Shown: piece after piece, positions 1 through 64,000 of the stretch
Numbering within the stretch: the stretch's first letter is position 1
How the letters are laid out: every line of letters begins with the position of its first letter
Assembly (NCBI GenBank): GCA_964509425.1
Contig: CAZDWZ010000011.1
Coordinates: 35,429 to 99,428, forward strand
DNA: 64,000 nucleotides
Source of the DNA: an uncultured Bdellovibrionales bacterium
GTDB taxonomy: Bacteria; Bdellovibrionota_C; UBA2361; SZUA-149; CAZDWZ01
Reading direction: 5' to 3'
The notes under the pieces: generated by a model
Told to the model about the DNA's origin: nothing
The model's input: only the letters and a program-made list of their open reading frames with translations
Databases searched by the model: none
Program-made: the position numbers and the translations under genes

Positions 1-489
1 TGAGTGAGATTTCCTCTATTCAATTTCCGGGTTAAAGCAGGAGCTGGATAAATATCGTTACTATGACCTCTCGACTCCGGCTTACATTTCTGGCGTGATG
101 CAAAAGTCCAATACGAACTCTATTTCAGAACGAATCTTCCGCGTCATCTACGTGGAACTTCGGTCGCTCGTCCGGATCGTCTTCGTACTTGCAATTCTCG
201 CCTCGCCAATTCTCTATTCCGAGATTCGAGCCCGCCCGCGCACGAGAGCATTTTGTGCGTCTATCGCTGTTCCCATGAGCGACAAGGACATTACAACCGC
301 AGCGATCGCGATTGGACTCACGGCGAGCGCACCGCGCTTCGAGCCTCCCAAGAGAAAGAGCCGGATGTATGTGTATTACCTTGGTTGGAAGTTTAGTCGC
401 GATATTTGCACGATCGATCTCCTCGATGGCAGAGTCGCGGACCTCGCCGATGTGAAGCTCAGTGAATACGAAAAAAAAGTCGGGGTTCA

Positions 490-2658
490 CTAATACGCAA
501 CCAAAAACTCCATCGCGAGTTCGGAGCGGGGAGTTTCAAGCGCCTTAAGCGCCGCCTTCGCCCGCGCGAAAAGTGGCTCGATGTTTCCTTCCATCGCACG
601 CATCGCAACATCGAAGAGCGCAGACTCTGCATGTCCATACAGCGAGGTGAGTTTCCGCGAGCCGACTACTTCGCCTGCGAGGACACGGACCCAAAAGTCC
701 TGGTCTTCAAGACTCTCGTCCAAAAATCCAAGCATGGAAGTGGGAATGGCGTCGAGAAAACCGGTGCTCCCCAAAATATCTCGGTGGTAGAGAAAGCCCT
801 GTGCGGTAATGTGATCGATGAGCGCTTGAAATGCTTCGTCTCCCGGCTGCGAGAGCCGGAAAAGCGCGTGGGCGGAATTCACCGATACCGGCCGCTTTGA
901 GGAGCTGAGCTGCTGGAGAAGCACCGGTTTTGATTTCGCCGTTCCAAACTTCGCGAGAACGGCAGCCGCGTTCTGGAGGCGATTGTCATCAGTCTCGTCT
1001 GTTAATACCTTGATCAGCGTATCTTCGGCCGCTGGAGAGATATCCTTTCCGGAGAGAAGGGCCGACATCGCGTTGTTTCTCACGCTCGGATCGGGATCGC
1101 TCAGACCCTTTTCAGTATCCGGAACGTCGCTCGCTAATTTGAATTCGTAGATTGCGGCGTAGCCATTGGCGCGGTCTGTGACGGTGCTGGATGCAAGAAG
1201 CCTCTGAATGGCAGGCACCGCCTTGTCGGTCGGGAAAGGACTTACGTCCTTTAATGTGCGCAAAGCTGACGTAGACTCTGCGAGATCGGGTTTCGCCACA
1301 ACCTGCAACACGGAGTTTATGGCTTCGGGTGTGCCGATCTTCGAAAGCGCGAGGAGTGCGCAGGGGTGGCAGTCGTCTTTCTGTTTGAGAAGTGCGCTGA
1401 GCTTGGGAACGAGAGGGGCAGCAGCCGGGCCGATGGTTCCGGCTATATGCGACACGCTCTTTCGCAAATCGAGCGAAGGGTCATCGAGCAGCTTCTCAAA
1501 AATGGGAATCGCCTTCGGCAGATCCTTCTCGGGGATTCCGCCGGGAATGACACCGAGCATGTAGAGTGCCCGCGTTCGTGTTTTTTCATTTCCCGTCGGG
1601 AGCGCTTCGAGAAGATGGGGCACCGCGCGGCTCGCTACGGGTCCGATTTTCTTCAGCAACGGCTGCATCGTGTCGCCGTAGTGAATCGAGAGATCGCCGA
1701 GCTTTTCCCAAATCGGTGCTGCGACGCTCGATTCGAGCTCCGCCAGCTTCTGGAGGCTTTCAGGGGTGTCGATGCCCTTTAACGCGAGCGCAACCGCTTC
1801 CTGGTCTTCCACATCCACCGTCGGAAATTTTGATATCGCCGGAAGCGCCGAAGCTGCAGGCGATCCGATCTGCCCCAGCGAATTCAGTGCTGTCCGGCGA
1901 ATTCCGGGTTCGTCGCTTTCTAGCGCGTGAATCAGGGCAGTGACACCCTCGGGAGCACGAATCTTCCCGAGCGCGTAGGCTGCGCACTGCTTGCACATAT
2001 CGTAGTCATATCCCCCGTCCAATATGCGACTGAGCTCCGGCACTGCCGAGCGGGAGGCCGGCCCGATGCGACCCAAAACCGCAATCGCGATCTTTCGTAC
2101 TTCAGGGCTCGAATCTGCCATCGCCTTCCGAAGAGTCGGCACGGCGGCTGCGGCCTCATCCCAGAGCGCGCCAATCATATAGATGGCAAAGCTCCGATCG
2201 CTCGCAGCGGATTTTTTCTCGACGCGTGCGAGGAGCCAATCGAGATGCTCACGTCCGAACTGCCGAATCGCAGCTTTCGCTTCAATGTTCGGGGCGATCC
2301 GGAGTAGAGCGAGTGCATCCTCCCATTCTGTTTCCGGTCCACTCCGAAGCCGCTCGATAAAGACCGCTACGTCCGCCGCCGAAGGTAAACCAATCTGATT
2401 GACGGCTTGCGTGGCTTCGGCCGCAATAAATGGATCCTCCTCATTCGCGATTCGAATGAGCGCCGGGAGCGCAGATGATGCGCGCTGTCTCATTCCGCCG
2501 AGCGCCTTAATCGCTGCCACCCGTTTATCGGTGTCAGCGACCTTCAGTTGTTTGAGCAGTGCTTCGACGCTTTGTGAGTTTTCTTGAGCGATCGCCGAGA
2601 TCGAAGGGGCGAAGAGAAGGAGCGCCAAGAAGAGTCGCTGAATCTGAAAAATCCTCAT
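490..2658 (-). CDS. HEAT-repeat (PBS-lyase-like) protein, secreted
   Basis: 745-aa ORF. Probable start is the internal Met of MRIFQIQRLFLALLLFAPSISAIAQ (signal peptide). Repeated ~30-aa helical units with A(L/I)xxLGxIG-type motifs typical of HEAT/PBS lyase repeats. Confidence 0.55.
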   Translation of the reverse strand: MRIFQIQRLFLALLLFAPSISAIAQENSQSVEALLKQLKVADTDKRVAAIKALGGMRQRASSALPALIRIANEEDPFIAAEATQAVNQIGLPSAADVAVFIERLRSGPETEWEDALALLRIAPNIEAKAAIRQFGREHLDWLLARVEKKSAASDRSFAIYMIGALWDEAAAAVPTLRKAMADSSPEVRKIAIAVLGRIGPASRSAVPELSRILDGGYDYDMCKQCAAYALGKIRAPEGVTALIHALESDEPGIRRTALNSLGQIGSPAASALPAISKFPTVDVEDQEAVALALKGIDTPESLQKLAELESSVAAPIWEKLGDLSIHYGDTMQPLLKKIGPVASRAVPHLLEALPTGNEKTRTRALYMLGVIPGGIPEKDLPKAIPIFEKLLDDPSLDLRKSVSHIAGTIGPAAAPLVPKLSALLKQKDDCHPCALLALSKIGTPEAINSVLQVVAKPDLAESTSALRTLKDVSPFPTDKAVPAIQRLLASSTVTDRANGYAAIYEFKLASDVPDTEKGLSDPDPSVRNNAMSALLSGKDISPAAEDTLIKVLTDETDDNRLQNAAAVLAKFGTAKSKPVLLQQLSSSKRPVSVNSAHALFRLSQPGDEAFQALIDHITAQGFLYHRDILGSTGFLDAIPTSMLGFLDESLEDQDFWVRVLAGEVVGSRKLTSLYGHAESALFDVAMRAMEGNIEPLFARAKAALKALETPRSELAMEFLVAY

Positions 2659-2981
2659 CTCGGCTCCGCAAAAGTGCTGTTTTGCCTGGATCGGCTTTCG
2701 ATGTTTCGGGCCCGTAAGTCGATTCAAAATTGCTGGAGAATAGACGCTGACGAGAGGGCGAATTTAGCGGCTCACGTGAGCAAACTGACTACTTCTGTTT
2801 GCACGGCCCTCGCTGATTTGACGCTTCTGTAAGACTGCCGTCCGGGACTCCATCCATAATGTTTTTCGGAGACAGGAGATCGGAAGTGTTGTTTTGGACG
2901 AGGTTATTGCTGAATTCTGCTAAAAATCGCCCGGATAGAGGAACTTGTGAAGTCGGCACCTTTGAGCGAAAGCGTTGAGGG

Positions 2982-3317
2982 GTGTCGAAGACTCAAGCTG
3001 CCAAGGGTTTCAGTTCCATGAACGAGTACACGTGCGCGGAGCCCCGCTGCGGAGCGGTGGGCGTCAAGGGTCAGTGGCTCTGCCAGTCCTGCCGCGCTCC
3101 CCTGCGCTGGCTGGCACTCGCTACGGGGCTGCTCTGGTCGAAATGGAACAAGCTGCAACGCTGCGCCGAGGGGGAGAAGAACCTGACGTATCTCGAGATC
3201 GAGGCGCTGGGGATGGAGATTCGGGCCACGCAGGGGGAGATCGCGCGGTACGTGCTCGGTGACGAGTGGGACTATCAGCTCGCCGTCCTGCTCAACAAAG
3301 CGATCCTCGCCTGCTGA
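2982..3317 (+). CDS. small hypothetical protein with CxxC...CxxC zinc-ribbon-like motif
   Basis: 111-aa ORF with CAEPRCG...CQSCRAPL Cys pairs. Not recognised beyond that. Confidence 0.3.
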   Translation: MSKTQAAKGFSSMNEYTCAEPRCGAVGVKGQWLCQSCRAPLRWLALATGLLWSKWNKLQRCAEGEKNLTYLEIEALGMEIRATQGEIARYVLGDEWDYQLAVLLNKAILAC

Positions 3318-3683
3318 CCCCCGAATCGACATCAGCGAAACCCGCCAGGCAAGCAGACGAAGGTAACCCCTCCGTCTCTTGTCTCCCAGTTGTACTTCCT
3401 GTTTGAACAATTCCTCTCCCCGATGCTTTCAGTCCTTCGCGGGAGATCGGCCGCCACATTCTCAAAAAATCTAGAACTATCTAATTCGAACAGGAGGCAT
3501 CTTCCTGAAAAATCACGGTGTATCCCGCACCATCACAGATCTTTTCATGATGCGAGGTCTGCTTCCAGAAGCCTCACAAATAAGTGACGAGCGATCCCAA
3601 ACACTGTCGGCGGACCCATACCCGGTCATCGGTTATCGAATTGGATTTTGGTTTTGTTTCTACAGGTGATTTTTAGGAGGAGT

Positions 3684-4154
3684 ATGAATTTGCGAAAGGT
3701 TTTTAAGCTTGGATGTTTTCTCGGATTGCTGAATCTCGTGCCTCACGATGCGTCGGCGCAGTTTGCGGCGCAAGCGGGACTCATGGAACCTGCGGTCCGC
3801 TGCGCGATGGGTATGTGTTCGAGTAAGATTCGCGGGCGAGTGGAAGCATATTACTCTGACGCCGCCGGCAAGCTCCATTATGCGTGTATCTCAGCAGCAA
3901 ACGTCGATCACACGGGAGTTCAAAACTTCGATCAGGTGCAGACGGAGCTGCATATCTTTCTGAACAACCTCTTCCTTCAGCAACAGCAGACCGCCGCAGA
4001 TTCAGGACTGACACTTCACTCCGGACCTTGGTTTGACGGCTACGGATATTGGATCGGAACGCCGTTTTATATCCAGATGGTTGGAAACTTTTCCGTCGGC
4101 CCAATCGGAGAGGGTGCTTGTCCAGTGGATATCTACGGACCGGTTCCTGACTAA
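3684..4154 (+). CDS. secreted hypothetical protein
   Basis: AGGAGG 7 nt upstream of the internal ATG. MNLRKVFKLGCFLGLLNLVPHDASA signal peptide. Confidence 0.5.
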   Translation: MNLRKVFKLGCFLGLLNLVPHDASAQFAAQAGLMEPAVRCAMGMCSSKIRGRVEAYYSDAAGKLHYACISAANVDHTGVQNFDQVQTELHIFLNNLFLQQQQTAADSGLTLHSGPWFDGYGYWIGTPFYIQMVGNFSVGPIGEGACPVDIYGPVPD

Positions 4155-4214
4155 TGGATTGAGCTCCTCCGCTCTGACGAGCAGAGGAGCTGTATTCTCC
4201 GAAATGCAGAATAT

Positions 4215-4319
4215 CTCTGTGCCTCTGCGTCTCTGTGGTTCAATCGGCACCGCAAAAAAATCACTACGACGCGGTGGCACGCCACCCTGTTTGAACCACA
4301 GAGACACAGGGGCACAGAG
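4215..4319. repeat. 105-bp imperfect palindrome (29-bp inverted arms ending GGTTCAA / TTGAACC), REP- or attC-like
   Basis: Left arm ctctgtgcctctgcgtctctgtggttcaa and right arm ttgaaccacagagacacaggggcacagag are reverse complements with 2 mismatches. A nested GGTGGC..GCCACC hairpin lies in the spacer. The element sits 60 bp after the stop of the preceding ORF. Confidence 0.6.
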
Positions 4320-4548
4320 GAAGTGGGTGTGAAGCGAACTTCTAGCAAACTTGTATCGTGTAGATTGAGGGTCAACGTCCGGTTATCATTTTACCAAGGT
4401 CCAGCATTGCTCTCACCAATTCCGCCGACACCCTTCGAGTAGAGATTCTTCCGGAGTCCGAGAACAAATTTCATCACATCTATGAAAACCACTATGGGGG
4501 CGTGTGCCGCCAAAGAGGTTTCTTTGTGTAATTGTGAAAGGAAATACG

Positions 4549-4950
4549 ATGACTCTGCGTGAACTCCTCTGTTTGCTCCGCGACGTCGGCGTCTACGGCG
4601 CGGCCGGCATCGGGTACAGGGTGTTCTGCCCCGGTGCCAACGAGGAAGGGTGCATCTTCGAGTTCGATAAGCGCGGTGATTGCCCCATCCTCTCGATGTT
4701 CCGGGGGTCGCGTCTCTGGGCGCCGCGCTCCGACTACTTGGACCTCGAGATTGCGAGCGAAGGGTTCGGTCCGAAGCGAACGGCCGACCTGTGGGCGAGC
4801 TGCGCCAAGAAATGCGCTCCGAATTTCTCCGACACCTTTGTGTTCGTGCAAGTCGAGCGCATGGTTGGTGAATTCCCCGAGCGACTGCTCGTTAGGATCT
4901 ACCCGTATCAGACGGGCATGCATCCCCGGGTCGAGTTTCCGGAAAGGTAG
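4549..4950 (+). CDS. hypothetical protein
   Basis: ORF with aaaGGAAAtacgATG RBS-like context. No recognisable domain. Confidence 0.4.
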   Translation: MTLRELLCLLRDVGVYGAAGIGYRVFCPGANEEGCIFEFDKRGDCPILSMFRGSRLWAPRSDYLDLEIASEGFGPKRTADLWASCAKKCAPNFSDTFVFVQVERMVGEFPERLLVRIYPYQTGMHPRVEFPER

Positions 4951-5167
4951 AATGTTTTCTGGCGGACGCCCCCGCCCTTAGAGTTTTCATAGAATGTAAG
5001 CGATGCCGCCGAGTCTCGCTATTCGTTGAGCAAATTTGTAGCGGTGAGGTCAAAAGAGAACGATAAATTCTCATCGTGGACGCCTCTCCTCAATTGAGAA
5101 GGTTTTGCATCCAGTAAAACGCTTCTCAGAAAGGGGATGAGTACGGCTCCGCCGTTTCTCTGATCTC

Positions 5168-5195
5168 TGTTCACTGTTCACTGTTCACTGTTCAC
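5168..5195. repeat. perfect tandem heptamer (TGTTCAC)x4
   Basis: Read directly from the sequence: tgttcactgttcactgttcactgttcac. Intergenic, ~500 bp upstream of the 5705 ORF. Confidence 0.8.
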
Positions 5196-5704
5196 TCGCC
5201 ACGACTTTCGCGTTTCGTCGGACGGCCTTCGCGCAGCCTTGGGGAGCGGCGAAGACGGTCGATATGCTCGTCGGTGAGGCCGGGGAGCCGGCGCGCGATG
5301 ATGCAGCAGGGGTCGCTCCCGCTCCAGCGGCGGTATGCGAAAGCTTCAACCTCACCTTCTCCGACATCATCTTCTTCGTCTGGCTACTTTTGTTTTCGTT
5401 GCATTCCCGCTGACAAATATGGTCGGCAGGAAACCCGCTTGACCACGCATCAGGGACGCCCATCAAACCGCGAGAAAACTGCTAGAAAACTGCTCGCATA
5501 ATGCTCGTTCAGCGAGCGCCCCAGAATTTCCCTCCTTCGCATAAACTTCTTTGAAACGTCGAGGAAGCCATTCCGAGACGCGTAATGTTCGGTCCCACGA
5601 GAGATATACGACAACCCGAAAAATTGTCGGACAATGATCCGCAGCGAAAATGTGCTGCGTGGGATCCGAGCGCCCAAAAAGCGATAGATGAAAAAAGAGG
5701 TTAT

Positions 5705-6124
5705 ATGTCAGCCATCGTCAGCAACACGCTCCGCTCGATCTCGAATCCTGAAGTTTCCGGCGCGCTCGCGCTTCCGCCGCCGAGTCCGGCAGTCCCGGAC
5801 AAGCTTCAACTTTGTGCTGCGGAGCCCGAAAACAATAAGATTGAAGCGGATGCACTTCGTGCATTGAGCTTGATCAAACGAGAGATGAAGGCGCCCTTTC
5901 CCAGCTTCGATGTTGCTAATGCGGAGCTCGGCAGGCTGAATCACAAGTCGTACAAACGACTCTGTGAAATTCATGAGGCTCAAACCGGAAAGCCGTTCAT
6001 TGACAGCATTAACGACACCGTATGGGGCGGGAGCGGGGTAGTGAATGGACTCACTTGGTTGATTACGGGAGACAACTACACGACCATCCTCCGAAAGCGC
6101 TGCGAGCAGTTGTCGAAACCGTAG
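5705..6124 (+). CDS. hypothetical protein
   Basis: Internal ATG preceded by aaaAGAGGttatATG. No recognisable domain. Confidence 0.4.
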   Translation: MSAIVSNTLRSISNPEVSGALALPPPSPAVPDKLQLCAAEPENNKIEADALRALSLIKREMKAPFPSFDVANAELGRLNHKSYKRLCEIHEAQTGKPFIDSINDTVWGGSGVVNGLTWLITGDNYTTILRKRCEQLSKP

Positions 6125-6141
6125 CGGAATTCATAATCCTG

Positions 6142-6170
6142 TTGAACCACAGAGGCACAGGGGCACAGAG
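6142..6170. repeat. second copy of the 29-bp TTGAACCACAGAG(G/A)CACAGGGGCACAGAG arm (direct orientation relative to 4291-4319)
   Basis: 28/29 identical to the right arm of the 4215-4319 palindrome. Begins with GTTGAAC (matches the integron attC R-prime consensus GTTRRRY). A further imperfect palindrome (ctctgcgtccattgcggttgc ... gcaaccgcagaggacgcaaag) follows at ~6216-6286. Confidence 0.6.
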
Positions 6171-6452
6171 ATTGCACAGGGAAGAAGCGAAGCTGGTAAT
6201 ATTCTCCACTCTGCGTCCATTGCGGTTGCATTTTGGTTTGAAGAATTTACTTGAAGGCAACCGCAGAGGACGCAAAGGAGTTCTCTTAAGGTTCTCAGTT
6301 ACAGTATGACGTTGGGTCTCTAATCGAAAGTTTCAAGAGAAAAGGCGAACAAGGAGGTTCTGTGGGATCGGTTACAACCGTCGCACAAAACCTCCTTGCC
6401 GCTTTTGTCGGTCCACCTCCTTTCACGAGATGAGTGAGAAATCAGTCGTGGG

Positions 6453-7787
6453 TCAGATCAGCGCCGCGATCGGTTTCCCGCCGTCCACGAGGTACTGCGG
6501 GCGGCCGCCGCTGTCGCGGAACTGCGTGTCCACCGGGATGCCCATCGCGTAGAGCACGGTCGCGACCAGATCGCTCGGCGTCACGGGGTTTAACTTCGGG
6601 TACTCAGCCTTGGCGCTCGACTCACCGACTACGACACCGCCTTGCAGACCACCGCCGGCCACCATCAGCGAGCTGAGCTGCGGCCAGTGGTCACGTCCGG
6701 CGGTGCCGTTGATCCGCGGCGTGCGGCCAAACTCGCCGGTGACGATCACCATCGTCTCCTCGAGCAGTCCGCGCTGATCGAGGTCGTCGATGAGCGCCGC
6801 CACCGCGCTGTCGAGCTGCGGCCCGAGCTGCTTGAACCCGTCCACCAGTCCGCCGTGCATGTCCCAGCCCCCGAAGTGGAGGGACACGTACTTCGCGCCG
6901 CCCTCGATCAGCCGGCGCGACAACACGAGCTGGTCGCCGATCGTCGTCCGGCCGTAGCGGTCGCGAAGCCGCGGATCCTCGGCCGACAGGTTGAACACGT
7001 TCCCGACATCTCGAGTCAGCGCGCCGAACGCCTGATCGGCGAATCCGTCCATGGCCGCCGCGACGCCGGTCTGGTCCACCTCCTTTCGCATGCTGTCGAA
7101 CGACGTGAGCAGCGTGCGGCGATCGCTCAGCCTCGGAACCGTCACGTTCAGTCGGAGGTTGGCCCGAGCTTCCCCTCGCCCGTTGAACGCTCCGAAGTTC
7201 GCGCCGAGCCACGCCGGACCTCCGGCGTAGATGTCGTCCTGCGCGACGTAGGTGGGAACCCCGCTCGGCGAGCTGGCCCCGTAGTAGCGCGAGATCATCG
7301 AGCCGATCGACGGCCAGATCGGCGGCAGGTTGTTGTCGGCCTGAGCGTGGTTACGCCCGGTCATGAGCCAGTGCGTCCCTCCACTGTGACCCGAGTTGCC
7401 GTGGGTCAGCGAGCGGACGACGGCGAGCTTCGGCATGATCCGGGCGAGCTTGGTGAACGACTTCCCCAGAGTGATCCCCGGAACCGACGTCGGTGTTTCC
7501 CCCGTCATGCTCCGGAACTCCGCGGGCGCGGTCATCTTCGGATCCCACGTCTCGACGTGGCTGGGCCCGCCGCCCAGCCAGATGGTGATGACCCCCTTCG
7601 CTTTGCCGAACGTGGTGCTGCGGTTGCCCGGCGAGTCCGCCGGAGGTGCCGCACGTGTGGTTTGCCCGAACCAGTCGGGCAGGCCGAGACCGAGGATGCC
7701 TGTCGAGCCGAACGCGAGGAAGTTTCGTCGCGTCGAGCCGTCGCAGGTCCTTCCGCCGGTTCTCGCCGGAAGTAGGAACGTGAACAT
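6453..7787 (-). CDS. DUF1501 family protein (sulfatase-like fold) with twin-arginine signal
   Basis: TRRNFLAFGSTGILGLGL TAT-type signal. Motifs WLGGGPSHVETWDPK and TGEFGRTPRINGTAGRDHW are characteristic of DUF1501. Start set at the internal ATG (MFTFLL). The gene is ~63% GC. Confidence 0.8.
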   Translation of the reverse strand: MFTFLLPARTGGRTCDGSTRRNFLAFGSTGILGLGLPDWFGQTTRAAPPADSPGNRSTTFGKAKGVITIWLGGGPSHVETWDPKMTAPAEFRSMTGETPTSVPGITLGKSFTKLARIMPKLAVVRSLTHGNSGHSGGTHWLMTGRNHAQADNNLPPIWPSIGSMISRYYGASSPSGVPTYVAQDDIYAGGPAWLGANFGAFNGRGEARANLRLNVTVPRLSDRRTLLTSFDSMRKEVDQTGVAAAMDGFADQAFGALTRDVGNVFNLSAEDPRLRDRYGRTTIGDQLVLSRRLIEGGAKYVSLHFGGWDMHGGLVDGFKQLGPQLDSAVAALIDDLDQRGLLEETMVIVTGEFGRTPRINGTAGRDHWPQLSSLMVAGGGLQGGVVVGESSAKAEYPKLNPVTPSDLVATVLYAMGIPVDTQFRDSGGRPQYLVDGGKPIAALI

Positions 7788-8117
7788 GGTACGGTTGCCC
7801 TCGTAGGGTGATGATTGGAATTCCTTTCCGATCCTTCTGCCTCCTTGTGAACACCACGCGAGACGCAAGCGGTCTTCACAAGAGCTGCAGAGCATTTCGT
7901 CTTTTCGTTTGAGGCGTAAAAAAGAGCGAGAACGGCCGGCTGGGCCGGTCGCATCAAAGTCTATGCGATCTTGGGAGCGAAAGTCTTGGAGTTTTTTTGT
8001 TGGAAGTAAGAATATGGAACGAGATAAAACTTCAGAGGCCTCGGCCCGAAGCATTCGTGTTTCCGCTTCCAATCTGAATTTCACCCGCAATCAAGATGAA
8101 AGCGGCTCCGTGTGGAG

Positions 8118-8519
8118 CTAAGCGGGTGACGATTTCTTCGGCGACCTCCACTGGAAGTCTCTGTAGAGACAAAGACACATGGAGAGCATCATCAAACCCG
8201 CAAGGATTTTCATCAAGAGGATTTGAAAGTCCGTGAATTTCACAGGACCTTCCATGCCATCGAAAACGGTTTCTAAGAAAAAAAAGAAGCCGCAGAAACC
8301 GAAATAGAAGCCGGCCAACTGTTGGCCATGTACTCTGCCGCGATATTCGCTCCAGAGAATAAAAAGCGAAGGAACCAATACCAAAAGTGTGACGGATAAG
8401 ACGGAGATGAGGCCACTACCATCTTCAAAAGAAACCTGAATCGCGCGAAAATAACTGACGAGCAGGAATGTACCGCAGAAGTAGGTCAGAAGACTGAAGC
8501 GATGTTTTTCGGGTATCAA
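8118..8519 (-). CDS. hypothetical membrane protein
   Basis: Three to four hydrophobic helices. No homology recognised. Confidence 0.4.
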   Translation of the reverse strand: MIPEKHRFSLLTYFCGTFLLVSYFRAIQVSFEDGSGLISVLSVTLLVLVPSLFILWSEYRGRVHGQQLAGFYFGFCGFFFFLETVFDGMEGPVKFTDFQILLMKILAGLMMLSMCLCLYRDFQWRSPKKSSPA

Positions 8520-9092
8520 TGGCCCCCTTGACGCCAGCGAATGCCAAAGCTCTAGGATTTGTCACGTAGTGTTGCAGAGTCAGCGAGAGAATGCCGGGAG
8601 CGTGAGACCTGTCACGTTGAGAAAGCAAAAGCGGGTGAATAGCTGTTCGACTTATTCGCCCGCCGGGGATGGAAGATCTTAACTACCATCAACGAGAATC
8701 CGAGCAGGAGAGAAACGGGGATAATACTGCCAGCGACGAAAGGCCACCGCCATTCCGAGCAGTGTCGCGATAAGCTTGAACTCACTGGTTTTTAGACTTC
8801 TGTAAGCCCTTTTAAAATCCGAATCTCGAACGCGGAAAAGAATATAAAAATCCTAACTTCAGCACAGTTGCGTCCGTCCCTGCTCAATTCTCGTTAAAAG
8901 CCCGTTTCCGCGTTGTCGGGTTTTTGGAATCACGATAGGCACGGCCTCTGAGGCGGTGTTCCAGAAGCGTCTAGTCTTTTTCCTCGTTCTTTCTATCTCT
9001 AAGTATTTTTTGTTGTCTAAGAATAGACTTCGCGGAGCACTCGCCGGACGTAACTTAACCACAGGAAAAACGATCGAGGTGCTCACGCGATT

Positions 9093-9614
9093 ATGGCCAA
9101 TAAAACGTCTCTCCGATTCAATCAAACCATTGCTCTCCGTTGTCTTAAAATTTTCCTCTTTGCTGTGCTTTCCTTGGGGGTCGGCGGGGTATCGCTCTCG
9201 CAGCCTGCGCTTGCGGAATATCATGAGGGGACCTGGGGACCGTTCCCGCGCGTGAATCCGGGAGATACCGGTACATGTGCTCAGTGGGCGCGTCGTCTTT
9301 TTTGCGAGTGGGCCGACACGGCGGCGACGACTTGGGTCTCTAATTGCCTCGCGCAAGCACGAAGAGTCTGCGAACGGAACAACGGAGTTTTTAGCGTGAT
9401 TCCGCTCTCAGGTCAGACAACAACCGAAGAAGGAACGTTCTCTTGCAAAGTGACGTTCAAGACCGACTGGAAATGTGTGGCGAAGAATCCCGAAGAAGAG
9501 GGAGATGCGGGTGAGGAGGAGACCGAATGGGCAGACGAGGGTTATGACTGGGGATCGTATCTCGAAGAAGATCTCACAGACTACACACCCGAGGAGAATC
9601 CCGGCGTAGAGTAA
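9093..9614 (+). CDS. secreted hypothetical protein with acidic C-terminus
   Basis: Signal peptide IFLFAVLSLGVGGVSLSQPALA. Six Cys. Asp/Glu-rich tail. Confidence 0.5.
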   Translation: MANKTSLRFNQTIALRCLKIFLFAVLSLGVGGVSLSQPALAEYHEGTWGPFPRVNPGDTGTCAQWARRLFCEWADTAATTWVSNCLAQARRVCERNNGVFSVIPLSGQTTTEEGTFSCKVTFKTDWKCVAKNPEEEGDAGEEETEWADEGYDWGSYLEEDLTDYTPEENPGVE

Positions 9615-9632
9615 TCTAAGTCTCGTACCGCT

Positions 9633-9661
9633 AACGCCGTGCAGCCGCGCTGCACGGCGTT
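9633..9661 (+). terminator. perfect 12-bp stem hairpin after the 9093-9614 gene (no strong T-tract)
   Basis: aacgccgtgcag ccgcg ctgcacggcgtt lies 19 nt after the stop codon. Confidence 0.45.
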
Positions 9662-9944
9662 ACTTCCAAACATGTTCCTTGAATTTCTCAAACTGACACC
9701 CGAACCACGAGAGCGTCTTGGACTCTCCTTCGAGCGGGATCAAGCAGGAGGCTGTTTGCGCGGAAGTCCCTCACCGATTACGAGATGAATGGATATTTCC
9801 TGGAGGTAAAGCTCTGAACGAATTCCTTTCGTTTCTCTAGCGTTTCACTCTCGATTTTCGAGAACACTGTGAGAATTGCCGATGACAACTCGGAAACGTT
9901 CTCGGCAACTGGAGTTCCCTCGGGCTCGATGATACTGTCCCGAG

Positions 9945-11198
9945 GTGAACATTCTTCGTTTCTTCTGGACCCTCTTCAAGAAACCCTCCGAAGGAAGGAG
10001 TGATAATCCTCCCGCGCAAATTGTCCCCGCCGAGCTGAAGATCCCGGAAATCAAGCCTGAGCCGGTTCCTCCCTTTCTCCTCGCTGATGCCAGGGATTAC
10101 GTACGTTCGGTAGCGGCATTAGTCAGGATGCTTGAAGCCGATGTGCTCTCAGGACAAAAATCCCTCCGGGCTACCGCAGAGAGGCAAACGGATCTCCTTC
10201 GCCAAGATGTCTGCTTTGGATATCTTCGACTCTACGAAGAAGAATTTCCGGCGAATCAAAATCCAAACTCATTAAAAATTCGGCAAGCCAATCTGCCTGT
10301 CCTCGTAGACGCCTTCGAGCTTCCGACTCGAGATTCACGCACGGTGTTCGAGGCTTTGCCGAACGGCCGTGAGCTTCTGCTCGTTCGCACCGAAGGCAAT
10401 GAAGAGGTCTCTGTCCGATACGACCAGGCGTACAGTGCGTGGCGGTGGGGGATCGATTTTCATTTCGATGATCCTGTTGCTGAAACTCGCTTCTATCGTC
10501 ACCTCGTCGACCTACACACGCGGCGACTTGCGGTCACGATTCGAGAGCTCGATCAGGTCGCCCGACGACTGCGCGATGCTTCGGGAACGGCAAACGTGCT
10601 TGCTGAATCCACGGGTCGAGATTTCGAGCACTTGATGGTCGATATCCTGAATGAGAACCATTACGTCGCGAGATGGGCTCCGCTTACCGAAGATGTATTT
10701 GAGAAAACCGATCTCCGGGTTCGCTATCCGGATATCGGACGAACCCGAGGGTCGCGAGTACAGGTCACCGCCACGTCGCGGGAGACAGACCATACGATCA
10801 AGGAAGCGGGCATTCTGCTTCGGAGTGAACTGGTTTTGCTGTCTCCGATCTCTCTGGCCGTGTTCTTTTTCGAACCGGACTTTGAAGAGCTGGCATTCGA
10901 TCGCTCCAAAATTTGGGTCGCACTGTGCCGGACTTGTGATTCCCCTGGCGAGCTTGCGCTGATCTTCCGAAACTTTTTCCTGAACGCACTCACCCGAAGG
11001 ACGAGCCATCCTTTGGGGCCCTTGTTCGCGGTGCCGGAACCGATTCGGGAGTTGGTGCGGATTTACTGTCACGAATCTGCCGTCCGAGCCGTCACCTCTC
11101 TTCGAGCCCGAGAGAAAAAAGGCATCTCGAAGAAACAGCAGATGAGACTGGAACGTCAGGAACTCGGAAGGGCCGACGGAAAGCCGGAGAAAAGATAA
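9945..11198 (+). CDS. hypothetical protein (417 aa, no recognised domain)
   Basis: Long ORF with ordinary codon usage. Basic C-terminal tail. Unknown function. Confidence 0.5.
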   Translation: MNILRFFWTLFKKPSEGRSDNPPAQIVPAELKIPEIKPEPVPPFLLADARDYVRSVAALVRMLEADVLSGQKSLRATAERQTDLLRQDVCFGYLRLYEEEFPANQNPNSLKIRQANLPVLVDAFELPTRDSRTVFEALPNGRELLLVRTEGNEEVSVRYDQAYSAWRWGIDFHFDDPVAETRFYRHLVDLHTRRLAVTIRELDQVARRLRDASGTANVLAESTGRDFEHLMVDILNENHYVARWAPLTEDVFEKTDLRVRYPDIGRTRGSRVQVTATSRETDHTIKEAGILLRSELVLLSPISLAVFFFEPDFEELAFDRSKIWVALCRTCDSPGELALIFRNFFLNALTRRTSHPLGPLFAVPEPIRELVRIYCHESAVRAVTSLRAREKKGISKKQQMRLERQELGRADGKPEKR

Positions 11199-11231
11199 CC
11201 GGTAGCTGAATCCTCGGTCGGGCCTTTCATT

Positions 11232-12275
11232 TTAATCCTGCTTGGAGCCAACCTTCCGAGACTCGCCGTCCTGCAGAATCTTCAACACCACCGGGAACTG
11301 GCCCTCCCGATTAAGGAATGTGATCGGACCGTCCAGTGTTTGAACCTGTCTGGTTTTCGCGAGGCCCTCGGCCGAAGAGTCTTCATCCGAGAGGGACATC
11401 GCGTACATCATTGCCACATAACAAGCGTAACTAAGCGGCGAGAGCGGCTTCTTGCCGAGCAGCTTGCTGAAGGCGTCCACAAACTTGGGCTGTTCGTAGT
11501 CGAGCTCCGCAAAAATCAGTCCGTCTCCAGCCCGATCGAGCCCGGCGAGCACATCGCTCGACCCCGCAAGGAAGTTCGAATAGAGCTTCACCGGAAAATT
11601 TAGATCACGGAGCTTACGGACCAAGATCGATATCTGGCTCGGCCCGCCGTTGATGAATACGGCATTGGGAGATTTGGCTCTTAACCTCGCAACCAGCGTT
11701 CCGAAATCCGTATCTTTGGGGGAAATGGTCTCGTTGAAAACGACCACGGTCTTTTTTAGATCCTTCATGAAGGCGTCGCGAAGGCCGAGGAAATACTCAT
11801 CCTCTATGGAGACGATAGCAAGTTTCGACTCTTTCTCGTCCGCCGCCTTAGCCAGCACGCGGGCCTCAGCTTCCGCCGAGGGGAAAACTCTCACCGCATA
11901 GTCATTTTCACCGACGAACCGGGGATGTCCGACGATGCCGATGAGTGGGATCTTTTCTCTCGCAGAGAGCGAGTTCAGCGCGAGACCAACGGGACTTCTT
12001 GTCGTAACCACGGAGGAAGCATGCTCGGCGTCCACCATTCGACGGAATTCGGAGATGCCCGCCTTTGGATCGTTCTGATTATCTCCAAAAATGACTTTCG
12101 AACTCGATTTGGAACCCTGGACCGCGACTTCATAGCCTCCCCGACAATCCTCGCCGAGTCGCGCAAAGTTCCCGGTGAGGTCGGCCAAAGCGCCGATCGT
12201 GCCTGCGTCTGCGGCGGCATCGCTTTGCAGAAGTCCCCAGAACAGAGCGAGGAAGAGAAAAATTCGTGTTGTCAT
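11232..12275 (-). CDS. periplasmic substrate-binding protein, type-1 PBP (Leu/Ile/Val-binding-like)
   Basis: Signal peptide, then a LADLTGNFARLGEDCRGGYEVAV-type N-terminal motif and overall layout of LivK-like ABC binding proteins. No permease or ATPase genes are adjacent. Confidence 0.65.
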   Translation of the reverse strand: MTTRIFLFLALFWGLLQSDAAADAGTIGALADLTGNFARLGEDCRGGYEVAVQGSKSSSKVIFGDNQNDPKAGISEFRRMVDAEHASSVVTTRSPVGLALNSLSAREKIPLIGIVGHPRFVGENDYAVRVFPSAEAEARVLAKAADEKESKLAIVSIEDEYFLGLRDAFMKDLKKTVVVFNETISPKDTDFGTLVARLRAKSPNAVFINGGPSQISILVRKLRDLNFPVKLYSNFLAGSSDVLAGLDRAGDGLIFAELDYEQPKFVDAFSKLLGKKPLSPLSYACYVAMMYAMSLSDEDSSAEGLAKTRQVQTLDGPITFLNREGQFPVVLKILQDGESRKVGSKQD

Positions 12276-12443
12276 GCTCCACCCAAGTTGCTGAAACGCG
12301 TGTTATCCGGGAGGGCAGTATGTGGAGCTTGGAGTGGTTATACAAGAAAACCGGCGCCCAATGTCATCGAAACGTGGAAGCCCCCATGTTTGCAGGCCAT
12401 TTTGCTCATTGAGTGTCGTCGGAAAAACCGACATAATGACCAG

Positions 12444-13187
12444 ATGTCAATTGAAACCGCGCTCAGAGGCTTTGGTCTAACCCAGCGGCAATCGCGAATT
12501 TACCTCGCGCTGCTGAAACAAGGGAAGTTGAGCGTCTCAGACATCGCCAAACAGACCGGTATCCCGCGCGTGTCGGTTTATCCGTGCCTTGATGAATTGA
12601 GCCGCATCGGCGTCATAAGCAACATTACGAAGAACAGGCGGCAGCTTTTTGAAGCACAAGCACCCGAGATTTTGCTCCAACTCCTTCGGCAACGATCCAC
12701 TGTATTCGAGAGCATGCTGCCGCTCTTTGCACCAATCCTCAATCGAAAAACCGAGCATTTCTCGGTGCAGGTTTACCAAGGTGCAGAACAAAGCAAACAA
12801 GCGGTCCGGGATTTTTACGAATATTTGGAGGGCTCTCGTATCAAGCTCGTGCGCGCGCTTGCGCATCTTGATTTGATCAAGACTTACCCGAAGTACGTGC
12901 CGCAGATGATCGAGCGGCGCCAACAAATGGGTGTCGCGACGCAGTTACTCGTTGCCGCCGAGCAACGGAAAGCAATGCCTCCCAGCTATCGCGGTTCGAA
13001 ACGTGAAGTCAGGTTTCTCCCGCCGCAGTTCCGCATCAACTGCACCTTTCAAGTAGCAGGAGAACAGTCGATGTTCACGGTGACGGAGCACAAAGATCCC
13101 GTGGTGCTCCGTGTTCATTCAAAGCCGATAAGCAGCACCGTGGCTGCTTTTTTCAGCTTTGTTTGGGATGCGTCGGACAGAGGTTGA
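12444..13187 (+). CDS. TrmB-family transcriptional regulator (winged HTH)
   Basis: MSIETALRGFGLTQRQSRIYLALLKQGKLSVSDIAKQTGIPRVSVYPCLDEL is a typical TrmB N-terminal HTH. Start chosen at the internal ATG because the upstream part of the 420-aa ORF is antisense to the binding-protein gene. Confidence 0.6.
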   Translation: MSIETALRGFGLTQRQSRIYLALLKQGKLSVSDIAKQTGIPRVSVYPCLDELSRIGVISNITKNRRQLFEAQAPEILLQLLRQRSTVFESMLPLFAPILNRKTEHFSVQVYQGAEQSKQAVRDFYEYLEGSRIKLVRALAHLDLIKTYPKYVPQMIERRQQMGVATQLLVAAEQRKAMPPSYRGSKREVRFLPPQFRINCTFQVAGEQSMFTVTEHKDPVVLRVHSKPISSTVAAFFSFVWDASDRG

Positions 13188-13505
13188 AAAGGTGGATCTC
13201 CCACGGAGCAAGGGAGGCGCATTTCGCGAGGAGTTCTCAACAATTCCGAGAGAATGTTTCAAGGATTCGATTTGGCCCGATGAAGTTTCGAACTTCTCCG
13301 CAAATTTAATAAACTTTGAAGACACGAAGAATAGAAATTCGTTTGCTAACAAAGTTATAACAGGACGTGAATTCTCTCTATCGCAGTTGATCCACCTGCG
13401 TAATTCCTCGATAAGCTCTTCGCACGCCAGTTTCTTTCTAACCTCCTTCCGTCAGTAGAGGATCTCGTTGAGCGCTCGCGAAGGTCGTGAGCATCATCGG
13501 ATCGG

Positions 13506-14168
13506 TTGGCTCCGGAGGTTGCGGCTATGCCGCCGTATTTCACGAATCTGCTCCTGTGGCTGGCGTTCCTGCGTACGCTGCTGCTCGAGGGCGTCAACAA
13601 GGGCGACGCGGGTGGCGTCGTCCAGCTCATGTCCGAACACTCGCTCGACCGAGAACCGGTGGACTTGGCCGGCCCGCAGTTCGACGTCACCGGCATCGAG
13701 GCCGAGGGTCTCCACGCCTTCGTCATGGAGGAACGCTTCTTCGGCGGGGCGCTCGCGGTCTCGAGGTGCATCTCGAAGGGTGTCAGCGGGCCCTTCGATC
13801 CCGAACCCGGCGTGGATCTCACAGCGCTCATCGACGAGGCGCTCAAGGCGCGCTTCGGCGAAAGGGCGACCGTGACGAGCGCACGAAGCTATGTCGTTCA
13901 TCTGCTGTCGACCCACAGTCTGCTGAGGGCGCAGAAGCTGTTCGATCACAAGTCGGTGCGCTTCGCGTTCACCCTGAACGAGCTGCAGTTGACGATGCTC
14001 GGTCGAGGGACTATCGAGTTCAAGTCGCTCATGTCGTACTTCCACCAGCTCAGCGAATGGGCGCGCGAGAGGCTGAAGGCGGAGGAGGATGCCGAGCTGC
14101 GACAGTTCTCTGATCAAATCTCCGACCTGGCGAGCTTCCTCGCGGTCATGATGCTGATGCGCGGCTGA
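13506..14168 (+). CDS. hypothetical protein in a ~70% GC island
   Basis: Best-looking frame in a high-GC block. The alternative minus-strand frame is Arg/Glu/Leu-rich, typical of an antisense artefact. Confidence 0.4.
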   Translation: MAPEVAAMPPYFTNLLLWLAFLRTLLLEGVNKGDAGGVVQLMSEHSLDREPVDLAGPQFDVTGIEAEGLHAFVMEERFFGGALAVSRCISKGVSGPFDPEPGVDLTALIDEALKARFGERATVTSARSYVVHLLSTHSLLRAQKLFDHKSVRFAFTLNELQLTMLGRGTIEFKSLMSYFHQLSEWARERLKAEEDAELRQFSDQISDLASFLAVMMLMRG

Positions 14169-14476
14169 GCGAGATTGCAGTGAATGGAATGCGATAAGAA
14201 GAGGCGGGCGAATGCTGGGAGTAATCCGGTGTTCGCCCGAGAAGAAGGAAAATCTAGAAAACGAGATCCTCTACGGCGTTGCCAGTCGCCAAAAAGATCC
14301 TGCCGCACCTTCATCAACAAGAAGCTGAGCGTTTTCTGAAACATCGTTCGAGCAATCAGAGATTCTCGTAACCTTTCGAAGCAAGAAACGCTTTTCCACC
14401 CTGTAAGACCGCGAACGATCGAAGGTCACTACCCTCGATGGCATAAGTCGCAAATACAAATTGGAGAGGTTCCTGC

Positions 14477-15034
14477 ATGAAGAAATTAGTTGCTTCTGGT
14501 TTTCTTGTTCTTGCTCTTTGTTCCGCTGCACACGCAGAAACTGGTGGATTTCAAGCCGGTCCAGGTGCCGTAACACTTCAACCGACGAACGCATTCACTG
14601 GAGAAGGTGAGATCACTGCTGGTGCATCTGCCACGACCACGAACGCCCCGGCTGCTCCGCAATCCGGAACGGAGAGCATCGATCTCGGGGCTGCATCTGA
14701 TCGTCTTGAATCGCTTGGAATCGTCGGAGATTCCTCGCAGTTTATGACGGAGCTCTATGGAGACATCGGTGGGACGGAATACGTGACGGCGATGAATAGT
14801 CCGGCGAGCCCGGTTCGTTTTCGCACATTCCTCGCGTGCACCGCTGCGTGTAGCAGGGATTATCCGATCACGTGGTGGAGCGGGCCGCAGGCTTACAACA
14901 GCTGCGTCTCGATGTGCGCGACGTTCCTGCATTGGGGCTGCAATGGGCTCTGGGCTGCATGTTTCCGGATGCCGGATAAATACAGCAAAGAGAGTTGCTT
15001 GTCGGTCTACAACATCGTCTGCGCTGGAGAGTAG
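14477..15034 (+). CDS. secreted Cys-rich hypothetical protein
   Basis: MKKLVASGFLVLALCSAAHA signal peptide. Ala/Thr-rich linker. C-terminal domain with ~12 Cys. Confidence 0.55.
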   Translation: MKKLVASGFLVLALCSAAHAETGGFQAGPGAVTLQPTNAFTGEGEITAGASATTTNAPAAPQSGTESIDLGAASDRLESLGIVGDSSQFMTELYGDIGGTEYVTAMNSPASPVRFRTFLACTAACSRDYPITWWSGPQAYNSCVSMCATFLHWGCNGLWAACFRMPDKYSKESCLSVYNIVCAGE

Positions 15035-15057
15035 CGAAGAATGCTCGTCCGAATCTT

Positions 15058-15100
15058 GGGGGAAGCGCCGACTCAAGCGCTTCCCCCGCATTTCTATTCG
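15058..15100. terminator. bidirectional rho-independent terminator-like hairpin between convergent genes
   Basis: gggggaagcgc cgactcaa gcgcttccccc (11-bp stem) followed by a T-rich tract. Lies between the stops of the 14477 (+) and 15106 (-) genes. Confidence 0.55.
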
Positions 15101-15105
15101 GGTTG

Positions 15106-15699
15106 TTAACTGCACTTCATGACGACAACGCTGATTCGATACATCAACTCTTTGCAGTCGATGGCTCTCTTGGTGCTTAATTTATCAAGTCCTTTCCAGA
15201 GCTGGGTCATGTAGCCTGCGAAGATGATTGAGTGCGCATGATGAATGCAAAACTGCGAGAGCTCTTCGCTCGTGTTCTGCCTGGTATCAAAGTCATCAGA
15301 GTGAAAATCATTCAACTTATAGTCAATGATTCGGACCATTTCCGGGTCGAGCTGTTGGAATATACAGGCGGAGGAGTTTTCAAAAAACAGTCCGAGGTTC
15401 GGATCCCGTTTTGCACATAGCTCAAAAGCATCAGTCTGAACCTTGAATGCCGCGCCCGGGCATGAGTAGGTTTCAGCTCCCGCCGGATACGTTGTCGGCT
15501 CCTCAGGGAGCTGTCCTGAGTTGGGCAGCTGAGCCGGTGGTGGAGGAGGAACCGGTCTCACTGGACCCGGTCTTACGGGAACGGGGAGTGGAGGAGGGAG
15601 CACGATCGGAGGACATTCAGCGTTTCCCAAATTCACGCCAAAAACGCTGAGAACAAAAAAGGCAGCCATCAGAAATGAGAAGAGCGAGGCAGGCTTCAT
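15106..15699 (-). CDS. secreted Pro-rich hypothetical protein
   Basis: MKPASLFSFLMAAFFVLSVFGVNLGNA signal peptide, then a PPLPVPVRPGPVRPVPPPPP tract. Confidence 0.5.
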   Translation of the reverse strand: MKPASLFSFLMAAFFVLSVFGVNLGNAECPPIVLPPPLPVPVRPGPVRPVPPPPPAQLPNSGQLPEEPTTYPAGAETYSCPGAAFKVQTDAFELCAKRDPNLGLFFENSSACIFQQLDPEMVRIIDYKLNDFHSDDFDTRQNTSEELSQFCIHHAHSIIFAGYMTQLWKGLDKLSTKRAIDCKELMYRISVVVMKCS

Positions 15700-15918
15700 G
15701 TAAGACTCCGCAACAACCAACATGGAGAAAATATTTGCCCAGCGTAAGCCGAAACTGTGTGGGACGGAACGACGCGCGGGGCCTTTAAGAGTAATGACTC
15801 AGTCGCCGATTCCTGAAGATCTCAGGATTGTTATTTGACGATCAAATCGTGATCACAGCGAATGAGACGAACAAGATCCTGACGTCGGCCAGAGAAGAGG
15901 CGGAAGATTAACTCACGC

Positions 15919-16932
15919 ATGTTCTTCAAGCAAAAGCTGCCGTTAGCAGAATCCAACAATCTGTCTGTCAACATCTTCAAGCTCGTCGACTGCCTGGGAG
16001 CGGAGAATTTTTTCACCCGCGAGTCGGCGACAGACCGTCTGACGAGCATTTTGTCGCGCCGAGCACTCGCTCTCGCTCCTTTTGAAGACTTTGGAGATCA
16101 CCAAGAGGTGAAGGATTTCCTCACCCGCTCTGATTATCATTTGAGCAAAGCAAATCTGGATTTCGAGATCGTCCATCGATTGAAACGCATCTCTCAACGC
16201 GCCGACATCTCTATTGGTCTCACCACTTTTGTCATCCTCTCAGAAAATCCGATTACGATTGCCTCTCGAGTGAGAGAACTCGGCTCCAGGATCCTCACCG
16301 GCCCGTCACTGAGAGCACCGCTCTCCACTATGTGGCAGCGAAATACCAGAGCCATGCTGGCCGAGCTCAATAGGGAGGGCATGAGCCGACGAGATCGTTT
16401 TGATATCACCTGGATTGCCGATGGACTTCTGGAAAGATTCGGGTTCGCGAGGGTAGACGCAACTCTGAGGGAAATCAGGCATGGCGCGACGGCTCAAGTA
16501 TTTCAGCTGTCGCTTGCGAAGTCGCCGACCGACGTTCCTCGAATTTTCTTTCAAACACAAGCTTCACTTCGGTTCGAGGATGTCTTGGCGAGAAGTTCTC
16601 TTGTGACGTTATTTCTGCTCGATGACATTAGCCTCGCGGCCTTGAGTGGGGCTCCTTCAGATTACGATGTGTTTGTCGCCGATGGCGCATTGCTCCAATT
16701 CGAGGTGAACACGCCGAAGACTGCGAGTTTGGATTCCTATCGACTCTCGAACGCTGCTGATGCGCCAACGGTTTGGCTTTTTACAAGTTTTCAGCAACCC
16801 ATACCGCCGTATGTCCTCCAGCAGTTGCTCTTTCGGACGACTTTTCGTGGTCTGACTGGTGGACGGACCGCATTGCAGTCCGTATTCGATGCCTACGACG
16901 CCTTCGCTCGAGCTCAGTTGGCGGCCGAATGA
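15919..16932 (+). CDS. hypothetical protein (337 aa)
   Basis: No recognised motif. Convergent with the DMP19-like gene. Confidence 0.45.
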   Translation: MFFKQKLPLAESNNLSVNIFKLVDCLGAENFFTRESATDRLTSILSRRALALAPFEDFGDHQEVKDFLTRSDYHLSKANLDFEIVHRLKRISQRADISIGLTTFVILSENPITIASRVRELGSRILTGPSLRAPLSTMWQRNTRAMLAELNREGMSRRDRFDITWIADGLLERFGFARVDATLREIRHGATAQVFQLSLAKSPTDVPRIFFQTQASLRFEDVLARSSLVTLFLLDDISLAALSGAPSDYDVFVADGALLQFEVNTPKTASLDSYRLSNAADAPTVWLFTSFQQPIPPYVLQQLLFRTTFRGLTGGRTALQSVFDAYDAFARAQLAAE

Positions 16933-16967
16933 AAGACGACAATCGTGATTGCGTCCAGGATGCTGGG

Positions 16968-17396
16968 TCAACTTGCGAGATTCGACGCCTCGTATCGAGC
17001 GGCGAATTCGGCGAGCAGCTTCCAGATCTTTTCATCTCCGCAGACGTTGCTATCGAGCTTGGAAAAAGACTCGGATTTCTCAGCTAGTATACGGCGGCGG
17101 TCCTCCGCGAGATGCTGCGAGGCCGGAGGAAACAATGCCGTCGCCGTCTCTAAGGCGTCCGCCGCTTCATGTGCCTGAATTCGACGATAGGCTTCGATAT
17201 ATACCGAATAGGACGGAATCCCAGGAAAGTCCGACTCGAAGAAATACTGAAAACCTCCGTTATCAATCACGCCTTGCGCGGTATAGATGAGCACGATTGT
17301 GCGATAGGGATCGCTCAACGAGGTCGGATCCCCTCCAGCCTGGCCAAGGGCCGCGAAAGCAGCGTCCGACATTCTATCAAGCAGTTCGTCCGGCAT
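16968..17396 (-). CDS. DMP19/DUF4375-like protein (DNA-mimic family)
   Basis: GVIDNGGFQYFFESD matches the hallmark NGGFxQYF motif of DUF4375 / DMP19 C-terminal domain proteins. Confidence 0.55.
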   Translation of the reverse strand: MPDELLDRMSDAAFAALGQAGGDPTSLSDPYRTIVLIYTAQGVIDNGGFQYFFESDFPGIPSYSVYIEAYRRIQAHEAADALETATALFPPASQHLAEDRRRILAEKSESFSKLDSNVCGDEKIWKLLAEFAARYEASNLAS

Positions 17397-17518
17397 TTGT
17401 TGACCTGTTTACCATAGACGAGAAGGAGGATTCGACCCCGCAGGAACCGGGCACATCCTCGATAGTAAAGGGATTTAACACGACAGCCCGGCCCAGGCCA
17501 TCTTTTCACGAGGCAAAT

Positions 17519-18820
17519 CTAATAATACGTCGGGGTTGGAGACGGGACCCACGACACCACCGGCACCGGTGTGTTTGTGGGGGTCATTGTCGGTGTGCTC
17601 ATTAGGGACATGGTCGGGGTGCTCGTTGCCGATGCGGTCGGCGTCATCATCGGGGACGGGGTGGGCGTCGGTTTTTTGTTTGTGTTGCAGTATTGTTGGC
17701 AGGTCGTATGCATGCCCGTGCACGCATAGGCCGGCACGTTGCCGCAGGCTTTATCAAAAGTTTCCGGATTTGAGTACTTTGAGCAGCAGGTCATGCACTC
17801 TTCATTCGTCTTCACCGCGGGATCCAAGCTGCAGCCCGATACCGGCTGGGGAATGTCGTTCCCCTTCAGATTATCCCAGCAGCTGGTGGCGCAGCTTCCG
17901 TACCAAGTCGGATCGTAGGGGGTTTTCGAGACACAGCAGCCGAGGCACTCGGAGTAGCTCTCGGAAATTTCAGTGCAAACACTGCCGAGCGGGTCTTCCC
18001 CTTTCGAACATTCTTGATTGCATTTGGTTTTGTTCTCGTCGCATTGCCCCAGTGCCGCCGCCGGCGCATACTGAACACAGGATTTGTGGCCGTTCTCACA
18101 GCAGGTGTTGCAGGTGCCGTCGTTCATTCCGTGGTTCCCGAAGCACCACTCCGGCTCGGTCGACGGGACGTCCGATTTGTCGACAACAACGGAACAATTA
18201 CATCCCGGCTTTTTCAGGAGATCCTTTAGATCCTCTTTCGACTTCAAAAGATCTTCGAGTGAGTTGAAGCCGCTCTCGCCAATTTTAGCGTTTGTTCCGT
18301 CGGCGAAGTACCACTGTCCGTCAATTTCTACTCCATTTATCGAATGCGACATCTCGCAGCCAGCGGGTCCAGTGCAATGGGCGTTCAACGATTTGCACTT
18401 CAATCCCTCCATCGCGCACAGATCGCTAATGTTCTTTGAGATCACATTGCAGTTGTTGTGGAAATTCTCCCAAGGTTTGTTGGGACCGCAACATTCTTGA
18501 ATGATACCGTTTACCACGGAAATTTCGCAGACGTAGGTTTCGCTCTTTGGTGTCGGCGTTGCTTGTGGAGTCGCCTCCTCGCCGGGATAGGTAGGAGGAG
18601 TAAGGAACACCGGTATCGGAGTCTCCTGTGGAGTCTCCAAAGGCGTCGGCATCAGAAAATAGGTCTCGATCGGAGTCGCCGTTTCGGAAGGGTAGGGTGT
18701 GAGGATCATTTCGGGCGTTGGAAAAGGCGTTGGTTCCGGCGTCCATGCCGGAATTTGCGCGGATGCCAAATTAGTTCCAAGAAACATCAGAAAAATAAAA
18801 ACGATACAGCCCGTTCGCAT
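17519..18820 (-). CDS. secreted Cys-rich protein with Pro/Thr-rich linkers
   Basis: MRTGCIVFIFLMFLGTNLASA signal peptide with AAGG RBS. More than 40 Cys. PTPxPTP linkers at both ends. Confidence 0.55.
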   Translation of the reverse strand: MRTGCIVFIFLMFLGTNLASAQIPAWTPEPTPFPTPEMILTPYPSETATPIETYFLMPTPLETPQETPIPVFLTPPTYPGEEATPQATPTPKSETYVCEISVVNGIIQECCGPNKPWENFHNNCNVISKNISDLCAMEGLKCKSLNAHCTGPAGCEMSHSINGVEIDGQWYFADGTNAKIGESGFNSLEDLLKSKEDLKDLLKKPGCNCSVVVDKSDVPSTEPEWCFGNHGMNDGTCNTCCENGHKSCVQYAPAAALGQCDENKTKCNQECSKGEDPLGSVCTEISESYSECLGCCVSKTPYDPTWYGSCATSCWDNLKGNDIPQPVSGCSLDPAVKTNEECMTCCSKYSNPETFDKACGNVPAYACTGMHTTCQQYCNTNKKPTPTPSPMMTPTASATSTPTMSLMSTPTMTPTNTPVPVVSWVPSPTPTYY

Positions 18821-19042
18821 ACAACCTTTTTTCCGTATTACCCGAATCAAAATCTCCCCCGTTCGAAACGGGATGAGATCATGATTAATAATCGCCGGGG
18901 TGAGGTTCCAGAATCAAGATTGCAAGGCCATTGCAGCGCACATCGCGCGGAGGCAAAGTTGAAGCGAATTCGATGACTTCGGGTGGACGTCAGAGATCAT
19001 CGTACGCCTTGGTCCGATTCGGAGCAGTGTTTTATCATCAGC

Positions 19043-19609
19043 TCATTTCGGGCTTGAGAAAGGCCTCGAGCGGCGAGCATTCAGGAGCAGATTAAAAAGC
19101 GATCGGTCAAACGTAGGTTTCTCCTCCAAAGTCCAGTCGGCGAGAGCTTTGGGATTATCTGGAAATGAAAAGTCCTGAATCACATCTCCTCGTTTCACTT
19201 TTGGAACAAAGATGGTTCGATGCTCTCCCGCAGGAATTTTCAGTTCCCCGAGCCTCTTCGCCGAAGCATCTGGGAAGCGATAACTCTCAATCCGCACGAC
19301 GACCGGAAAGGGACTGTGGTTTTTTACGGTGATCTTTTCGACAACCTCATCGGTGTCGAGAATTGGCGCATTTAAGAACGGCGCCGGGGCGTAGAATGCA
19401 ACTTGAAAGGGCTCCATCTGTGAGCTCGGAAGTTGCTGAACAAACGTTTGGAGATACCCGAGCTCTTCCAAGGTCATGGCGGAGAGCGGAGAGGTTTGAG
19501 CAACGGAAGCTGCCGGCTCAGAGAACAGCGCAGATATTCCGAACAGACAGGCACTAAGGACGAGTCGCATTTCCGTAAGTTGCCGACGTTTCGATAAAAA
19601 CATTCTCAT
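19043..19609 (-). CDS. secreted hypothetical protein
   Basis: N-terminal signal peptide. The start is either Met1 or Met14. Confidence 0.45.
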   Translation of the reverse strand: MRMFLSKRRQLTEMRLVLSACLFGISALFSEPAASVAQTSPLSAMTLEELGYLQTFVQQLPSSQMEPFQVAFYAPAPFLNAPILDTDEVVEKITVKNHSPFPVVVRIESYRFPDASAKRLGELKIPAGEHRTIFVPKVKRGDVIQDFSFPDNPKALADWTLEEKPTFDRSLFNLLLNARRSRPFSSPK

Positions 19610-19896
19610 CCCTCGTGTCGTCGTCCGTTCCCAGGCCCAACAGCATTATGAGCGCGGCGCAAACTGAAAAATGACAAAGTTGAGACATTTGGGTGATTCT
19701 CGTTCCGCAGTCGCGTTTGTTTAATTGAGCACCACGCCGCAAACTTTCACGCAGCCTCGATAGTCATCGGCCGGCAGACAAACCACCGAGACCCCGGTCG
19801 CGCATATAATGAGAAGAAACGGCGGGAGGATGGGTGCCGCCGGAACGAGCGCTATGCCGACGGCCGGAAGGGCCAGGCCGGTCGTGATTCCAAGAA

Positions 19897-20286
19897 TTAA
19901 TTTCCAGGAACAGGTCTGCTGAGCTTCGAGGCGAGGGTGACAATTTTCGCGAGTGCATACCCGGTCGAAACGCCAAGGGCAGAAACACCAAAATAAACAT
20001 AGTCGACCGATGAAAGTTCCGGACCGATCATTCGAACGAGAGCAGCAGTGAACAGGAAGTTAATGAGAGATCTTTTCTCGAACCGGGGCGATCTCGCGGC
20101 GAGGACCATTCCCACGAGCGCACTGAAAATTAATGCCAACGGTATCGCCTGAATGACGAGAGCCTTCGCGTCACATCCGGCAAGCTCTGATGCTCCAGAG
20201 CAGACACCGGGAGTAATCCAAAGGAATCCCTGAGAGATTCCTCCGGCGATCGAGATCGCAAGAGGAAGAATGCGTCGCTGTTTCAT
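19897..20286 (-). CDS. hypothetical membrane protein
   Basis: Three predicted TM helices. Confidence 0.4.
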   Translation of the reverse strand: MKQRRILPLAISIAGGISQGFLWITPGVCSGASELAGCDAKALVIQAIPLALIFSALVGMVLAARSPRFEKRSLINFLFTAALVRMIGPELSSVDYVYFGVSALGVSTGYALAKIVTLASKLSRPVPGN

Positions 20287-20441
20287 TGCCCACCCAACGT
20301 GCTAGCGGCGTCGCCGTGTTCCGGATACGTCGATGCCTGTAAGGGTTATTCTGGAGATGATTTCCGGTGGTCCATTACGATTCGACCGAGATGAGAGCTG
20401 TTCGCAATGTAGAGGCGATTGGAGGGGGGTGCGACACGAGT

Positions 20442-22262
20442 CTATCGCAAGCAGCCGCTCGAGGGATCAGTGGGATCGGTGATTGTCCGACACTCCGGAA
20501 GCATCGGCACCGGACGGGTCGCTGCTCCGCTCCCTTCGTTCTCCGCAAAAACAATCGCGCGAAATTCTGCCTGATTACAGGATCTCGGGCCCGGCATTCG
20601 AGTAAGCACCGATCCCCACGGAAATCCGACACAGCCATCCACATCCCATGTTTGCAAGCCGGTTCGTCCGAGTCCGTAGCGAAGCGCAATCGGAATATCG
20701 GTGCGAAGCACTTGGCGGTCATTCCGGTCCCTGAATCGTCCGGTTCCCCAATACACCCCCAAGTTTGGCTCACCAAGTGCATATCGCGTACGATTTATTC
20801 TCTGACAGAGAAGTCTCTGAGGGCAACTCTGACAACCCCACCCCGGAACCATACCGACGGCGATGGAATCTTCGGGACAAACATCCGTGCCCTCCACCGT
20901 CTGATCAAGCAAGATGTCCTCGGCTGGAAGAGGACAACAGGCAAAACGAGGGATCGCGCTAGCTGCCCATCGTTCCGAGTGCTTCGGAATACTTATTCCC
21001 ATCAAGGCATGACCATTCGGGCAAGTAGCCGAACTTGCGCGCCAGAAAAAGATCGGATCGCCCGGCTGAAATCCGAGACAGACATATGGCCCAGGACCTG
21101 AGGGGCCGATGCCGAACTTTTTTCCGAGCGCCGTTTCATGACCCTGGTGAATCGGAGTGGCGACATACGAGATTGCGGTCGATGTTTTTCCGGCATCGCG
21201 AGCAAGCTCTCGCCCGGTTTCTTCGAAAAGATAGCCTTCCAGGTTGGGCATGGGAACATCCGCTGCGTCGTCAAGAAAACAAATACCTTGATCGTTTGTG
21301 ACACAGACGTGGTCGGCCTTTGATTTGATCGCAACTCCCGAAAGACCTTTTGAGAGGCGAGCATACGCGACCGAGAGCACTCCCTCCGTGATTACCGTTG
21401 ATACCACATCATCCGCACCGTCGCAGTCCATGTCGGCGAACACGACGGGTGTTCCGAAGAAATTTATGCCTGAGATACTTCGACTCAAACCGCCATACTT
21501 TGAACCGAGAGAAACCCACCACCCGGAGTATTCTCCCCCATAAGCGAGAAGATCGCTTCTTCCATCGCCGTTCAAGTCCGCAAAGCCCGCCGACCTCCAA
21601 ATGGCGGTGGGTGGAAACTCAGTCCAGAGCCGCCGTTCGCCGTTTGCAGTTTCAAACGTCCACTTGTACGTGGTCTCATTATCCTGCGAGATCGAAACGA
21701 CTCCAGCGCTCCCTGGTCCGATGCGCATCATAGGAACTGAAGGACCGCCCCGCTCTCCGCGATTGGTTGAAACCACGTTGGGGCGCTCGATGAAGGCTCC
21801 ACGTCCGTCCGAAATCAAAACGTGTAAAGTCCCGCCGGAGTCTGTAAAGCGAATGTCGTCCAATCCGTCGCCCTGAAGGTCAAGCGCTCGAAGCGTTGCC
21901 TCCGAAGGGGAGTTGATGGTGAAGCCTACCGGAGCAAATTTTTTAGAATCCGCGAGAAAAAGTTCGCTGCTTGCGGTGTTTCGGATCAGGAGCTCCGAAC
22001 AGCCATCGTGAAGAAATCGTCCACCGGCAAGGACCTCGAAATTCGCGGTTCCCGCTGATATTGGAACACGAGCACTTTCAAACCGGGGGTTTTGAACCTC
22101 CGTACGTACGATAACCTTTGTCCGTTCGAAAACTTGCTCGACTTCTGCCAACGCAGAGCGGGGGAGAAGAGAATAGAGGACGGCCAGCAGTAAAGCAGCC
22201 GAGCGGCATCGCTGAGAATAGGGATGGAGCGGCCGCGAAGCTTGTTGCATATTCATAGTCAT
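20442..22262 (-). CDS. secreted FG-GAP/VCBS-like beta-propeller repeat protein
   Basis: Repeated DxNGDGxxD-type motifs: ADLNGDGRSDLLAYGG, ADMDCDGADDVVS, DLQGDGLDDIRFTDSGG. Signal peptide after the internal Met. C-terminal Cys-rich domain. Confidence 0.55.
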   Translation of the reverse strand: MTMNMQQASRPLHPYSQRCRSAALLLAVLYSLLPRSALAEVEQVFERTKVIVRTEVQNPRFESARVPISAGTANFEVLAGGRFLHDGCSELLIRNTASSELFLADSKKFAPVGFTINSPSEATLRALDLQGDGLDDIRFTDSGGTLHVLISDGRGAFIERPNVVSTNRGERGGPSVPMMRIGPGSAGVVSISQDNETTYKWTFETANGERRLWTEFPPTAIWRSAGFADLNGDGRSDLLAYGGEYSGWWVSLGSKYGGLSRSISGINFFGTPVVFADMDCDGADDVVSTVITEGVLSVAYARLSKGLSGVAIKSKADHVCVTNDQGICFLDDAADVPMPNLEGYLFEETGRELARDAGKTSTAISYVATPIHQGHETALGKKFGIGPSGPGPYVCLGFQPGDPIFFWRASSATCPNGHALMGISIPKHSERWAASAIPRFACCPLPAEDILLDQTVEGTDVCPEDSIAVGMVPGWGCQSCPQRLLCQRINRTRYALGEPNLGVYWGTGRFRDRNDRQVLRTDIPIALRYGLGRTGLQTWDVDGCVGFPWGSVLTRMPGPRSCNQAEFRAIVFAENEGSGAATRPVPMLPECRTITDPTDPSSGCLR

Positions 22263-22369
22263 TACATTCTGGAAACGATAGCCCACCGAGGCGGGAGAGG
22301 CTAGTGCTGCAATGAGTCCGAGTGAGAATTCACCGGGTGAGAGCACGAAAAAGGGTTGGTTCTAATCGA

Positions 22370-23878
22370 ATGAAAATTGAAACTCCCGCGGGTGGAAGCG
22401 CGCCGGCCCGGGTGATCACCCTGCACCGATTATTTGCCGCGGCACTCTTTTTGCTCCTCTTATCTGCCGCTGTCGCTCAAGCTCTGTACGTTTTCACCGA
22501 GGTGCGAAGGATCGCCTGGGAGTCCTCGGTCATGACCGCCGCGAGTATCGCGGATCGTTTCGTTCGTTCTCTGGCTCTCGAGCCTCACGGCGCAGTTCCC
22601 GCGGCCATGTTCGAAGCGGGAGTTCTTCGGAAGGCGTCTTTGGAATTTGCAGAGACGATGCCGGGTGCTGACCTCTTTCTCGTGAGCGAAAGCGGCCAGA
22701 TACTCGCGAATTTCAGCGAGCACAACACGATTCGACAAAAAATCGACCCGGCTCCGCTTCACGAATTTCTTCGCGTTCCGAGATCGACGGGTCCTTTGGT
22801 CTTTGGAGATGATCCGACGAGTCCAACCGGGACGACGCCATTCGTGTCGATACGTGTTCCTGGATTCGAACGGCCGACATTGTTGTACGTGGCGCTGCAG
22901 CGCACGTTTCTTCTCCGCTCACTTCGCTTCAAGTTCGACGAATATCTCCCGAAGCTCATTCTCGTGACCTTAGCAGCGCAGATTGCGACCGCAATCCTTG
23001 CGGCATTTCTCATCCGCCGCTTCCTCACACGTCGGCTCCGTTTGCTCTCGCAGGCTCTTGAGTCTTACCGCAGAGGGAAATACTCCGATCGAGTCGAGGT
23101 GAAGGGAAGCGATGAGGTCGCGGAGCTTGCATCGCTCGCGAATTCCATGGCTGATAAAATAGAGACCAGCATCAGCGCGCTCGAAGACCGTGACCGGCTG
23201 CGGCGTGAGCTCATCGCGAACGTCTCGCATGACCTTCGCACTCCCGCGAGCGTACTCCAAGGCTACAGCTCGTTGCTTGTCGATCCCAGTCGAGAGTTGA
23301 CTCATGAAGACAGAAAAGGCGTCTATTCCGCGATCGCCTCAGGCTCGCTCTCCCTCTCTCGACTTCTCGCGCAGCTTTGGGAATTATCAAGACTCGAAGC
23401 GAAAGAGCGAGTCCCGGAGCTCGAGACTTTCTGTGTCGGTGAGCTGGCCACGGAAGTGGCGGATCAACTGCGAGAGAAAGCTCGCACCCGAGATATCGAG
23501 ATCGTGATCACTATACCCGAGCCGCCTCCCGCCGTAGTCGCCGACCCGTCGCTTATCATTCGAGCACTCACCAACCTGATTGAAAACGCCATTCACTACA
23601 CTCCTTCAGGGGGAAGAGTAGAGATAGAGGTTGTGCCCGAAGCCGGTGGAGTCAGCGTGAGAGTTCATGACACGGGTGCAGGTATATCCGAAGAGGACTT
23701 GACGAGAATCTTTGAACGAACGGTCCGCGTGAAGGGTGCGGAAACCGGACAGGAAGACTCCGGCGGTCTCGGACTTGCTATCGTGAGACGAATTATGGAG
23801 CTCCACGGAATCGAAATTTCTGTTTCCAGCAAGGAAGCCGAGGGCAGCACGTTTGGGTTCGCGCTGCCACGCGCTTAA
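22370..23878 (+). CDS. two-component sensor histidine kinase
   Basis: One TM segment near the N-terminus. HisKA H-box SHDLRTPASVLQGY. HATPase_c G-boxes HDTGAGISEEDLTRIFER and GGLGLAIV. Confidence 0.8.
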   Translation: MKIETPAGGSAPARVITLHRLFAAALFLLLLSAAVAQALYVFTEVRRIAWESSVMTAASIADRFVRSLALEPHGAVPAAMFEAGVLRKASLEFAETMPGADLFLVSESGQILANFSEHNTIRQKIDPAPLHEFLRVPRSTGPLVFGDDPTSPTGTTPFVSIRVPGFERPTLLYVALQRTFLLRSLRFKFDEYLPKLILVTLAAQIATAILAAFLIRRFLTRRLRLLSQALESYRRGKYSDRVEVKGSDEVAELASLANSMADKIETSISALEDRDRLRRELIANVSHDLRTPASVLQGYSSLLVDPSRELTHEDRKGVYSAIASGSLSLSRLLAQLWELSRLEAKERVPELETFCVGELATEVADQLREKARTRDIEIVITIPEPPPAVVADPSLIIRALTNLIENAIHYTPSGGRVEIEVVPEAGGVSVRVHDTGAGISEEDLTRIFERTVRVKGAETGQEDSGGLGLAIVRRIMELHGIEISVSSKEAEGSTFGFALPRA

Positions 23879-24606
23879 CCGTCGGAGAAGTCGCTTGCTT
23901 CAGCGAATCGATAGCCAATCCCGTGTGCCGTCTTCACGAATATAGGATTCTCGGGATTCGGCTCAATCTTGATTCGGAGCCGGCGAATATTGGAGGTGAC
24001 CGTCGAGCTGTAGTTATCGATGTTGTAGCCCCACACTTCTTCTATCAACCGGGTTTTACTCACCGCGCTGCCGGGACGCGACGCGAGAAAATGTAGAAGA
24101 CTGAACTCAAGAGCGGTCAGGTCGACTACTTTGCCGTCAAGCGTCACGGAGTGTTTCTCCGGATCGATTGCAAGGGGACCGAATTTAAGCACCCCCTTCA
24201 ACACCGATTCCGGCGATTGCTGCGAGTATTTCGAACGCCGCAGCAGTGCGGAGATTCTGGCCTCCAGCTCCCGAACGCCGAAGGGTTTCGCGACATAGTC
24301 ATCGGCACCGAGTTCCAGGCCGAGCACTTTATCGATTTCCTCCGCCCGTGCGGTAAGCATGAGGATCGGTGTTTGGTCGTTTTTCGCACGAAGTCGTTTA
24401 CAAATCTCTAGTCCGCCGATTCCCGGTAAGCCGACGTCCAGGATGATCAGGTCATATTCGCCTTTTTCCGCGAGTCTCAAACCCAGCTCGCCATCAATCG
24501 CCGTCTCACTTTTATAGTGGAGTGATGCGACTGAGCGCTCGAGCAGATCGACGATCTTACTGTCGTCTTCGATAATGAGAATGATTTTTGAACTACTTGA
24601 GGACAT
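23875..24606 (-). CDS. OmpR-family response regulator (REC + winged-helix)
   Basis: IILIIEDD...LDVGLPGIGGLE...LMLTAR...ADDYVAKPF receiver motifs. C-terminal Trans_reg_C-like domain. Its stop overlaps the kinase stop by 4 nt (convergent). Confidence 0.85.
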   Translation of the reverse strand: MSSSSSKIILIIEDDSKIVDLLERSVASLHYKSETAIDGELGLRLAEKGEYDLIILDVGLPGIGGLEICKRLRAKNDQTPILMLTARAEEIDKVLGLELGADDYVAKPFGVRELEARISALLRRSKYSQQSPESVLKGVLKFGPLAIDPEKHSVTLDGKVVDLTALEFSLLHFLASRPGSAVSKTRLIEEVWGYNIDNYSSTVTSNIRRLRIKIEPNPENPIFVKTAHGIGYRFAEASDFSDG

Positions 24607-25472
24607 TCTGAATATTTTGATTCTAATTTGAACGAACGGCAAGGAGGAAAATCCGGCAGCGGCTCATTCAAGCCGACATCGGATCTCGATTCAGCGCTTT
24701 TTTCCCCGATAAACGAGGAAAAATTGCCGAGAAGAATAGAGTGACCGGACGTTTGGATATTTCATTCTTGACTCCATGTCAGTGAATGTTCGCTTTTCCG
24801 ATATGGAAAATGAATCCTGCAAAATTCCTGCGAAGGAAAAGAAAAATCCCTGAACGGCCAGGAAACACTGCGTGTGCTGCAGGAACTTCCCATACCTATC
24901 AGAGTTTCTCGTAGGAGGATCGAAGCGAAAATAGAGCACTCGTCGAGAGTGTTCTGATGAAAACGAACTTTCCGCACGTATCCCGATGCCAGCGAATAAT
25001 TGAAGTAATGGTTTCAAGCCGAAGCCTTCCGACGAAGACGAAAGGAGTACTGATTGTCTGCCAAGCGAAAGCCTCTCATCCGGAGTCTTTGCTGGAAGTG
25101 TAATAGGGTCCGAATCTGGACAACCGTCGACAGCTTCGATCCGAGGTCTCGGAGAAGACTCCACGGACTCTGCCCGCCTTGTAGCGGATTCCCCGCGACG
25201 TTCACGGGACCACGGCTCCCGCACCTGGGAGCTCAGAGGAAGAATCGAGCCGAGGAGGCAGACATCCAGTACCACGGCGATGGTTCTCTGGATGAGGTTC
25301 ATGACTGAGGAAACCAGTCCGTCCGGCACACGACACGTGCCAAGTTTGTTTCACCAAGCCAAATATCGAGCGGTAATACGGAGTACGTTTTTGAGCTGTA
25401 TTCTTGATGTATGAAAGCAGTATGAGGTGGGCTCAATACCTCTCCCGGTAAGGTTTTACTCAGGGAGAACGT

Positions 25473-26210
25473 ATGTCGATTCGAAAATTTCTCGCAACCG
25501 GCCCGGTTCAATTATCTTTCTTGATTGCGGCGCAGCTCGCACTCCTCTTGCTACTGGTCGCCTCGGCGTTCGCTGACTTTCAGTCGAACTCGATTCAAGA
25601 GCCGGTCGATCGCGACCTTCAGCGAAGGTATTGCGACGTCACCAATCCCGGGGGTTGGGGCCAGTATTACTGTGAACATCAAAACGATCCCGATGCATAC
25701 GTCCTGGGATATCCCGGCGGGGTGGCGCAGGAGAACGGTCCGTATGTTCCGAAAACGGCCGGTGTTCGATGGGGCTATCTCTGTTGTCCGAAGGGTCAGC
25801 GCGGGACTGGGAAATGCGGCTACGGAGAGCAACTTTGCGAAGCAATTCCTCCCCCTCCAACGCCGACCCCGACTCCTGTCCCGGTGAACAAGCCCCCATT
25901 AGATAAGGCGGTATCAACTTTTGCGGAGAGCTATGTGCAGGTAAACTTCGGTGACTGCCACACACGCGCGGCGAGCATCTGGTCTTACTTCGGATCATAC
26001 TGCGAGCTTTTGAAGTTAAGCGGAGTGATTCATCAACGCGGCGCCTGTCTCAATCAAGCCCACGCACTCTGCAGAGAAGACAGCGATTTTATCCGATCAA
26101 TCAGCGAAGCTTTCCCCTGCAACCTCGTGCCTGCGATGTTCGACAAACCTGTTCTCAGTCGCAGCTGCTTGATTCAAGCGAACGTGGGCTGCTCAGCGTG
26201 TGATTATTAA
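25473..26210 (+). CDS. secreted Cys-rich protein with PPPPTPTPTPVPV linker
   Basis: AGGGAG RBS. Signal peptide LIAAQLALLLLLVASAFA. Two Cys-rich domains joined by a Pro/Thr linker. Confidence 0.55.
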   Translation: MSIRKFLATGPVQLSFLIAAQLALLLLLVASAFADFQSNSIQEPVDRDLQRRYCDVTNPGGWGQYYCEHQNDPDAYVLGYPGGVAQENGPYVPKTAGVRWGYLCCPKGQRGTGKCGYGEQLCEAIPPPPTPTPTPVPVNKPPLDKAVSTFAESYVQVNFGDCHTRAASIWSYFGSYCELLKLSGVIHQRGACLNQAHALCREDSDFIRSISEAFPCNLVPAMFDKPVLSRSCLIQANVGCSACDY

Positions 26211-26218
26211 CCGATGCT

Positions 26219-26249
26219 CCGCTCCTCTGGAAGAACTCCAGAGGAGCGG
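26219..26249 (+). terminator. 12-bp stem hairpin immediately after the 25473-26210 gene
   Basis: ccgctcctctgg aagaact ccagaggagcgg lies 9 nt after the stop. No T-tract. Confidence 0.4.
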
Positions 26250-26553
26250 GCTGAACATTGCAATCGCCTCTCGACGCTCTCCGTGGGAAATCTCTTTCTA
26301 CTCCGAAGAAGGTCTCTCTCATGGTTGCGAGAGCATCCTCGGCATAAACCTTGAGACTCGCTCATTCTCAAGTGAATTCGCTTTGCCGATCCAACACATC
26401 TTTTCATTCCACGCCGTGGCCTGAGGAGCACGTGATTAGGTTCATTTGCCAAGGCTAAACGGGAAGCAGTTGCTGAGAGGAGTTAGCGCCGGCTGAGAAC
26501 GGCCTGCGCTAACCCCTCGAAACTCGAGTGGCGGCATCAACCAGGAGCGAGCG

Positions 26554-27060
26554 ATGACGAACGAGTACGTGTCCGTGGTGGAGGCGCTCCGGCGCTTGTC
26601 TACCGCCCTTCCCGGGGACCACGACCAGCCCTTTTGGTGGAGCGACGTGCTGGGGATCGGCCTCCAGCAGCCGCTCCTCGCGGTCCCCGAGGAGCCGGTC
26701 TACGCCCAGGGGCGGCTCTCGCAGGCCTGGCGGCGGTGGTGCGAGAGCTACGTGGCGCGGCCGGAGGCGGAGATGCCGCAGCACCTCGCCGTGCGGCACT
26801 GCCTGTGGGCCGACAACTTCGTGCGGCTCGCGTGTCGGTTCCCGCTGGGGAGCTGGATCGCGCAGGGCTTGCTGAATGGGCTCGCGCTGACGCTCCGTGT
26901 GGGTGTGGGGATCCCGGAAGACCGCGAAGTGGCGGAGGTCCTCCGGGGTGCAGCCGCCTTGGCGCGCGGGGTGGGAAGCGAGGACCTCGCCGAAGAACTC
27001 CACGAACTCGGGAACGCGTTCGACGGGGAACCCGAGTACGAGATCCCGTCCCAGGAGTAA
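26554..27060 (+). CDS. hypothetical protein in a ~68% GC island
   Basis: Most protein-like of several overlapping frames in a high-GC block. Confidence 0.4.
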   Translation: MTNEYVSVVEALRRLSTALPGDHDQPFWWSDVLGIGLQQPLLAVPEEPVYAQGRLSQAWRRWCESYVARPEAEMPQHLAVRHCLWADNFVRLACRFPLGSWIAQGLLNGLALTLRVGVGIPEDREVAEVLRGAAALARGVGSEDLAEELHELGNAFDGEPEYEIPSQE

Positions 27061-27426
27061 TACTCGGGAGGGGAGAGGCGGTGCGAACGTTAGAAAACCC
27101 CGCCTCTCCCACGAAGTGATCACGAAGCAACTGCTACCCCACGGAGAAACGGTCCGCCGTTTCTCCGAGGTTTCGCACGTGCTCCCTTCGAATTCTTGCG
27201 GCGTCTTTCGCCGTTTGGGAAACAGAATAAGAAAAATCGTCAGCAAAACAGGCGAGCTGTGCCTTTGGGCGATCCCTCGCACTCGGCATTTCAGTTTTCA
27301 CTGATGAGACCAACCCAAGCTGACAACCTGAGCTGGATCATTCCGATCTACCGGAAGCTGAACTACACGGTGAGTTCGTAGGCTAAACAATCAATATACT
27401 TTGCGAATGCGAAGAGGAGAAACGAT

Positions 27427-27675
27427 ATGAAGCGCGCCTTCATGACAGCTTTTGTGGTGTTAGTATTTTCTGCTTGCAGCAACAACAGCTCAAACCAGCG
27501 TTTTGACGACAAGGGCCAGCAAGATACCAGATCGTCGATGAAACGAGTTGAGCGGAATGCCGGGGAAATGGTGGAAGAGGCAAATCACGGGATCCAACGT
27601 GGCGTTAATGCTCTCGATAAGAGCTGGGAAACGCCTCGCGAGCGAGACACCGAAGATCGAGACGATAACCGTTAG
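27427..27675 (+). CDS. small lipoprotein
   Basis: GAGGAG RBS. MKRAFMTAFVVLVFSAC lipobox-like signal. Confidence 0.45.
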   Translation: MKRAFMTAFVVLVFSACSNNSSNQRFDDKGQQDTRSSMKRVERNAGEMVEEANHGIQRGVNALDKSWETPRERDTEDRDDNR

Positions 27676-27920
27676 AAGGCGCCCCTCTTCCTCACTCTTA
27701 CTGCGGGAGAGGTTACGGTTAGGTCCTATACCTGCTTTTACCCTCTCCCGTCTCTCCATTAATGCCGTATTCACCTCTTCTTGGAAGAGTGGCTTTGATT
27801 CAGGGTTGCGGGACGAGCCGCACCTAGCAGATGCTTTGCGTCTCGAGTTATATCGATCAAGATTCTTCGTTTCCGTAGGAGCGGAAAACATCGCAATAAA
27901 ACTCTTCGAGGCCCAAGCCT

Positions 27921-28277
27921 ATGCTTCGCCGACTGCTTCGGAAGATCTTCAAAAGACCGCCGCGTGTTCACCCGCTCCTCGTTTCGATGGATGAAGAACG
28001 GATACGCCTAAAGAATGAGCGGGACGGCGCAGAGAAAAGCGTCCTCTGGAACGATCTCCTGCAGATTGTGGTCGAGACCACGGACGAAGGGCCGTGGCTG
28101 GAGGACATGTATTATATTTTCTACACCACCTCGGAGCCCCTGGTGGTGCCCTCCGAGTCCCGAGGCGTAAGCGAGCTGGTATCAAAAATTGCGGGGCTGC
28201 CTGGCTTCGATCAGGCGCAATATTTCGCGGCCGTCGGGTCGACTGACAATAAGCAGTTTCTGGTCTGGAAGAAATGA
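27921..28277 (+). CDS. hypothetical protein
   Basis: ORF only. Confidence 0.3.
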   Translation: MLRRLLRKIFKRPPRVHPLLVSMDEERIRLKNERDGAEKSVLWNDLLQIVVETTDEGPWLEDMYYIFYTTSEPLVVPSESRGVSELVSKIAGLPGFDQAQYFAAVGSTDNKQFLVWKK

Positions 28278-28582
28278 CCCCGATACGCTCCTCTTCTTAG
28301 AGCTGAATTTCCATTCTTCAGTTATCGAAAATTCGCCTGCAATTGAGTCTTCTGCTGCGTGAGGCTCTCTGCGTTTACACATATCCATTTATAGGACTCG
28401 TTCGCGCTCGGCTCGAAGCTCAATCTAAAAAAGTGCGGCGCATTTCCCTCTGACCGCTGAGCTCACCAATCCGCGGCGGCCCGTTGTTACAGGTTTGCTA
28501 GAACACGCGGGCGTCCGGGAAAACGAATAACAGGAGCGAACAAGTCTCCGATAAAATCCAAAAAGCACGAGAGAGAAAAGAA

Positions 28583-30274
28583 ATGAAGTTTCGTCTAATT
28601 TTCTCAACGGCATTCCTCGCGCTGATCGATACGGCGCTTTTCCCCGCTCGCTTGCAACCGGCGGCTGCAGCACCGCTCGCAAATTGCGCTGAGGCAAAAC
28701 AGCTTCTCGCAGCAGTCCCCGGAACCGTGGACGTCCCGCCGCCCGCCCCGTGCGAGGCTCCGTGCACCCCATCGCGAATCGGCTGTAGTTGTCCTAATCC
28801 CACGCCGCTCCCGACGCCGACCCCCGAGCCACCCGCAACGACGACGAACGCGGCCGGAGTAGCCCCAACCGGTGGGTATACGTCGATAAGCTACGAAAGC
28901 ATTTTTGGCACCGGCATCCACCCTCAGTTTCTTACGTATGACAGAGGGAGCGTCCCGGCATGTTTGCAGCAGCGAATCGACTCGGCGTACCAAATCGCGT
29001 TTGGGATTACCCATGTCGATTCGGACAGCGAGTTCATTCGCCGGGTGCTCGGTCCATACAATCTGGGCGGAGTCGGGCAGGTAAACGTCTATAGCGGCCG
29101 AATCGTCATCGACAGCAATTGCAATCGTGTTCCGGATGACACACCGGCGGAGAATGCGATCAGCATCCGGATCATCTGTTCTCCCATATCCCTCCTCTGG
29201 GAAGCGGGAACGGAGATCGATCGCGACTTCCGGCTCGTGCGTTTTCCGCTCAACTTGAGCAAAGGCGCCGAATGGGTGGAGTGGAAGGCGTCGAAAGCTG
29301 CTCCGCTTCTCGTCTACGATCCGCTCAGAAAGCGGCAAGTCACCTCAGCAGCCGATCTCTTCGGAAACTGGAGCTTTGTCGATATCGCATCCACTCCGGA
29401 TCCAGCGAAAGCCGAGGCTCCATGGAGACACGGGTACGATGCCCTCGCGACGCTCGATCTAAATGGAGACGGCGCCATCCGGGGAGCGGAGCTCGATCCC
29501 GTTGCGCTGTGGTTTGACGAAGACCGCGACGGCGTCTCGGGAACTGGTGAAGTCGTTGGGGCGGCAGAGAAAGGTGTGACCGCACTCTATTATAAGCCCG
29601 ACAGGGTCGATGAGGATACGCACGCGATCTACGCGACGAAAGGCTTTGAAAGAGAATCAGGCGGTATTCGAATCACTGGAACTTCAGTTGACTGGTTTGC
29701 ACCGGGCGCTGGTTCACCGATTACGCTTCTTCAACACCTTCGCCGCTCACCGATTGGAAAAGCCGCCGGAGATCTTGCCATCGCACGAGCCGCCGCACTC
29801 CAGCAGGGAAATCGTGAAAATGAATCCAAGAAACAAGCGGCCGTTCAGCGAAAACGCTCCGAACAATTTGGCGGAGCATGGCGCTGGCGGGTGAACGCGA
29901 ACGATGACGACTCACAACCTCAGGGGTTTCTTCTTCTCTCGGATAAGAATGGCGAGATAAGCGGAGCAAGCGTCGTGGAAATGCTGATTCCGGGAAGTGG
30001 TGGATTGAGAATCATCGAAGCCTATCCTATTTCCGGCCGATCGTTTACGGAGCGCTCAGGCAGACGCCGCGCCGTGTTCTCCGTTTTGGAACCAAACGGA
30101 GTTTCAACCTCCGAGGTGGCGCTCGTTTCTGGCGGATTGGAGCTCGCCGGCACGACAACGCTGAAGGATGTTTCGTATCTCGGGAAAACTGTTTCGCTCG
30201 ATTACGATTGGAAGGCCGAACGGATTAAAGCGCCGAAGCCAAAAAGCCAGACGAGGCCGGAGTACGGACAATGA
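28583..30274 (+). CDS. secreted hypothetical protein (563 aa) with Pro/Thr linker and EF-hand/dockerin-like DxNGDGxI motif
   Basis: Signal peptide MKFRLIFSTAFLALIDTALFPA. PTPLPTPTPEPP linker. LDLNGDGAIRGAELD motif. Its stop overlaps the TadE-like start (ATGA). Confidence 0.55.
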   Translation: MKFRLIFSTAFLALIDTALFPARLQPAAAAPLANCAEAKQLLAAVPGTVDVPPPAPCEAPCTPSRIGCSCPNPTPLPTPTPEPPATTTNAAGVAPTGGYTSISYESIFGTGIHPQFLTYDRGSVPACLQQRIDSAYQIAFGITHVDSDSEFIRRVLGPYNLGGVGQVNVYSGRIVIDSNCNRVPDDTPAENAISIRIICSPISLLWEAGTEIDRDFRLVRFPLNLSKGAEWVEWKASKAAPLLVYDPLRKRQVTSAADLFGNWSFVDIASTPDPAKAEAPWRHGYDALATLDLNGDGAIRGAELDPVALWFDEDRDGVSGTGEVVGAAEKGVTALYYKPDRVDEDTHAIYATKGFERESGGIRITGTSVDWFAPGAGSPITLLQHLRRSPIGKAAGDLAIARAAALQQGNRENESKKQAAVQRKRSEQFGGAWRWRVNANDDDSQPQGFLLLSDKNGEISGASVVEMLIPGSGGLRIIEAYPISGRSFTERSGRRRAVFSVLEPNGVSTSEVALVSGGLELAGTTTLKDVSYLGKTVSLDYDWKAERIKAPKPKSQTRPEYGQ

Positions 30275-30756
30275 CGGCAGCCGTTTCTCGATCAAACCTC
30301 TCCGACCCGGAAGAACGTGGCGCCATCATGCTCGAGGCGGCAATCGGCTTTCCACTCTTTCTCCTCATCTTCGGAGGCGGTATCGAACTTATTCGCTTCT
30401 GCTTCTACGTGATCGGCCTCCAACTCGTTGTTACTAACGGTGTGAGAGCTTCTTCCATCGGGAACTGCGGCACAGGTGTTGTTAACTGCATACCAACAGT
30501 CAGTGCTGAACACGTGAAGGCACGGATCCTGTCTGAAGCGGCGGCGGTCGGAATAGGACTCTCCCCCGAGAGCGTGTGTATCCGCGCTGAAAGTAATCTC
30601 GACTGCACTCAAGGTCAGGACACGACCGGGAAGTCGAAGGAGCTCGTGGTGGTTCGAGTCTCCCGGCCGTTTTTTTTCTTCTTCGGATTGGGAGAGCTCA
30701 CGGTTCGTGCTGCTGCGCTTGCCCGAAACGAACCGAGACACCATGGGGCAGTGTAG
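30271..30756 (+). CDS. TadE-like pseudopilin (Flp-pilus assembly TadE/TadG N-terminal family)
   Basis: ERGAIMLEAAIGFPLFLLIFGGGIELIRF matches the TadE N-terminal segment (charged residues, then a hydrophobic helix with conserved E). Confidence 0.65.
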   Translation: MTAAVSRSNLSDPEERGAIMLEAAIGFPLFLLIFGGGIELIRFCFYVIGLQLVVTNGVRASSIGNCGTGVVNCIPTVSAEHVKARILSEAAAVGIGLSPESVCIRAESNLDCTQGQDTTGKSKELVVVRVSRPFFFFFGLGELTVRAAALARNEPRHHGAV

Positions 30757-30758
30757 CG

Positions 30759-31373
30759 ATGACCAGAATCGCAAGTACTAACAGAGACCGCTTCGAATCT
30801 GGCGTCGCACTTCTGGAGCTCGCGATTATCCTCCCGCTACTAGTCTTCATCGTTTTTAACGCGCTCGAGTTTGCTCGGCTCTCGCGCGTCATACAGGTGA
30901 GTGTCGTCCTCGCCCGTGAAGCGGTGAGCTGGTCTTATCGGAGCTGCGGGGACTTCGACGAGCCAGGCGGTTGGTCGCTGAGCGTTCAGCGGACGACTGA
31001 GTGCCTGCAAAAAGTAGTGAACACTGGAGATACATCGCCTGCAGCGCCCTCAATTCTCTCCCTCGCCCGGCAGCTAGAACCTGCGGGCGACTTCAGCATT
31101 ATCGTGAGCGTGTACCGATCCGGAGAGAGCGGAGGCCCGCTTCGGCTTGTCTCGATTGCCGGTGAAGAAGCGGACCGAGGAAGAGTGACGCGGTTTCAAG
31201 CGGTGGGGAATGAGCTCCAAGGCCCAGTGACGCTAGACGCCGCGGCGGTGCGGCGCCGCGGAAGAATCGCTGTCGCCGAAATCTATTATCCATTTTTTCC
31301 GATCTTTCGCGGTGTTCCCACCCTGGGAAGTGTTCTCGGGAGATTCGACTACTACGATGCTGCTCTACTCTAA
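30759..31373 (+). CDS. TadE-like pseudopilin (second copy)
   Basis: ESGVALLELAIILPLLVFIVFNALEFARL TadE-like N-terminus. Confidence 0.65.
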   Translation: MTRIASTNRDRFESGVALLELAIILPLLVFIVFNALEFARLSRVIQVSVVLAREAVSWSYRSCGDFDEPGGWSLSVQRTTECLQKVVNTGDTSPAAPSILSLARQLEPAGDFSIIVSVYRSGESGGPLRLVSIAGEEADRGRVTRFQAVGNELQGPVTLDAAAVRRRGRIAVAEIYYPFFPIFRGVPTLGSVLGRFDYYDAALL

Positions 31374-33147
31374 GACACCGGCGCGGTCCGCGCACGAAGA
31401 GCGGGGAGTTTTCGTGCTCACCCTCTCGATGTGGCTCATGGGGTTGATTCTCGTCGTCTGCCTGGTTGTTGATGCATCCACGCTGTACCGGCATCGTCAG
31501 CTCGTTCAACGATCCGTCGATCTGGGCGTTATCTCCGGCCTCGGGTTTCGTGCGGCGAAGGGTTGGGGCTATTTCCACGGTGATGATTTACGCGACGTCG
31601 GAAAACCTGGCGAGAAGGACAGCGAAGTGGAGGAGCATATGCGGGATACTGTGCTCGCGAATCTCTCAGTGCGCGGCATCTCGATCCCGAGAGAATCCGT
31701 GAGCGCGAGCTTCTCCAGCTATACTGATCGTGTCGAAGTATCGCTTCGCTATGATGCCCCGCTCTTACTCGTGAGCTATGTTCCCGGGATCGGCGGCTGC
31801 TCAACGGGGAGTCACACCTGTCCCGTTTTCGGCTCCGCGACGGCCGAGCTCCAACCCGCGAATATCGGTCTTGCCATAGATACCTCCGGCTCGATGAACT
31901 GTCCCGCAACGGAGGCGGGAAGTGCCGGCTGCGAATGTTTGACGAAGGACGGTTGCGCGAGCATCCCCGTAAGCGATCGAAAGCTCGCGTATCTAAAAGA
32001 AGCCGTGAAGGCGTTCATCGCGTTCTTTAACCCAAACCGGGACCGCGTCGTTCTCGGTCCGTTCAACACGGTTGGAAAAGTCGCCTTTTCGGTCAAAGAC
32101 GGCAGCAGGAAAGCTCTCCCCTTCGGGTTCGCAGGAGTTCACGAGCGAGCGACGGATAAAGCGCGGATTAATGCGTTCTATGATGAGATCGATCATCTCG
32201 ATGCCGCGGGGAACACGAATATATGTGACGGGATCTCGCGAGCGTTCTCCGATCTAAAGACCACAGAGCCCAACATTACTGAAGAGTCTCCGACGTTCCT
32301 GGTTCTCTTCTCGGATGGCGCACCTTCGGCAGGACGGTTTCACTTCACGTCTTACTCGAATAGTCTTCAAACGCAGCGCGCGAGTAATCCGGCTATGGCC
32401 GGTGACTGGTGGATCGGTACCACTGAGTGGGTAAACGCCGAGGCGGGTGGAAGCGTGCGGCGTTGGCTCGGTCCTTCGCCGCTCGTTCAGATAGAAGACA
32501 TCCCCTACGGCTATGCCGCAGGGACTCCCCCGGCAGGGGCTGATACCTGCGGCGATCTCGTTTCCGCGGACGACGATTTCCCGAGGAGTTTTAATCCCTG
32601 TCTCCGATCGTTTCGCTTCGATGGTGCTGCGCAAATTGGTGAAGCTCGAGAAGTGAGCGGAAGCGAAGGCGAGCGAGATTTCGACCATGTGAATGATTTC
32701 ACGAACGAAATGTACTACGCGCAACAATTCTATTACTGCGCGATCGAGGCAGCGGATGCCATTCGAGAGCAAGCGGGTGGCTTGGTCTATACGATAGGTC
32801 TTGGTGCCGAAGCATTTAAAGGATCCGTCGACCCGCTGCAAAACCCCACCGATCCGCTTCGCCGGAAAGAATATCTGCTCCGACGCATCGCGCTGGATCG
32901 CCATAATGGGAAAAACGATCCTCCCTTTGGTCCTCGGCGGCAAATCACGTTGAACGACCCGAACGACTCCGCGAAAGGACGAAATACGACGGTCGGGTAT
33001 GACGAGTACAGAAACTACGAGGTCTTCGCCCGTGATCCGGTCCTCCGCAATCTCGAAGGTTCTTATGAAGGCACGAATGATCCGAAGCGGCTGAAAGCCC
33101 TGTTCATTCGAACCGCAAAGGACATTCTGATTCGACTCACGGACTGA
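31357..33147 (+). CDS. TadG-like protein with von Willebrand factor A domain
   Basis: ERGVFVLTLSMWLMGLILVVCLVVDASTLY TadG-like N-terminus. vWA MIDAS-like GLAIDTSGSMNC and LVLFSDGAPS. Start at the internal ATG, giving a 17-nt overlap with the upstream gene. Confidence 0.65.
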   Translation: MLLYSKTPARSAHEERGVFVLTLSMWLMGLILVVCLVVDASTLYRHRQLVQRSVDLGVISGLGFRAAKGWGYFHGDDLRDVGKPGEKDSEVEEHMRDTVLANLSVRGISIPRESVSASFSSYTDRVEVSLRYDAPLLLVSYVPGIGGCSTGSHTCPVFGSATAELQPANIGLAIDTSGSMNCPATEAGSAGCECLTKDGCASIPVSDRKLAYLKEAVKAFIAFFNPNRDRVVLGPFNTVGKVAFSVKDGSRKALPFGFAGVHERATDKARINAFYDEIDHLDAAGNTNICDGISRAFSDLKTTEPNITEESPTFLVLFSDGAPSAGRFHFTSYSNSLQTQRASNPAMAGDWWIGTTEWVNAEAGGSVRRWLGPSPLVQIEDIPYGYAAGTPPAGADTCGDLVSADDDFPRSFNPCLRSFRFDGAAQIGEAREVSGSEGERDFDHVNDFTNEMYYAQQFYYCAIEAADAIREQAGGLVYTIGLGAEAFKGSVDPLQNPTDPLRRKEYLLRRIALDRHNGKNDPPFGPRRQITLNDPNDSAKGRNTTVGYDEYRNYEVFARDPVLRNLEGSYEGTNDPKRLKALFIRTAKDILIRLTD

Positions 33148-33295
33148 CGAGTTCCTGTCGGGTTCAAGCCTTCAGATTATCTAGAAAATATCACGTGGCC
33201 ATTTAGCGTATTCCCCAGCTGCACAAATGCGGCTAGTTTCGGCTTCACAACGAATCGGGTTACCCAGCTTTCTACAAAGATTCCAAAGGGGAGGA

Positions 33296-34141
33296 ATGAA
33301 AGGAACATTCGCAATAGGTCTTGTCGCAGCAGTTTGCGGCCTTGCCGCTCTCCACTTCTACCGTCCGGAGTTGAATCCGCCGGACAATCTTCAGCCCGAT
33401 CTGGTAAAGGCTATTTACGCCCCGGCCAGTCCGCTCAAAGTGTTCCTCGTAGATAAAATTCAAACTCCAGGTGGTACCAACTACCTCGTTCGCGGAAATC
33501 TGCCTCTCAAGTCTGACGGCAGCTACGCCTACTCAGAGCTCGCTGATACTCTGAAGAGTAAGCTCGGCATCACGTTGAGCGAACACAAGCTCGTGAACTT
33601 TTCGATCATCGACAATGTCGACGATAAAAGCCGTGAAGCCCTGAAGAATGAGTTTGTTGCGTTCGGGTTGTCGAAAGATCGATTTGAGAGCAAATATTCG
33701 CGGCAAAATTGGCCGCCCTTCGAGAAAGGCCTGGACCTCGCCACGCCGGTCGGCACTTCTGTCAACGGACATCGCGGCAGCATGATTTGGTTTCCGGTGC
33801 AGGGTTGTTCTGAAGAAGCAGATTGCCGAGCCATACAGGAGTCTCAATTTGGATTCCCTCAAGCGGTGGATGCGCTTGCCCAAAACATGAAGAGCAACGA
33901 ACCCACAATTATCTACGCCCATTGTTCACAAGGCGTCGATCGCATCGCGGCTCTGATGGCGGGGTATCTCTTGAAGCACAAAGGTGCCAGCGTCGATGAT
34001 GTATTGAACCCAGAATCTTCGAACGGAGTACAGATCCCGGTTCGGGGATTGGCGGACGCGCAAGCGGGGAAGAATTCAAAGTCCCGTTGGGCGCCGGATT
34101 ACGAGCGACTCGTCCGCTGGTATGCCGCGACCCTCGGGTGA
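33296..34141 (+). CDS. secreted protein-tyrosine/dual-specificity phosphatase-like protein (CX5R)
   Basis: GGGGAGG SD before ATG. Signal-peptide-like MKGTFAIGLVAAVCGLAALHF. P-loop IIYAHCSQGVDRIAAL fits the HCX5R signature of Cys-based phosphatases. Confidence 0.5.
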   Translation: MKGTFAIGLVAAVCGLAALHFYRPELNPPDNLQPDLVKAIYAPASPLKVFLVDKIQTPGGTNYLVRGNLPLKSDGSYAYSELADTLKSKLGITLSEHKLVNFSIIDNVDDKSREALKNEFVAFGLSKDRFESKYSRQNWPPFEKGLDLATPVGTSVNGHRGSMIWFPVQGCSEEADCRAIQESQFGFPQAVDALAQNMKSNEPTIIYAHCSQGVDRIAALMAGYLLKHKGASVDDVLNPESSNGVQIPVRGLADAQAGKNSKSRWAPDYERLVRWYAATLG

Positions 34142-34358
34142 GGCAGCCCGGGGGAGCCATGATTGATGCAGAATTGGTTTCGTGTGTAACGGTCTCATGC
34201 ACGGAATCGGGGATCTCTGAGCTGTAACTGCCCGAAAGATCCGTGTTTCCTCCTTTCATGTAAACGCGAAGGTTACACGAACTTTACAATCGCTAGCGTT
34301 CCGATAACTCGCATTTTCGAGCCTCATAACTCCAGGAGGCCAAGCAGGTTTTTTTATC

Positions 34359-35096
34359 GTGTTCTCCTGTGCTGGTCCGTTCCTAGCGCATGGAGCTCTT
34401 TCGATGTACGACAAGATTTTTCTTCCCATTTGTCTCGCCTGGCTCGGTGGCACCGCAATTTTTCACTTTATCAACCGCCACAGACTCGCCTCGTCGGTCG
34501 AAGGCGATGAACAGACGCTTTGTGATTGGGAGTTTGAGGAAGCCCGCTGGGAAAGCTTCGTGACTGCTGCTGCGCGGCGGAACGATGCTCGATGGCTCTT
34601 GGGTGCACTTCTTTCCGTCGTTCTCGCCATTCCGGTGGGGATAATTTTCTGCTTTCAAGGCGAATACCGGGTGGGAGCCTATACCATCGCCGCCGGCTTT
34701 TTGTTCACGCTCTCTAGTGCACTCGTGGGCCATTTCGTCGTTCTCCGTTGGCGCCGCGAACTGCTCGACGGACCCCGGCGGCTCATCATCTCGCTTGCCG
34801 GTGCTCGGTTGGGGAGTCTCTATTATTGCTGGTCGACTCCAGGAGCGGGAATCAAGGCAATAAATTTCAACCGTCCGGCGCCTGCCGCGCGATTGGAGAG
34901 TGTTGAGGTTGTCTACGGGTTCTCGAGCTCCTCCACCGTGAGAGTTGCGTTTCCCATTCCAGAGAGCCGGAGCCAGAAGGCTGAGGAAATTTTTCGCGAG
35001 ATCGCCGTCAGTCAGAATCTCTATGAGCTGGAAGACGGCTGGACTCGCTACCGCCCGTTCTCGACCGTTGTCGATGCCTTTCAGAAGAAAGCCTAA
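34359..35096 (+). CDS. hypothetical membrane protein
   Basis: Four TM helices. Confidence 0.45.
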   Translation: MFSCAGPFLAHGALSMYDKIFLPICLAWLGGTAIFHFINRHRLASSVEGDEQTLCDWEFEEARWESFVTAAARRNDARWLLGALLSVVLAIPVGIIFCFQGEYRVGAYTIAAGFLFTLSSALVGHFVVLRWRRELLDGPRRLIISLAGARLGSLYYCWSTPGAGIKAINFNRPAPAARLESVEVVYGFSSSSTVRVAFPIPESRSQKAEEIFREIAVSQNLYELEDGWTRYRPFSTVVDAFQKKA

Positions 35097-35491
35097 CTCG
35101 CACAGGCGCCGACCATCCTAAGATATGCTTTGGATGACGGATCCTCCAAAACGGCGAGTCCTCTTTCGAAGCAAAGTGCATACCCGATCGTTCCATCTCC
35201 GGTATTAAACTGCGCGGGAAGATCATCCATCGCGTCTTTCAAGGCTTCTTTCACCCGGGGGGAAGACAGCTTCATTTTCATGATGCAGCTTACCGCCTGC
35301 ATCCGGCAGCGGTACTCGGGCCGGCGAATGGATTGCCGCCGCCACCAAGACCAGTGAGTTCCGCATTGGGAATCGAAAACGCAGGTCTCGCCGCGGAGCT
35401 GCTGCAGGAGGGTGGTCTCGTTTGCGAGAGCGGGTTCATTGAGTGTGGCATTGATCAGAAGGGCGAGGAACATCAAAGCGGAAGATTTCAT
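35093..35491 (-). CDS. small secreted Cys-containing hypothetical protein
   Basis: Internal Met followed by SSALMFLALLINATLNEPALA signal peptide. Start uncertain. Confidence 0.35.
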   Translation of the reverse strand: MKSSALMFLALLINATLNEPALANETTLLQQLRGETCVFDSQCGTHWSWWRRQSIRRPEYRCRMQAVSCIMKMKLSSPRVKEALKDAMDDLPAQFNTGDGTIGYALCFERGLAVLEDPSSKAYLRMVGACAS

Positions 35492-35553
35492 GGGATTTAC
35501 ACTAGCCTCCAAATTCGAATTCCAAAAGACGTTCACATTGCCGGTTTGTGTTG

Positions 35554-36411
35554 TTACAAATTGTTTGAGGCAGATTGCTTTGCCAACCAGATTTTCCAAC
35601 CTTGGATTACCGCGAAACGTTTGCGAGCTGAACCTCCGTTTCCGATGTTCCCAAACGACACTTTCGTGATTTTTTCGAGAATTATCGCAAGAGCATCGAC
35701 CACCAATTTGGGGCTCATCACGATCTGATACTTCGCGTCTTGGCTGATATTCAGGCGCTTAACGGGGAGCTCTGTGAAGTTTTCCAATCGAAGAACGATA
35801 GCTGGCGCGATATCCGGTCCGGCCGCGATCAACCTGCTGTAAGCTGAAGTCGCTCGGTCTCGTCGTTGAAAATCGGCGATTGCTTCGTCGACCTCAGCAG
35901 AAAAATTGGGCTTCATCTGCTTTGGATTGAACGACGCTAGGATCTTCTCCTGCGAACGCAGCTCTTCAATTAGGTTGCTCTCAGTTTGAGGGTTAAAAGG
36001 ACGGGCCGCGCATTCGGGCGGAGCACCAGTGAAATAATACCCTTCATGTCCGGGCCAGTCGTTGATCTCGAGAAAGACGATTGCTTCTGTGTTGTGCAAG
36101 GAACGTATACGACTCGGCGTAGGAGCATCGCTTCTGCCCTTTGCTTGATACATAATTTCTATGTGTTGCGGAATCTTGTCGCCTTTCAGCACGGTAAGAA
36201 CGTCGAACTCGATTGGCAAAAACTTGTGGGATCTCGTCTTCGCATCATTCTGGAATTTCTCCAGCGGAAGTTTGAGACGACCTTTCAGAATGACTTGAGA
36301 TTGAGCGACGATTTGCCAAGAGCATTCATCCGCCCAAACCGACTTGCAGAGCGAATGCGCCGAGCCGATCACGAGGAGAAACGCGAAGAAAGATTTGGCG
36401 AAAGTAATCAT
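35554..36411 (-). CDS. secreted hypothetical protein
   Basis: MITFAKSFFAFLLVIGSAHS signal peptide. Confidence 0.5.
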   Translation of the reverse strand: MITFAKSFFAFLLVIGSAHSLCKSVWADECSWQIVAQSQVILKGRLKLPLEKFQNDAKTRSHKFLPIEFDVLTVLKGDKIPQHIEIMYQAKGRSDAPTPSRIRSLHNTEAIVFLEINDWPGHEGYYFTGAPPECAARPFNPQTESNLIEELRSQEKILASFNPKQMKPNFSAEVDEAIADFQRRDRATSAYSRLIAAGPDIAPAIVLRLENFTELPVKRLNISQDAKYQIVMSPKLVVDALAIILEKITKVSFGNIGNGGSARKRFAVIQGWKIWLAKQSASNNL

Positions 36412-36489
36412 TGCTCGTCTTCCTACTGTGGGATTAGAACTTCAAAATGCGAATCAGAATTCGGGCCTGAATCAATCGCGAAAGCGGAC

Positions 36490-37149
36490 ATGAAAAACTC
36501 CATATCAACGCCACCAGCTAGAAAGCTACGCAGTTTTGTGGCGATGATACCGATTGTCACGATATGGACGACGATGTTTCTCGCCAACAGCCCTGTCCCC
36601 GTTGTCCTGCTTGGAGTTGCCTCATTTATTCCCTACATCCTTTGCATAAGAATCATTGAACCAAGGATGGAGCCTCGGCAGCACATTGAATTGCCTGAAA
36701 GACTAACTCTGCGAACGGCATTTCAAGGATACTACAGAAGTTTTGTCTACGGCCGTGTGCCTTTTGAATTGTTTGTGAGTGAGCCGTTTGAGCTTTTGGA
36801 GGGCGAACGAGAATACGGTAAGTGGCGGTCTATTGGGTTTTTCGTCCCATTCCATCCGGGGGTAACGTACTCAGATTCTGACGATCCAACCACCGCGCTC
36901 CTTCGGTGTGCCGATTTATCGTGGCGTTCGGGCTTATTGTTTTACAACAATGCTGAATTGTACGACAAAAACATGAAGCCGATATCGCACGAAGTCTTAA
37001 AGTCATCGATAGCCAGCGCATTGAATATTGACTTTTCGGCTTTCAAGGAGCTGACGGATCGGGTCTATGTAGTCAAACCCAACTCAATATTAACGACTCC
37101 AATCTCGGTCCGCGACCTGCTTACTGGAAACCTCCGTAAAAAGAATTAA
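36490..37149 (+). CDS. hypothetical membrane protein
   Basis: The 3-prime part of a 387-aa ORF. The 5-prime part is antisense to the 35554-36411 gene, so the start is set at the internal ATG. Two TM helices. Confidence 0.4.
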   Translation: MKNSISTPPARKLRSFVAMIPIVTIWTTMFLANSPVPVVLLGVASFIPYILCIRIIEPRMEPRQHIELPERLTLRTAFQGYYRSFVYGRVPFELFVSEPFELLEGEREYGKWRSIGFFVPFHPGVTYSDSDDPTTALLRCADLSWRSGLLFYNNAELYDKNMKPISHEVLKSSIASALNIDFSAFKELTDRVYVVKPNSILTTPISVRDLLTGNLRKKN

Positions 37150-37324
37150 ACGCTGCATCTATCGATACGCTCGTGCGTCACTAAGATCACTTGATTCGTG
37201 CCGAGCTTTGGGAATTCAACGGATAAATACGGCATCCTTCGGATGGATTTGACTGAACTCTCGGTCCTGAGCGGACCGGAGATCTTCTGTCGCGTGAATC
37301 CATCCTCGGATGCCGTATTGTGTA

Positions 37325-37807
37325 TTAGCGGCGTGGTCCTTGGGGATTCACTGGGATTGTGGTGATTGGACCAATCGGCACGGTCGTTTGTCCGGGGACA
37401 CGGCATTGGTAGTTCCCACCTCCGAGAAGCGTCGTCCGAACGCATCTCTGTGGAGACCGGCATCCAGTGCTCCGGCAATCACCACCCGCAGCGTAAGGCT
37501 GCGCGGCGGCAGCGGCGCCTACCAAGAATTCTTCACCACCCGGAGAAGCCGCATCGGCTTCCGTCTCAGGGGAAATTACGATTGGATTGGAAAGAGTGAG
37601 ATCAGGATTTACGTTCTGCGTGATGATGGGTCCGGTGGTGTTCGCCTCGGCGTAGACGGTCACTCCCGCCGGGTCTTGCGCGATGAATCCGCTCCCTACG
37701 GAATAAACGGGGAAATCTTGGGCTGTGGCTGTAGCGGCGCTCAGTAAAAGCGTGGCCAAGATCATTAATGGAGCGCGATTTAATCGATTCTTACAAGGGT
37801 TCTTCAT
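37325..37807 (-). CDS. secreted hypothetical protein
   Basis: Signal peptide LMILATLLLSAATATAQ. Gly/Ala/Pro-rich. Confidence 0.45.
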   Translation of the reverse strand: MKNPCKNRLNRAPLMILATLLLSAATATAQDFPVYSVGSGFIAQDPAGVTVYAEANTTGPIITQNVNPDLTLSNPIVISPETEADAASPGGEEFLVGAAAAAQPYAAGGDCRSTGCRSPQRCVRTTLLGGGNYQCRVPGQTTVPIGPITTIPVNPQGPRR

Positions 37808-38027
37808 TTATTTCTCCAGTCTGCGTGGTGTGTGGTTTCGGTTGCAAAACGTAGACAGGAGAGCGTTCGGAAGATTACGCAATTTGTAATCGTTTCTTGA
37901 TAATTGGGAGTATCTCGTAATCGAAGCAATCTTGAAAAGATCCGATTCAAACAGGCGCGAACGTTTGGGAATAAACGAGGCTCGGGGAGGGGGAAAGACC
38001 CGGCCTTCCTCCCTCGCCGAGATCGAC

Positions 38028-39113
38028 TTACGCTACTCCACTGTCGTCGTACGGTGTTGGGGTCGGCGTTGGTGTCGGTGTGATCCCAGTCGTAAACGCA
38101 AACCAGATATTGTTACATTCATTTCGCTGCTGCACGATGGCGTCTCTCAAGAACCACGAAAAAGTTGACGTCGCGGAACTACACGTGTTCTCGCACGACG
38201 CGAACTGAGCGCTTATCGCTGCGTAACTCTCCGCTGATGTTCCGCACTGCTCCGGGAGGCCCGCTGTCGGAATTGCATTCACACAGGACTCACATTCGGC
38301 GTCTGCCGGATTCGTCGGAGGAGTGTTGATCCAATTCCACCAATAGTCATTGCACTGCGTCTTAACAGCTTCCAAAGTGATGAATGAGAAAATTCTCGAC
38401 GCATCAGTTGCGGCGTTACACTGATTCTCGCAATCGGCGATCTGCGTGAGTGCCGCGCCGTAGTTCGCAGCGCCTCCGCAGTTAGACGGTATATCCATGC
38501 CCGAAATATTGATCGCGCACGCGCTGCACAATTCGTCCGCGGGATTCGGTGGAGGTGTGTTGATCCAATTCCACCAGTGGTCGTTACACTCTGATCGCTT
38601 CGCCTCGATAACAAAGATGGAGTAGACCGCCAAAGGTGCCGTCGAAGTGATACATTGACTCTCGCAGTTTGCGAGAAGCGTCCCGGCGGATGCATAGCCC
38701 GCTGAAGAAGTGCAGTTCGTTGCGGCGTCGAAATTTGAAACCTCGGTAGTACAGACATCGCAGGCTTCATTTGCCGGATTCGGCGGAGGAGTGTTGATCC
38801 AAGTCCACCAGTGATTGTCGCATTCTTGCCGCTTGCTTGCGAGCAGTATGACGTTGAGGAAGGCGTTTGGATCGGTAGCGTTACCGCACTGATCGCTACA
38901 TGCTGATATCCGCGCGCCGGTGGACGCATACGCATCGGCGGGAGCACAGTGCTGAGTCACGTCCAAGCTCCAGATTTCGCTGGTGCAGGTCTCGCATTCA
39001 GCATCAGCCGGATTCGGAGGCAGGTCGGAATCCGTCAAAGCGAGGACATCTCCCGCTCCGAAGAGAATCGCGAACAGTGTCAACATTTGGTACAGAACTT
39101 TTCGAGAATCCAT
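38028..39113 (-). CDS. secreted protein of four novel ~70-aa Cys-containing tandem repeats, C-terminal PTPTPTPTP tail
   Basis: Signal peptide MLTLFAILFGAGDVLA. Four units: DxPPNPAD(A/E)EC(E/D)xC...(Q/A)C.(N/S)AT......F......(C)N(D/N)(H/Y)WWNWINTPP. Confidence 0.6.
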   Translation of the reverse strand: MDSRKVLYQMLTLFAILFGAGDVLALTDSDLPPNPADAECETCTSEIWSLDVTQHCAPADAYASTGARISACSDQCGNATDPNAFLNVILLASKRQECDNHWWTWINTPPPNPANEACDVCTTEVSNFDAATNCTSSAGYASAGTLLANCESQCITSTAPLAVYSIFVIEAKRSECNDHWWNWINTPPPNPADELCSACAINISGMDIPSNCGGAANYGAALTQIADCENQCNAATDASRIFSFITLEAVKTQCNDYWWNWINTPPTNPADAECESCVNAIPTAGLPEQCGTSAESYAAISAQFASCENTCSSATSTFSWFLRDAIVQQRNECNNIWFAFTTGITPTPTPTPTPYDDSGVA

Positions 39114-39807
39114 CGGACAACTCCTTCCCTCTAGGTGTTACAATTCGTTCTCTTTCGAAAACTCGACGCTCGGCTCGAAAGGATTGCTCGTCCCTCTCTT
39201 GGTTCCATCAACCGATTCGCCAGTTCACAGAGTTGGAGCCTCTTTTGATTCTCGTTCAGCAAAGCGCGAGAGGACGCGTCAAAGACGCGTAGATCCATCG
39301 TCACGACGAATGCGCGTGATCGGAGAGATTCCAACTATGAAAAAGAGAACAGCCAAAGCGCAGTTAGTCATCTCGCGGAGAGTTCGCCCGGATGCTTTTG
39401 TTCGCTTGCGCCGTTCAGACCCAGCGATCCGGAAACAGGCGCAGGAACCGACGCGCGGTCAAACCGCCGCCGCGCAAACTTGCAGAACGAAACGAAATGA
39501 TTTTTGCTTTTCGGCGTTATGAAGTTCTCGCTCAGGCAAGGCCGGAGACACCCATTTTTGTGACGAATTTGTAAGTTTCCCCCGAAGCGGCGTTCCGCCT
39601 GCTTGCGTAACGGCCTGCATTTCTTTGCTTTCCGCGTGGACTCTTTCATCGAAGATCAACTGCTCCACGGCAGGCGCACGCCTGCCCGAAGCGTCCGCAT
39701 AACATCCTCAGGCTGTCGATAAATCAACGTAAAAATTCCACTCGCTTTTTGAGCGCTCTCGTTCGTCTGTGCCAACGAGAGAGCTGAGACAAGGGAGGCG
39801 ATAGTTT

Positions 39808-39879
39808 TATTTTGTGGACACATTCGAGATTGTCTCCGCGTCTCCGCGCGCGCGATTTGGAATGTGCCCACAAAAATCA
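39808..39879. promoter_or_regulatory. 20-bp-arm inverted repeat (TTTGTGGaCACATTC ... GAATGTGCCCACAAA) with GC-rich spacer, upstream of the 39926 ORF
   Basis: Arms are reverse complements with 2-3 mismatches. Spacer tgtctccgcgtctccgcgcgcgcg. Candidate operator or attenuator. Confidence 0.4.
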
Positions 39880-39925
39880 GCCGGGGAAGCAGGTGGTCGG
39901 TCGTACCGCCCTTATCCCGTAGAAT

Positions 39926-40195
39926 ATGAGTGCGATTAACTTCGTGCTCGAAAGGTTAGTTCCGATGGTCGAACCAGGAAGAATCTTCACCTTGAGCTCC
40001 GCCGGTCCTTTGCCGGAATGGCTTTGGACAACTCGCGAGGCGACTTTTTACTTGCGAGAATGCGGCGTGCCTAACGGTGAACTCCTTCGTTTGGTGCAAA
40101 AGGTCCCGGTAGAGAAACGAATGGAAATTTGCCGAACGAGTTGTAGTCGACAAGTAGCAGCAATCAAAATCGCTGAGTTGGCTTTGGATTCTTAA
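39926..40195 (+). CDS. small hypothetical protein
   Basis: 89-aa ORF downstream of the palindromic site. Confidence 0.3.
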   Translation: MSAINFVLERLVPMVEPGRIFTLSSAGPLPEWLWTTREATFYLRECGVPNGELLRLVQKVPVEKRMEICRTSCSRQVAAIKIAELALDS

Positions 40196-40238
40196 CAACA
40201 ATTGGAGTTAGGGTTTCGCCCTCCCTTATCTCCGACTT

Positions 40239-40979
40239 TTACCTTTGTACTTGTGAGCTCCCCGACGGCATGAGGGTCGAGTCACTGGGTGTCTGAGGAC
40301 TGCCTCGCGCTTCACTTCGATATGCTTGGATGTCTCTTAGAATCTGCTTCTCGAGTGACGCCAGTTTTGATCCACTATTCCAGAATCTTCCCCCCGCGGC
40401 AGCTGCGAATTCTTGGAGGCACCCTCCTTCTCCATCGTAATCCACTGCGATTGTCGAGATGGTGATACCCATGGATTTTAGTTTATTCAGGTCCTCAATC
40501 ATGTCGCTGATGCACTCGTCCGTGGCTCCATCGCTCAGAAGAATAAAGTGCTTGCGAGTTGCCGGACAGTTTTCGAGCTGCGTCTTCGCGAACGACAACG
40601 CGGCGGTAAGATTAGATCTTGGCGAACTTACGATATTCTCAAAACTCTCTGCTGCTCGTTCCCTGACTTCTTTTACGTATGCAGGCGGAAGGAGGAGTGA
40701 CGCCTGTTCCGCGAAGCGTATCGCGGCAACGTAGAACTCATCATCCAACTGCCGGATTACATTGGGAACAGCCTTTCTCATCCGATCAAAGTTATCCAGC
40801 CGGTTAACGCTATTTGACGTATCGAGGATGAAGACTAACGCCGGAGTGTTCGCACCGCACTTTGCCGCAGGAGGCGGAGCAGAGTTAGAATCTGCAGAAG
40901 ATTCGGCGGCGATGCTCAGTGCTAGGGAAAGGGGCAGCAGCACCTTATGCCACCCGGGTAGTTTGAGATAGGCTAGCAC
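40239..40979 (-). CDS. secreted von Willebrand factor A domain protein
   Basis: vWA motifs LVFILDTSNSV and HFILLSDGATDE. Probable GTG start giving M/VLAYLKLPGWHKVLLPLSLALSIAAESSA signal peptide. The 5-prime end is uncertain (ORF extends to 41231). Confidence 0.5.
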   Translation of the reverse strand: MLAYLKLPGWHKVLLPLSLALSIAAESSADSNSAPPPAAKCGANTPALVFILDTSNSVNRLDNFDRMRKAVPNVIRQLDDEFYVAAIRFAEQASLLLPPAYVKEVRERAAESFENIVSSPRSNLTAALSFAKTQLENCPATRKHFILLSDGATDECISDMIEDLNKLKSMGITISTIAVDYDGEGGCLQEFAAAAGGRFWNSGSKLASLEKQILRDIQAYRSEARGSPQTPSDSTLMPSGSSQVQR

Positions 40980-41076
40980 TTTGCGATCTTGGTCAACCCT
41001 CACTTGAATGCACGCGAGTAACGAAAAGCAGGTAACCTTTCGCCTGCATCCGGCCCGGAGTAACTTGAGGTTTCGT

Positions 41077-41487
41077 ATGAAGAAAGCTCTCATGATTGTT
41101 GTGACCGTGGTCATCCTACTTGGATTATTCGGATGGGTGCTCCTGTCGTGGTTCAGCGCGGCTATCCACCTTTCGTATACGAAAGAGCGAGTCGTTGTTT
41201 TTGAGAAAGGAATTAGTTCCCTTTCTTCCATGTTCGCTCAGCACGCTTCGACAAGAACGTTAGTCCTGCAAAGTGTTCCGGTCAATGAAATTCGGCGGAA
41301 ATGCTCCACAGAGAAAAGGTTCCATGAGCCAATTGCCAAGGAGGAGCTGGAACTCTCGTTCCATTTTTTCTGCTTTCAATTTGACGAGCGAGAGAACCTT
41401 GTGCAGATAGATTTCTTCTCACGAAAGGTGTGGGAGCGAGTACACGAAAAGCTAGAGGCGAACAGCGCCCTTGAACCGACGAAATAG
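41077..41487 (+). CDS. hypothetical membrane-anchored protein
   Basis: MKKALMIVVTVVILLGLFGWVLLSWF N-terminal TM anchor. Confidence 0.4.
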   Translation: MKKALMIVVTVVILLGLFGWVLLSWFSAAIHLSYTKERVVVFEKGISSLSSMFAQHASTRTLVLQSVPVNEIRRKCSTEKRFHEPIAKEELELSFHFFCFQFDERENLVQIDFFSRKVWERVHEKLEANSALEPTK

Positions 41488-41594
41488 CGTTTACTCTGGT
41501 GCCAGATGAATTTTTGGCCGCCTACGGGGCTTGCTTGTTGAGGGTTTTTTGCACGAATATTTCGACTGTTTCTAGCGGATGCGGTGAAGTTTAG

Positions 41595-42068
41595 ATGATC
41601 CCAGCGAAAATCATAAAAGGCGATGCGACCCATGCCGCAGAAGTAATCGACATCGTCTTTACCGCGCTTCGTTCCTTTGGGATTGAGCCCTCGCCGGAGC
41701 GCTGGGAAGCTGAGATCGTGGCGTTTGGCAACAACGCGTCGCACGTCCATGAATACGTAGCCGTGCAAGACGAGCGGGTCGTCGGCCTCGTGGTTCTCGA
41801 AGAATGTCACGAAGCGATGATCCTCCGGGATCTCTACGTCGACGATAGAACACGAGGCCAAGGTATCGGCCGCGCTCTTCTCGAACATGCCGTTTCCATC
41901 GCGCGAGCGAATGGGTTCCGGCTTTTGAAGCTCGAAACACGAGAAGCCTTCACCGCTGCGGTTCGATTGTATGAGTCAACGGGGTGGGAGCGTGGACCGG
42001 ATCTCAGAGGGCCGGACGATCCGCCTGAAGGACCAGACCGAGGTTATTTTCTCCGACTCACGGATTAG
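41595..42068 (+). CDS. GNAT family N-acetyltransferase
   Basis: VVGLVVLEE...LYVDDRTRGQGIGRALLEHAVSIARANGF is the acetyl-CoA-binding motif A (Q/RxxGxG/A). Confidence 0.7.
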   Translation: MIPAKIIKGDATHAAEVIDIVFTALRSFGIEPSPERWEAEIVAFGNNASHVHEYVAVQDERVVGLVVLEECHEAMILRDLYVDDRTRGQGIGRALLEHAVSIARANGFRLLKLETREAFTAAVRLYESTGWERGPDLRGPDDPPEGPDRGYFLRLTD

Positions 42069-42119
42069 CGACGGCCTCGGGATACATCGCGATATTCTCA
42101 AGCAATCCGCCTTCGTTTC

Positions 42120-42365
42120 TCACATTGGATTTTGAAAAAGCTGAAGAAGAAAAACGAGCAAAATTAATCCAACCGATAACGGCACGACAGCATAGACGAA
42201 GAGAAAAAGCCCTCGCCGCATGAGCGCGGTGTGTTCTCCCCTGCGAGAAGGTCTGGCGATGTAGATGAATATGGCGGCCGCGATGCAAAAAACGCCGAGG
42301 ACTGAAATCACACAGGCAATTGACAAGAGGCCGATCACCAAAGCGTAGAGGAAAAAAAGCACCAT
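42120..42365 (-). CDS. small hydrophobic membrane protein
   Basis: 81-aa ORF with two TM helices. Could be spurious. Confidence 0.3.
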   Translation of the reverse strand: MVLFFLYALVIGLLSIACVISVLGVFCIAAAIFIYIARPSRRGEHTALMRRGLFLFVYAVVPLSVGLILLVFLLQLFQNPM

Positions 42366-42689
42366 CTGCAGATTTTACAACCATTCCCGCTGCGGAGCGA
42401 GCTGCTATTTGCCGGGACCTCGACCCCCAACTCCAACGAAGCATCTTTTCGAGATGTTTTCCTCTGAATATCCCAAACGAGCTTGATCTCTTCACAAGAG
42501 ACAGGCAATGCTCCGGCCCTTATTCTCCGGGGTGCGCTGTCGATCCCGGTCCGTTGCTGTTTCACATTCGAATCGCCTTTTAAAATCGCCCGGTCTTCGA
42601 TTGCGCGCGCTCGCGCCCTCGAGGATCTTGGGTCTTCAACCCTGTTTTGACCGATAAAGAAATCAATACCTTCCCCCTACGAGGAACGT

Positions 42690-43733
42690 GTGATGTTTCC
42701 GAACGATTCTCACGCTCGTGCACTCGCCGCGCTGCGAGCGAGCATCGACGCAAAAACCGGCCGGCTCTTGGAGCCGGGGAGTGGATCGAGAGACCTTTTC
42801 TGGTTTGGAGAGTTGACCCGCTTCAACTCCCGACGCGGAGGTGGCTTCGACGCAAACAACTTCGCCGCGACATGCCTTGCTTGCGGGAGGGAACTCGCCG
42901 GTGGAACGGAAGTGACGATGCGAACCCTGCTCCTTCTCGGAACGGTGAAAAGCAAACACCTGCTCCGCAGCAGGGCAGTTCTCGGCATCATCTCGCGCGA
43001 GGCCCGCGCCTTCACCGGTGGGTTCACTCCCGGGGAGAGAGCAGCGCAGTCGAGAGCGTTCGCGAATCTTCGCTGCGGGGACGACCCGGTGCTCGACGAC
43101 CACGTCGCGGCACTCCGTTCAGGAGCGGACTGGCTCTTCGACGATGCCGTCGCGATGTTGTGGGCACTGCTTCTCGCCGGTCGCGATATCAACAGTCTTC
43201 TCGGCGACGACATTCTGTTTGAAACCGGCCTCGGTGGCAGGGGGCAGTTTCACCGCTACCGGGACTTGTCGCACCTTCGCCTGATGTGCGGCTTGAAAGT
43301 TCCTGAAGAGATCGAGGTCCGTGAAAAAGCAGCCCGGGCTCCGCAGCACACGCTGGCGGGGTCGCAGAGTCCGCTCGAAGAAGATGTGGTGGAAGCGCTC
43401 GCCGGGATCGGTCTTCCCTTCGAGCAGCAGGTTCCCATCGCCGGATACTCAGCCGACTTCGTGGTCCAGACGGACGCGGGGCCGGTTGTCGTCGAGGCGA
43501 TGGGACTTGCCATGCATTACCTCTCCGAACTGCGCGCGCTGGCACTTCCGGAGCCGAGCGAAAGTCCGACGCCGTGCTGCATCACTGAAGAGCTGCGAGG
43601 TGAGGATGTCCTCCGCTTCAGGATCTACCGGAAGTTGGGATACCGAGTGCTTCCTCTCCGCAACAGCGACGTGCCGCGGAGACTCGACAGAAGAAAAGAA
43701 GTGATCCATGCCGGACTGCTCGCCGCGGTCTGA
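42690..43733 (+). CDS. hypothetical protein with C-terminal DUF559/Vsr-like (restriction-endonuclease-fold) domain
   Basis: The C-terminal ~110 aa (VVEALAGIGLPFEQQVPIAGYSADFVVQTDAGPVVVEAMG...DVLRFRIYRKLGYRVLPLRNSDV) follow the DUF559 pattern of a conserved Asp/Glu core, then LxxxGxxVlRfxn. Lies in a ~64% GC block. Confidence 0.45.
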   Translation: MMFPNDSHARALAALRASIDAKTGRLLEPGSGSRDLFWFGELTRFNSRRGGGFDANNFAATCLACGRELAGGTEVTMRTLLLLGTVKSKHLLRSRAVLGIISREARAFTGGFTPGERAAQSRAFANLRCGDDPVLDDHVAALRSGADWLFDDAVAMLWALLLAGRDINSLLGDDILFETGLGGRGQFHRYRDLSHLRLMCGLKVPEEIEVREKAARAPQHTLAGSQSPLEEDVVEALAGIGLPFEQQVPIAGYSADFVVQTDAGPVVVEAMGLAMHYLSELRALALPEPSESPTPCCITEELRGEDVLRFRIYRKLGYRVLPLRNSDVPRRLDRRKEVIHAGLLAAV

Positions 43734-43817
43734 CTGCACCGGACCAGAGGTTTTCGCTGTGGTTTAGCGAAGACCTTTGGTCCGGTGCAGCAAAATGCGC
43801 GGAGCGAGAACGTGTTT

Positions 43818-44801
43818 CTACCAAATCTCGCTCCGGCAAAAGTGACGAGGCTTCGCGCCGGTGAAGTAATCGCAAAGTTTGAGGGCGGCATTTCGAAAAG
43901 CCTCGCGCGGCGAAGACTGATCGAGGATCGCCAGCTGATACCTCAAACACTGGTCGTTTAGCTCAGGCGAACCGCTCTGTGCGGCAAACTCTCGGCAGAT
44001 CAGCGCTTGGATTCGACCCCTTTCCCGATCAGCTTGAGCTTCAGAGTCGGTAGAAACCCGCACGAGTCGGTTTGGGTCCGATTCCGCGTTGGTCTCTTTC
44101 TCGAATCGTGCTTTCAACTGCTCACCCGTGTCGATGTCCAAGTGCATGAAGATTCCGTCTATTTGATAGACGCAGTAAGGACGTTGGTTCACGTCCGGCT
44201 CTAAAACTTCCGATTCAAACGGCACAACTGGCTTATCGTTCGGTAGCCGACGGCAGAATTGGATCATGTCTTTGATTCCTGCCCCCTCCTGATGCAGCTT
44301 GTAGAAGACAGTCCCGATGCAGTCAGAAGTGAAGGTGCTCTGCCCGTTGAGACACATCTCTGCGGCTTTGAGAGGTGTATTCGCCCCCGGAACGAATAAT
44401 ACAGCCGCCACGACCGCGGTGGCAAAAACTTCTCCCCCGACTGTGGTTGAAGATCCCACGGTGTGCCGCATGGCTCGGCACCCGAGGTAGAACAGTGTGA
44501 ACCACCCGATGAGATTCGAAATTCCGAGCACGATCGGAAAGTAGAGGACCAAATAGATTCCGAAGTTACTTCCGATCACACTGCCCGAGCCGAGGACGCT
44601 GGCCAGGCCTTCCAGGAAATAGGTCGGCCAGCTCACGAGGACCTTGAGCGGCAGAACGGCGATATCGTGTACCTGCGAAAAAATGAGGTATGTTGGGTCC
44701 CTCACCAGCCGGAGGCTTGTTAGAGCAAGACCCGATGACAGAATGAAGCTGATCGCAAGATCAAGCCAGCGATCTCTGGTTGTGTTGAGAGTCTCCGTCA
44801 T
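43818..44801 (-). CDS. hypothetical polytopic membrane protein
   Basis: Six or more TM helices. Confidence 0.5.
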   Translation of the reverse strand: MTETLNTTRDRWLDLAISFILSSGLALTSLRLVRDPTYLIFSQVHDIAVLPLKVLVSWPTYFLEGLASVLGSGSVIGSNFGIYLVLYFPIVLGISNLIGWFTLFYLGCRAMRHTVGSSTTVGGEVFATAVVAAVLFVPGANTPLKAAEMCLNGQSTFTSDCIGTVFYKLHQEGAGIKDMIQFCRRLPNDKPVVPFESEVLEPDVNQRPYCVYQIDGIFMHLDIDTGEQLKARFEKETNAESDPNRLVRVSTDSEAQADRERGRIQALICREFAAQSGSPELNDQCLRYQLAILDQSSPREAFRNAALKLCDYFTGAKPRHFCRSEIW

Positions 44802-44967
44802 GCGTATGCCTCCGGTTAGACGACTGCTTTTAGAATTATGGATGGGTGGAAGGACGAAAGCTGGTGCGCTAGATACGGATGTATGAATTTTCGCTTACAA
44901 GTGCGAAAGACACGTGAATTCTGAACTGATGAGGTATCCGGTGACCGAACGGCCGGCCGAGCGCTCA

Positions 44968-45387
44968 ATGGTGAAAGTAATGAAAATCGAGCTTCGTGTT
45001 GTTTTTTTAGTCGCAACCGTAGCGCTTTTTACGCTGCCGAATCAGGCGAACGCCGCGGAGCCCTCACCTCCGAGGAGTGGTGTCGTAACCGTAACGCGAG
45101 ATCCGAATCCAGTTCCTACTGAGCTTCCGCAGAATTGGTATGAAGAAATGTCCCGCCCCAAAGCTGGTTATGTCCCGAACGCCGAGACGGCGATTGCGAT
45201 CGCAAAAGCAGTATGGGTCCCAATTTATGGGAAATCTGTCTTGAAACAGGAGCCGGTCCGGGCGTCCTTGGTGGGTGACGAATGGATCGTGAGCGGCACC
45301 TTTCAGGGCACAGGATTTGGGGGTGTTGCGACCGCCCGTATCTCGAAGTCGAGTGGATGTATCGTTGAGGTCATTCACGGGGAGTGA
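44968..45387 (+). CDS. secreted hypothetical protein
   Basis: Signal peptide MKIELRVVFLVATVALFTLPNQANA. Start is Met19 or Met23 of the ORF. Confidence 0.45.
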   Translation: MVKVMKIELRVVFLVATVALFTLPNQANAAEPSPPRSGVVTVTRDPNPVPTELPQNWYEEMSRPKAGYVPNAETAIAIAKAVWVPIYGKSVLKQEPVRASLVGDEWIVSGTFQGTGFGGVATARISKSSGCIVEVIHGE

Positions 45388-45413
45388 GGTGAGCGGCGTT
45401 TGAATGATATGAA

Positions 45414-45932
45414 GTGGCCGATCTGGGAGACTTTTCGATGCGACGCGTCGAAGCGCTCGGCGTTTCTGAATACATCGACCTTTATCGAGAGATCGGTCGT
45501 GACTACCTCTGGAACTATCGGCCGGGACAGAGCCTAACCGAGATTGCGGAGATCATCCATTCGCCGAAGACGTGGATCTATTTGCTCTTCGACCGAGAGC
45601 GCGCCGTTGGAATGGCGGAACTCGACGTTTCAAACCCGGAGGATATTGAGCTCGTTCATTTTGGATTGATACCGCGCCTGCTGAATCGGGGTCTTGGCAG
45701 GCTTTATCTTCAGAACGTGCTTCGGGTGGTGTGGGAAAGCGGGGCGGCTCGGATATGGCTGAGCACCTGCGGAATGGATCATCCGAATGCCGTGACGTTC
45801 TATGAAGTCGCCGGATTCGTCATTTTCAAGACCGCGCGCGGAGAATTCAAGGATTGGCGATTCACCGGTTTTTACGACATGTCAGATGCTCCCCGGATCC
45901 CCTTCGGAGTTCGAGTGAGTTCCGGAACATAG
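45414..45932 (+). CDS. GNAT family acetyltransferase
   Basis: LVHFGLIPRLLNRGLGRLYLQNVL fits motif A. NAVTFYEVAGF fits motif B. Confidence 0.55.
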   Translation: MADLGDFSMRRVEALGVSEYIDLYREIGRDYLWNYRPGQSLTEIAEIIHSPKTWIYLLFDRERAVGMAELDVSNPEDIELVHFGLIPRLLNRGLGRLYLQNVLRVVWESGAARIWLSTCGMDHPNAVTFYEVAGFVIFKTARGEFKDWRFTGFYDMSDAPRIPFGVRVSSGT

Positions 45933-46374
45933 GAGTCGCTCCTGTTCCCACAGCTTCTGACAAATCTCTAACCGTCCTCGGCCCTCGAAATCGGCCTGCA
46001 TAACTATAGATGATCAGAATCCCGAACCGCGAATTCCAGATTCGCTTTTCCGGCCGATCTTTGGCAAATGACCTCGAGGGATGCGCAAGAAAAGTCTCTC
46101 GACACGGTGTTGCATGGGGCAGCATTTTGTTGAGAGACGAGAAAGGACAATTGAGAAAACTTTAAAAAGGTTTTGCAATTCTCAAAGTTCTAGCATTTTC
46201 GTTTTTGTTGTTCATAAACTCATTCAGCAAAATTTTCCGGCTCCTGTGGAACGCAGCGGCTTACGCTTCTTGAAGGTGAGCGCGATTCTCATCCTGAGGA
46301 CGCGTAAGCCACTGACCCACAAGAGTCGAGCTTCGAGCGCCACCCGGCGCTTCGCAGCTCCGAGGAGAGAAAAG

Positions 46375-46716
46375 ATGAGCGATAGCAGCTTCGGCCAGTC
46401 GGACCTGCAGGAACTGGTGTTGGGTTATGTCTCGGTGACCCGGAAGGGTGGGGTGAACGGTTTCGAGCCGAAGCCCAAGCCCGAGCCGGGTGAGTGCGCC
46501 ATGCCTGCCAGGAGCTACCACCTGCCGCTCGGAACGTGCATCGTCTGGCGTCAGCGCTTCCCGAAGGCGCTGGACGACGACGGTCGCCCGATCGAGCGTG
46601 AGCTTGGCCTCGTTAACGTCACTGCCGAGCTGTGTGCCTTCGTCTCCCAGCTCGGCGGGAACGCCACCTGGGAGCAGCTGCGCGACGAAGGCTTCGGCTT
46701 GCCGATGCCCAAGTAG
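46375..46716 (+). CDS. hypothetical protein (GC-rich)
   Basis: Internal ATG of a 211-aa ORF where GC content rises sharply. Confidence 0.3.
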   Translation: MSDSSFGQSDLQELVLGYVSVTRKGGVNGFEPKPKPEPGECAMPARSYHLPLGTCIVWRQRFPKALDDDGRPIERELGLVNVTAELCAFVSQLGGNATWEQLRDEGFGLPMPK

Positions 46717-47134
46717 CACCGCTGTCGTGCCAGAGCTTCCGCGAGGAAGACTGGCGGGGCGAAATCACCAATCACAACAAACAACCCACCAACTTCTGGA
46801 GACTGTGCTTCGGCAACGGTCTCCGCATGTCTGATCTCAATCCATCGCTAAACGCTCAGGCGTTTAGGGGCTCTCACGAATATGTGAGGCATGCCTGATT
46901 GACATCATCCATAGGGAGCTTGGTAGCTAGAAACGAGAGAATGAGAGGTTCTTACCTCCTTTCTCCGTCTCTATCTTGGAGATCGATGCATGGGTTTGAA
47001 TCTCCTTCGAATCTCTTTGCCGCCGACTGGGATAAAGGTTAACCTCGGGCGCTTGTCACGATGACATTGGGCGCTCCGAATAGTGGTGCAGCTCGATTTC
47101 ACATTCGAGTGATCAAACTCCTCCGGTTCAACCG

Positions 47135-49171
47135 ATGCGTGCAGTCCCTAAAGATCCCGGCTGGCTTCGATCAGATTACGGTGCCATCACAGGAACGCCC
47201 AAAAAAGAATCGCCTCGAGGAGAAGCAACACCCGCGTTTCGGGTCGATATAAACGGGCTTCGTGCTGTCGCGATTCTTTTTGTTTTACTTTTCCACTTCT
47301 CTGTTCCGGGATTTTCGGGCGGTTATATTGGCGTAGATATCTTCTTCGTGATCTCCGGATATCTGATCGCCCGGATACTCCATAGCGATCGTCATCGTAG
47401 CTTCTCGATGCTTGGTTTCTACCGCCTTCGGGCGTTACGAATTTATCCGGCAATGCTGACGTTATTGGCCGTTTTGCTTTTGGCCGGTTTTTTCTTTGTC
47501 GAGCCGGTCGAATATGCCCGGCTCGCACGAAGCAGTCTCTACTCGATCTTCGGTGTCGTGAATTTCGTATTTCAATCTGAAGCTGACTACTTTGCACCGG
47601 TTCGAGATACAAACTGGCTGCTTCATATGTGGACCCTCTCGGTGGAGCTGCAGTTCTATCTTATCTGTCCGCCGGTTCTCCTTTGGGCGTCGAGACGAGG
47701 CGCGGAGTGCGAAAAGCGGCTTCTCGTTGGGACATGCGTGGCGTCGGCCCTTTTGTCGAGCGGACTCAGCTTCTTTTATCCGTCGGTCTCTTTCTTCTCC
47801 ACGCCGTGCCGGATCTGGGAATTCATGGCGGGCGCTCTCGCATTTGCCTTCCGCGACTCGCAGCTCGGACGGGCGAGGACAATTCTTAGCGGCGCAGGAT
47901 TGACGCTCATCATTTGCTCGCTTCCGTTGGCGGCTTCTGGTGCAGTTCGTCCGGCGTTTGCGATTTTCTTGCCGGTACTCGGCACTGCCGCGATTCTTCT
48001 TTCACCTTCGAGATCGCGATTGCTGTCGAACCCTGTGAGTCAACTCGTTGGTTCTCTCAGCTATTCACTCTACCTGTGGCATTGGCCGGTGCTGGTCGCC
48101 ATGAAATATTACGGTGTGCCTCTTACTGCGGCCTCAATCGGTTTGATGTTCGTTGCGGCGTTTATTCTTGCGGGTCTCTCGCGTGTGCTCATTGAGAAAC
48201 CGCTCCTCGCTTCGTCTCCCGGCGGCATTCCTCAGCGAGCAAGGTTCCCACTTCTTTTTACTGTTTTCTTCGCCGTTTTCACCGCCGCCGTTTTCATCGT
48301 CACCTCAAACGGCTATTCGTCGCGCATTCCGGCTTCTATTTCATTCGTTTCTAAGGCACAGTTCGGAACGGAGCACATTCGCCAAGATCGATGCTTTCTT
48401 TCGCCGCCGGCCGGGGGCGAGAAGTTTGCTGCCGAGTGCTTCAACCCGGTATCACCTTCCGAGGGCCACGAGATCATGCTCTTCGGAGATTCTCACGCGG
48501 CCCATCTCTGGCCCGGAATAGCGAGCACCGACAGCTTTCAATCGTATCGACTGTTACAGGCAACGAGCGGAGCATGTCCGCCATTTTTTCTTCCGGGGCC
48601 TCCTCTTCCGGGCGCCCTTTCGACTCCGCCGGATGTGTTCGACGGCATTACCGGTGTCGTCGTGAACTGCCCGACGATAAATCAACGAGCGCTTCGTGAG
48701 CTTCGGAAGCGACCTCCGAGGATCGTGATGCTGTCGGCGCGATGGTCGTTTTATAACGAGCACTCGCTCAATGTTGTAAAAGAGTTGGAGCGGCTGATCG
48801 GAGAGGTGGCTGCGCTCGGTTCGAAGGTGATCCTCGTCGGTCCTATACCGGAGTGGAGCCCCAAGCTTCCTCAGAAAGTATTTCGACCCGCGTTCCAGAA
48901 CGGAGGGCGTGTGCCGAAGAGAATGGAAGACGAGACCTTCGGGAAAATTTCCGAGCTTGATCGTGACATGGCCGCTCTCAGCGCGCGGATGGGAATCGGT
49001 TATGTGTCACTCGTTCATCTCCTTTGCGAAAATAATCAGTGTCGAACGACAGTACCCGACGGTGAAAGCGACGCACTGATTGCCTGGGACTCGGCGCATC
49101 TCACACTCCCCGGAAGCAAATGGATCGCGGAGCACGGACTCGCTCGCGAAATTTCGAACCAATTGAGGTAG
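47135..49171 (+). CDS. acyltransferase family 3 (OafA/YrhL-like) with C-terminal SGNH domain
   Basis: RVDINGLRAVAILFVLLFHF...GGYIGVDIFFVISGYLI is the AT3 signature. About 10 TM helices, then a soluble domain with GDSH (MLFGDSHAAHLWPG) typical of SGNH hydrolases. Confidence 0.75.
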   Translation: MRAVPKDPGWLRSDYGAITGTPKKESPRGEATPAFRVDINGLRAVAILFVLLFHFSVPGFSGGYIGVDIFFVISGYLIARILHSDRHRSFSMLGFYRLRALRIYPAMLTLLAVLLLAGFFFVEPVEYARLARSSLYSIFGVVNFVFQSEADYFAPVRDTNWLLHMWTLSVELQFYLICPPVLLWASRRGAECEKRLLVGTCVASALLSSGLSFFYPSVSFFSTPCRIWEFMAGALAFAFRDSQLGRARTILSGAGLTLIICSLPLAASGAVRPAFAIFLPVLGTAAILLSPSRSRLLSNPVSQLVGSLSYSLYLWHWPVLVAMKYYGVPLTAASIGLMFVAAFILAGLSRVLIEKPLLASSPGGIPQRARFPLLFTVFFAVFTAAVFIVTSNGYSSRIPASISFVSKAQFGTEHIRQDRCFLSPPAGGEKFAAECFNPVSPSEGHEIMLFGDSHAAHLWPGIASTDSFQSYRLLQATSGACPPFFLPGPPLPGALSTPPDVFDGITGVVVNCPTINQRALRELRKRPPRIVMLSARWSFYNEHSLNVVKELERLIGEVAALGSKVILVGPIPEWSPKLPQKVFRPAFQNGGRVPKRMEDETFGKISELDRDMAALSARMGIGYVSLVHLLCENNQCRTTVPDGESDALIAWDSAHLTLPGSKWIAEHGLAREISNQLR

Positions 49172-49449
49172 AGAGTCTTCGCGCGTGTTTTGTATAGCTC
49201 CATTGGTTTTACGTTTTCCATTCCTTTCAGTAACTTTTCCTCGGCTACGAATTTAGTCCTCTCTGTGCGTGCTGGATGCGATTCAGCCGATTCTCTCCCC
49301 TTCCGTCACCGTGACGATTGAGCGGAACTCCGCGCGGTTACCGTTACCTTTGAAGATTGCCCTGGCGGGTAAGCTCAGAGGGGAAATCGAACTCTGAGTT
49401 CGGTATTCGCGTTGCCTGAGCCGGAACGAGCGGATATAGACCCGAGAAT

Positions 49450-49968
49450 ATGCAGATTGCGCATCACGTCATTGCCGGCTGGTGTTCAGGAGCCGCTCTC
49501 CTTCGCACTCCCCGCGAGAGATTCTTCTGTCTTCTCGCTGGAACTCTGCCCGATCTCGACGGCATCGGTATTCTCTTCGATGTCCGGCTCTACCAGAAGT
49601 ATCACCATGTTCTCGGTCACAATGCGTTGACCGGAATACTTCTCAGTGCGGCGTTTGCTGCTTTCTCGACGCAGCGCTTTTCGGCGTTTTTCATCTATCT
49701 CACCTCATTTCATCTCCATCTTTTTCTCGATTATCTCGGTTCAGGCCCAGGGTGGGGAATGTATTATCTGTGGCCATTTTCAGATCGGTACTTCGAAAAT
49801 CCCCATGTCTGGGAGCTTCAGTCCTGGCAGAACGGAGTAGCGCTCGCGTTCTTCCTCGTGTGGATGATCGTTCTAATTGTCCGGACGGGGCACACTCCGG
49901 TGGAAGTTCTCTCGCCGCGGTTAGATAAAGTGTGGGCAGCGAAGGTGAAGGGGTTTGTGGAGCGGTAG
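49450..49968 (+). CDS. membrane-bound metal-dependent hydrolase-like protein (DUF457/YbcI-like)
   Basis: HHVIAGW...TLPDLDGIGILFD...YHHVLGHN has the spaced His/Asp pattern of DUF457. Confidence 0.5.
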   Translation: MQIAHHVIAGWCSGAALLRTPRERFFCLLAGTLPDLDGIGILFDVRLYQKYHHVLGHNALTGILLSAAFAAFSTQRFSAFFIYLTSFHLHLFLDYLGSGPGWGMYYLWPFSDRYFENPHVWELQSWQNGVALAFFLVWMIVLIVRTGHTPVEVLSPRLDKVWAAKVKGFVER

Positions 49969-50026
49969 GGCGTGATGGGCGACGAATCGGACTTGCTTCG
50001 ATAACGATAAGGAACAAGGACTCATA

Positions 50027-50335
50027 GTGAAGGACAACGACCTCGAGAAGCTTTTCTCAGCAATCGAACAGCGATATCTGCGGCTTGGCGACAATACGGA
50101 AAAGCGGAAAGCCTTTCTTGATCATCTCTCGTCTCTCGGGACTTGGGAGGAAGACGTGCAGGATTATCCAAAGCTCTCCTGCAACTTTCCTGAAGCGATT
50201 GATGTCGCATTTGCCGTTTGCCACCCGACGTGTGCAACAAGGGAATTCATAGTTGAGGGAAGCACGCAGGAGTGTCAGCGCTGTGGTGCCCTCCTGTTTA
50301 GACAGGAAACAATGAAATACATTAGAGGCAACTGA
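50027..50335 (+). CDS. small hypothetical protein with Cys pairs
   Basis: CHPTC...CQRCG. Confidence 0.35.
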   Translation: MKDNDLEKLFSAIEQRYLRLGDNTEKRKAFLDHLSSLGTWEEDVQDYPKLSCNFPEAIDVAFAVCHPTCATREFIVEGSTQECQRCGALLFRQETMKYIRGN

Positions 50336-50378
50336 ACAGCGTTTATCAAACGAACGCTGGTGTCGAAATCTCAAGTTT

Positions 50379-50741
50379 ATGAAACTGGTCAAGGTTTGCT
50401 TCTGGATTGCGGTATTTTCGCTCCTATTTCTTCCCTGCGTGATCATCTCGATGGATGTCTACGCGATCGTCTGTCGAACTACGGGGCTCGACATCTATTC
50501 GGTCTACTGCAGCGCGAGCGAAGCGAAAGATCCGATGTTCGCAGCTGCCTTCTTCTCGGGAATTGCAGGCGCACTCATTACCACGTGGCTCCTTTCACGT
50601 CTGGCGGTTTCTAAAATTCGAGGAAAACATTGGATTATCTTAGCGATTATTTTTTGTGCGCTCATGATAGACTGTGCGGGTGGAGCTGCGAGAGACAGTT
50701 CAAGTTCTCGAAGACATGCCAGCTATTCACAGCAAAAATGA
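50379..50741 (+). CDS. hypothetical membrane protein
   Basis: Three TM helices. Confidence 0.35.
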   Translation: MKLVKVCFWIAVFSLLFLPCVIISMDVYAIVCRTTGLDIYSVYCSASEAKDPMFAAAFFSGIAGALITTWLLSRLAVSKIRGKHWIILAIIFCALMIDCAGGAARDSSSSRRHASYSQQK

Positions 50742-50799
50742 TGTTTTTCGACGAAACATAGGTGTGTTGAGTTTGAGAGCAGATGCAGAGTGATCCGCG

Positions 50800-51300
50800 A
50801 TGAATGATGCACCTGAGCGTTTACCTAACTCCATCGACCTGAGAAATGGGATCGCCGATGAGGTTTCTCGCCGGAGAAAGCTATCTCAACTCTCATTGGT
50901 AGAATTGGCGGAGCGAGTCGGAATTGATGAGTATTGGATGTCCGATCTCGAAAATGATGATGCTGAACTCGAGACGAACCTGAGTTTGGACGCAATCACC
51001 AAGCTGTGCGCTGCGGTCTCTTGGGATTTTGTCGAGATGCTGAACTTCCTGCTGAACGACGGTGCGCAGAGTCCCATAGCGGATGTCACCCTTCATCAGC
51101 TTGCAGAAAAGCTTCGGGAGAAAATAATCCTGGTTCATGGAAAGCTTATCGCCGACATCGCCGAGTTGGACTATCACTTCGAACCTTTTTTGAATTCGCC
51201 AAACGACGCGCTTAAGTTGTTTAACCTCGACTATTTTCTCCAGATCTGCCGATATGTCGACGTCGATCCGCGGCGGGTGAGAATGACGATTAAAATGTAA
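50800..51300 (+). CDS. putative XRE-like HTH protein
   Basis: RRKLSQLSLVELAERVGIDEYWMSDLEN resembles the HTH_3 helix-turn-helix. Weak call. Confidence 0.35.
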   Translation: MNDAPERLPNSIDLRNGIADEVSRRRKLSQLSLVELAERVGIDEYWMSDLENDDAELETNLSLDAITKLCAAVSWDFVEMLNFLLNDGAQSPIADVTLHQLAEKLREKIILVHGKLIADIAELDYHFEPFLNSPNDALKLFNLDYFLQICRYVDVDPRRVRMTIKM

Positions 51301-51315
51301 AGACGCGAGAGAAGA

Positions 51316-51672
51316 GTGGTCCTCGATTTTTTATACGATTTGCTCCTGCCCGCAGTCTTTACTGGGGCAGTCGCTTCGGCGATTCTTAGCCGCCGCGCGA
51401 TTAGGTCCCAACCTGGGACTTGGGTCACCTGGCGAATGGTGAATGCGATTGGTGTTATGGTCGGCTACCTGCTTCTGAATTTTAGATACACGAAGCCGAA
51501 CGGCGGATTTGCTTCCGGAATTCCATTTTCGATCGTCACATTTGAGGCAAGTCCACCAGGAGACTATATTTACCCCGCTTTCATTCTCATCGACATCCTG
51601 TTCTGGTTCTGTGTTGTTCACTTCGTTTTTGGCTATTCCTTAGATTGCAAAAACCTTTCGCGGACGAAATGA
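51316..51672 (+). CDS. hypothetical membrane protein
   Basis: Three to four TM helices. Confidence 0.35.
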   Translation: MVLDFLYDLLLPAVFTGAVASAILSRRAIRSQPGTWVTWRMVNAIGVMVGYLLLNFRYTKPNGGFASGIPFSIVTFEASPPGDYIYPAFILIDILFWFCVVHFVFGYSLDCKNLSRTK

Positions 51673-51806
51673 CTGAGCGCATAAAATTCCCTGCGATGAA
51701 CTAAACCGTCAATTCGAATCCAAAGTCACGGCAAAAAGGCGAGGTGCTGAACAACGAGAACATTTTCTCGTCGCCCGATGTTCAGCACCTGCCTTCGCCT
51801 CGATTG

Positions 51807-52154
51807 CTAGTCGAGGTCGATCCGTACGACGATGTCGTTCGGAGCTCCGTTTAGACTGTACTGCGGGCGAATCTCCTCGAATTGAGATTCGTCCCCGGGG
51901 CGAGCCAGCCCGCGGTGAGCGACCAGCAAGCGTGCCTGGTCGAGCCAGTAGTGCTCCGTCGTCACGCTCACGACCGTCGTCCAGTTGCCGACTTCCCAGG
52001 GCGTGAGGCCGCGGGCAGCGACGATCTGGCTGTTGCGGTACACCAGCAGCGTTCCGGACACGCTGAGGTTGGTGAGCACCGGGGCGTAGCGGAAGAACAC
52101 GACGGCGACGGCGACGACGAACAGGGCGAGCAAGATCCAGGGAGACTGCAGCAT
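51807..52154 (-). CDS. hypothetical membrane-anchored protein (GC-rich block)
   Basis: Internal Met followed by LQSPWILLALFVVAVAVVFF anchor. Competing frames exist. Low confidence. Confidence 0.3.
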   Translation of the reverse strand: MLQSPWILLALFVVAVAVVFFRYAPVLTNLSVSGTLLVYRNSQIVAARGLTPWEVGNWTTVVSVTTEHYWLDQARLLVAHRGLARPGDESQFEEIRPQYSLNGAPNDIVVRIDLD

Positions 52155-52616
52155 CTTCAACGACTCCAAACACGGAATGGGCCCGCTCAAAGGTGGCTCA
52201 CAGCGAGCCCGTTCCGCGGAAAAAGATGTCGAGAAATTTCTGCACCGTAATATTAACCTTAGTTGTTCAGCACCTTCACAGAATGGAGTTTTGTCAAAGA
52301 CGGAACGTATTCCAGCATCCGATGTAGACCATCGGACGGAGCGCAAGCGTTACTCATGTAGTTATAGAGAAATGAGGGGAGAGATCTCGATTCTAACCGT
52401 GATTCTAGAATGTCGCGCCGATGTTGTAAGTCTGTTTTATGATATCGGCTCGCGAGAGCTTCCCGTGGGCGCGGAACTTTTCACCCGCCTTCTCATCTCC
52501 GCTTGAGCGTCTCAAGCGAAGTCCTTGCGGGAGTGGAATCTCGCTTCGCCTTTGCTTTCATAAACCGCTCGAGGCAATATCGTGTCGAACAACGCGCACT
52601 CGAGGAGCTCCGTGTT

Positions 52617-53243
52617 ATGAAACTCGAAGTCTGGCTGGCTTTCGTCGCTGTTTGCACCTTGGTCAGTATCTCTCCCGGTCCTGGCGCAGTCTCGAGCATG
52701 AGTAATTCTCTAAGCTACGGTTTCGGCCGTGGACTCATCAACGTTCTCGGACTTCAATGCGCACTCCTCATTCATCTAACGTTCCTCGCGCTTGGACTCG
52801 GAGCGCTCTTTGCAACTTCGGAAGTCGCCTTTGCTCTTCTGAAGTACGCGGGAGCTGCATACCTGATCTATCTCGGGATCAAGAAGTGGACGACGGAGGG
52901 AGGATTTAATCTTTCGAAGACAGAACGACTTCAGCTCCCGGCGAAAACATTATTTCTCCGGGGTCTCGGCGTGAACCTCACGAATCCGAAGTCGATGGTC
53001 TTCTTTGGAGCATTGCTGCCGCAATTCATTGACCCAGCCGCGCCGCAGCTCCTGCAGTTTGCGATCCTGGCGGTAACAATCGTGCTGATAGACGGCCTGG
53101 TGATGGGTGCCTACGGATTTCTCGCGTCCAGCGTCCGCGGCTTCTTCGAGGATGCCCGGCGGATGAGAATTGCAAACCGTGCGTTCGGCAGCCTGTTTAT
53201 GATCGCCGGGTTTGCGCTTCTGGCCGCCAAACGAAAGGCTTAG
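52617..53243 (+). CDS. LysE/RhtB family amino-acid efflux translocator
   Basis: MKLEVWLAFVAVCTLVSISPGPGAVSSMSNSLSYGFGRGL is the canonical LysE N-terminus (S/TPGP motif). Six TM helices. Confidence 0.75.
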   Translation: MKLEVWLAFVAVCTLVSISPGPGAVSSMSNSLSYGFGRGLINVLGLQCALLIHLTFLALGLGALFATSEVAFALLKYAGAAYLIYLGIKKWTTEGGFNLSKTERLQLPAKTLFLRGLGVNLTNPKSMVFFGALLPQFIDPAAPQLLQFAILAVTIVLIDGLVMGAYGFLASSVRGFFEDARRMRIANRAFGSLFMIAGFALLAAKRKA

Positions 53244-53337
53244 TGCTCGAAACTTTCAGCGCGAATCCCAAAGATGCAAGAGGATTTCTATAAAGACGAG
53301 AATGGAACTGTTGGGCTCTCGAGCGTCCTGGAGATTG

Positions 53338-53787
53338 TTACTTCGTCACAAACTGCTTTCCTTCACGCTTCACGAGTGCGGCGATATCCTGATCTCGTTC
53401 AACGTAGCCTTTACTCATACCGTCCTTCCCATAATAGTAGACATAGGCCTGATCGCTACCATTCGAAATGAGCTTATAACTACGGCCGTACGGATCGAGC
53501 GGAATCTTGGCGAGAAAATCGGGGACGAGCTCGTCGAATGCTTTCGGTAGCCGCCCATGGACGTTGCCGAACCGGGCCACGGTCCGGGCGAGTTCAACCA
53601 CCGTTCGCCCCGCAGCAGCTTTCTCCTCGAGGTCCGCAGCTCCTTCCGGACTCCTGGCACGAGTCGTTGAAAAAGCAAGGAACAGTAAAAAAATGATCGC
53701 AAACCCGATCACGACGGTCACCGGCCGATCGAGGGGAGTTCCAACTTTTGGCTCCGGTTCGAGTGGTTTAGTGTCTAACGATTCCAT
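53338..53787 (-). CDS. type II secretion pseudopilin GspG-like domain protein (atypical N-terminus)
   Basis: AKIPLDPYGRSYKLISNG...YVYYYGKDG resembles the T2SS-G C-terminal DPWGxxYxY motif. One TM helix but no canonical GFTLIE prepilin motif. Confidence 0.4.
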   Translation of the reverse strand: MESLDTKPLEPEPKVGTPLDRPVTVVIGFAIIFLLFLAFSTTRARSPEGAADLEEKAAAGRTVVELARTVARFGNVHGRLPKAFDELVPDFLAKIPLDPYGRSYKLISNGSDQAYVYYYGKDGMSKGYVERDQDIAALVKREGKQFVTK

Positions 53788-54247
53788 AATCGATTTATCG
53801 GCAGGGGCGCGCTTCGAGTCTCGTGCGCATTCGCACAATTAGGCACTTTTTTCGCGAAACGGCGCAGTTTTATTGAAACCGGCGGATATTTTGACGCAAT
53901 CAACTCATTGCAAATACGCAAATACATCAGTTTCCTCGGCAGAAGGCCGAGGCACGTAAGTATGTGATTCGCAATTGGTCAGAGGCGATTCACGTACCAA
54001 CATCCTTGAGGTTGTCGCATCTTGACGATTCTTCGGCACTCTCAAAGCTTCGTCGGAAGCCAGAAAACTTCAATTGCTCGTTACACAAAATTGCAGAGCG
54101 ATTGTTTAGCGAGTGCAAAACGGTTGCTCAGCAGATCGCGATTCGAAATTGAATTGATCAGAGTTTGCGATCAACTTTCTTGTGTGTCACGCGGACGAGT
54201 CTCCGCGTCATATTTCCTTGAGAACTGCAATTTCATCGAGGGCACAG

Positions 54248-57094
54248 ATGACAATCACATCAAATCAGAGTGGTGCTGGCATCCAACAAACATCATCGGA
54301 CGATGGTCGAGATGTTTTGCTTTTCCCGTCTCTGGGTCGAGAGTTACTCAACCAGCTCGAGAATACGAAATTTGTGATGACGCTTCCGGAGCCGCTGGAG
54401 GATGGACCTCGAGGCGATGAGCCGAAGCGAGACGAGCCACGGCGTGATGAACCGAAGAAGGACGAACCGAGGCGTGGAGACGTTCGACAATTTCTCGAGA
54501 GAATGGCACGCGATCCATTGTCGATGATCGAGGATGTTCTAAAAAACGGTCCTCAGAAAGCGGCGACGCTGCTGTTCGACACTCTCTCAGTGAAATCGCC
54601 GGAAACAGCGGCGCTTGTTTTTCGCTCGTTGCCTCCGCTCACTGGTACGTCGGCCGGTGATGCGATGATCGTGCTCGCTTGCGTGCGACATCCGGACGTC
54701 GCGAAGCGTTTCATCGACAGCATTCCTCCGGGCGCCGCCACGGGGTTGGGAGATGCCGAGCTTCTCGCCTACATCAAGGCGCACGTAGAGATAGCACCGG
54801 CGATGCAGATTCTTCTTGACGATAAGTTTTCGGGCGGAAAAGGCAAACTCACCGACAAGGAGCGGGATATCATCGCGAAGTCGATGTCTTCGGCTTCCCA
54901 GGAAGCGGCGATGTTCCTTGCTGAGCGCGTTCTTGAGCGAGCGCCCCTTGAAGCGGGAGTGCTCCTCCGAAATCCAGAGGCGCTGAGCGGACATGCACGC
55001 GGGGCTTCGATCTTCGCGAATGTCGCTCGATATGCACCCGAAGCAGTCACTGCGGAAGTTTTGAAGCCGCTTACGGCGGAGTTGAGGAACGCTGTTCTCG
55101 AGATTCGTGACGCGACGCTGTTCCTGAAGAAACTCGACCCGCGGCTTGTCGTGGGAGGTGACGCCTTGCCGATGGACGAAGTCGCGCGAGGGAAGGTCCG
55201 GGACCTTGTACTCAAGGCCGATGTGTCGAAGCTGCCGGATGCCGTACTTCACCGAAGCGTGCAAATGTTGGGGAAAATTGCGCCTGACATCGCGGCAGAG
55301 TTGGGATTCCGAAACGCGAGCCGATTCAAGAGCCCGGATGCGATGGCCGTGCTCGCGGAGCTGACGATTTATAATCCAGAAGGGGCGCTCGACAAAGCAA
55401 AAGAATTTCTCAAGCAAAAGCACATGTTGGGAAAGATCGTGGTTGCCGAGGCAATGTTCTATTTCGCGCTCATGAACCCTGAAGCTGCGACACGGCGGTG
55501 CGACGATCTTATTGCCGGCCCGCTTGCGGACGATAAGCGCACGGGAGATCGGTTGAGACAGAACGTGGGACTTGCAAAGGCATTCCGCCTGACGTTGGGA
55601 AACGATAAATTAGAAGATCCGGTAAAGACGAGAGCGATGATCGAAGGAGTAGAAAAACTCGGACCTACGGTACGAAATGAATTTCTGAGCATCTTTGGTC
55701 CGTTGGCTCCGCACATCCTGATTGAAAATCCCTCGCTTCTTAAAATTCCGGAAATGCTCAGAATCGCCGCAGAGTTCGCCGCGAAGGATCCGGCTTTTGT
55801 CATCAGCCGATTTGCTGAGCATAAAAACGAGCAGCTTCTCCGCACCGCAGCATTCGCGCTCGGAGCCGAAAAATCCTTCGGCCCTGAAGCTCCGCTTGAA
55901 GAAGTGCCGCGAGAGATCGCCGCATTTAAGCTCGATGACAAGGCGAGGGCTCTCGCGGTCGAAAGTTTCAAGGCAGGGCTCGCCGCCGGAAAGGACATTT
56001 ATTTGCTTCGAGGAACCCCGCCGCCAAAAGACGGAACTCCGGGGATGCTCATCGCCGAGCCGGCAATCCGGCGTGTTGCAGAGATTAAAGCCGCCGATCT
56101 TCTTTTCCCCGCCACGAATGGGAAGCTCGTGCCGTTTGAGAAATTATCCGATGCCGAGCGTGCCTCTTGGACCCCCCGCGCCATTTTAGAATTGAAGATG
56201 GCTGTTTCGAGAAACTTGCCGGAAGGCACGACGAAGGTCACCGCGGACCTGGTACAGGCGGGATGCAAAACTCTTTTTGAAGCTGCCGGGAAATACGATT
56301 CGATTGCCGTGGCAAAAGGGAGAGACGTGTACGTTCTTGCGAACAGCGATAATTGGCGGGAAAATTTGAAGGGTCTAAACATGCCGCCATGGGTGAGCTT
56401 CTGGGCCGAAAAATCTCTTGGTGAGCCGAACGCCTTTGCCGGAAAGGAACTGATGAAGTCGTTAAAGGCTCAAGAAGCGCGCTCGGTGTCTCGGTTCTCT
56501 CCTGCGGTTACCGATCTGAGTCCATCAGTGGCGAAGAACAATTTTCTCGCGACGTTTGAGACAGCGAAAATCAAATCGACATTCATCTTCGCCGGTCATG
56601 GCTCTCCGACCGGGCTTGCGTCGACGGGAGGAGACGTAGTGAACGGGCTCCCGACAAAGGGTGAAGCGGAGATTGCTCCAGGTGAGCTCGCGGAAGTTCT
56701 CATACGACGTGCCGAAGCATTGAAGGCGGGCAAGGTGTCTGTTGAGGATCGGGATCTGGTGATCCTCGATAGCTGCTTTTCGCAGGACTACATGCGCGCG
56801 GTGTTCTCAAGAATCAGCGAGAAATGCACCGATCCTGAAGTGCTCGCCCGGTTGCCCATCTTTGCCGTTGCTTCCGAGCACGGTCATTTATCATACGGGA
56901 GGGCGACAAAGGATCGGGATTCGTTCGTCGGATATATGTTCCGGGGCACCGGAACGACGACGCTAAAAGATCTCAGATTCTTAATTCTCCCGACTTCGAA
57001 CCCCGGTCTTTTCTTTCTCGAACCCGGAAAGTCAGGAGAGGTCCCGCGAATGTTTCAGTTGGGAAGCGATGTGCGGCCGAGGAACTATGCGTAA
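54248..57094 (+). CDS. large alpha-helical repeat protein with C-terminal caspase-like (clan CD) His/Cys dyad domain
   Basis: GAGGG RBS before the internal ATG. N-terminal KRDEPRRDEPKKDEPRR low-complexity tract. ~700 aa of ARM/HEAT-like helices. C-terminal STFIFAGHGSP ... 58 aa ... LVILDSCFSQ matches the hydrophobic-strand-HG / hydrophobic-strand-(D/A/S)C pattern of peptidase clan CD (caspase/CHAT/gingipain). Confidence 0.55.
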   Translation: MTITSNQSGAGIQQTSSDDGRDVLLFPSLGRELLNQLENTKFVMTLPEPLEDGPRGDEPKRDEPRRDEPKKDEPRRGDVRQFLERMARDPLSMIEDVLKNGPQKAATLLFDTLSVKSPETAALVFRSLPPLTGTSAGDAMIVLACVRHPDVAKRFIDSIPPGAATGLGDAELLAYIKAHVEIAPAMQILLDDKFSGGKGKLTDKERDIIAKSMSSASQEAAMFLAERVLERAPLEAGVLLRNPEALSGHARGASIFANVARYAPEAVTAEVLKPLTAELRNAVLEIRDATLFLKKLDPRLVVGGDALPMDEVARGKVRDLVLKADVSKLPDAVLHRSVQMLGKIAPDIAAELGFRNASRFKSPDAMAVLAELTIYNPEGALDKAKEFLKQKHMLGKIVVAEAMFYFALMNPEAATRRCDDLIAGPLADDKRTGDRLRQNVGLAKAFRLTLGNDKLEDPVKTRAMIEGVEKLGPTVRNEFLSIFGPLAPHILIENPSLLKIPEMLRIAAEFAAKDPAFVISRFAEHKNEQLLRTAAFALGAEKSFGPEAPLEEVPREIAAFKLDDKARALAVESFKAGLAAGKDIYLLRGTPPPKDGTPGMLIAEPAIRRVAEIKAADLLFPATNGKLVPFEKLSDAERASWTPRAILELKMAVSRNLPEGTTKVTADLVQAGCKTLFEAAGKYDSIAVAKGRDVYVLANSDNWRENLKGLNMPPWVSFWAEKSLGEPNAFAGKELMKSLKAQEARSVSRFSPAVTDLSPSVAKNNFLATFETAKIKSTFIFAGHGSPTGLASTGGDVVNGLPTKGEAEIAPGELAEVLIRRAEALKAGKVSVEDRDLVILDSCFSQDYMRAVFSRISEKCTDPEVLARLPIFAVASEHGHLSYGRATKDRDSFVGYMFRGTGTTTLKDLRFLILPTSNPGLFFLEPGKSGEVPRMFQLGSDVRPRNYA

Positions 57095-57197
57095 ATCTTC
57101 GCGGGAATGATCCTCCCCGGGATTTTACACCGAGAAGTAGGGGCGTTTCATTTCCGCGTGCGAGCGGCGCACGCGGATGGGTGCTAATCGGGCTGCA

Positions 57198-57325
57198 TAC
57201 GAAGCCTTAAAGCACCTGTACGAACTCGCGAGGAGAACTCCTGCGCGACTCTACGAGTGCTTAAGGCACTTGTATTTTGAAGCCGCCGGGGTCTGCGAAG
57301 CCTTAAAGCACTTGTATATTGTCTG
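57198..57325. repeat. three imperfect ~45-bp tandem repeats with core G(A/T)GCCTTAA(A/G)GCAC(C/T)TGTA
   Basis: gaagccttaaagcacctgta / gagtgcttaaggcacttgta / gaagccttaaagcacttgta. Each contains a near-palindromic CTTAAG core. Lies in the convergent intergenic region between the 970-aa gene and the PEP-hydrolase-like gene. Confidence 0.6.
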
Positions 57326-57698
57326 CGCGGAGATTCTGACGCTGATTTTTTTGCTGATGGGGGAAACTTTTGCTGCTTCCTGCCGATTTGATCCTTGTGG
57401 ATGGAGCTTTCAGGGGGGAATGGTTAGAGATTGATTGTTCCAAGCTGGCGAGGCACATCTTTTGAACGCTTTGTAAAACTTGCCAGCGGCCGCCCGGGTT
57501 GAATCGGGTCGGCCCTCCGCTTTTGTGGCACTCGCCAGGCTTGTAACACGCCACTCTGGAACATTTCGGGCGTGTCACACGTCAGGCGGTCTCTCTCGTC
57601 AGACCAGCGTCGTCGCGGTCGTCAATGGGACGCGTTCATACGATCAAGAGTCGCTGTGTCATCATATCGTCGGTCATCGAACCCTCGGAGCTGCGGCA

Positions 57699-58535
57699 TC
57701 ATACCTTCAGCTCGCGCCGGATCGCCCTGAACTTCTTCACCTGTTCGGTGAGGGCGATCTCGCAAGGCAATCGTTCGATCGAACTTGCGCCGTAGAACCC
57801 GCCGACGATCGGGACGCGGTCAAGGACGTACTTCGCGTCGTCCGGCATCGAGATGACGCCGCCGTGGCAGAGGACGATGACGTCCCCTCGCTCCTCCCGC
57901 GCTGCCTCGGCGATCGCCCGCACTTGGGCGACGGCCCCGTCGAGCGTCACACGAGCCTCCGCACCGATGCTCCCTCCGGTGGTGAGTCCGAGGTGGGCCA
58001 CGATCACGTCGGCCCCCGCCCGCGTCATGCGTTTTGCCTCGCTGGCGTTAAACGCATACGGACTCGTGAACATGTCGGCCTCGTGCGCGGCCGCGATCCA
58101 GTCCACCTCCTTGTCGTACCCGAAACCGGTCTTCTCGAGATCGACACGGAAGTTCCCGTCAATCAACCCCACCGTCGGATAGTTCTGGATGCCGCTGTAC
58201 CCGAGCGCCTTTAGCCTCGGGATGAAGGTGTGCGGTGGATAGCGCGGGTCGACCCCGTGCACGCCCGCGAGAACCGGGGTCTTCGGCGCGGCGGTGATGA
58301 TCTCCGCAGCCATCTCGAGGACGAGCGCGTTCGCATCGCAGAATGACAACATCCCGGCTAAACTCCCGAGCCCCGCCATGCGGAAGCGGCCGGAGTTGTA
58401 GACGATCAGCAGGTCGATCCCGCCCACCTCGGCGAACTTCGCGCTCAGGCCGATGCCTGCGCCGCCGCCGATGATCGGCTCGTCGCGTTCGATCTTCGCC
58501 CGGAGACGGGCGAGGATGTCGGTCCGCTTGAACAT
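57699..58535 (-). CDS. phosphoenolpyruvate-hydrolase-like TIM-barrel protein (PF09370-like)
   Basis: Full-length similarity by eye to the 'TIM-barrel signal transduction / PEP hydrolase' family: IIGGGAGIGLSAKFAEVGGIDLLIVYNSGRFRMAG...GVHG...ADVIVAHLGLTTGG. Start at the internal ATG. Confidence 0.6.
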   Translation of the reverse strand: MFKRTDILARLRAKIERDEPIIGGGAGIGLSAKFAEVGGIDLLIVYNSGRFRMAGLGSLAGMLSFCDANALVLEMAAEIITAAPKTPVLAGVHGVDPRYPPHTFIPRLKALGYSGIQNYPTVGLIDGNFRVDLEKTGFGYDKEVDWIAAAHEADMFTSPYAFNASEAKRMTRAGADVIVAHLGLTTGGSIGAEARVTLDGAVAQVRAIAEAAREERGDVIVLCHGGVISMPDDAKYVLDRVPIVGGFYGASSIERLPCEIALTEQVKKFRAIRRELKV

Positions 58536-59134
58536 GTCGACTCCTGGAACTGGGTAATGGTTTGCCGGCCGGCTGGCGGGCAGGCGCTCCGAAAGGCGTT
58601 CGGAAGACACCTCTAAAAACGCGAGACGCATTCTTAGAGATGTCTTCGAAATACCAAGGAACGAGACGAAGCAGAAATCGTGTCGATAGAACCTGAAAAA
58701 AGATGTGCTCTCGTATCGAAAATAGAAATGAGAGTAGAGATTCTTCCCCTATGCGAAGCTGTATTGATGAAAGGGACGCTGAATACTATGCCTCCGTGCG
58801 GAAACACAAATCGACCTTGAGAATTTTCGATTTCTTTAAATGCGTTTGATACTCGCGGTGAACATCTGTGAGCAAATTGTATTCAACATCATGACTTAGC
58901 AATACGGAGGGACAGCGACGAACTTCGAGAACGGAGTTCACTGCAGATCACCGGCGCACGCGTGGAGGAGCGCAGACCTGTAATGATCGGATTCCACTCG
59001 GTGAATCCCCTAGAATATGCTCTTTGAGAGCTCCGAATTCGCAAACTCCGGAAAGATTATTGACCTATGCGGGTCCAACTCCGCTAATAAACGAAGCGGC
59101 TTAGGAAATCGGCCGTCATTCGTCGCGGAGCCTC

Positions 59135-59686
59135 ATGTTTAGACTTTTCAATCTATTTTCGATTCCGGTCTATTTCCACTGGTCGACCGCACTCGTTTTC
59201 TTGATATTGCTGCCGCTCAAGATGGCGGTGGGTTACGTCGCGGTGCTTCTGCTCATTCTGATTCATGAAATGGGACACTACATCGCGGCGCGTCGAAACG
59301 GTCTCGTCGGGACTGCAATCGAAATCTATCCGTTCTACGGCCTTTTCCATTGCGATGAGATCACGAGCCGAAGAGCAGGCCTCTGGCTCTACTTTGGCGG
59401 CGTCATCGCGCAGCTTATTGTGTTCGCGATTGCGCTTGTGATCGGAATTTACAGCTCCGACTTTCTGAGAACCGCGCCCAAATACATCGATGCGATCTTT
59501 AACGTTTTCGTCCCAATCAATCTGTTGATGGTGTTCACGAATCTGTTGCCCATCGAACCGCTTGACGGCTGGTTTATTCGAGGGCTGCTGCGGAGAGAGC
59601 CGTTGCCTGAGCGACAACCCCCACGGCCGCTGAAGCCGAAAGAACGTCAACTTCGCGTTGTCTCGCGCGATGATCACCTTCATTGA
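59135..59686 (+). CDS. membrane zinc metalloprotease, site-2-protease (M50)-like
   Basis: HEMGHYIAAR HExxH motif inside a TM helix. Four to five TM helices. Size and topology like small M50B/SpoIVFB-type proteins. Confidence 0.55.
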   Translation: MFRLFNLFSIPVYFHWSTALVFLILLPLKMAVGYVAVLLLILIHEMGHYIAARRNGLVGTAIEIYPFYGLFHCDEITSRRAGLWLYFGGVIAQLIVFAIALVIGIYSSDFLRTAPKYIDAIFNVFVPINLLMVFTNLLPIEPLDGWFIRGLLRREPLPERQPPRPLKPKERQLRVVSRDDHLH

Positions 59687-59747
59687 GTTGGATTCGGTTC
59701 GCAGAAATTCCATGCTGCACGGGCGCACAGGGACCAAGCGCTAAGAA

Positions 59748-60090
59748 GCGAACCGAAGCCGCATAGCTCGAACCATCAGCAGACGCCGAAGGAAGAGTGC
59801 GTATGCGGCTAAGGCAAGCTCACCGGGTGTTCTTGTCACCCCGGGAGCTCAGGTGGTTACGTTCCTTCCATGACCATGCGGCCGGGGGGCGAGTTGCCTC
59901 CGCCACCGCCGCTGTGCACTCTGCCATGGCCGCCTTGGTCGCGGCTCATGAGAGATCGGAAGGACCAAACCACCACCGCAGAAAAGAGACGCACAGTTTG
60001 CATCGCTTTTCCTCCTACGCAGCTCTTCAGAACTTACGGTCTCCGGAGTTGTACCGGCACCAGGGAGCGAAGAGGCCCGCTCAGATCGCG
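59748..60090. repeat. copy A of a ~340-bp duplicated element (direct repeat of 62679-63030)
   Basis: Shares long identical blocks with copy B: gcgaaccgaagccgcatagctc, gcgtatgcg, ccggg..cccgg, gaccaaaccac.a..cgcagaaaagagacgca.agtttgcatcgct.ttcctcctacgcagctcttc. Roughly 75-85% identity by eye. Confidence 0.7.
59857..60003 (-). CDS. conserved mini-ORF (48 aa) inside repeat copy A
   Basis: Minus-strand AGGAGGaaaagcgATG (perfect SD, 7-nt spacing). MQTVRLFSAVVVWSFRSLMSRDQGGHGRVHSGGGGGNSPPGRMVMEGT. The N-terminal 16 aa are nearly identical to the mini-ORF in copy B. Coordinates +/-2. Confidence 0.4.
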   Translation of the reverse strand: MQTVRLFSAVVVWSFRSLMSRDQGGHGRVHSGGGGGNSPPGRMVMEGT

Positions 60091-60319
60091 ACGAGCTATT
60101 CCTCGGTTTCGACCTCAGCGCTGATCTTCGCTGAACAATAGAACTATACGACTTTGGTTCTCGCAGTTTATCATTGTTGTCTTCGAGTTTCATCGGCAGT
60201 TCTGCGAATCACCCGCGAAAACTGCGCCGATTCTCACTTTGCGCGATTGCAATCCAGTTGCATTTCGCGGCAATATTTCACGCCAGACCGGCTCTACGTT
60301 TCTTCGAGGAATTTTCAGG

Positions 60320-60766
60320 ATGTCATTTTTCATCGGTAACGAAATCAACTCAGCGATCAAATCACTTTCACTTGAATCCGAGGCGGCTCGCTTACCGGAA
60401 ACACAAGCCGAAACGGTAAGGAATGACATTCAATCAAAGTTCGTGAACGGAAACGGATTGTGGTGGGAACATTTCGTGGAGCCGACGGCATCCGTTTGGT
60501 TTAAAGCAGGCGACGCGTATCAGAGTCTTACGCGTTTTGTGCCGAAGCCGGATGAAAACTGCTGGCTGCTTTTCGAATCGCCTGATGCTGCCGGGCTTGT
60601 AATCTACGAGCTGACTCCGAGTACGGCTGTCAAAATTTTGGGCGAATGCGCAGGCTGTGAATATTATCTCGTCTCGAAAGATCTTGACTGGCTGATCTGC
60701 GAGAACGACCATGATGTGCTTATCGGGAGCGGCGAACCGGTGGTTCGGGCCATGTCCGCAAAATAA
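60320..60766 (+). CDS. hypothetical cytoplasmic protein
   Basis: Internal ATG of a 175-aa ORF. No recognised domain. Confidence 0.4.
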   Translation: MSFFIGNEINSAIKSLSLESEAARLPETQAETVRNDIQSKFVNGNGLWWEHFVEPTASVWFKAGDAYQSLTRFVPKPDENCWLLFESPDAAGLVIYELTPSTAVKILGECAGCEYYLVSKDLDWLICENDHDVLIGSGEPVVRAMSAK

Positions 60767-60845
60767 GCGACGGGTAAGAGGATGGCTCGAACCCGTGCTG
60801 CCGCGCTGGTGACTGATCACCCGCGCGGCAAGTTGCCTCTCTCGA

Positions 60846-61499
60846 TCACGCGTCCGTCACGGTGAACTCGAACCAGCCGTCCACGCACGCCATCGTGACC
60901 GCGAGCTGGTGGCCGGTTTCCATCGCGATCGCCGCCTTCTCGCCGTTCACGCTCAGTCGGAAGTTCGCCTTGTTCGCGTTCCCGGTCATGATGACGCGGA
61001 CCTTGCCGGCGACACCGTCGATCGCGATCGTCTTCGCGCCGAACCCGCCGTTCTCCGTGCGGTCGTAGTACTCGAACTTCTCCACGCGGGCGTTCACCTC
61101 GAGCGTGACGATCCCGCCGACCGACCCGGTGCGGGCCGTGCCGAAGCGGATCGCCCAGTCGGACGGGCCGGCCGCGTCGGGGTTCCCGACCACCGCGTTC
61201 ACGTTCACGACGGTGGACGCGCCGGAGAACAGGAACTGGACGGGGATCTCGATCGCCCCGTAGACGGGGGCGAGGCACCGGCTGCTGCCCGCGAAGTGCG
61301 ACTGGAGCACCACGCGGGTGTCGCCGAGCTTGAAGTTGGCCGGGAGTCCCGAGTGGGTGAAGTTACCCATCACGGGGGTCGCCGGCCGGAGGACGTCGTC
61401 GAACATGGGATCTGTACCAGCAGGAACTAAGGGAAGGGCCTGTACCGCTCGCATCGCCGAAAAGTCGGCGATCCAAGCGGTAAAGAGCCCGAAAACCAA
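60846..61499 (-). CDS. hypothetical beta-rich protein in a ~66% GC island
   Basis: Best frame in a high-GC block. Gly/Val/Asn/Thr-rich, suggesting a beta-sandwich. Start uncertain. Confidence 0.4.
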   Translation of the reverse strand: MVFGLFTAWIADFSAMRAVQALPLVPAGTDPMFDDVLRPATPVMGNFTHSGLPANFKLGDTRVVLQSHFAGSSRCLAPVYGAIEIPVQFLFSGASTVVNVNAVVGNPDAAGPSDWAIRFGTARTGSVGGIVTLEVNARVEKFEYYDRTENGGFGAKTIAIDGVAGKVRVIMTGNANKANFRLSVNGEKAAIAMETGHQLAVTMACVDGWFEFTVTDA

Positions 61500-61707
61500 T
61501 AAGCCATCCTCATCTACCCACCCCTTTCCCGAACGACGGAAACGGATGGATTTCTCAAGGGTCGACTACTCGGTGGGTGCCTCGAAGCGGAGACAGCGCT
61601 GTCAAAGATGGGGGCACTTTGTTTATGCGATCTTAGACGAAGGAGAAGTGGGTGATGCAAAAATGCAAGACTGTTGAAACAATTCTGACTCTGGTCTGTT
61701 ATCGACT

Positions 61708-62502
61708 CTACAAACTGGCGAGCGAATTCGCGAATTCTGCGACTCGAGCCCGATCGACGGCGTTATCGGCTTTCCCGTCTTTCTTGATGTAACTCCCCAC
61801 GATGAAGCCATTCACCTTATCCGCCACGCGATGAATGTTTGCCGGAGTTGCGCCGCTGCCGATGAGGATCGGGAGCGTCGTTGTTCCGCGGACGATATCG
61901 ACTTCCGCGGCGTCAGTTTCTGCTCCGGTTATCTCACCAGAGACGATGATAACGTCGGCGAGACCGCGTTCGGCGAGATCGCGAGTCTCCGCTTTTAGTC
62001 CACGGCCTCCGAGTGGTGCCGCGTGTTTCACTCCCACGTCGGCGAAAAGAAGCGCCTTGGATTTCAGCGCTGCCCTCAGTCGCAGCGTGAGGTGACTTTT
62101 TCCTTGGATGATTCCCTGTTCAGAGATTACTGCACCCATGTGAACGTTCACTCGAACGAATTGTGCGCTCACCGCGGTGGCTATCGCGATCGCCGCCTCT
62201 CCGTCGTTCCGCAGTGCGTTAATGCCGACTGGAACTCCCGCGGATTTGACGACTTCCCTTCCGATGCCAGCGAGAGCGGCAATTGTCTCCGCGGGGAGGC
62301 GGTCGGGATAAAATGGTTTGTCATGGAAATTTTCGACGATCACTCCGTCAATTTTTGCAGTTTTGAAGCTCTCGAGCTCTTCGAGAGCTTTGTCGTAGAT
62401 CGCGCTCATCGAGCCCCCATACCCCGGCGATCCCGGTAGCGGGAGGAGATGAATGCACGGGATAAAGGTCTTCTTTGCAGAAAAAAGATCTTCGTACTTC
62501 AT
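61708..62502 (-). CDS. BtpA/SgcQ family TIM-barrel protein
   Basis: FIPCIHLLPLPGSPGYGGSM matches the BtpA N-terminal IHxxPLPGSPxY motif. Full-length fit: GINALRND, VRVNVH, LIGSGATPANI. Start at the internal ATG (MKYEDLF). Confidence 0.75.
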   Translation of the reverse strand: MKYEDLFSAKKTFIPCIHLLPLPGSPGYGGSMSAIYDKALEELESFKTAKIDGVIVENFHDKPFYPDRLPAETIAALAGIGREVVKSAGVPVGINALRNDGEAAIAIATAVSAQFVRVNVHMGAVISEQGIIQGKSHLTLRLRAALKSKALLFADVGVKHAAPLGGRGLKAETRDLAERGLADVIIVSGEITGAETDAAEVDIVRGTTTLPILIGSGATPANIHRVADKVNGFIVGSYIKKDGKADNAVDRARVAEFANSLASL

Positions 62503-62678
62503 GACGGCTCCCTTGCGTATTTGGCTTTCGTTCACCTCATACCTGATTTCTCAAGGTACGTCAGAATTGCCCTGCCCCTCGGATCGCATTGGTTCGAACG
62601 GGAAATCGGAATCGGACCCTCAGACCGGCTTGGATGTGGTGAATACTAATTAAAATTATAGAAGAGAAAACACGCTCA

Positions 62679-63030
62679 GCGAACCGAAGCCGCATAGCTC
62701 AAATCCTCTCAGCAAGAGCCAAAAGAAGAGGAGCGTATGCGACTTAGGTGAGCATGGACCGGGATTTACATCACTCCCGGAAGCTCATTGTGTGGTCAAC
62801 TTCCGCCTCCGGCCGGGGTCACGTCCGGCAAACTGCCGACGCCCCCAGTTTCCCTTTTTCGGCGGCCATGGCCGTAGTCGAGGAAGGATTGGAATGACCA
62901 AACCACAATCGCAGAAAAGAGACGCAGAGTTTGCATCGCTCTTCCTCCTACGCAGCTCTTCGAAACTTGCGGCGGTCCGGAACGTACCGGGGCCAGGGTG
63001 CGAAGAGGCGCGTTCAGACCGCCGGAGAGT
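62679..63030. repeat. copy B of the ~340-bp duplicated element
   Basis: See copy A. Lies immediately upstream (on the minus strand) of the BtpA-family gene. Confidence 0.7.
62796..62936 (-). CDS. conserved mini-ORF (46 aa) inside repeat copy B
   Basis: Minus-strand AGGAGGaagagcgATG. MQTLRLFSAIVVWSFQSFLDYGHGRRKRETGGVGSLPDVTPAGGGS. This is the C-terminal 46 codons of the 62796..63113 track ORF. The upstream part of that ORF is not conserved in copy A. Confidence 0.4.
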   Translation of the reverse strand: MQTLRLFSAIVVWSFQSFLDYGHGRRKRETGGVGSLPDVTPAGGGS

Positions 63031-63350
63031 ATTCGCTCGCCGAACGATCTCAGCGCAATTCTTCGCAACAAAACGCAATTGCTATGCGGTATCGGGCGGG
63101 CGGAAGCTAACATAAGTCACAGGCGGAAACATGGACGTTTGGGGCCGCCGAGCTTGCAAGAAGATTTCATTTCGCGAAAGAGGAACTTTGGAAGGCCAAG
63201 GTGGCTCAAATTTGCGTCTATCGACAGCCCTCTCGCAAGGATTCCCAAACTGCGCTCCCCGAAAACATTTCGGGAGAGGAGAGGATCGCCGGGGTCGCTG
63301 TTTTATGGCGACTTCCCGGCGTTCCGCTCCGAGGTGACGACTGAGCAGGC

Positions 63351-63983
63351 TCAGACCGCGCGAACGACTTGTTGTGCGACGATCATTGTGAAGCTGCCGA
63401 TGAAGCAGGTGATCGTTGCGCTCAGCATGGCGTAGATGCTCAGCTCGCGATGACCCCTTCCGTCGAGCTGAATCATCAGGTGTTCGCTTTCGCTCAGCAA
63501 GGACACGCACCGCCCCGCGCAGATAAACGCTGCGCAGAGCACCATCAGCCATGCGAAGAGATGAAGCATTGACGGGAGAGCGAACTCACTGTTCCAGTCG
63601 CTCTGAAAACCGAGAACCGCGCACGACGACAGACCGAGCAGGAGATTCAAGCCGAGGAAGAAGCTGGACTTCACTTGACGTTTCACAGCCCGCGAGTAGG
63701 CGAGGCACCACACTCCGAAAAGGACACAGGCGACAGGTACGCCGATGTCCGGATCCGCAGAGTAGAGGCCTTGCTGTGCGGCCACGGTGATGCCGAAGCC
63801 GAGGTTTAACGTGGCGAAGCCGTAGCTCGGGATGAACGATTCGGCGGCGGGCTTCGGGTTGTTGGGGGTTGTGATTCTCCCGAGGGCGACGCCGAAGACG
63901 CCCATGAAGATGACGGCCGTGAGGACGGTCCACAGCGCGAACGTCCAGTTGAACGTACCCGCACGCGCCGAGGCGACCGCCAT
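63351..63983 (-). CDS. hypothetical polytopic membrane protein
   Basis: Six TM helices. Confidence 0.45.
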   Translation of the reverse strand: MAVASARAGTFNWTFALWTVLTAVIFMGVFGVALGRITTPNNPKPAAESFIPSYGFATLNLGFGITVAAQQGLYSADPDIGVPVACVLFGVWCLAYSRAVKRQVKSSFFLGLNLLLGLSSCAVLGFQSDWNSEFALPSMLHLFAWLMVLCAAFICAGRCVSLLSESEHLMIQLDGRGHRELSIYAMLSATITCFIGSFTMIVAQQVVRAV

Positions 63984-64000
63984 CAGTCCGACCGCGAGTC

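Follow-up and report, generated by a model that had tools for sequence, protein, structure and literature searches.

Octamer-built hairpins in a Bdellovibrionales genome are probable gene-less copies of a shell that brackets GxxExxY nuclease genes

The palindromes found at one locus of the 64-kb window (the whole stretch of uncultured Bdellovibrionales DNA analyzed here) are well supported as members of a family of hairpins whose arms are built from tandem octamers. We consider it probable that they are gene-less copies of a shell whose full form brackets a GxxExxY nuclease, which would act in trans on the arms. Literature searches, within the texts searchable, revealed neither the arms nor a link between them and GxxExxY, and the element is apparently a widespread, undescribed selfish mini-element.

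The main arms in the window, A1 to A3, are near-identical and 29-31 nt long, and each consists of three tandem 8-nt units, CACAGAGR, which were detected by TRF and had been overlooked in an earlier sequence-only reading of this DNA (Table 1). A1 has a TTGAAC end followed by three CRCNRAG octamers, while A4 and A5 retain two degenerate units apiece. A search with the 29-mer at up to three mismatches gave three matches in the window and none in 100 shuffles. When the window was scanned with the arm PWM, the three arms scored 43–46 bits, compared to 1.7 for the next-best site and a shuffle maximum of 7.1; given this separation, it is not plausible that the arm consensus is a search artefact. No further arm copies were found in the 64-kb window, and the arms are confined to a single locus between protein-coding genes, in keeping with the earlier remark that no regular array follows. 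A site at 39833-39848, where a hairpin of another kind has two CGCGGAG units in its loop, was rejected as a family member.

Table 1. Features of the palindrome locus, in window coordinates
Feature	Coordinates	Strand	Description
ORF156	3684..4154	+	small protein with signal-peptide-like N-terminus, just upstream of A1; no family match
Arm A1	4213..4243	-	minus-strand reading TTGAAC CACAGAGA CGCAGAGG CACAGAGAT; PWM 45.8 bits; TRF period 8
A1/A2 loop	4244..4290	.	47-nt spacer with its own small hairpin; not conserved in the family
Arm A2	4291..4321	+	TTGAAC CACAGAGA CACAGGGG CACAGAGGA; PWM 44.7 bits; partner of A1 in the 105-bp hairpin
ORF133	4549..4950	+	orphan between A2 and A3
Solitary heptamer array	5156..5196	+	TTCACTG x5.9; ORF133 and ORF139 are separated here by 750 nt of non-coding DNA
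ORF139	5705..6124	+	orphan; stop 18 nt before A3
Arm A3	6141..6172	+	direct copy of A2; PWM 43.5 bits; starts 18 nt past the ORF139 stop
Arm A4	6209..6232	-	degenerate, CGCAGAG flavour (reverse complement ..GCAACCGCAATGGACGCAGAG); pairs with A5; fold z -5
Arm A5	6254..6277	+	degenerate, GCAAC CGCAGAGGA CGCAAAG; the A4/A5 hairpin is also '-+'

The 105-bp element with 29-nt arms described in the sequence-only reading lies at 4215-4319, with arms that are 93% complementary, and starts 60 nt past an ORF stop codon at 4152-4154, as claimed. Its downstream arm copy is also present, at 6142-6170, where it is 97% identical to the arm at 4291 with a spacing of 1851 bp, and the preceding base is a G, so that it reads GTTGAAC. 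A third, related palindrome does exist, with degenerate 24-nt arms that are 83% complementary, but at the A4 and A5 positions of Table 1 and not at 6216-6286. The motifs GGTTCAA and TTGAACC, which had been taken for the outer arm ends, are the inner, loop-proximal ends; the A1/A2 palindrome is bounded on the outside by CTCTGTG... and ...CACAGAG. The A1/A2 hairpin thus has its TTGAAC ends at the loop, the rarer '-+' orientation in the family. A2 (4291) and A3 (6142) share a private middle unit, CACAGGG, and therefore one of the two arose by local copying. To this extent the suggestion of a local duplication or recombination scar was correct, but it is only part of the picture.

Folding both strands as DNA produced a 29-bp stem with 1x1 mismatches only and zero bulges, and the energy z-score of the hairpin was -7 to -7.7. 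An Rfam scan of positions 3000-7500 with E-values up to 1 returned generic miRNA-hairpin models alone, all far under their gathering scores. The terminator scan flagged only small hairpins within the loop or the A4 arm and found no T-run after A2 or A5. With the main stems unflagged and lacking a following T-tract, an intrinsic terminator was rejected.

As the sequence-only reading had stated, the 133-aa and 139-aa ORFs contain no recognisable domains: neither has a Pfam or NCBIfam match. A search of 5.8e9 proteins with ORF133 returned itself alone, as did the protein search with ORF139. Exact-protein look-ups returned nothing beyond one Logan contig of 2.7 kb, which belongs to this same organism. 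ORF156 is also gene-called on this metagenome contig, which ends approximately at A3 (coordinates inferred), as would be expected if the assembly broke at a repeat. AlphaFold single-sequence models of ORF133 and ORF139 (pLDDT 37 and 60, respectively) were not good enough to be used in fold searching. The GC3 of 0.79 supports ORF133 as a probable coding sequence. The TTCACTG array between ORF133 and ORF139, which may be compared with the heptamer arms around four-helix-bundle genes, could represent the remnant of one half-arm from an element of a related type. No GxxExxY gene was found when all six frames of the entire window were searched with hmmsearch.

Across the family, an arm starts from an outer TT[C/G/A]AC end and continues with a tandem array of 8-9-nt units, C-R-C-N-R-A-G-(R), which number two to four and usually three. 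Searching species-representative genomes for the exact 22-nt arm core gave at least 120 stretches, which come from more than 10 phyla. Among the matches listed, its hosts are Acidobacteriota, Planctomycetota, Chloroflexota, Alpha-, Beta- and Deltaproteobacteria, Nitrospinota, Spirochaetota, Chlamydiota, Chlorobiota, Bacillota and Bacteroidota. The core is also found in cultured isolates (Magnetospirillum, Propionivibrio, Pelomonas and Sorangium), in 36 IMG/VR viral contigs, and on cyanobacterial plasmids. It is mostly located within hairpins whose loops are mutually unrelated; conservation is limited to the arm, and neither flanks nor loops are conserved.

The family includes 114 '+-' arm pairs with loops of 6-220 nt. 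Longest-ORF gene calls, made to place these with respect to genes, were unreliable, as spurious ORFs overlapped 53 of the 114 hairpins, and were set aside. Orientation counts gave 87 '+-' versus 12 '-+' pairs, so that '-+' represents approximately one pair in eight. The left flanks are A-rich and the right flanks T-rich. Purines at the unit junctions show no covariation from one arm to its partner (same base 0.45-0.49), and the sense strand has no G.U bias (56 G.U versus 68 A.C) in arms that are 83% Watson-Crick paired. From the junction covariation and the G.U and A.C counts, the family conserves the unit rather than the pairing. Examination of the 114 pairs at offsets 0-5 revealed no 2-9 nt direct repeat beyond palindromic TTAA-type ends, and hence no target-site duplication. 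BLAST comparison of 91 loops with element interiors gave one weak match and no gene remnant in the gene-less hairpins, which therefore did not simply arise by recent deletion. When 3755 ORFs taken from 120 loci were clustered all against all, there was no shared neighbouring transposase or integrase, the best cluster reaching 9 of the 120 loci.

Three of the long-loop pairs enclose a ~120-aa GxxExxY (PDDEXK_3) ORF, and the two that were scanned gave NCBIfam E-values of 5e-45 and 2e-44. The reverse test used a random sample of 80 metagenomic GxxExxY loci. Flanking inverted repeats scoring at least 12 were present at 59 of 71 GxxExxY genes (null maximum 10), nearly all of the CRCNRAG type. Under a strict definition, arms occur on both sides at 53 of the 80 loci, in elements of 416-831 bp, mostly 420-650 bp. 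Arm density is 4.13 per kb beside the GxxExxY gene versus 0.23 per kb over the rest of these loci, and most of the genes are 0-25 nt from the arms on both sides, with very uniform spacing. Together these data show that the association between GxxExxY and the arms is tight and specific. The arm, small gene, arm design of this family is echoed by the intuition of the sequence-only reading that arms bound small ORFs.

The catalytic residues of the GxxExxY nuclease (E13, D64 and E74-x-K76) show conservation of at least 98%, and a PDB sequence search with the GxxExxY profile gave no match. Arm flavour correlates weakly with the protein tree (Mantel r 0.30, p 0.0005). Among annotated isolates, Bacteroides finegoldii has the element in the interval from radA to the following gene, and Sphingomonas has it in the fabD-fabG interval, in the same direction as both genes. 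Shells nested in shells were observed at two loci (L007 and L261). In Gemmatirosa, which also has GxxExxY genes, each of two megaplasmids carries at least 40 arm copies; the GxxExxY gene there sits between two complete hairpins and not inside one. With the exception of Gemmatirosa, the plasmid records bearing arms (from cyanobacteria) and those bearing GxxExxY do not overlap. No rRNA match was found at 20 GxxExxY loci. Four-helix-bundle (IVS-protein-like) genes in viral contigs have the same arm design with other heptamer units, unrelated to CRCNRAG; the architecture is therefore not dependent on the GxxExxY nuclease alone.

In the explanation we favor, a complete shell would contain one ~120-aa GxxExxY gene (TIGR04256 / PF13366, PD-(D/E)XK), co-directional between host genes, and most genomic copies are gene-less hairpins with arbitrary loops. 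The window would hold a full hairpin (A1/A2), a solo arm (A3, the local A2 duplicate) and a decayed hairpin (A4/A5), arranged around two orphan ORFs. By analogy with REPINs or MITEs, the gene-less hairpins would be non-autonomous relatives. The constancy of the arms could be due to the GxxExxY nuclease recognizing CRCNRAG units in trans, for spread or maintenance, and this nuclease may mobilize them. For the host they would be mainly long intergenic hairpins, which could serve as RNase III or termination sites, as in the intervening sequences (IVS) of 23S rRNA.

Compared with a shell, the window arms have the TTSAC end and at least two CRCNRAG units with an 8-9-nt period. The inverted arms of a shell have their TTSAC ends outward, whereas both window hairpins have their TTGAAC/GCAAC ends inward, and where a shell encloses GxxExxY (TIGR04256) the ORFs enclosed in the window are orphans. 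Several observations count against the favored explanation: the lack of GxxExxY in the 64 kb, the restriction of the arms to one window locus, and their minority '-+' orientation. The lack of a target-site duplication, the gene-free loops, the four-helix-bundle genes with other units, and the non-overlap of arms and GxxExxY on plasmids outside Gemmatirosa also count against it. As a tentative extension, which we regard as possible but somewhat doubtful, the elements could form an undescribed class spanning phyla, in which a minimal, octamer-bracketed GxxExxY nuclease acts in trans to seed and maintain populations of hairpins that lack the gene, much as RAYT would do for REPINs. Inverted tandem-repeat arms around a small gene may even be a general design, one that may span GxxExxY, four-helix-bundle (Avd/S23p-like) genes, rRNA intervening sequences and cyanobacterial STRR arrays.

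The sequence-only reading offered a decayed integron, in which the palindromes are attC sites bounding two promoterless cassettes. As in integrons, imperfect palindromes lie downstream of small, co-oriented ORFs without obvious promoters, and the G before one arm creates a match to GTTRRRY. However, the R-box-like motifs are at the loop-proximal arm ends whereas attC R boxes are outer, and the near-perfect stem has neither the extrahelical bases that folding had been suggested to reveal nor an unpaired central spacer. In line with the reading's remark that the window has no integrase, none was found among the 50 window ORFs of at least 150 aa that were scanned for tyrosine recombinases (Phage_integrase). 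Three arms at one locus do not make an attC-type array. With attC box position, bulges, integrase and array organisation all absent, the attC reading is contradicted on four defining features. In the family at large, the position before TT is not conserved as G, and the commonest end, TTCAC, gives GTG and not GTT. Arm sequence is conserved over phyla and the loop is not, so that sequence and not structure is maintained, the reverse of the attC pattern; this reading is almost certainly wrong. Closest to the truth among the reading's three options was a REP/BIME family, since these are dispersed intergenic hairpin repeats, but they are not lineage-specific and their gene is GxxExxY, not RAYT. 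An ordinary genome-specific REP/BIME or REPIN family mobilized by RAYT (Y1 HUH) would fit the hairpin doublets near gene ends, the high copy number in at least one genome, and the loops shared between copies within one contig (L124). Against it, more than 10 phyla have nearly the same arms, and these are tandem octamers instead of a GTAG-headed palindrome. In the 120 loci, no RAYT gene was found flanked by arms, and no family recurs as a neighbour other than the enclosed GxxExxY. We consider such a family highly improbable.

Alternatively, the elements could act at the RNA level, with the arms kept because the transcript stem terminates transcription in both directions, stabilises the RNA or is excised by RNase III, as in the 23S rRNA IVS, which insulate an inserted gene from its operon; DNA mobility and the nuclease would then be irrelevant to arm conservation. 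The architecture resembles that of the Coxiella and Leptospira IVS, of ~430 nt with a 28-bp stem, a small ORF and RNase III excision (PMC4990558). Co-directional placement inside operons, as at fabD-fabG, the A-rich left and T-rich right flanks, the very stable folds, and a design common to two unrelated cargo proteins are also in line with this possibility. However, the sense strand has no wobble bias, the junction positions lack covariation in arms with imperfect Watson-Crick pairing, none of the 20 GxxExxY loci is in rRNA, and the main stems do not resemble terminators in the scan. Structural need alone also leaves the constancy of the heptamer across phyla unexplained, and overall we find an RNA-level role of this kind rather unlikely as the explanation. 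A further possibility is that the hairpins are an independent family of landing pads, which spread on their own or through the host and into whose loops GxxExxY, four-helix-bundle and other such small selfish genes home. This would parallel the targeting of REPs by IS elements and of terminators by introns. Nested shells, loops free of gene remnants, the weak arm-protein correlation and the Gemmatirosa gene between two complete hairpins all speak for homing. Working against it, most genes abut the arms on both sides with a uniform spacing, which looks like that of a co-evolved unit, and the conservation of arms across phyla is left without a cause; we judge it improbable.

The elements resemble REPIN-RAYT systems (PMC3116915) in being short intergenic inverted doublets that form long hairpins, in reaching a copy number that can be high per genome, as in Gemmatirosa, and in having a partner enzyme gene that is itself repeat-flanked alongside putatively non-autonomous, gene-less doublets. 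They differ in that the partner is a ~120-aa PD-(D/E)XK GxxExxY protein and not a Y1 HUH transposase, that the GxxExxY gene is often multi-copy, and that the arms are tandem octamer arrays, almost invariant over phyla and not lineage-specific. The 23S rRNA IVS of Coxiella and Leptospira, which carry an S23p/four-helix-bundle ORF, are likewise ~430 nt long with a ~28-bp terminal stem and one small ORF, lie inside a transcription unit, and are regarded as selfish and horizontally transferred (PMC4990558). The four-helix-bundle genes of viral contigs also lie between tandem-repeat inverted arms; in contrast to the rRNA elements, the cargo here is a nuclease found outside rRNA, and the window copies are without such cargo. 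MITEs share small size, terminal inverted repeats of ~25-30 bp, the lack of a transposase, and a gene-bearing relative with the same ends. Here, however, no target-site duplication was detected, interiors are unrelated between genomes, and the putative autonomous partner encodes a minimal nuclease only and no known transposase. STRRs are tandem 7-8-nt intergenic units, to which no function is assigned, and their inverted arrays can extend a helix. Their units differ from those described here, STRRs are described in heterocystous cyanobacteria only, and a link to GxxExxY or four-helix-bundle genes is not reported in the texts searched.

To our knowledge, GxxExxY (PF13366) and the four-helix-bundle 'IVS' proteins, which are small and very abundant, have no known function. 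PF13366 has been listed as 'Unknown', with multiple inter-phylum transfers (PMC3424549). As nearly all sampled GxxExxY genes are shelled and gene-less shells occur in many phyla, the arms provide a testable hypothesis for the target of the protein. Hairpins beside small orphan ORFs can mimic cassette boundaries, a warning for integron and REP annotation. Shells would explain recurrent long intergenic hairpins and assembly breaks in environmental genomes, and would also explain spurious small ORFs with translations of the HRGTEAQR and SLCLCASV type.

The 105-bp element reported by the sequence-only reading is real: its two 29-nt arms are 93% complementary, and it begins 60 nt 3' of the upstream ORF stop codon, as described. 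The third arm copy was also recovered (6142-6170, 97% identity to the 4291 arm), together with the weaker related palindrome formed by A4 and A5. A 29-mer search allowing up to 3 mismatches found exactly three arms in 64 kb versus 0 in 100 shuffles, and with a family position-weight matrix the window arms scored 43-46 bits, the next best site 1.7 and the shuffle maximum 7.1. Each of these three arms comprises three tandem CACAGAGR octamers (TRF, period 8), and arm density in the window is 0.06 per kb. Single-stranded DNA folding gave a near-perfect stem from both strands of the 105-bp element (z ~ -7 to -7.7).

The feature is not attC, one of the identities first considered. attC sites carry R boxes at their outer ends, and their stems contain extrahelical bases and an unpaired central spacer; structure rather than sequence is conserved, and the sites are arrayed close to an intI gene. 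GGTTCAA and TTGAACC, previously taken for outer arm ends, are both inner, so that the box-like motif lies at the wrong, loop-proximal end. attC is also contradicted by the stem, in which the fold check revealed 1x1 mismatches only, by the absence of an array, the arms occupying a single locus in 64 kb, and by family conservation, which is of sequence, not structure. In line with the absence of an integrase noted earlier, none of the 50 window ORFs that reach 150 aa matched a tyrosine recombinase. Rfam returned sub-threshold miRNA-hairpin matches only.

We assign the window feature with high confidence to a hairpin family that crosses phyla and, in its complete form, includes a gene for a GxxExxY nuclease. 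Scanning the 22-nt core CCACAGAGRCRCAGRGGCACAG against one representative genome per species (185,579 species) returned at least 120 stretches, and IMG/VR contained 36 more. Record titles among the listed matches included Acidobacteriota, Planctomycetota, Chloroflexota, Alpha-, Beta- and Deltaproteobacteria, Nitrospinota, Spirochaetia, Parachlamydiaceae, Chlorobiaceae, Bacillota, Prevotella and others, and the cultured isolates Magnetospirillum sulfuroxidans, Propionivibrio limicola, Pelomonas caseinilytica and Sorangium. Close variants occur on cyanobacterial plasmids, just 3' of annotated genes. When all copies were aligned, conservation was confined to the arm, with the consensus A-rich flank, T-T-[A/C]-A-C, CACAGAG-R-CACAGAG-R-CACAGAG-AA. 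For most arms, an inverted partner lies at a distance of 6-220 nt; the TTSAC ends point outward in 87 pairs and inward in 12, while 6 pairs are direct. Including viral loci brought the outward pairs to 114, none of which had a detectable target-site duplication. Loops are unrelated between genomes and sometimes shared within one contig, and no recurrent neighbouring protein family was found among the 120 loci listed.

A few arm pairs have 400-500-nt loops, and three of these long loops contain an ORF with the motif GPGLLESAYE. The two ORFs scanned were TIGR04256 'GxxExxY protein' (NCBIfam, E 5e-45 and 2e-44), equivalent to Pfam PF13366 (PDDEXK_3), a family of unknown function with multiple inter-phylum transfers according to a superfamily survey (PMC3424549). 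For the reverse test we took 80 metagenomic loci out of at least 578 relatives of the protein. Flanking inverted repeats scored at or above the cut-off of 12 in 59 of the 71 loci that had 150 nt or more of sequence on each side (null maximum 10), and nearly all were of the same kind as the family arms. A strict regular expression matched on both sides in 53/80 loci, giving elements of 416-831 bp, many with arms 0-25 nt upstream and ~13 nt downstream of the gene. Unit flavours were CACAGAG, CGCAGAG, CGCCGAG, CACGGAG, CGCGGAG, CGCTGAG, CGCAAAG, CACGAAG and CACAAAG, with C-R-C-N-R-A-G invariant. At the GxxExxY loci there were 4.13 arms per kb up to 260 nt from the gene, versus 0.23 per kb in the rest of each locus. 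The nuclease signature residues E13, D64 and E74-x-K76 are each at least 98% conserved.

Annotated isolates confirm the gene-in-shell arrangement, a shell being two inverted arms. The order in Bacteroides finegoldii is radA, TTCAC CACAGAGGA CGCAGAGGA CACGGAGGA, the GxxExxY CDS, the mirrored arm and the next gene. On the Sphingomonas parapaucimobilis chromid, an element with CGCGAAG-flavour arms separates fabD from fabG and runs in the same direction as both genes. In Gemmatirosa kalamazoonensis two complete short hairpins flank the GxxExxY gene, and a 41-nt arm query had at least 40 matches on each of two ~1-Mb megaplasmids.

The 64-kb window has no GxxExxY gene. Its arms run A1(-) A2(+), ORFs, A3(+) A4(-) A5(+), an order that can be read as two inward hairpins, the type rarer in the family, or as adjacent outward shells containing ORF156 and ORF133 + ORF139. 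A2 and A3 have a private CACAGGG unit in common, so one of the two arose by local copying of the other. ORF133 (GC3 0.79, coding-like) and ORF139 are both orphans: a search of 5.8 billion proteins returned no match to either beyond the query itself. A same-organism Logan metagenome contig spans the three ORFs and, judging from gene positions, stops in or close to A3, as a repeat would lead one to expect. The TTCACTG array, the top-scoring short tandem repeat of the window, resembles the heptamer arms of four-helix-bundle genes and cyanobacterial STRR units, and may be left over from a related element. Elsewhere, the octamers at 39833-39848 may be a remnant of an arm-type repeat, or chance, and the direct repeat resembles a duplicated segment from an intergenic or gene-start region. 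A Pfam hit at E <=1e-5 is apparently lacking in most of the 50 ORFs; the 25 families reported, each on a single ORF and several on the same protein, include HEAT repeats, DUF1501, Imm-NTF2-2 and DUF6756, a set that would fit a Planctomycetota-like environmental genome.

Coordinates of features in the window and at three loci from other sequences
Feature	Position	Strand	Setting
ORF156	3684-4154	+	
Short hairpin AGCTCCTCCGCTC..GAGCAGAGGAGCT	4158-4192		directly 3' of ORF156 stop codon, before A1
Arm A1	4213-4243	-	
105-bp element	4215-4319		47-nt spacer
Arm A2	4291-4321	+	
ORF133	4549-4950	+	
TTCACTG x5.9 array	5156-5196		750-nt non-coding gap ORF133-ORF139; solitary, no inverted partner
11-mer tandem repeat AAACTGCTAGA x2.7	5465-5494		same gap
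ORF139	5705-6124	+	
Arm A3	6141-6172	+	
Arm A4	6209-6232	-	
Arm A5	6254-6277	+	
Hairpin TTTTGTGGACACATTC...GAATGTGCCCACAAAA	39810-39880		
Two CGCGGAG octamers	39833-39848	-	in loop of that hairpin
Direct repeat	59747-60270 / 62678-63176		~0.4-0.5 kb, 82-90% identical, 2933 bp apart
S. parapaucimobilis element	L242 571-999		
Gemmatirosa plasmid 1, nested hairpins	L261 5500-5647		two levels
Nested shells in another locus	L007 6031-6662		three shells

A comparable arrangement surrounds another gene. A four-helix-bundle consensus ('23S rRNA IVS protein', TIGR02436-like), used as bait, matched 18 viral-contig loci in IMG/VR (L243-L260; proteins 41-58% identical to the bait). Other tandem 7-8-mers, arranged as inverted arrays, clearly bracket about half of these genes (ACGTTCA x5, GGCTGTT x4, TAGTCTG, GGAACTAA, GGCATTC); at the remainder, flank scores were near the null of the GxxExxY flank test. 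The Coxiella 23S rRNA IVS has the same design as the arm-gene-arm elements: it measures 428-444 nt, its terminal stem is 28 bp long, it contains an S23p ORF, and RNase III cuts it out (PMC4990558). Of 20 GxxExxY loci examined, none was located in rRNA. Cyanobacterial STRR heptamers, which reportedly lengthen a helix, look like relatives. Their presence inside the RNase P RNA gene was reported by Vioque (1997), according to the title cited in PMC2858038.

We asked whether the arms are constrained at the RNA or the DNA level. An RNA-processing or insulating role is one remaining rival. In the 53 gene-bearing elements, whose sense strand is known, the arms are 83% Watson-Crick paired. Transition mismatches in these elements number 56 G.U versus 68 A.C, and in only 45-49% of outward pairs do the two arms carry identical purines at the junctions (positions 8 and 16), which equals random expectation. 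What selection maintains thus appears to be the repeated unit and not a perfectly paired RNA stem on the sense strand; this speaks more for units recognised by a protein, or for a process of mutation or homogenisation, than for a role in RNA structure alone. The other remaining rival is that the hairpins are landing pads. A 50-kb sample of Gemmatirosa plasmid 1 contains ~7 hairpins, one nested in another, and in both nested loci of the table one flavour sits inside another's loop; this nesting suggests that insertion into loops is common. Our search of the literature turned up no account of either the arms or their association with GxxExxY, an absence that is not proof of novelty. Arm flavour shows a weak correlation with distance between the proteins (Mantel r 0.30, p 0.0005), which is what joint movement of gene and arms would produce. 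The best-supported mechanism, inferred from the parallel with REPIN-RAYT and MITEs, is that the GxxExxY nuclease would mobilise or maintain the gene-less copies.

Follow-up and report, generated by a model that had tools for sequence, protein, structure and literature searches.

Tad pilus tips in predatory bacteria

Separately encoded, interchangeable Tad tips are a recently described means of prey recognition and killing by predatory bacteria. For instance, the Kil Tip clusters 1-4 of Myxococcus xanthus (Herrou et al. 2025, PMC12075869) each encode a small, a medium, and a large TadE/TadF/TadG-like pilin, named KilL, KilM, and KilN. Such trios form tips that can be exchanged for one another, with three of the four encoded away from the kil clusters. 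The Kil tip complex was predicted to be a heterotrimer, with a helix bundle at the base and the domain of the large subunit at the apex. A host with a Kil-like Tad machine (and T3SS*) is a further hallmark of Kil-type tips, and according to that study the profiles of Kil tips occur in Myxococcota only. A tip complex was predicted for B. bacteriovorus as well (PMC12075869).

The tad genes of B. bacteriovorus are dispersed, with a tadG that stands alone, and silencing of this tadG lowers prey invasion (bioRxiv 10.64898/2026.07.08.737194). Furthermore, PilD, a T4aP peptidase, processes the Tad pilin in this species, and the two systems thus share parts. Meanwhile, in the canonical tad/cpa systems of Aggregatibacter, Pseudomonas, and Caulobacter, the genes of TadE, TadF, and TadG lie inside the tad operon, by tadA/B/C and rcpA.

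Gene organization of the cassette

The genes studied here lie in a 64-kb window (the whole stretch of DNA that was analysed), whose host, judged from the nearest homologues, probably belongs to Bdellovibrionota. Their features are as follows:

28583-30274, + strand: g1, ORF of 563 aa; predicted Sec-type exported protein with a signal peptide, a Pro/Thr-rich variable region at the N-terminus that contains Cys, a Ca-binding SPM-like domain, and a beta-barrel at the C-terminus
29180-29722, + strand: SPM-like domain of g1, aa 200-380 (g1-family profile, AF2/Foldseek)
29456-29551, + strand: the canonical EF-hand loop pair of g1: DLNGDGAIRGAE at aa 292-303, DEDRDGVSGTGE at aa 312-323
29870-30223, + strand: eight-stranded C-terminal beta-barrel of g1, aa 430-547, lipocalin/avidin-like (AF2, Foldseek)
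30271-30756, + strand: g2, ORF of 161 aa; small TadE-type minor pilin with the putative prepilin cleavage site ERG/AIMLE (the slash marks the cut), Glu at +5
30759-31373, + strand: g3, ORF of 204 aa; TadE/TadF-type minor pilin with the putative cleavage site ESG/VALLE; Cys63 and Cys82 conserved
31357-33147, + strand: g4, ORF of 596 aa (alternative start, GTG at 31312); TadG-like large minor pilin with a hydrophobic N-terminal helix, a pilin-like sheet, and a vWA domain that has inserted arms
31879-31893, + strand: MIDAS DxSxS of g4, D175-T-S177-G-S179 (alignment columns, translation)
33296-34141, + strand: g5, ORF of 281 aa (alternative start, ATG at 33227); predicted Cys phosphatase of the DSP superfamily that has a hydrophobic N-terminal segment and the P-loop HCSQGVDR at nt 33920-33943

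The sequence-only reading had described five co-directional, tightly packed genes. We found that the common direction applies to all five ORFs, but the packing applies only to g1-g4 (28583-33147), which are a tightly packed set of four. g1 and g2 overlap by 4 nt with a common ATGA, g2 and g3 are spaced by 2 nt, and g3 and g4 overlap by 17 nt. g5 lies outside this packing, after a 148-nt gap, and the GGAGG ribosome-binding site at this junction belongs to g5 itself. In addition, the EF-hand loops of g1, the MIDAS residues of g4, and the P-loop of g5 could all be read in the translations.

TadE-, TadF-, and TadG-like minor pilins

Both g2 and g3 carry the prepilin site G/xxxxE and a hydrophobic helix, and across the whole 64 kb this motif followed by a hydrophobic stretch was found only in these two proteins. 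The g2-family alignment shows an invariant G17 and an almost invariant E22; in the g3-family alignment the prepilin Gly, E20, C63, and C82 are all invariant. The same processing motif is found in canonical TadE and TadF.

When the proteins of the window were searched against Pfam, their scores fell under the cut-offs: 18.6 bits for g2 and 21.4 bits for g3 against TadE (PF07811, cut-off 22.9), 16.1 bits for g4 against Tad (PF13400, cut-off 22.3) and 23.9 bits against VWA_2 (cut-off 27), and 23.6 bits for g5 against DSPc (PF00782, cut-off 33.5). The family calls were nevertheless kept because homologues or orthologues match the same families. For example, TadE was matched by 20 of the 22 g2 homologues (best E 2.3e-5) and by all 23 g3 homologues (best E 3.1e-13), PF13400 was present in 4 of 10 database homologues of g4, and DSPc was matched by 29 of 36 g5 relatives (best E 1.3e-11). 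Furthermore, at one related locus (L009) the orthologues of g3 and g4 score above the cut-offs, with 33.1 bits for TadE and 29.3 bits for Tad PF13400, respectively. The two TadE-like pseudopilins proposed from the sequence alone are thus retained on the motif and on family-level matches, and the HMM searches support the calls at the level of the family.

The MIDAS residues of g4 are found in DTSGS, in GNTNIC (Thr), and in SDGAP (Asp). D175, S177, S179, T287, and D320 are invariant in the g4-family alignment and make up a complete MIDAS, and four invariant cysteines (C182, C192, C194, and C200) follow the DxSxS. The single-chain AF2 model of g4, of modest quality (mean pLDDT 60), includes a vWA core and a long N-terminal helix (12-68). 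Foldseek matched it best to pilus-tip adhesins of the vWA type, namely SpaC, GBS104, and RrgA. These results, together with the L009 orthologue, bear out the assignment of g4 as a TadG-like protein with a vWA/MIDAS domain.

Distribution of the trio and comparison with described tips

A Pfam scan of all window ORFs of at least 300 aa and most ORFs of at least 200 aa gave no match to T2SSE, T2SSF, secretin, or peptidase A24, and the view that the window lacks a Tad core therefore held. The trio was found in about 40 loci, mostly of Bdellovibrionota MAGs, and the small-medium-large order and the translational coupling are conserved across them. In the relatives, the trio is nearly always flanked by housekeeping genes, and the families listed for these flanks include neither T2SSE nor T2SSF nor secretin. 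A distant trio of Vibrio is also orphan, and it scores well over the Pfam cut-offs. The trio relatives are only 25-35% identical, yet the functional positions (Gly, Glu at +5, paired Cys, and MIDAS) are invariant or nearly so. In the relatives L002-L004, SctJ/SctQ-like genes are located at a distance of about 7.5 kb from the trio.

The trio resembles the Kil Tip clusters in its three co-encoded small, medium, and large pilins (161, 204, and 596 aa, from packed genes), although this likeness is one of layout and not of sequence comparison with KilLMN. The two also share a location mostly apart from machine genes, conserved cysteines, a variable distal domain on the large subunit, and a predator, or a probable one, as host. 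However, g4 has a distal domain that can be recognised as vWA/MIDAS, whereas that of KilN has an unknown fold. Moreover, an SPM-like fourth gene is present here, and none is mentioned for Kil in the part of that report drawn on (PMC12075869).

B. bacteriovorus HD100, which probably belongs to the same phylum, likewise has scattered tad genes, tad loci without TadV, and a tadG that lies away from the core and was called a tip protein (bioRxiv 10.64898/2026.07.08.737194). The difference is that tadE and tadF travel with tadG here. A motif scan for the g4 family recovered uncultured Bdellovibrionota MAGs only, and not tadG of B. bacteriovorus. Compared with canonical TadE/TadF/TadG, the trio shares the N-terminal TadE or Tad domain, as called at family level, and the vWA of TadG, but it does not lie by tadA/B/C and rcpA, and its sequences have diverged enough to score under the Pfam cut-offs. 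By analogy, the trio is a further example of the separately encoded tips already described in predators (Myxococcus Tip and B. bacteriovorus tadG), and g1, a relative of a self-cleaving toxin module, is an unusual extra to the described pattern. The cassette and its about 40 relatives suggest that an orphan tip is conserved in uncultured Bdellovibrionota; the distal domain of this tip is a classical metal-dependent adhesin and thus a concrete candidate for prey attachment.

Proposed function and alternative explanations

We proposed, with a probability of roughly 0.7, that g2, g3, and g4 form a tip for a pilus of the Tad (type IVc) class, the machinery of which is encoded elsewhere, with g1 as an accessory and g5 as a bystander. 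This agrees with the first of two alternatives raised in the sequence-only reading, a local adhesive tip module with the pilus core elsewhere, and it is supported by the about 40 orphan loci and by the precedents of Myxococcus Tip1-3 (PMC12075869) and B. bacteriovorus tadG (bioRxiv 10.64898/2026.07.08.737194). In the proposed mechanism, the motor, platform, secretin, major pilin, and prepilin peptidase of an assumed partner machine would be encoded elsewhere in the genome. g2, g3, and g4 would enter the inner membrane via the N-terminal hydrophobic helix, and the prepilin peptidase would cut g2 and g3 past the conserved Gly, leaving Glu at +5. The three helices would then bundle and prime pilus polymerisation, which would place the complex at the fibre's distal end. 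There, g4 would present its vWA domain with the complete MIDAS, and a divalent cation would mediate ligand binding on a target surface. The target would most likely be prey cells, because the host probably belongs to Bdellovibrionota.

The trio might instead serve another type IV filament (T4aP or T2SS-like) or a pilus-independent membrane or periplasmic vWA complex. The lack of a Tad core in the 64 kb and in the flanks of relatives would fit this explanation, as would the processing of a Tad pilin by the T4aP peptidase PilD in B. bacteriovorus (bioRxiv 10.64898/2026.07.08.737194) and the absence of Glu at +5 from g4, both in the translation and in the g4-family alignment. However, the sole pilin families of Pfam that were matched, TadE (PF07811) and Tad (PF13400), are specific to Tad, an N_methyl-type T4a/T2SS pilin motif was not found, and the published orphan trios operate with Tad/Kil machines (PMC12075869). 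We thus consider this explanation unlikely. Decay of a paralogous tad locus into a remnant without function would also leave an orphan cassette with proteins under the Pfam cut-offs. Nevertheless, the reading frames are all intact, the key residues are invariant at 25-35% identity, and the gene order and translational coupling are kept in about 40 loci, which makes a remnant highly improbable.

Another explanation is that all five genes make up one functional operon, in which an exported g5 would be an effector delivered by the tip or a regulator of it. The sequence-only reading was right that g5 is phosphatase-like: HCSQGVDR is read in the translation, the g5 profile matched DSPs in PDB at about 1e-7, and among 36 relatives H209, G213, and R216 of the P-loop HCxxGxDR are invariant and C210 is nearly invariant. 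In favour of one operon, this P-loop is intact, g5 shares the strand of the other genes, neither an intrinsic terminator nor a sigma-70-like promoter was detected in the gap after g4, and a hydrophobic segment at the N-terminus sets g5 and its closest relatives apart from most of the phosphatase family. However, the 148-nt gap and the own ribosome-binding site of g5 differ from the overlaps within g1-g4. Furthermore, an exhaustive phmmer search gave 85 relatives of g5, and none was found near the trio in 58 other loci; at L009, for example, polA and not a phosphatase follows g4. The earlier inclusion of the phosphatase in the tip module was therefore dropped, and a five-gene operon seems quite improbable to us. 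g5 is most likely an unrelated, independently acquired neighbour outside the module.

g1 and the FrpC self-processing module

FrpC's self-processing module (SPM) has four EF-hand-like Ca2+ sites and the tryptophan pair W451/W519 (PMC7078468). In FrpC/ApxIVA, this module lies inside an RTX protein with type I export (6sjw; PMC7078468). We found that g1 is homologous to the FrpC SPM (PF26745). The precomputed Pfam annotation of g1 includes PF26745, which is also present in all 16 g1 homologues, and the g1-family profile matched FrpC SPM structures 6sjw/6sjx in PDB with E 1.5e-13. In addition, the SPM core of the g1 AF2 model has a pLDDT of about 80-94, and its best Foldseek match is 6sjw (E 8.6e-7, TMt 0.66). 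The first description of g1 as a 563-aa protein with a DxNGDG motif agrees with the ORF and translation. Its description as a large secreted protein also fits the Sec-type signal, but both the homology to the FrpC SPM and the conserved linkage to the trio had been missed.

The two EF-hand loops of g1 align with the FrpC loops D499-D511 and D521-E532 (PMC7078468), and their residues D292, E303, D312, and E323 are invariant in the family alignment, as are W234 and W310. Thus, two of the four EF-hand loops (loops 3 and 4 of FrpC) and both Trp are kept in g1, whereas the counterparts of loops 1 and 2 (LLWEAG and DPLRKRQVTSA) are not EF-hand-like. g1 shares with FrpC/ApxIVA this Ca-binding fold, the boundary Pro, and a variable region N-terminal to the module. 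At the boundary, the scissile D414-P415 of FrpC corresponds to S200-P201 of g1, where the equivalence of P201 and P415 was deduced from motif and spacing and not from residue-level structural alignment. [ST]-P is found at this position in 16 of the 16 aligned family members and in the further homologues at L009 and L039, and none of these has the scissile Asp-Pro at the N-terminal boundary of the module. Judged from these sequences, g1 appears to be without the Asp required for canonical clip-and-link cleavage, and no aspartic anhydride would be possible because Ser/Thr replaces this residue.

g1 also differs from FrpC/ApxIVA in its Sec signal peptide, in the linkage to a probable pilus-tip operon, and in its C-terminal barrel, for which AF2 placed the strands at 431-547 (pLDDT about 65-84) and Foldseek matched the lipocalin 4gzv (E 4e-4) and avidins. 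The local Pfam scan of g1 matched no family, hence no RTX-repeat family. Meanwhile, PilY1, which rides on the tip complex of type IVa minor pilins, is likewise a large, Sec-exported, Ca-binding non-pilin co-encoded with minor pilins. This comparison is a functional analogy only, and no relationship between PilY1 and g1 was found in sequence or fold. PilY1 carries vWA and Ca site on a single protein, whereas here g4 has the former and g1 the latter.

g1 is the sole flank conserved with the trio. The order g1-g2-g3-g4 was found in the window, at L039 (49-63% identity), and at L009 (28-35% identity), so the linkage rests on three genomes, two of which are close relatives; g1 homologues in other loci mostly stand alone. 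In these three genomes, the cassette opens with an SPM relative that has a Sec signal, is not part of an RTX toxin, and seems to lack the catalytic Asp. We infer that g1 acts with the tip as an accessory or cargo that depends on Ca2+. In this sub-lineage it is translationally coupled to the trio; its product would be exported by Sec, and its FrpC-SPM-like domain would fold outside the cell upon Ca2+ binding. If g1 works with the tip, Ca2+-triggered folding, and possibly processing, would be tied to pilus function, and the SPM would occur in wider contexts. The SPM is now also applied in protein engineering (NeissLock).

A bolder and rather far-fetched reading is that g1 is a Sec-exported SPM branch dedicated to the Tad tip, a "clip-and-link" pilus tip, in which Ca2+-dependent folding and a non-canonical cleavage would free the variable Cys-rich N-terminal region or anchor it covalently on the tip or the prey surface. 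The candidate cut sites would be the [Ser/Thr]-Pro boundary and Asp246-Pro247, an invariant internal Asp-Pro of g1.

Organization of the Locus

Five ORFs on the forward strand make up the locus: a cassette of four genes (g1 to g4), in which g2-g3-g4 is the trio, and a downstream neighbor (g5).

28583-30274, + strand: g1, ORF of 563 aa, Sec-exported protein resembling SPM, the self-processing module of FrpC
30271-30756, + strand: g2, ORF of 161 aa, predicted TadE-type minor pilin
30759-31373, + strand: g3, ORF of 204 aa, predicted TadE-type minor pilin
31357-33147, + strand: g4, ORF of 596 aa, predicted TadG-like vWA pilin
33296-34141, + strand: g5, ORF of 281 aa, predicted Cys phosphatase

All five ORFs of the sequence-only reading were borne out. 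The first four are packed or overlapping: the end of g1 and the start of g2 have an ATGA in common, g2 and g3 are 2 nt apart, and 17 nt are shared by g3 and g4. The fifth follows after a spacer of 148 nt and has a GGAGG ribosome-binding site of its own. A scan of 27800-34600, the g4-g5 gap included, found no promoter- or terminator-like site on the + strand; since none was found anywhere in this interval, the scan is uninformative on the co-transcription of g5. The RNA structure of the spacer was nothing unusual (z = +1.1). In addition, tRNA and Rfam scans of the whole window gave no matches and thus no sign of an island boundary, and the G+C content is even (about 0.50-0.62). The same DNA is also present as a Logan contig of run SRR13608702, and the proteins of the window are recorded on a 149-kb NCBI contig.

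The Trio as a Probable Tad Tip Module

Individually, the window proteins scored below the Pfam cut-offs: 18.6 bits (g2) and 21.4 bits (g3) for TadE (cut-off 22.9), and, for g4, 16.1 bits for Tad (PF13400; cut-off 22.3) and 23.9 bits for VWA_2 (cut-off 27). NCBIfam matched none of g1-g5. The upstream genes of every g4 relative were then gathered and aligned as families, and TadE was matched by 20 of the 22 g2-type and all 23 g3-type proteins. Furthermore, in L009 (Bdellovibrionota STL-BDEC1; L numbers denote fetched loci bearing relatives of g1-g5), the closest complete relative, the orthologues of g3 (33.1 bits) and g4 (29.3 bits) exceeded the TadE and Tad cut-offs, respectively. A class III signal, consisting of Gly, Glu at +5 and a hydrophobic helix, was predicted in g2 (ERG|AIMLE) and g3 (ESG|VALLE). 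Its Gly and Glu(+5) are invariant or nearly so in both alignments, and within the 64 kb the motif was found in g2 and g3 only. Setting this family evidence against the sub-threshold scores of the single proteins, we consider the family-level support for g2, g3 and g4 as predicted Tad minor pilins to be firm, and the TadE-TadE-TadG order proposed earlier stands.

The g4 protein has the Gly ahead of its N-terminal helix but lacks Glu at +5. Its metal-ion-dependent adhesion site (MIDAS) is complete, with D175, S177, S179, T287 and D320 invariant in the family alignment, and four invariant cysteines lie downstream of it. An AF2 model of modest quality (mean pLDDT 60) has an N-terminal helix of 57 residues, together with a vWA core and a small sheet; its best PDB matches were the vWA pilus-tip adhesins SpaC, GBS104 and RrgA, and the vWA domain of an Aeromonas adhesin was also matched. 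Relatives of g4 are few and, outside its own cluster, at most about 35% identical.

The trio was found as an orphan in many genomes. The genome scan gave 27 loci, most of them in Bdellovibrionota MAGs, and the metagenome scan about nine further family loci, which contained no relative of g1 or g5. The window itself is assigned to Bdellovibrionota by the closest homologues of g1-g4. An HMM census showed that the g2-g3-g4 order is kept in about 40 of the 59 fetched loci. The order departs in L029 (9205-12192) and L045 (1727-4714), where a g3-type and a g4-type gene are followed by a weak g2-type gene. The flanks hold the housekeeping genes queF, bioB, ileS, msrAB, hemA/C/D/E and serS, together with M23 peptidases and mannosyltransferases. 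T2SSE, T2SSF and secretin were absent from the families listed for the flanks, a census of the 25 commonest families that a lone Tad core gene in one flank could escape. In the window itself, Pfam found no Tad core component (T2SSE, T2SSF, secretin or A24 peptidase) in the ORFs scanned (all of at least 300 aa and most of at least 200 aa); many ORFs in the window, 200-440 aa long, matched no Pfam family.

Separately encoded Tad tips are already known. Herrou et al. (2025; PMC12075869) showed that the Kil Tad pilus of Myxococcus has four interchangeable tips, formed by the TadE/F/G homologues KilL/KilM/KilN. Clusters away from the kil genes encode three of these tips, a single tip is enough for pilus priming, and the apex is the distal domain of the large subunit. 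The authors also predicted a tip in B. bacteriovorus. In that species, the tad genes are dispersed, with a lone tadG among them; the tad loci lack TadV, Flp1 is processed by PilD, and silencing of tadG lowers prey invasion (bioRxiv 10.64898/2026.07.08.737194). Like three of the four Kil tips and the lone tadG, the window trio has no core beside it among the ORFs scanned. It therefore fits the established pattern of Tad tip modules encoded separately, and it carries a recognizable metal-dependent adhesin domain. The trio proteins would assemble on a Tad machine, their complex would be located at the pilus tip, and it may bind prey. The earlier suggestion of a tip module with its core elsewhere is thus supported by the window ORFs scanned, the orphan order in about 40 loci and the published precedents. 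Most of what was flagged then as odd, namely the orphan status, is by now documented as the rule among predatory bacteria.

Stand-alone trios are not confined to predators, since a distant TadE-TadE-TadG(Tad+VWA) trio of Vibrio sp. UCD-FRSSP16_30 (L033, 8519-10894) stands alone, with SpoU methylase/JmjC genes on one side and an epimerase gene on the other. Its proteins score well above the Pfam cut-offs (52 and 44 bits for TadE). In L002-L004 (about 1-1309), the trio is preceded at a distance of about 7.5 kb by genes for a SctJ/YscJ-like protein (244 aa), a SctQ/FliMN_C-like protein and a sigma factor, and YscJ_FliF occurs in two more flanks. The Sct-like genes are noteworthy because the Myxococcus tips need a needleless T3SS (PMC12075869).

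The SPM Homologue

The sequence-only reading had noted a DxNGDG motif in secreted g1. The motif is present, and the description was incomplete: g1 has two canonical EF-hand loops, DLNGDGAIRGAE and DEDRDGVSGTGE, and is a homologue of SPM. A precomputed match assigns it to PF26745 (SPM). A profile of 16 g1 homologues gave one strong kind of solved structure, the Neisseria FrpC SPM (6sjw/6sjx, E = 1.5e-13), and 6sjw was also the top Foldseek match of the confident AF2 core (aa 200-380). In the AF2 model, the last 120 residues of g1 fold as a barrel, which resembles lipocalins and avidins according to Foldseek.

In FrpC, Ca2+-dependent folding strains Asp414-Pro415, and the Asp side chain attacks to give an anhydride and then a lysine link (PMC7078468). 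The boundary Pro (P201), the stacking Trp pair (W234, W310) and EF loops 3 and 4 of FrpC are kept in g1, whereas EF loops 1 and 2 are gone and the scissile Asp is replaced by Ser or Thr before Pro in every family member examined. Therefore, the canonical clip-and-link chemistry is not expected in g1. Since a plain pairwise alignment of g1 and the FrpC SPM was ambiguous over the N-terminal 40 residues, the equivalence of P201 and P415 is based on profile alignment, spacing and motif. In addition, the fold itself contains an Asp-Pro pair, Asp246-Pro247 (window 29318-29323), whose position corresponds to that of FrpC D462; the Asp is invariant in the family and the Pro nearly so.

Three genomes have g1 in front of the trio, in a shared gene order and with the same coupling: the window, L039 (GCA_041907505.1; identity to the window 49% for g1 and 61-63% for g2-g4) and L009 (32% and 28-35%). 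Elsewhere, relatives of g1 stand alone in unrelated contexts. We rejected the idea of an SPM protein always traveling with the trio, g1 being present in only 3 of about 40 trio loci; this distribution indicates a lineage-specific addition to the cassette. By analogy with PilY1, g1 may be a tip accessory; the literature searched contained no link between SPM and pili. What is new in the cassette is this SPM-like fourth gene. The really unusual feature would be the coupling of a pilus tip to an SPM that is exported by Sec and lacks the scissile Asp, as judged from the sequences of three genomes.

The Phosphatase g5

A word-indexed search with g5 matched only g5 itself, and its relatives were obtained by exhaustive phmmer. 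The P-loop HCxxGxDR is conserved across 36 relatives, DSPc was matched by 29 of these, and the family profile matched DSPs in the PDB at about 1e-7. Thus, g5 is predicted to be a true DSP/PTP-superfamily protein. It has an N-terminal hydrophobic segment, which most of its family lack. Among the fetched loci, no g5 relative was near any other trio, and in L009 polA follows g4, where the window has g5. We therefore treat g5 as a neighbor; the phosphatase-pilus link proposed earlier was not supported, and the idea of a phosphatase always traveling with the trio was rejected.

Other Genes in the Window

DUF1501 and HEAT/PBS-lyase repeat proteins are encoded at 490-8090. In the region 20442-24642, 4-8 kb upstream of the cassette, the - strand encodes an FG-GAP repeat protein of 634 aa and an OmpR-type response regulator; the gene of the latter is convergent with that of a HAMP/HisKA histidine kinase on the + strand. 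An exported 361-aa protein (38028-39113, - strand) without a Pfam match consists of Cys-rich units of about 75 aa, repeated in tandem about four times, with the motifs NPADAECETC ... WWxWINTPPPNPA. A second vWA protein (40239-41231, - strand, 330 aa), which exceeded the PF00092 cut-off by a wide margin (59.6 bits), is encoded on the opposite strand, some 7 kb downstream from the cassette.

Follow-up and report, generated by a model that had tools for sequence, protein, structure and literature searches.

The window analysed here, a stretch of 64,000 nucleotides, carries an open reading frame that matches no described sequence family and translates into a string of cysteine-containing repeats, and the question it raises is whether this is a genuine gene and, if so, what kind of protein it would make. 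The original prediction described a secreted, disulfide-stabilised protein of an unrecognised family, built from four tandem repeats and tethered to the surface by a proline- and threonine-rich (PT) tail, and proposed that it acts as an adhesin or carbohydrate binder. In the list of open reading frames the coding sequence (38028..39113, minus strand) is complete, with 361 aa and a stop codon, and comprises a putative signal peptide, four 78-aa repeats and the PT tail; an identical protein was called in both the NCBI and the Logan assemblies. Reading upstream, we found a Shine-Dalgarno-like sequence, GGGAAGGAG (39121..39129, minus strand), 7 nt 5' of the ATG. Downstream, RNA folding yielded a GC-rich hairpin (37981..38021, minus strand; -29.7 kcal/mol, z = -2.0 against shuffles) that begins 7 nt past the stop codon and is followed by GUUUAUU. 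This hairpin is possibly an intrinsic terminator, and it was missed by a consensus terminator scan because its U tract is weak. Rfam over the whole window, a tRNA search and a promoter scan returned nothing useful. Several long overlapping open reading frames occupy other frames at the locus.

When the protein was compared with itself, we observed 87 identities at an offset of 78 residues, whereas the best offsets taken from each of 1000 shuffles averaged 34 identities (sd 2.4) and reached a maximum of 44. The tandem four-fold repeat is therefore real, with a period of 78 aa (234 nt) in place of the ~70 aa first proposed, and its four consecutive units run in register from aa 31 to aa 342. Unit 1 spans aa 31-108 (38790..39023), unit 2 aa 109-186 (38556..38789), unit 3 aa 187-264 (38322..38555) and unit 4 aa 265-342 (38088..38321), all on the minus strand. 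Each was placed from the unit alignment, together with an AF2 model for unit 1, the same helix positions in a full-length model for unit 2, the full-length model and tblastn for unit 3, and tblastn and helices at equivalent positions for unit 4. By tblastn every unit matched the other three (E 1e-8 to 1e-23), and a search of the units against the whole window gave nothing credible outside the four repeats. A unit 1 match at 13631-13699 (E 0.013) was dropped, as it fell in overlapping junk frames and lacked the Cys pattern.

In pairwise comparison, the units are 31-46% identical in amino acids and 38-57% in nucleotides; unit 2 shows 41% identity with unit 1 and 46% with unit 3, and unit 4 is the most divergent, with 31-36% identity to units 1-3 and a one-residue insertion. 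Fourteen columns are invariant across the four units. Six of these are Cys, two more per unit than the original prediction had counted, and they occupy unit positions 10, 13, 26, 42, 46 and 68 with the spacing C-x2-C-x12-C-x15-C-x3-C-x21-C, all 24 Cys of the protein being in register. The tryptophan-rich WWxWI cluster, which had been described as invariant at each unit boundary, takes the form WW[NT]WI and is confined to the internal junctions, of which there are three (aa 102-106, 180-184 and 258-262); unit 4 ends in IWFAF instead, its junction motif having degenerated to IWFAFTT.

Nei-Gojobori counts between units gave saturated pS values of 0.61-0.84 and pN values of 0.32-0.45 (pN/pS 0.38-0.72), and we conclude that the duplications are old and that the units are under protein-level selection. 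Tandem Repeats Finder reported no DNA-level repeat except a 12-bp unit at 38052-38078, which encodes the PT stretch. Conserved residues are written with different codons in different units, which places the conservation at the level of the protein and not of the DNA: at the junctions only 4 of 11 conserved degenerate codons are the same in every copy, and in the unit interior 0 of 7. With no more than 4 of 11 such codons identical, gene conversion was rejected as the source of junction conservation. Because the four units act as each other's homologues, the internal repeats validate the orphan gene. The open reading frame at 38028..39113 is genuine, and the gene is probably lineage-restricted.

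Searches for relatives bore out the claim that the family is unrecognised. Neither Pfam, queried with the whole protein and with two single units, nor NCBIfam contained any family matching at E<=10; PADLOC gave no match at E<=1, and PHROGs gave only noise (8- and 13-residue matches at E 0.058 and 0.53). From 5.8 billion protein clusters, a word-indexed search retrieved nothing but the protein itself. An HMM built from the four units and run against 1.84 billion representative proteins recovered the protein and one artefact (P0002), which was dropped as a translated DNA satellite in which 27 residues were matched ten times. A degenerate pattern and tblastn detected no relative in GTDB species genomes, JGI metagenomes or IMG/VR, and the exact back-translation of WWNWINTPP, a search that the original prediction had suggested, gave no hit in metagenomes. 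In the PDB, a sequence-profile search produced a single match at noise level, Norrin at E 1.4, and Foldseek found nothing at E<=0.001 with the full-length model against the PDB or with a unit against BFVD. In all, the unit domain has no detectable relative in ~15 billion proteins and, as far as every library searched shows, the sequence family is undescribed and the fold ordinary. The orphan status is partly a sampling effect because the lineage is thinly sampled; the locus turned up on just two contigs, its 149-kb one at NCBI and an identical one of 2.7 kb in Logan.

The N-terminus carries a plausible Sec-type signal, in keeping with the proposal that the protein is secreted. The predicted Sec (SPase I) signal peptide, assigned from hydropathy and the -3/-1 rule, covers aa 1-25 (39039..39113, minus strand) and consists of MDSRK, VLYQMLTLFAILFGAG and DVLA, with LT following the cleavage site; by eye, MDSRK makes a short, basic n region, an h region of 16 residues follows and a VLA/L site closes the signal, and the -3/-1 rule would place cleavage at aa 25/26. 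Residues 6-24 are the sole hydrophobic 19-mer window of the protein (Kyte-Doolittle 1.75), so its only hydrophobic segment is N-terminal, and residues 26-30 (LTDSD) lie between the predicted signal peptide and unit 1. The signal sequence has no twin arginine, and the first Cys does not appear before aa 40, meaning that there is no lipobox. The mature protein of 336 aa (~35.9 kDa, pI 4.05) contains 38 Asp+Glu against 9 Lys+Arg, with a net charge of -6 or -7 per unit.

At the opposite end, the tail GI(TP)5YDDSGVA (aa 343-361; 38031..38087, minus strand) was read from the sequence and is predicted to be disordered. The PT stretch that had been noted is present as (TP)5 at aa 345-354, but it does not form the very end of the protein, as YDDSGVA follows. 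The surface tether built on this stretch was not supported: only seven residues come after (TP)5, and we found no TM helix, no LPXTG-like motif in the sequence and no match to anchoring families in NCBIfam, a collection that carries PEP-CTERM and T9SS sorting-domain models. Among the recognised sorting signals (sortase LPXTG, PEP-CTERM, T9SS CTD and lipoprotein lipobox), the protein has none.

One unit was modelled, as the original prediction had also suggested. AF2, which is generous towards idealised helical sequences, gave unit 1 a pLDDT of 93.2 and a pTM of 0.79 from an alignment of four rows that all come from this single protein, with helices at 5-18, 22-25 (short), 29-47 and 53-76. In a separate single-sequence AF2 model of the whole protein (mean pLDDT 75.8), these helices recurred at matching positions in every unit, and each unit is thus predicted to be a three-helix bundle. 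The full-length model also contained a helix at aa 3-17 in the signal peptide, a low-pLDDT linker at aa 19-28 and a tail with pLDDT <50 at aa 350-361; its pTM of 0.31 means that the domains are confident and their mutual arrangement undefined. As a prediction, an exported, beads-on-a-string arrangement of four bundles is reasonably secure. Fold matches were generic, with BAG and spectrin bundles at 4-8% identity, and the closest known domains are likewise generic three-helix bundles (BAG domain, spectrin/plakin repeats, PhoU and staphylococcal protein A-type modules). The repeat unit shares the predicted three-helix bundle with the spectrin repeat and BAG, while neither the Spectrin nor the BAG profile of Pfam matched it.

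Closer examination of the predicted helices indicates how the cysteines could pair. In a hydrophobic-moment analysis with the Cys columns excluded, the buried face of helix 1 comprised C10 and C13 along with A6 and I17; C42 and C46 shared one flank of helix 2. For helices in antiparallel register with a rise of 1.5 A per residue, i+j of ~55-56 would fit the pairs C10-C46 and C13-C42, and C26 and C68 would lie at the same end of the bundle. As the number of invariant Cys per unit is even and the protein appears to be exported, the disulfide-stabilised module first proposed is the most likely reading. Helix 3 is the longest of the three, with six or seven consecutive apolar residues in its first half, a hydrophobic moment near zero and the Trp cluster in its last turn. 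A simple soluble bundle would accommodate such an apolar helix poorly, and additional packing, oligomerisation or the binding of a hydrophobic ligand may be involved. The conserved residues as a whole would be best explained as structural, serving the helix cap, the disulfides, the helix end and the junction. Since only units with a successor keep the Trp motif intact, we read the 24 conserved residues running from C68 of one unit to C13 of the following one as a putative inter-domain joint; degeneration of the motif only after the last unit is what a role in inter-unit packing would lead one to expect.

Our best explanation of the whole, to which we give about an even chance of being correct, is that the gene encodes a Sec-exported scaffold or binding protein made of four disulfide-stapled bundles. 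The Sec pathway would export the product, and removal of the signal peptide would leave a strongly acidic mature protein of ~36 kDa (pI ~4) in which four small three-helix bundles, 78 aa apiece, are strung together. By helix-capping rules, N4-P5-A6-D7 would form the N-cap box of helix 1, and helices 1 and 2 would form an antiparallel hairpin that is probably stapled by the C10-C46 and C13-C42 disulfides, with a third disulfide, C26-C68, probably tying the helix 1-2 loop to the long helix 3. Helix 3 would run into the WWxWI Trp cluster and be stopped by T78-P-P-P, four residues that may constitute the entire linker to the next unit, and the conserved 24-residue junction is probably a fixed joint that would turn the chain into a semi-rigid rod. 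The variable faces of the helices, along with helix 3 and its unusually apolar character, would serve as working surfaces. The most likely role would be that of an extracytoplasmic scaffold or binding protein resistant to oxidation and proteases, which would be free in the periplasm or the medium and lack a covalent anchor; the scaffold or binding function itself is a guess.

Cys-rich proteins of planctomycete envelopes offer one point of comparison for this scaffold reading. The YTV proteins, which were recovered from SDS-soluble cell-wall fractions, resemble the repeat protein in being exported, Cys- and Pro-containing, of envelope type and confined to a narrow lineage (PMC8567305), and they belong to the phylum in which the host was placed from its protein matches. 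The repeat protein differs from them in having no YTV-domain Pfam match at E<=10 and no YTV tripeptide, and its Cys count per unit suggests purely intradomain bonds. As far as the libraries show, what is new here is a secreted tandem helical-bundle protein that would combine a novel disulfide and junction design with a known fold.

Hydrophobic-ligand or lipid binding, with disulfide-locked units that would open or pair to bury an apolar ligand, strikes us as an unlikely alternative. It would give a purpose to the run of six or seven apolar residues in helix 3, to the near-zero moment of that helix and to its Trp-cluster end. Saposins, plant nsLTPs, elicitins and insect odorant-binding proteins are all small, secreted, all-alpha proteins with 3-4 disulfides that bury apolar ligands. 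Among these, prosaposin provides a parallel in layout, being a secreted series of four tandem all-alpha modules of ~80 aa whose six Cys apiece form three disulfides, an architecture that the four helical units with six Cys each mirror. Beyond this layout the likeness fades, as the Pfam families SapB_1 and SapB_2 are absent at E<=10, and the repeat unit has neither the Cys spacing nor the four- to five-helix fold of the saposins.

Metal binding appears distinctly improbable. Here the helix-borne CxxC and CxxxC thiolates would coordinate Cu(I), Zn or another soft metal within the bundle, a proposal that draws on the placement of C10 and C13 at core a/d positions, on C42 and C46 facing the same interface and on the very acidic character of the protein. 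The precedent lies in the Csp proteins, four-helix bundles that bind 13-20 Cu(I) per monomer, mostly via Cys thiols lining the bundle core; Csp1 and Csp3 share with the repeat protein a helical bundle with core-facing Cys and an exported form, Csp1 types being exported with a Tat signal (PMC7558416). The repeat protein, in contrast, has three helices instead of four, six Cys per unit of which four are candidate ligands, no Met/His entry site and no Csp/DUF326 Pfam match at E<=10, and its signal lacks a twin arginine and is Sec-type by inference. With a Sec-type signal, folding would be expected in an oxidising periplasm, where paired Cys normally oxidise, and six Cys per unit pair off exactly.

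The surface adhesin or carbohydrate binder of the original prediction, held at the cell surface through the PT tail, is in our estimation just as improbable as metal binding. An exported protein of tandem modules with an aromatic (Trp) cluster is in line with it, as is a PT linker like those of secreted glycan-active proteins. Several observations nevertheless argue against it. No recognised type of anchor follows the PT stretch, no feature of carbohydrate binding came to light, and the units are predicted to adopt a small, all-alpha three-helix bundle as opposed to the beta-sandwich of a CBM or an Ig-like adhesin fold. The position of the Trp cluster at the terminus of helix 3, at the junction, and its degeneration in the last unit point to a role in packing. 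Finally, the repeats are old and divergent, whereas those of length-variable adhesin stalks are typically near-identical.

Two further readings concern the fate of the individual units. By analogy with prosaposin and alpha-hairpinin precursors, the protein might be a prokaryotic counterpart in which four autonomous, disulfide-locked mini-proteins act on hydrophobic ligands or membranes, either cleaved between WINT and PPPNPAD or left linked, and we consider this a long shot. Still less probable, to our minds, is a polyprotein precursor that would be cut at its junctions into four free disulfide-rich mini-proteins of ~78 aa serving as toxins, signals or antimicrobials. We know of no bacterial precedent for such a precursor. 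The strongly conserved junctions and variable interiors would suit it, and so would the order of signal peptide, Cys-module cassette and short unrelated tail, which is the layout of type-2 alpha-hairpinin precursors (PMC7191063). Against it, the junction residues are well explained structurally, as helix cap and helix stop, and no protease, maturation or export genes lie nearby.

The plant alpha-hairpinins that inform both readings carry the motif XnC1X3C2XnC3X3C4Xn in a helix-loop-helix and likewise combine a signal peptide with a multimodular cassette (PMC7191063). The predicted pairing of CxxC on helix 1 with CxxxC on helix 2 resembles their CX3C...CX3C helical hairpin; like them and the mitochondrial twin-CX3C/CX9C proteins, the repeat unit would have a pair of antiparallel helices that each bear two Cys spaced by one helical turn, so that two parallel rungs form. 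It departs from the alpha-hairpinin motif in that its first half-motif is C-X2-C and that 28 residues, among them an extra Cys, separate its two half-motifs. It also has a third helix and a third Cys pair, measures 78 aa as against short peptides, and comes from a bacterial host. No sequence similarity was detected, and the likeness is an analogy of pattern only.

That the reading frame is a chance product of GC-rich DNA and not a real gene is scarcely credible: the absence of homologues and the long overlapping frames might suggest it, but against them stand the four protein-level repeats, in which synonymous sites are saturated and non-synonymous ones constrained, the 24 in-register Cys, the Shine-Dalgarno sequence and signal peptide, and a fold predicted with confidence.

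If the structural prediction of the disulfide-stapled scaffold holds, this undescribed family would equip a very common fold, the three-helix bundle, with a Trp/Pro junction and three intradomain disulfides, and would represent a natural small, hyperstable and modular scaffold of some interest for protein engineering and for the study of planctomycete envelopes, which are unusually rich in protein. The finding has no bearing on any long-standing question, the fold being generic, the uncultured lineage sparsely sampled and the context uninformative.

The genomic context offers no functional clue, and the neighbours are unrelated or orphan. None of the neighbouring genes suggests an operon partner, a maturation enzyme, a protease or a dedicated exporter. 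The neighbourhood is an accessory-looking mix of orphan signal-peptide proteins, VWA proteins, weak TadE-like open reading frames, GNAT acetyltransferases, an Imm-NTF2-2 immunity domain, a weak DUF559 nuclease-like match and an AT3-SGNH acyltransferase. An attempt at synteny through the VWA gene adjacent to the repeat gene (40239-41231) failed, as it has no relative above 31% identity. The window also encodes a HEAT-repeat protein and a DUF1501 protein, and the best genome matches of the latter fall in Gemmataceae, Planctomycetaceae and other Planctomycetota MAGs at <=53% identity; from these matches the host was read as a planctomycete that lacks a close species representative. A conserved PEP-hydrolase-like enzyme (57699-58631) has one relative at 92% identity, on a 1.25-kb contig from run SRR25392350, with all others at <=66%. 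GC3 in the region of the repeat gene is 0.55-0.61, compared to 0.80-0.84 in conserved genes.

In the AF2 model of the repeat protein (38028-39113, minus strand), helix 3 of the predicted three-helix bundles spans unit positions 53-76. At positions 53-61 each of the four units (38088-39023, minus strand) carries six to seven apolar residues in a row, with the runs FLNVILL, VYSIFVI, IFSFITL and FSWFL across the units, and because these residues are consecutive the hydrophobic moment of the helix is near zero. The apolar surface of helix 3 exceeds what would be expected for a lone three-helix bundle, hinting at inter-unit packing, oligomerization or binding of a hydrophobic ligand.

The repeat protein gene and its neighbors (38028-41231) have a GC content at the third codon position of only 0.55-0.61, compared to 0.80-0.84 in conserved genes such as those for the DUF1501 protein (6453-8090) and the PEP-hydrolase-like enzyme (57699-58631). 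This lower value is compatible with an acquired or a weakly expressed accessory region. Within the approximately 1.1 kb upstream of the repeat protein (39114-40238) we found no convincing gene, Rfam match or sigma-70-like promoter; the interval contains a basic 93-aa ORF (39368-39649, minus strand) and an 89-aa ORF (39926-40195, plus strand), both without a Pfam match. Among 5.8 billion protein clusters, no relative of the neighboring VWA-domain protein (40239-41231, minus strand) exceeds 31% identity, showing that public data cover the whole lineage thinly, beyond the repeat protein alone. A relative of the host organism exists in a separate sequencing run, SRR25392350, where a 1253 bp Logan contig (L082) encodes a PEP-hydrolase-like enzyme with 92% amino acid identity to that of the host. 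The assembled data yielded no orthologue of the repeat protein.

The next gene downstream (37325-37807, minus strand) lies 220 bp from the repeat protein on the same strand and encodes a 160-aa protein with a clear signal peptide (MKNPCKNRLNRAPLMILATLLLSAATATAQ) and four Cys residues in its C-terminal stretch (CRSTGCRSPQRC...QC), for which searches of Pfam, PHROGs and PADLOC returned no match. This gene has a GGAG ribosome-binding site to itself, and a strong hairpin (37981-38021, minus strand) stands between it and the repeat protein gene, so it is probably transcribed independently.

Further afield, the 41595-45932 segment has the flavor of an accessory island. It encodes two GNAT acetyltransferases (41595-42068 and 45414-45932), a weak DUF559/REase-like match falls at 42690-43733, and the protein at 44914-45387 carries the polymorphic-toxin immunity domain Imm-NTF2-2 (E 8.5e-15). 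We also noted a weak DSP/Tc-R-P phosphatase-like ORF (33227-34141) in this connection. Elsewhere, a 970-aa ORF (54182-57094, plus strand) matched nothing in Pfam at E<=0.001. Four ORFs also run in series on the plus strand at 28583-33147: one, of 563 aa, matches no Pfam family; two are weakly TadE-like (30271-30756, E 2e-3; 30759-31373, E 3e-4); and one encodes a protein of 611 aa whose match to VWA is weak. The latter three matches fall under Pfam cut-offs. This arrangement resembles a Tad-pilus accessory (TadE/F/G-like) cluster.

What the first reader, a model, noticed from the sequence alone, without database searches (positions are those of the whole stretch)
54248..57094. ~950-aa helical-repeat protein ending in a caspase-like (clan CD) His-Cys dyad
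The C-terminal ~150 aa contain FIFAGHGSP, then 58 aa, then LVILDSCFSQ. That is a hydrophobic beta-strand ending in HG, followed by a hydrophobic strand ending in (D/S)C. This order, His before Cys, and the motifs are diagnostic of the caspase / CHAT / gingipain / clostripain fold. The domain is fused to ~700 aa of ARM/HEAT-like helices and an N-terminal (K/R)(R/K)DEP(R/K) x4 low-complexity tract. Caspase-like proteases fused to large repeat scaffolds are recurrent effectors in bacterial conflict and signalling systems. The gene lies next to an orphan GspG-like gene and a tandem-repeat site.
Basis: partly seen in the sequence, partly recalled or inferred. Interest (0 to 1): 0.55.

Follow-up and report, generated by a model that had tools for sequence, protein, structure and literature searches.

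The report
New legumain-like cysteine protease family
The gene encodes a 948-residue soluble protein whose last ~340 residues fold like legumain and caspases and keep an invariant His-Cys pair, which makes it a member of a previously unannotated family of probable cysteine proteases found mostly in ultra-small (CPR) bacteria.

Summary
ORF 54248-57094 (+) encodes 948 aa with FIFAGHGSP (H784) and LVILDSCFSQ (C843), plus a 4x DEP[KR][RK] tract. The main interpretation holds.

- **Annotation:** Pfam, NCBIfam, PADLOC and a sequence search of the PDB give no match.
- **Relatives:** an exhaustive HMMER search found one full-length orthologue (43% identity) and about 57 distant relatives that share only the C-terminal ~300-340 residues.
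- **Dyad:** H784 and C843 are the only invariant columns across 59 sequences, and 69/69 in a larger set.
- **Register:** His and Cys follow strands β3 and β4. Profile alignments place them on legumain H148/C189 and PIGK C206.

It is therefore a new sequence family of clan CD, structurally nearest C13, and probably an active endopeptidase. Acidic residues at the three S1-determining positions suggest Arg/Lys specificity; this is inferred, not shown.

Not supported: ARM/HEAT repeats (no repeat or profile signal, and the region is shared only with the orthologue), and a conflict-system context (no conserved neighbour in 25 loci, no defence hits).

Typed relatives are mostly Peregrinibacteria/Gracilibacteria. 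The window itself looks planctomycetal.

The parts
54248..57094 (+). Complete gene (948 aa plus stop). An alternative upstream GTG lies at 54182. A GAGGG Shine-Dalgarno-like site lies at 54238-54242.
   Evidence: Identical to database protein P0001. Collinear with orthologue P0003 at 42.6% identity over residues 62-942.
54248..54415 (+). N-terminal ~56 residues. They are polar, with no signal peptide and no TM segment, and are poorly conserved with the orthologue.
   Evidence: The hydropathy scan finds no TM segment in this protein and almost none across the family. Identity to P0003 over residues 1-50 is 20%.
54416..54475 (+). Low-complexity tract DEPKR-DEPRR-DEPKK-DEPRR (residues 57-76). It is probably a flexible charged linker and is specific to this lineage.
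   Evidence: TRF finds period 30 x2 at 54416-54476. Translation confirmed. The tract is absent (a gap) in P0003.
54476..56080 (+). Orphan all-alpha region (residues ~77-611). It is shared only with the single orthologue. Its proposed role as a recognition or regulatory scaffold is inferred.
   Evidence: Single-sequence AF2 predicts helices throughout at low confidence. There is no Pfam hit, no PDB profile hit and no internal repeat. Identity to P0003 is 26-52% per 50-residue window.
56081..57091 (+). Conserved clan-CD peptidase module (residues 612-948), the region modelled.
56081..56317 (+). N-terminal extension of the module (residues 612-690): a β-hairpin plus three helices ahead of β1. It contains the nearly invariant R655 (ARNL motif; nt 56210-56212).
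   Evidence: pLDDT is 89-96 over this segment. R655 is Arg in 66/67 sequences.
56324..56350 (+). Strand β1 (DVYVLA, residues 693-698) followed by the L1/α1 acidic residue D701. This position is Glu in about 95% of the family, and it is a candidate S1-pocket residue.
   Evidence: DSSP on the model. Position counts. S1 determinants in clan CD lie on L1/α1, L4 and L5 (PMC4357240).
56582..56608 (+). Strand β3 plus the catalytic His motif FIFAGHGSP. H784 is at nt 56597-56599, flanked by G783 and G785.
   Evidence: H784 is invariant. It aligns to legumain H148. A Gly next to the catalytic His is a clan CD hallmark (PMC4357240).
56756..56785 (+). Strand β4 plus the catalytic Cys motif LVILDSCFSQ. C843 is at nt 56774-56776. 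D841 at position C-2 (loop L4) is a candidate S1 residue.
   Evidence: C843 is invariant. It aligns to legumain C189 and to PIGK C206.
56855..56887 (+). Strand β5 plus the L5 motif (PIFAVASEHGH; family consensus PIxIGxSEYGQ). E877 (nt 56876-56878) is essentially invariant.
   Evidence: E877 is Glu in 68/69 sequences, and the next residue is aromatic in 64/69. L5 carries S1 determinants and a conserved aromatic residue in clan CD (PMC4357240).
56996..57058 (+). C-terminal conserved block SNPGLFFLEP...MFQ (β6 hairpin; family consensus SNPxxYxP...Q).
   Evidence: Alignment A2. P926 is Pro in 64 sequences and Q937 is Gln in 61. Strands at 920-925 and 934-938 in the model.

Best explanation
The gene encodes a stand-alone, soluble, multidomain protein. 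It has no signal peptide and no TM segment. Its C-terminal ~340 residues form a cysteine peptidase domain of clan CD that belongs to a previously unannotated sequence family. Structurally the domain is closest to family C13 (legumain, PIGK), followed by the metacaspases.

Shown:
- The fold is that of clan CD.
- His784 and Cys843 are invariant. They sit just after β3 and β4, in the register of legumain H148/C189.
- Gly flanks the His.
- The module has family-specific conserved blocks: ARNL, GRNVxxxAHxE, RFG, TFxFDGHGxP, DIxIxxSCF, PIxIGxSEYGQ and SNPxxYxP..Q.

Inferred:
- The domain is an active, site-specific endopeptidase. Cys843 would be the nucleophile and His784 the general acid/base.
- The three positions that set P1 specificity in clan CD are acidic here: D701 (Glu in about 95% of the family) on L1/α1, D841 on L4, and invariant E877 on L5. 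This parallels MALT1 D365/D462/E500, so cleavage after Arg or Lys is predicted.
- The ~530-residue orphan α-helical N-terminal region and the charged DEP[KR][RK] linker would position or gate substrates, or regulate the protease. Large helical regions do this in separase and TPR-CHAT. This region is lineage-specific.
- The ~80-residue extension before β1, with its near-invariant Arg655, may be a built-in regulatory or pseudo-substrate element, as in TbMCA2 or the RgpB prodomain.
For: Sequence family:
- Exhaustive phmmer found 59 proteins, and all but one match only residues ~600-948.
- H784 and C843 are the only invariant columns, and 69/69 in a larger set.
- E877 is 68/69, R655 66/67, E/D701 66/68, G783 64/69 and G785 67/69.

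Structure:
- The AF2 model has pLDDT 87.2 and pTM 0.89. Strands run in the order β1 (693-698), β2, β3 (777-782, then H784), a small β-section, α3, β4 (837-841, then C843), β5 (871-874, then E877) and a β6 hairpin.
- This matches the clan CD description in PMC4357240.
- Foldseek: the top 27 PDB hits are all caspases or MALT1, E 2e-5 to 1e-3.

Register:
- The PDB profile search pairs C843 with PIGK C206.

Gene status and location:
- The gene is real. It has a collinear orthologue at 42.6% identity over ~880 residues.
- It is soluble: no TM segment or signal-like stretch.
- It is stand-alone. It is flanked by a divergent and a convergent gene, and no neighbour is conserved across 25 loci.
Against: - There is no biochemical evidence of proteolysis.
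- Sequence-level similarity to any characterised peptidase is not significant: Pfam and NCBIfam give nothing, PIGK scores E 0.64 and legumain scores hhalign E 0.05.
The Arg/Lys prediction therefore rests only on linear position relative to secondary-structure elements.
- D841 (position C-2) is variable across the family: S, D, A and G.
- The role of the N-terminal region is conjecture. It has no detectable homology, and its only model is low confidence.
- C13 relatives include transamidases and ligases, so hydrolysis is not the only possible chemistry.
Confidence: 0.62

Rival explanations
1. Delivered effector or toxin. The conserved protease module is a payload, and the variable N-terminal regions are targeting or secretion parts. 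Episymbiotic or predatory bacteria would use it against host or prey cells, and the window organism would have acquired a divergent copy.
For: - HMM-confirmed family members in named genomes are 7 Peregrinibacteria/Peribacteria, 1 Gracilibacteria, 1 Patescibacteria and 1 Bdellovibrionales. I know these lineages as episymbiotic or predatory.
- N-terminal regions are unrelated between members.
- Tandem paralogues occur in L017 and L055.
- A subset shares a short N-terminal x[RK][LF][ILV][FYA] motif.
- None has a Sec signal, as is typical of contact-dependent effectors.
- Precedent: the Rickettsia effector RARP-2 is a clan CD protease fused to repeats (PMC11077975).
Against: - No secretion-system, immunity or chaperone gene recurs next to it in 25 loci.
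- Neighbours are housekeeping genes.
- The taxon sample is biased by the motif used for the scan.
- The window gene lacks the N-terminal motif.
- The adjacent GspG-like gene is divergent, borderline (E 3.4e-4) and not conserved elsewhere.
- No match in viral contigs.
Confidence: 0.15
2. Transpeptidase or ligase rather than hydrolase. Like the C13 enzymes GPI-transamidase (PIGK) and plant peptide asparaginyl ligases, the Cys-acyl intermediate would be resolved by an amine nucleophile, attaching or cyclising a protein substrate.
For: - The only non-trivial sequence hit in the PDB is PIGK, around the catalytic Cys.
Against: - Legumain, a hydrolase, is the top hit. Metacaspases and caspases score almost as high.
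- There are no partner subunits and no membrane anchor, unlike the GPI-T complex.
- Ligase-determining features were not and cannot be assessed here.
Confidence: 0.08
3. Effector protease of a defence or conflict system, in the manner of CHAT or caspase effectors of CBASS, type III CRISPR or NLR-like systems. A sensor encoded elsewhere would activate it.
Against: - No PADLOC model matches.
- No Pfam CHAT, SAVED, TPR or NACHT domain is found in any of the 59 members.
- No cyclase, CRISPR or NTPase neighbour occurs in the window or in 25 loci.
- CHAT structures are more distant than C13 and C14 structures.
Confidence: 0.07
4. Catalytically dead scaffold (pseudo-protease), like the Raptor caspase-like domain or c-FLIP.
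Against: His, Cys, the flanking Gly residues and the L1/L5 acidic residues are invariant or nearly so across ~70 sequences that are otherwise ~20-25% identical. That is the signature of a maintained active site.
Confidence: 0.05

Closest known systems
Legumain / asparaginyl endopeptidases and peptide asparaginyl ligases (MEROPS C13, Pfam PF01650)
   Same: - Same order and placement of the His-Gly and Cys residues after β3 and β4.
- A local profile alignment pairs H784/C843 with H148/C189, with similar spacing and a similar helix between them.
   Different: - No significant sequence similarity: no PF01650 hit, hhalign E 0.05.
- Legumain's S1 residues Arg44/His45/Asp231 (PMC4357240) are replaced here by an acidic set.
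- The protein is cytoplasmic and not secreted.
- It has an ~80-residue N-terminal extension instead of a C-terminal LSAM prodomain.
- It is fused to a ~530-residue helical region.
GPI-anchor transamidase PIGK/GPI8 (C13)
   Same: - The only non-trivial PDB sequence hit. The segment I(S/T)xxELAxA...IIDxC aligns on PIGK 171-217, with Cys on C206.
   Different: - The hit is not significant (E 0.64).
- PIGK is a membrane-complex subunit that acts as a transamidase. This protein has no TM segment and no partner genes.
Metacaspases / paracaspase MALT1 (C14B)
   Same: - Acidic residues at the L1/α1, L4 and L5 positions, as in MALT1 D365/D462/E500, which specify Arg (PMC4357240).
- An ordered N-terminal segment precedes β1, as in TbMCA2.
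   Different: - No PF00656 hit.
- No evidence for the metacaspase 8-stranded sheet or its Ca2+ site.
- The conserved motifs differ.
Separase (C50) and TPR-CHAT/Csx29 (CHAT, PF12770)
   Same: Overall architecture: a large N-terminal α-helical region followed by a C-terminal clan CD protease domain.
   Different: - No sequence match.
- No pseudo-protease domain, TPR or CRISPR context was detected.
RARP-2 (MEROPS C123), Rickettsia type IV effector
   Same: A bacterial clan CD-like protease fused to a repeat or helical domain, with no Sec signal (PMC11077975; family list in PMC12445089).
   Different: [quoted passage not shown]
- No ankyrin repeats occur here.
- Sequence relationship was not tested, because no RARP-2 sequence was available to the tools.

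Membership tests
Clan CD cysteine peptidases (caspase/haemoglobinase fold) | α/β fold with a central sheet of at least six strands (five parallel, one antiparallel) that is structurally similar to known clan members | tested here: met
   [not shown]
Clan CD cysteine peptidases (caspase/haemoglobinase fold) | Catalytic dyad in the order His then Cys, at the C-terminal ends of β3 and β4 | tested here: met
   H784 lies 2 residues after strand 777-782, and C843 lies 2 residues after strand 837-841. Both are invariant. Their register matches legumain H148/C189 and PIGK C206.
Clan CD cysteine peptidases (caspase/haemoglobinase fold) | Conserved Gly adjacent to the catalytic His | tested here: met
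   The motif is G783-H784-G785. G783 is Gly in 64/69 sequences and G785 in 67/69. The feature is stated in PMC4357240.
Clan CD cysteine peptidases (caspase/haemoglobinase fold) | His and Cys side chains juxtaposed in space | not testable with these tools
   Model coordinates and structural alignments are not returned by the tools. Juxtaposition is inferred only from the fold match.
Clan CD cysteine peptidases (caspase/haemoglobinase fold) | Cys-dependent, P1-specific peptide-bond cleavage | not testable with these tools
   This requires biochemistry.
MEROPS C13 / Pfam Peptidase_C13 (legumain, GPI8) | Significant match to the family profile | tested here: not met
   The protein has no Pfam hit at E<=10. 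None of the 59 relatives hits PF01650 at E<=0.01. The profile against PDB C13 chains scores E 0.64-1.3.
MEROPS C13 / Pfam Peptidase_C13 (legumain, GPI8) | Zwitterionic Asn/Asp-specific S1 pocket (Arg44, His45, Ser216, Asp231 in legumain) | tested here: inconclusive
   By linear position, the L1/α1 site carries D/E701 rather than Arg-His, and L5 carries invariant E877. No structural superposition was available to confirm that these positions are equivalent.
MEROPS C14 / Pfam Peptidase_C14 (caspases, metacaspases, paracaspases, orthocaspases) | Significant match to the family profile | tested here: not met
   No PF00656 hit in the protein or in any of the 59 relatives. The similarity is structural only.
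CHAT domain proteases (PF12770) | Match to the CHAT profile, with the usual association with TPR/SAVED/CRISPR or other sensor modules | tested here: not met
   No PF12770, SAVED or TPR hit. No PADLOC hit. No such neighbours.
Separase (C50) | Match to Peptidase_C50, with a pseudo-protease domain preceding the active domain | tested here: not met
   [not shown]
RARP-2 (MEROPS C123) | Sequence similarity to the RARP-2 N-terminal protease domain, with C-terminal ankyrin repeats | not tested
   No RARP-2 sequence or profile was available. The domain order is opposite and no Ank hit was found. Literature description.
ARM/HEAT α-solenoid repeats (N-terminal region) | Tandem ~40-residue helix-turn-helix repeats detectable by profile, by self-similarity or by structure | tested here: not met
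   No HEAT or ARM Pfam hit at E<=10. No off-diagonal self-BLAST hits. No PDB profile hit. The only model is low confidence, all-alpha. HEAT repeats can be too divergent to detect, so an α-solenoid is not excluded.

The most novel reading that the evidence does not exclude
The ~340-residue module defines a new MEROPS-level family of clan CD peptidases (consensus ARNL...GRNVxxxAHxE...TFxFDGHGxP...SCF...SEYGQ...SNPxxYxP). It would be a hallmark of episymbiotic or predatory bacteria (Peregrinibacteria, Gracilibacteria, Bdellovibrionales), with rare transfers to free-living phyla such as the planctomycete-like genome of this window. In this reading the enzymes are Arg/Lys-specific proteases. Their hypervariable N-terminal regions direct them to different targets, possibly in the host or prey cell. 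An internal invariant Arg (R655) acts as an autoinhibitory pseudo-substrate.
Probability: 0.18. Interest if true: 0.65.

Novelty: new variant of a known kind. Interest (0 to 1): 0.45.

Why it matters
Clan CD holds only eight recognised families: C11, C13, C14, C25, C50, C80, C84 and C123 (PMC12445089). Each new family has brought a distinct specificity and activation mechanism.

This family has about 60 representatives at 50% identity, and none carries a Pfam, NCBIfam or PDB annotation. It sits structurally between legumain and the metacaspases, so it bears on how the C13 and C14 lineages diverged.

Its concentration in CPR bacteria matters because those genomes are tiny and mostly of unknown function. 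A large conserved protease there is a concrete, testable handle on their biology.

For this particular genome the practical result is modest. A 'hypothetical protein' can be re-annotated as a probable clan CD cysteine peptidase with catalytic residues H784 and C843.

Tried and rejected
**Direct annotation of the protein gave nothing.**
- Pfam at E<=10 on the full length and on the C-terminal 231 aa.
- NCBIfam and PADLOC.
- phmmer against the PDB.
- tblastn against plasmids: only chance hits, E>=1.

**Searches that failed to reach relatives.**
- The word-indexed homology search returned only the protein itself.
- It returned nothing for the C-terminal domain or for the family profile.
- Only the exhaustive HMMER search found the family.

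**Scans for close relatives of the whole protein.**
- Nothing in 185k species genomes or in JGI metagenomes.
- Exact-sequence look-ups of the window proteins found no contig on record.

**Structure work that did not help.**
- The single-sequence AF2 model of the full length was unusable (pLDDT 44).
- The AFDB50 fold library was unavailable.
- The viral fold library gave only generic giant-virus caspase/clostripain-like hits.

**N-terminal region.**
- A profile of the two orthologues against the PDB gave nothing.
- Self-BLAST found no repeats.

**Other checks.**
- The family motif was not found in IMG/VR viral contigs.
- The promoter/terminator scan was at chance level.
- Rfam found nothing in 53000-59000.
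- Literature searches for a prior description of such a family in CPR bacteria found none.

**Readings rejected.**
- Membership of C13, C14, CHAT or C50, because the profile tests were not met.
- A defence-system effector, because there is no context support.
- A pseudo-enzyme, because the dyad is invariant.

**Weak lead not adopted.** Family genes lie next to aminoacyl-tRNA synthetase genes in 4 of ~21 independent loci. The synthetases and orientations differ, and such genes are dense in small genomes.
Full report
**1. The observation**

The ORF listing shows a single long ORF on the + strand, 54182(GTG)..57094. The ATG at 54248 is preceded by GAGGG at 54238-54242. It yields 948 aa, identical to a database protein, P0001, which comes from an NCBI contig of 149 kb.

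- FIFAGHGSP is residues 779-787, with H784 at nt 56597-56599.
- LVILDSCFSQ is residues 837-846, with C843 at nt 56774-56776.
- 58 residues separate His and Cys.
- The low-complexity tract is DEPKR-DEPRR-DEPKK-DEPRR, residues 57-76, nt 54416-54475. TRF detects it as a 30-nt x2 repeat.

The neighbours are as described. A divergent, borderline T2SSG-like gene lies at 53338-53838 (-) (E 3.4e-4). A triple repeat lies downstream.

**2. No annotation, but a family exists**

None of the standard searches matches the protein:
- Pfam at E<=10, on the full length and on the last 231 aa.
- NCBIfam and PADLOC.
- phmmer against PDB sequences.
- tblastn against plasmids.

The word-indexed search of 5.8 billion proteins returned only the protein itself. 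It returned nothing for the C-terminal domain.

The exhaustive HMMER search of 1.84 billion cluster representatives, run with residues 80-948, found 59 proteins at E<=1e-3:
- P0003 (923 aa) is a collinear orthologue: 42.6% identity over residues 62-942. The gene is therefore real and under constraint along its whole length.
- The other ~57 proteins (E 7e-12 to 1e-3, 170-1150 aa) match only the C-terminal ~300-340 residues.

In the 59-sequence alignment the only invariant columns are H784 and C843. I added HMM-confirmed ORFs from genome loci and counted residues over 70 sequences:

| Position | Count |
|---|---|
| H784 | 69/69 |
| C843 | 69/69 |
| E877 | 68/69 |
| R655 | 66/67 |
| R692 | 66/67 |
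| E/D701 | 66/68 |
| G783 | 64/69 |
| G785 | 67/69 |

The domain alignment A2 gives these consensus blocks: ARNL, LFxGRNVxxxAHxE, RFG, TFxFDGHGxPxG, I(S/T)xxELAxAxxxR, DIxIxxSCF, PIxIGxSEYGQxGxS and SNPxxYxP...Q.

None of the 59 members hits any clan CD Pfam family. The few Pfam hits are single weak ones in unrelated N-terminal regions.

**3. Fold**

The single-sequence AF2 model of the whole protein was unusable (pLDDT 44). It is nearly all-helical up to about residue 580.

With alignment A2 as the MSA, residues 612-948 gave a confident model: pLDDT 87.2, pTM 0.89, with 198 residues at pLDDT >=90. Its secondary structure, in protein numbering, runs as follows:
- A β-hairpin and three helices (612-690).
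- β1 at 693-698 and β2 at 746-750.
- β3 at 777-782, followed by G-H784-G.
- A small β-section and helix α3.
- β4 at 837-841, followed by S-C843.
- β5 at 871-874, followed by S-E877.
- A terminal β-hairpin at 920-925 and 934-938.

This is the layout given for clan CD in McLuskey & Mottram 2015 (PMC4357240). That review describes a six-stranded sheet, a small β-section between β3 and α3, and the dyad at the C-terminal ends of β3 and β4.

Fold comparisons agree:
- Foldseek against the PDB: the top 27 hits are all caspases or MALT1, E 2e-5 to 1e-3.
- The viral library gave giant-virus clostripain- and caspase-like proteins.

**4. Register of the catalytic residues**

The family profile against PDB sequences gives only a marginal hit (E 0.64). 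It is to GPI-transamidase PIGK, and C843 falls exactly on the 'IIDTC' Cys206.

hhalign of A2 against it gives one local alignment (E 0.05, not significant alone). That alignment pairs H784 with H148 and C843 with C189.

I could not measure the His-Cys distance, because coordinates are not exposed. Juxtaposition is inferred from the fold match together with this register.

**5. Membership versus mechanism**

The clan CD features that could be tested are met: the fold, the His-then-Cys order, their placement after β3 and β4, and the Gly next to His. Family-level membership is not met for C13, C14, CHAT or C50, because there are no profile hits.

The best description is therefore a new sequence family of clan CD, structurally nearest C13. 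MEROPS currently lists eight families in the clan: C11, C13, C14, C25, C50, C80, C84 and C123 (PMC12445089). Relationship to C123/RARP-2 was not testable. Its domain order is the opposite of this protein's.

**6. Likely mechanism (inferred)**

Cys843 would be the nucleophile and His784 the general acid/base, as in the rest of the clan.

According to PMC4357240, P1 specificity in clan CD comes from three regions: L1/α1, L4 and L5. Acidic residues at these sites in MALT1 (D365/D462/E500) specify Arg. Here the linear equivalents are:
- D701, which is Glu in about 95% of the family and lies immediately before helix α1.
- D841 at position C-2, which is variable in the family.
- E877, which is invariant, lies three residues after β5 and is followed by a conserved aromatic residue.

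I therefore predict a basic P1 residue (Arg or Lys), with low-to-moderate confidence.

The ~80-residue ordered extension before β1 carries the near-invariant R655. It recalls the N-terminal segment of TbMCA2 that crosses the active site, and the RgpB prodomain Arg that occupies S1. A pseudo-substrate role is a hypothesis only.

The ~530-residue N-terminal region is shared only with P0003:
- No Pfam hit and no PDB profile hit.
- No internal repeats.

'ARM/HEAT-like' is therefore unproven. A recognition or regulatory role is proposed by analogy with separase and TPR-CHAT. The DEP[KR][RK] tract is an insertion absent from the orthologue, so it is probably just a linker.

**7. Context and distribution**

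The gene stands alone. Its upstream neighbour is divergent, its downstream neighbour is convergent, and the intergenic gaps are ~410 and ~600 nt. The surrounding genes are unrelated to each other:
- AT3-SGNH acyltransferase
- YdjM
- an HTH protein
- LysE
- a PEP-hydrolase-like protein
- an M50-like protein
- DUF6756
- BtpA

GC content is uniform.

A degenerate motif scan for T-F-x-F-D-G-H-G-x-P in the GTDB species genomes gave 29 matches. Ten of them are HMM-confirmed family genes: 7 Peregrinibacteria/Peribacteria, 1 Gracilibacteria, 1 'Patescibacteria group' and 1 Bdellovibrionales. The same scan gave 11 confirmed loci in metagenomes and none in viral contigs.

All-vs-all BLAST of 728 flanking ORFs from 25 loci found no conserved partner. 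The only recurrent neighbour class is aminoacyl-tRNA synthetases:
- LeuRS, twice.
- IleRS, once.
- ProRS, once.

That is 4 of ~21 independent loci, with different enzymes and orientations. I treat it as weak.

Other points on distribution:
- Tandem paralogues occur in L017 and L055.
- No member has a signal peptide, and only two have a marginal hydrophobic segment.
- The window genome is probably planctomycetal, because it encodes DUF1501 and HEAT-repeat proteins. This is an inference.
- Its subfamily is rare. There is one orthologue, and nothing close in 185k species genomes or in JGI metagenomes.

**8. Verdict**

The repeat-scaffold and conflict-system framing is not supported.

The feature is a new variant of a known kind: an unannotated clan CD family. 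Interest is moderate. It is raised somewhat by the family's size, its complete lack of annotation and its concentration in CPR bacteria. It is limited by the absence of any functional context or unusual mechanism.

Noticed in passing
window 57196-57321 (+), cores at 57206-57220, 57260-57274, 57302-57316: Three exact copies of a 15-nt core, CTTAARGCACYTGTA, lie 54 and 42 nt apart. They sit in the ~600-nt gap between the target gene and the convergent PEP-hydrolase-like gene. Only 0.12 copies are expected by chance in the window. The middle copy contains the near-palindrome GTGCTTAAGGCAC. There is no Rfam match. It may be an operator or a REP-like element.
   Followed up: partly
window 53338-53838 (-): This is the 'GspG-like' neighbour, 166 aa. 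It is only a borderline T2SSG match (E 3.4e-4, 21.1 bits against a cutoff of 21, C-terminal 45 residues). Reading the translation, it has one hydrophobic segment (VTVVIGFAIIFLLFLAF) and no obvious GFTLxE prepilin motif. It is not found next to family members elsewhere.
   Followed up: partly
L017:3-5044 (-) (Peribacteria MAG CAZYNU010000014.1); L055:1333-3980 (-): Two family genes lie in tandem in each of these loci. This indicates local paralogue expansion in some CPR genomes.
   Followed up: no
L003:6008-9851; L058:3223-6489; L060:2-4358; L061:1963-7482: Family genes lie directly next to aminoacyl-tRNA synthetase genes: ProRS, LeuRS, LeuRS and IleRS. That is 4 of ~21 independent loci, where about 1 would be expected in ~1-Mb genomes. 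The enzymes and orientations differ, so this may be chance or synteny.
   Followed up: partly
proteins P0018, P0020, P0023, P0027, P0034, P0039, P0041, P0053 (N-termini): Eight of 58 family members, seven of them ~900 aa or longer, carry a short N-terminal motif x[RK][LF][ILV][FYA] within residues 4-28, followed by a charged, disordered stretch. None has the motif in a control window at residues 101-145. The window protein has only a loose look-alike (RDVLLF, residues 21-26). This could be a targeting or docking signal.
   Followed up: partly
window 490-2727 (-), 6453-8090 (-): A 745-aa multi-HEAT-repeat protein (HEAT_2 E 2e-46) and a DUF1501 protein (E 4e-81). This gene content is typical of Planctomycetota/PVC genomes, and it is the basis for my guess at the source organism.
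   Followed up: no
method note: The word-indexed homology search missed the whole family, even when given the family profile. The exhaustive HMMER search found 59 members. 'Orphan' calls based on the indexed search alone would have been wrong here.
   Followed up: yes
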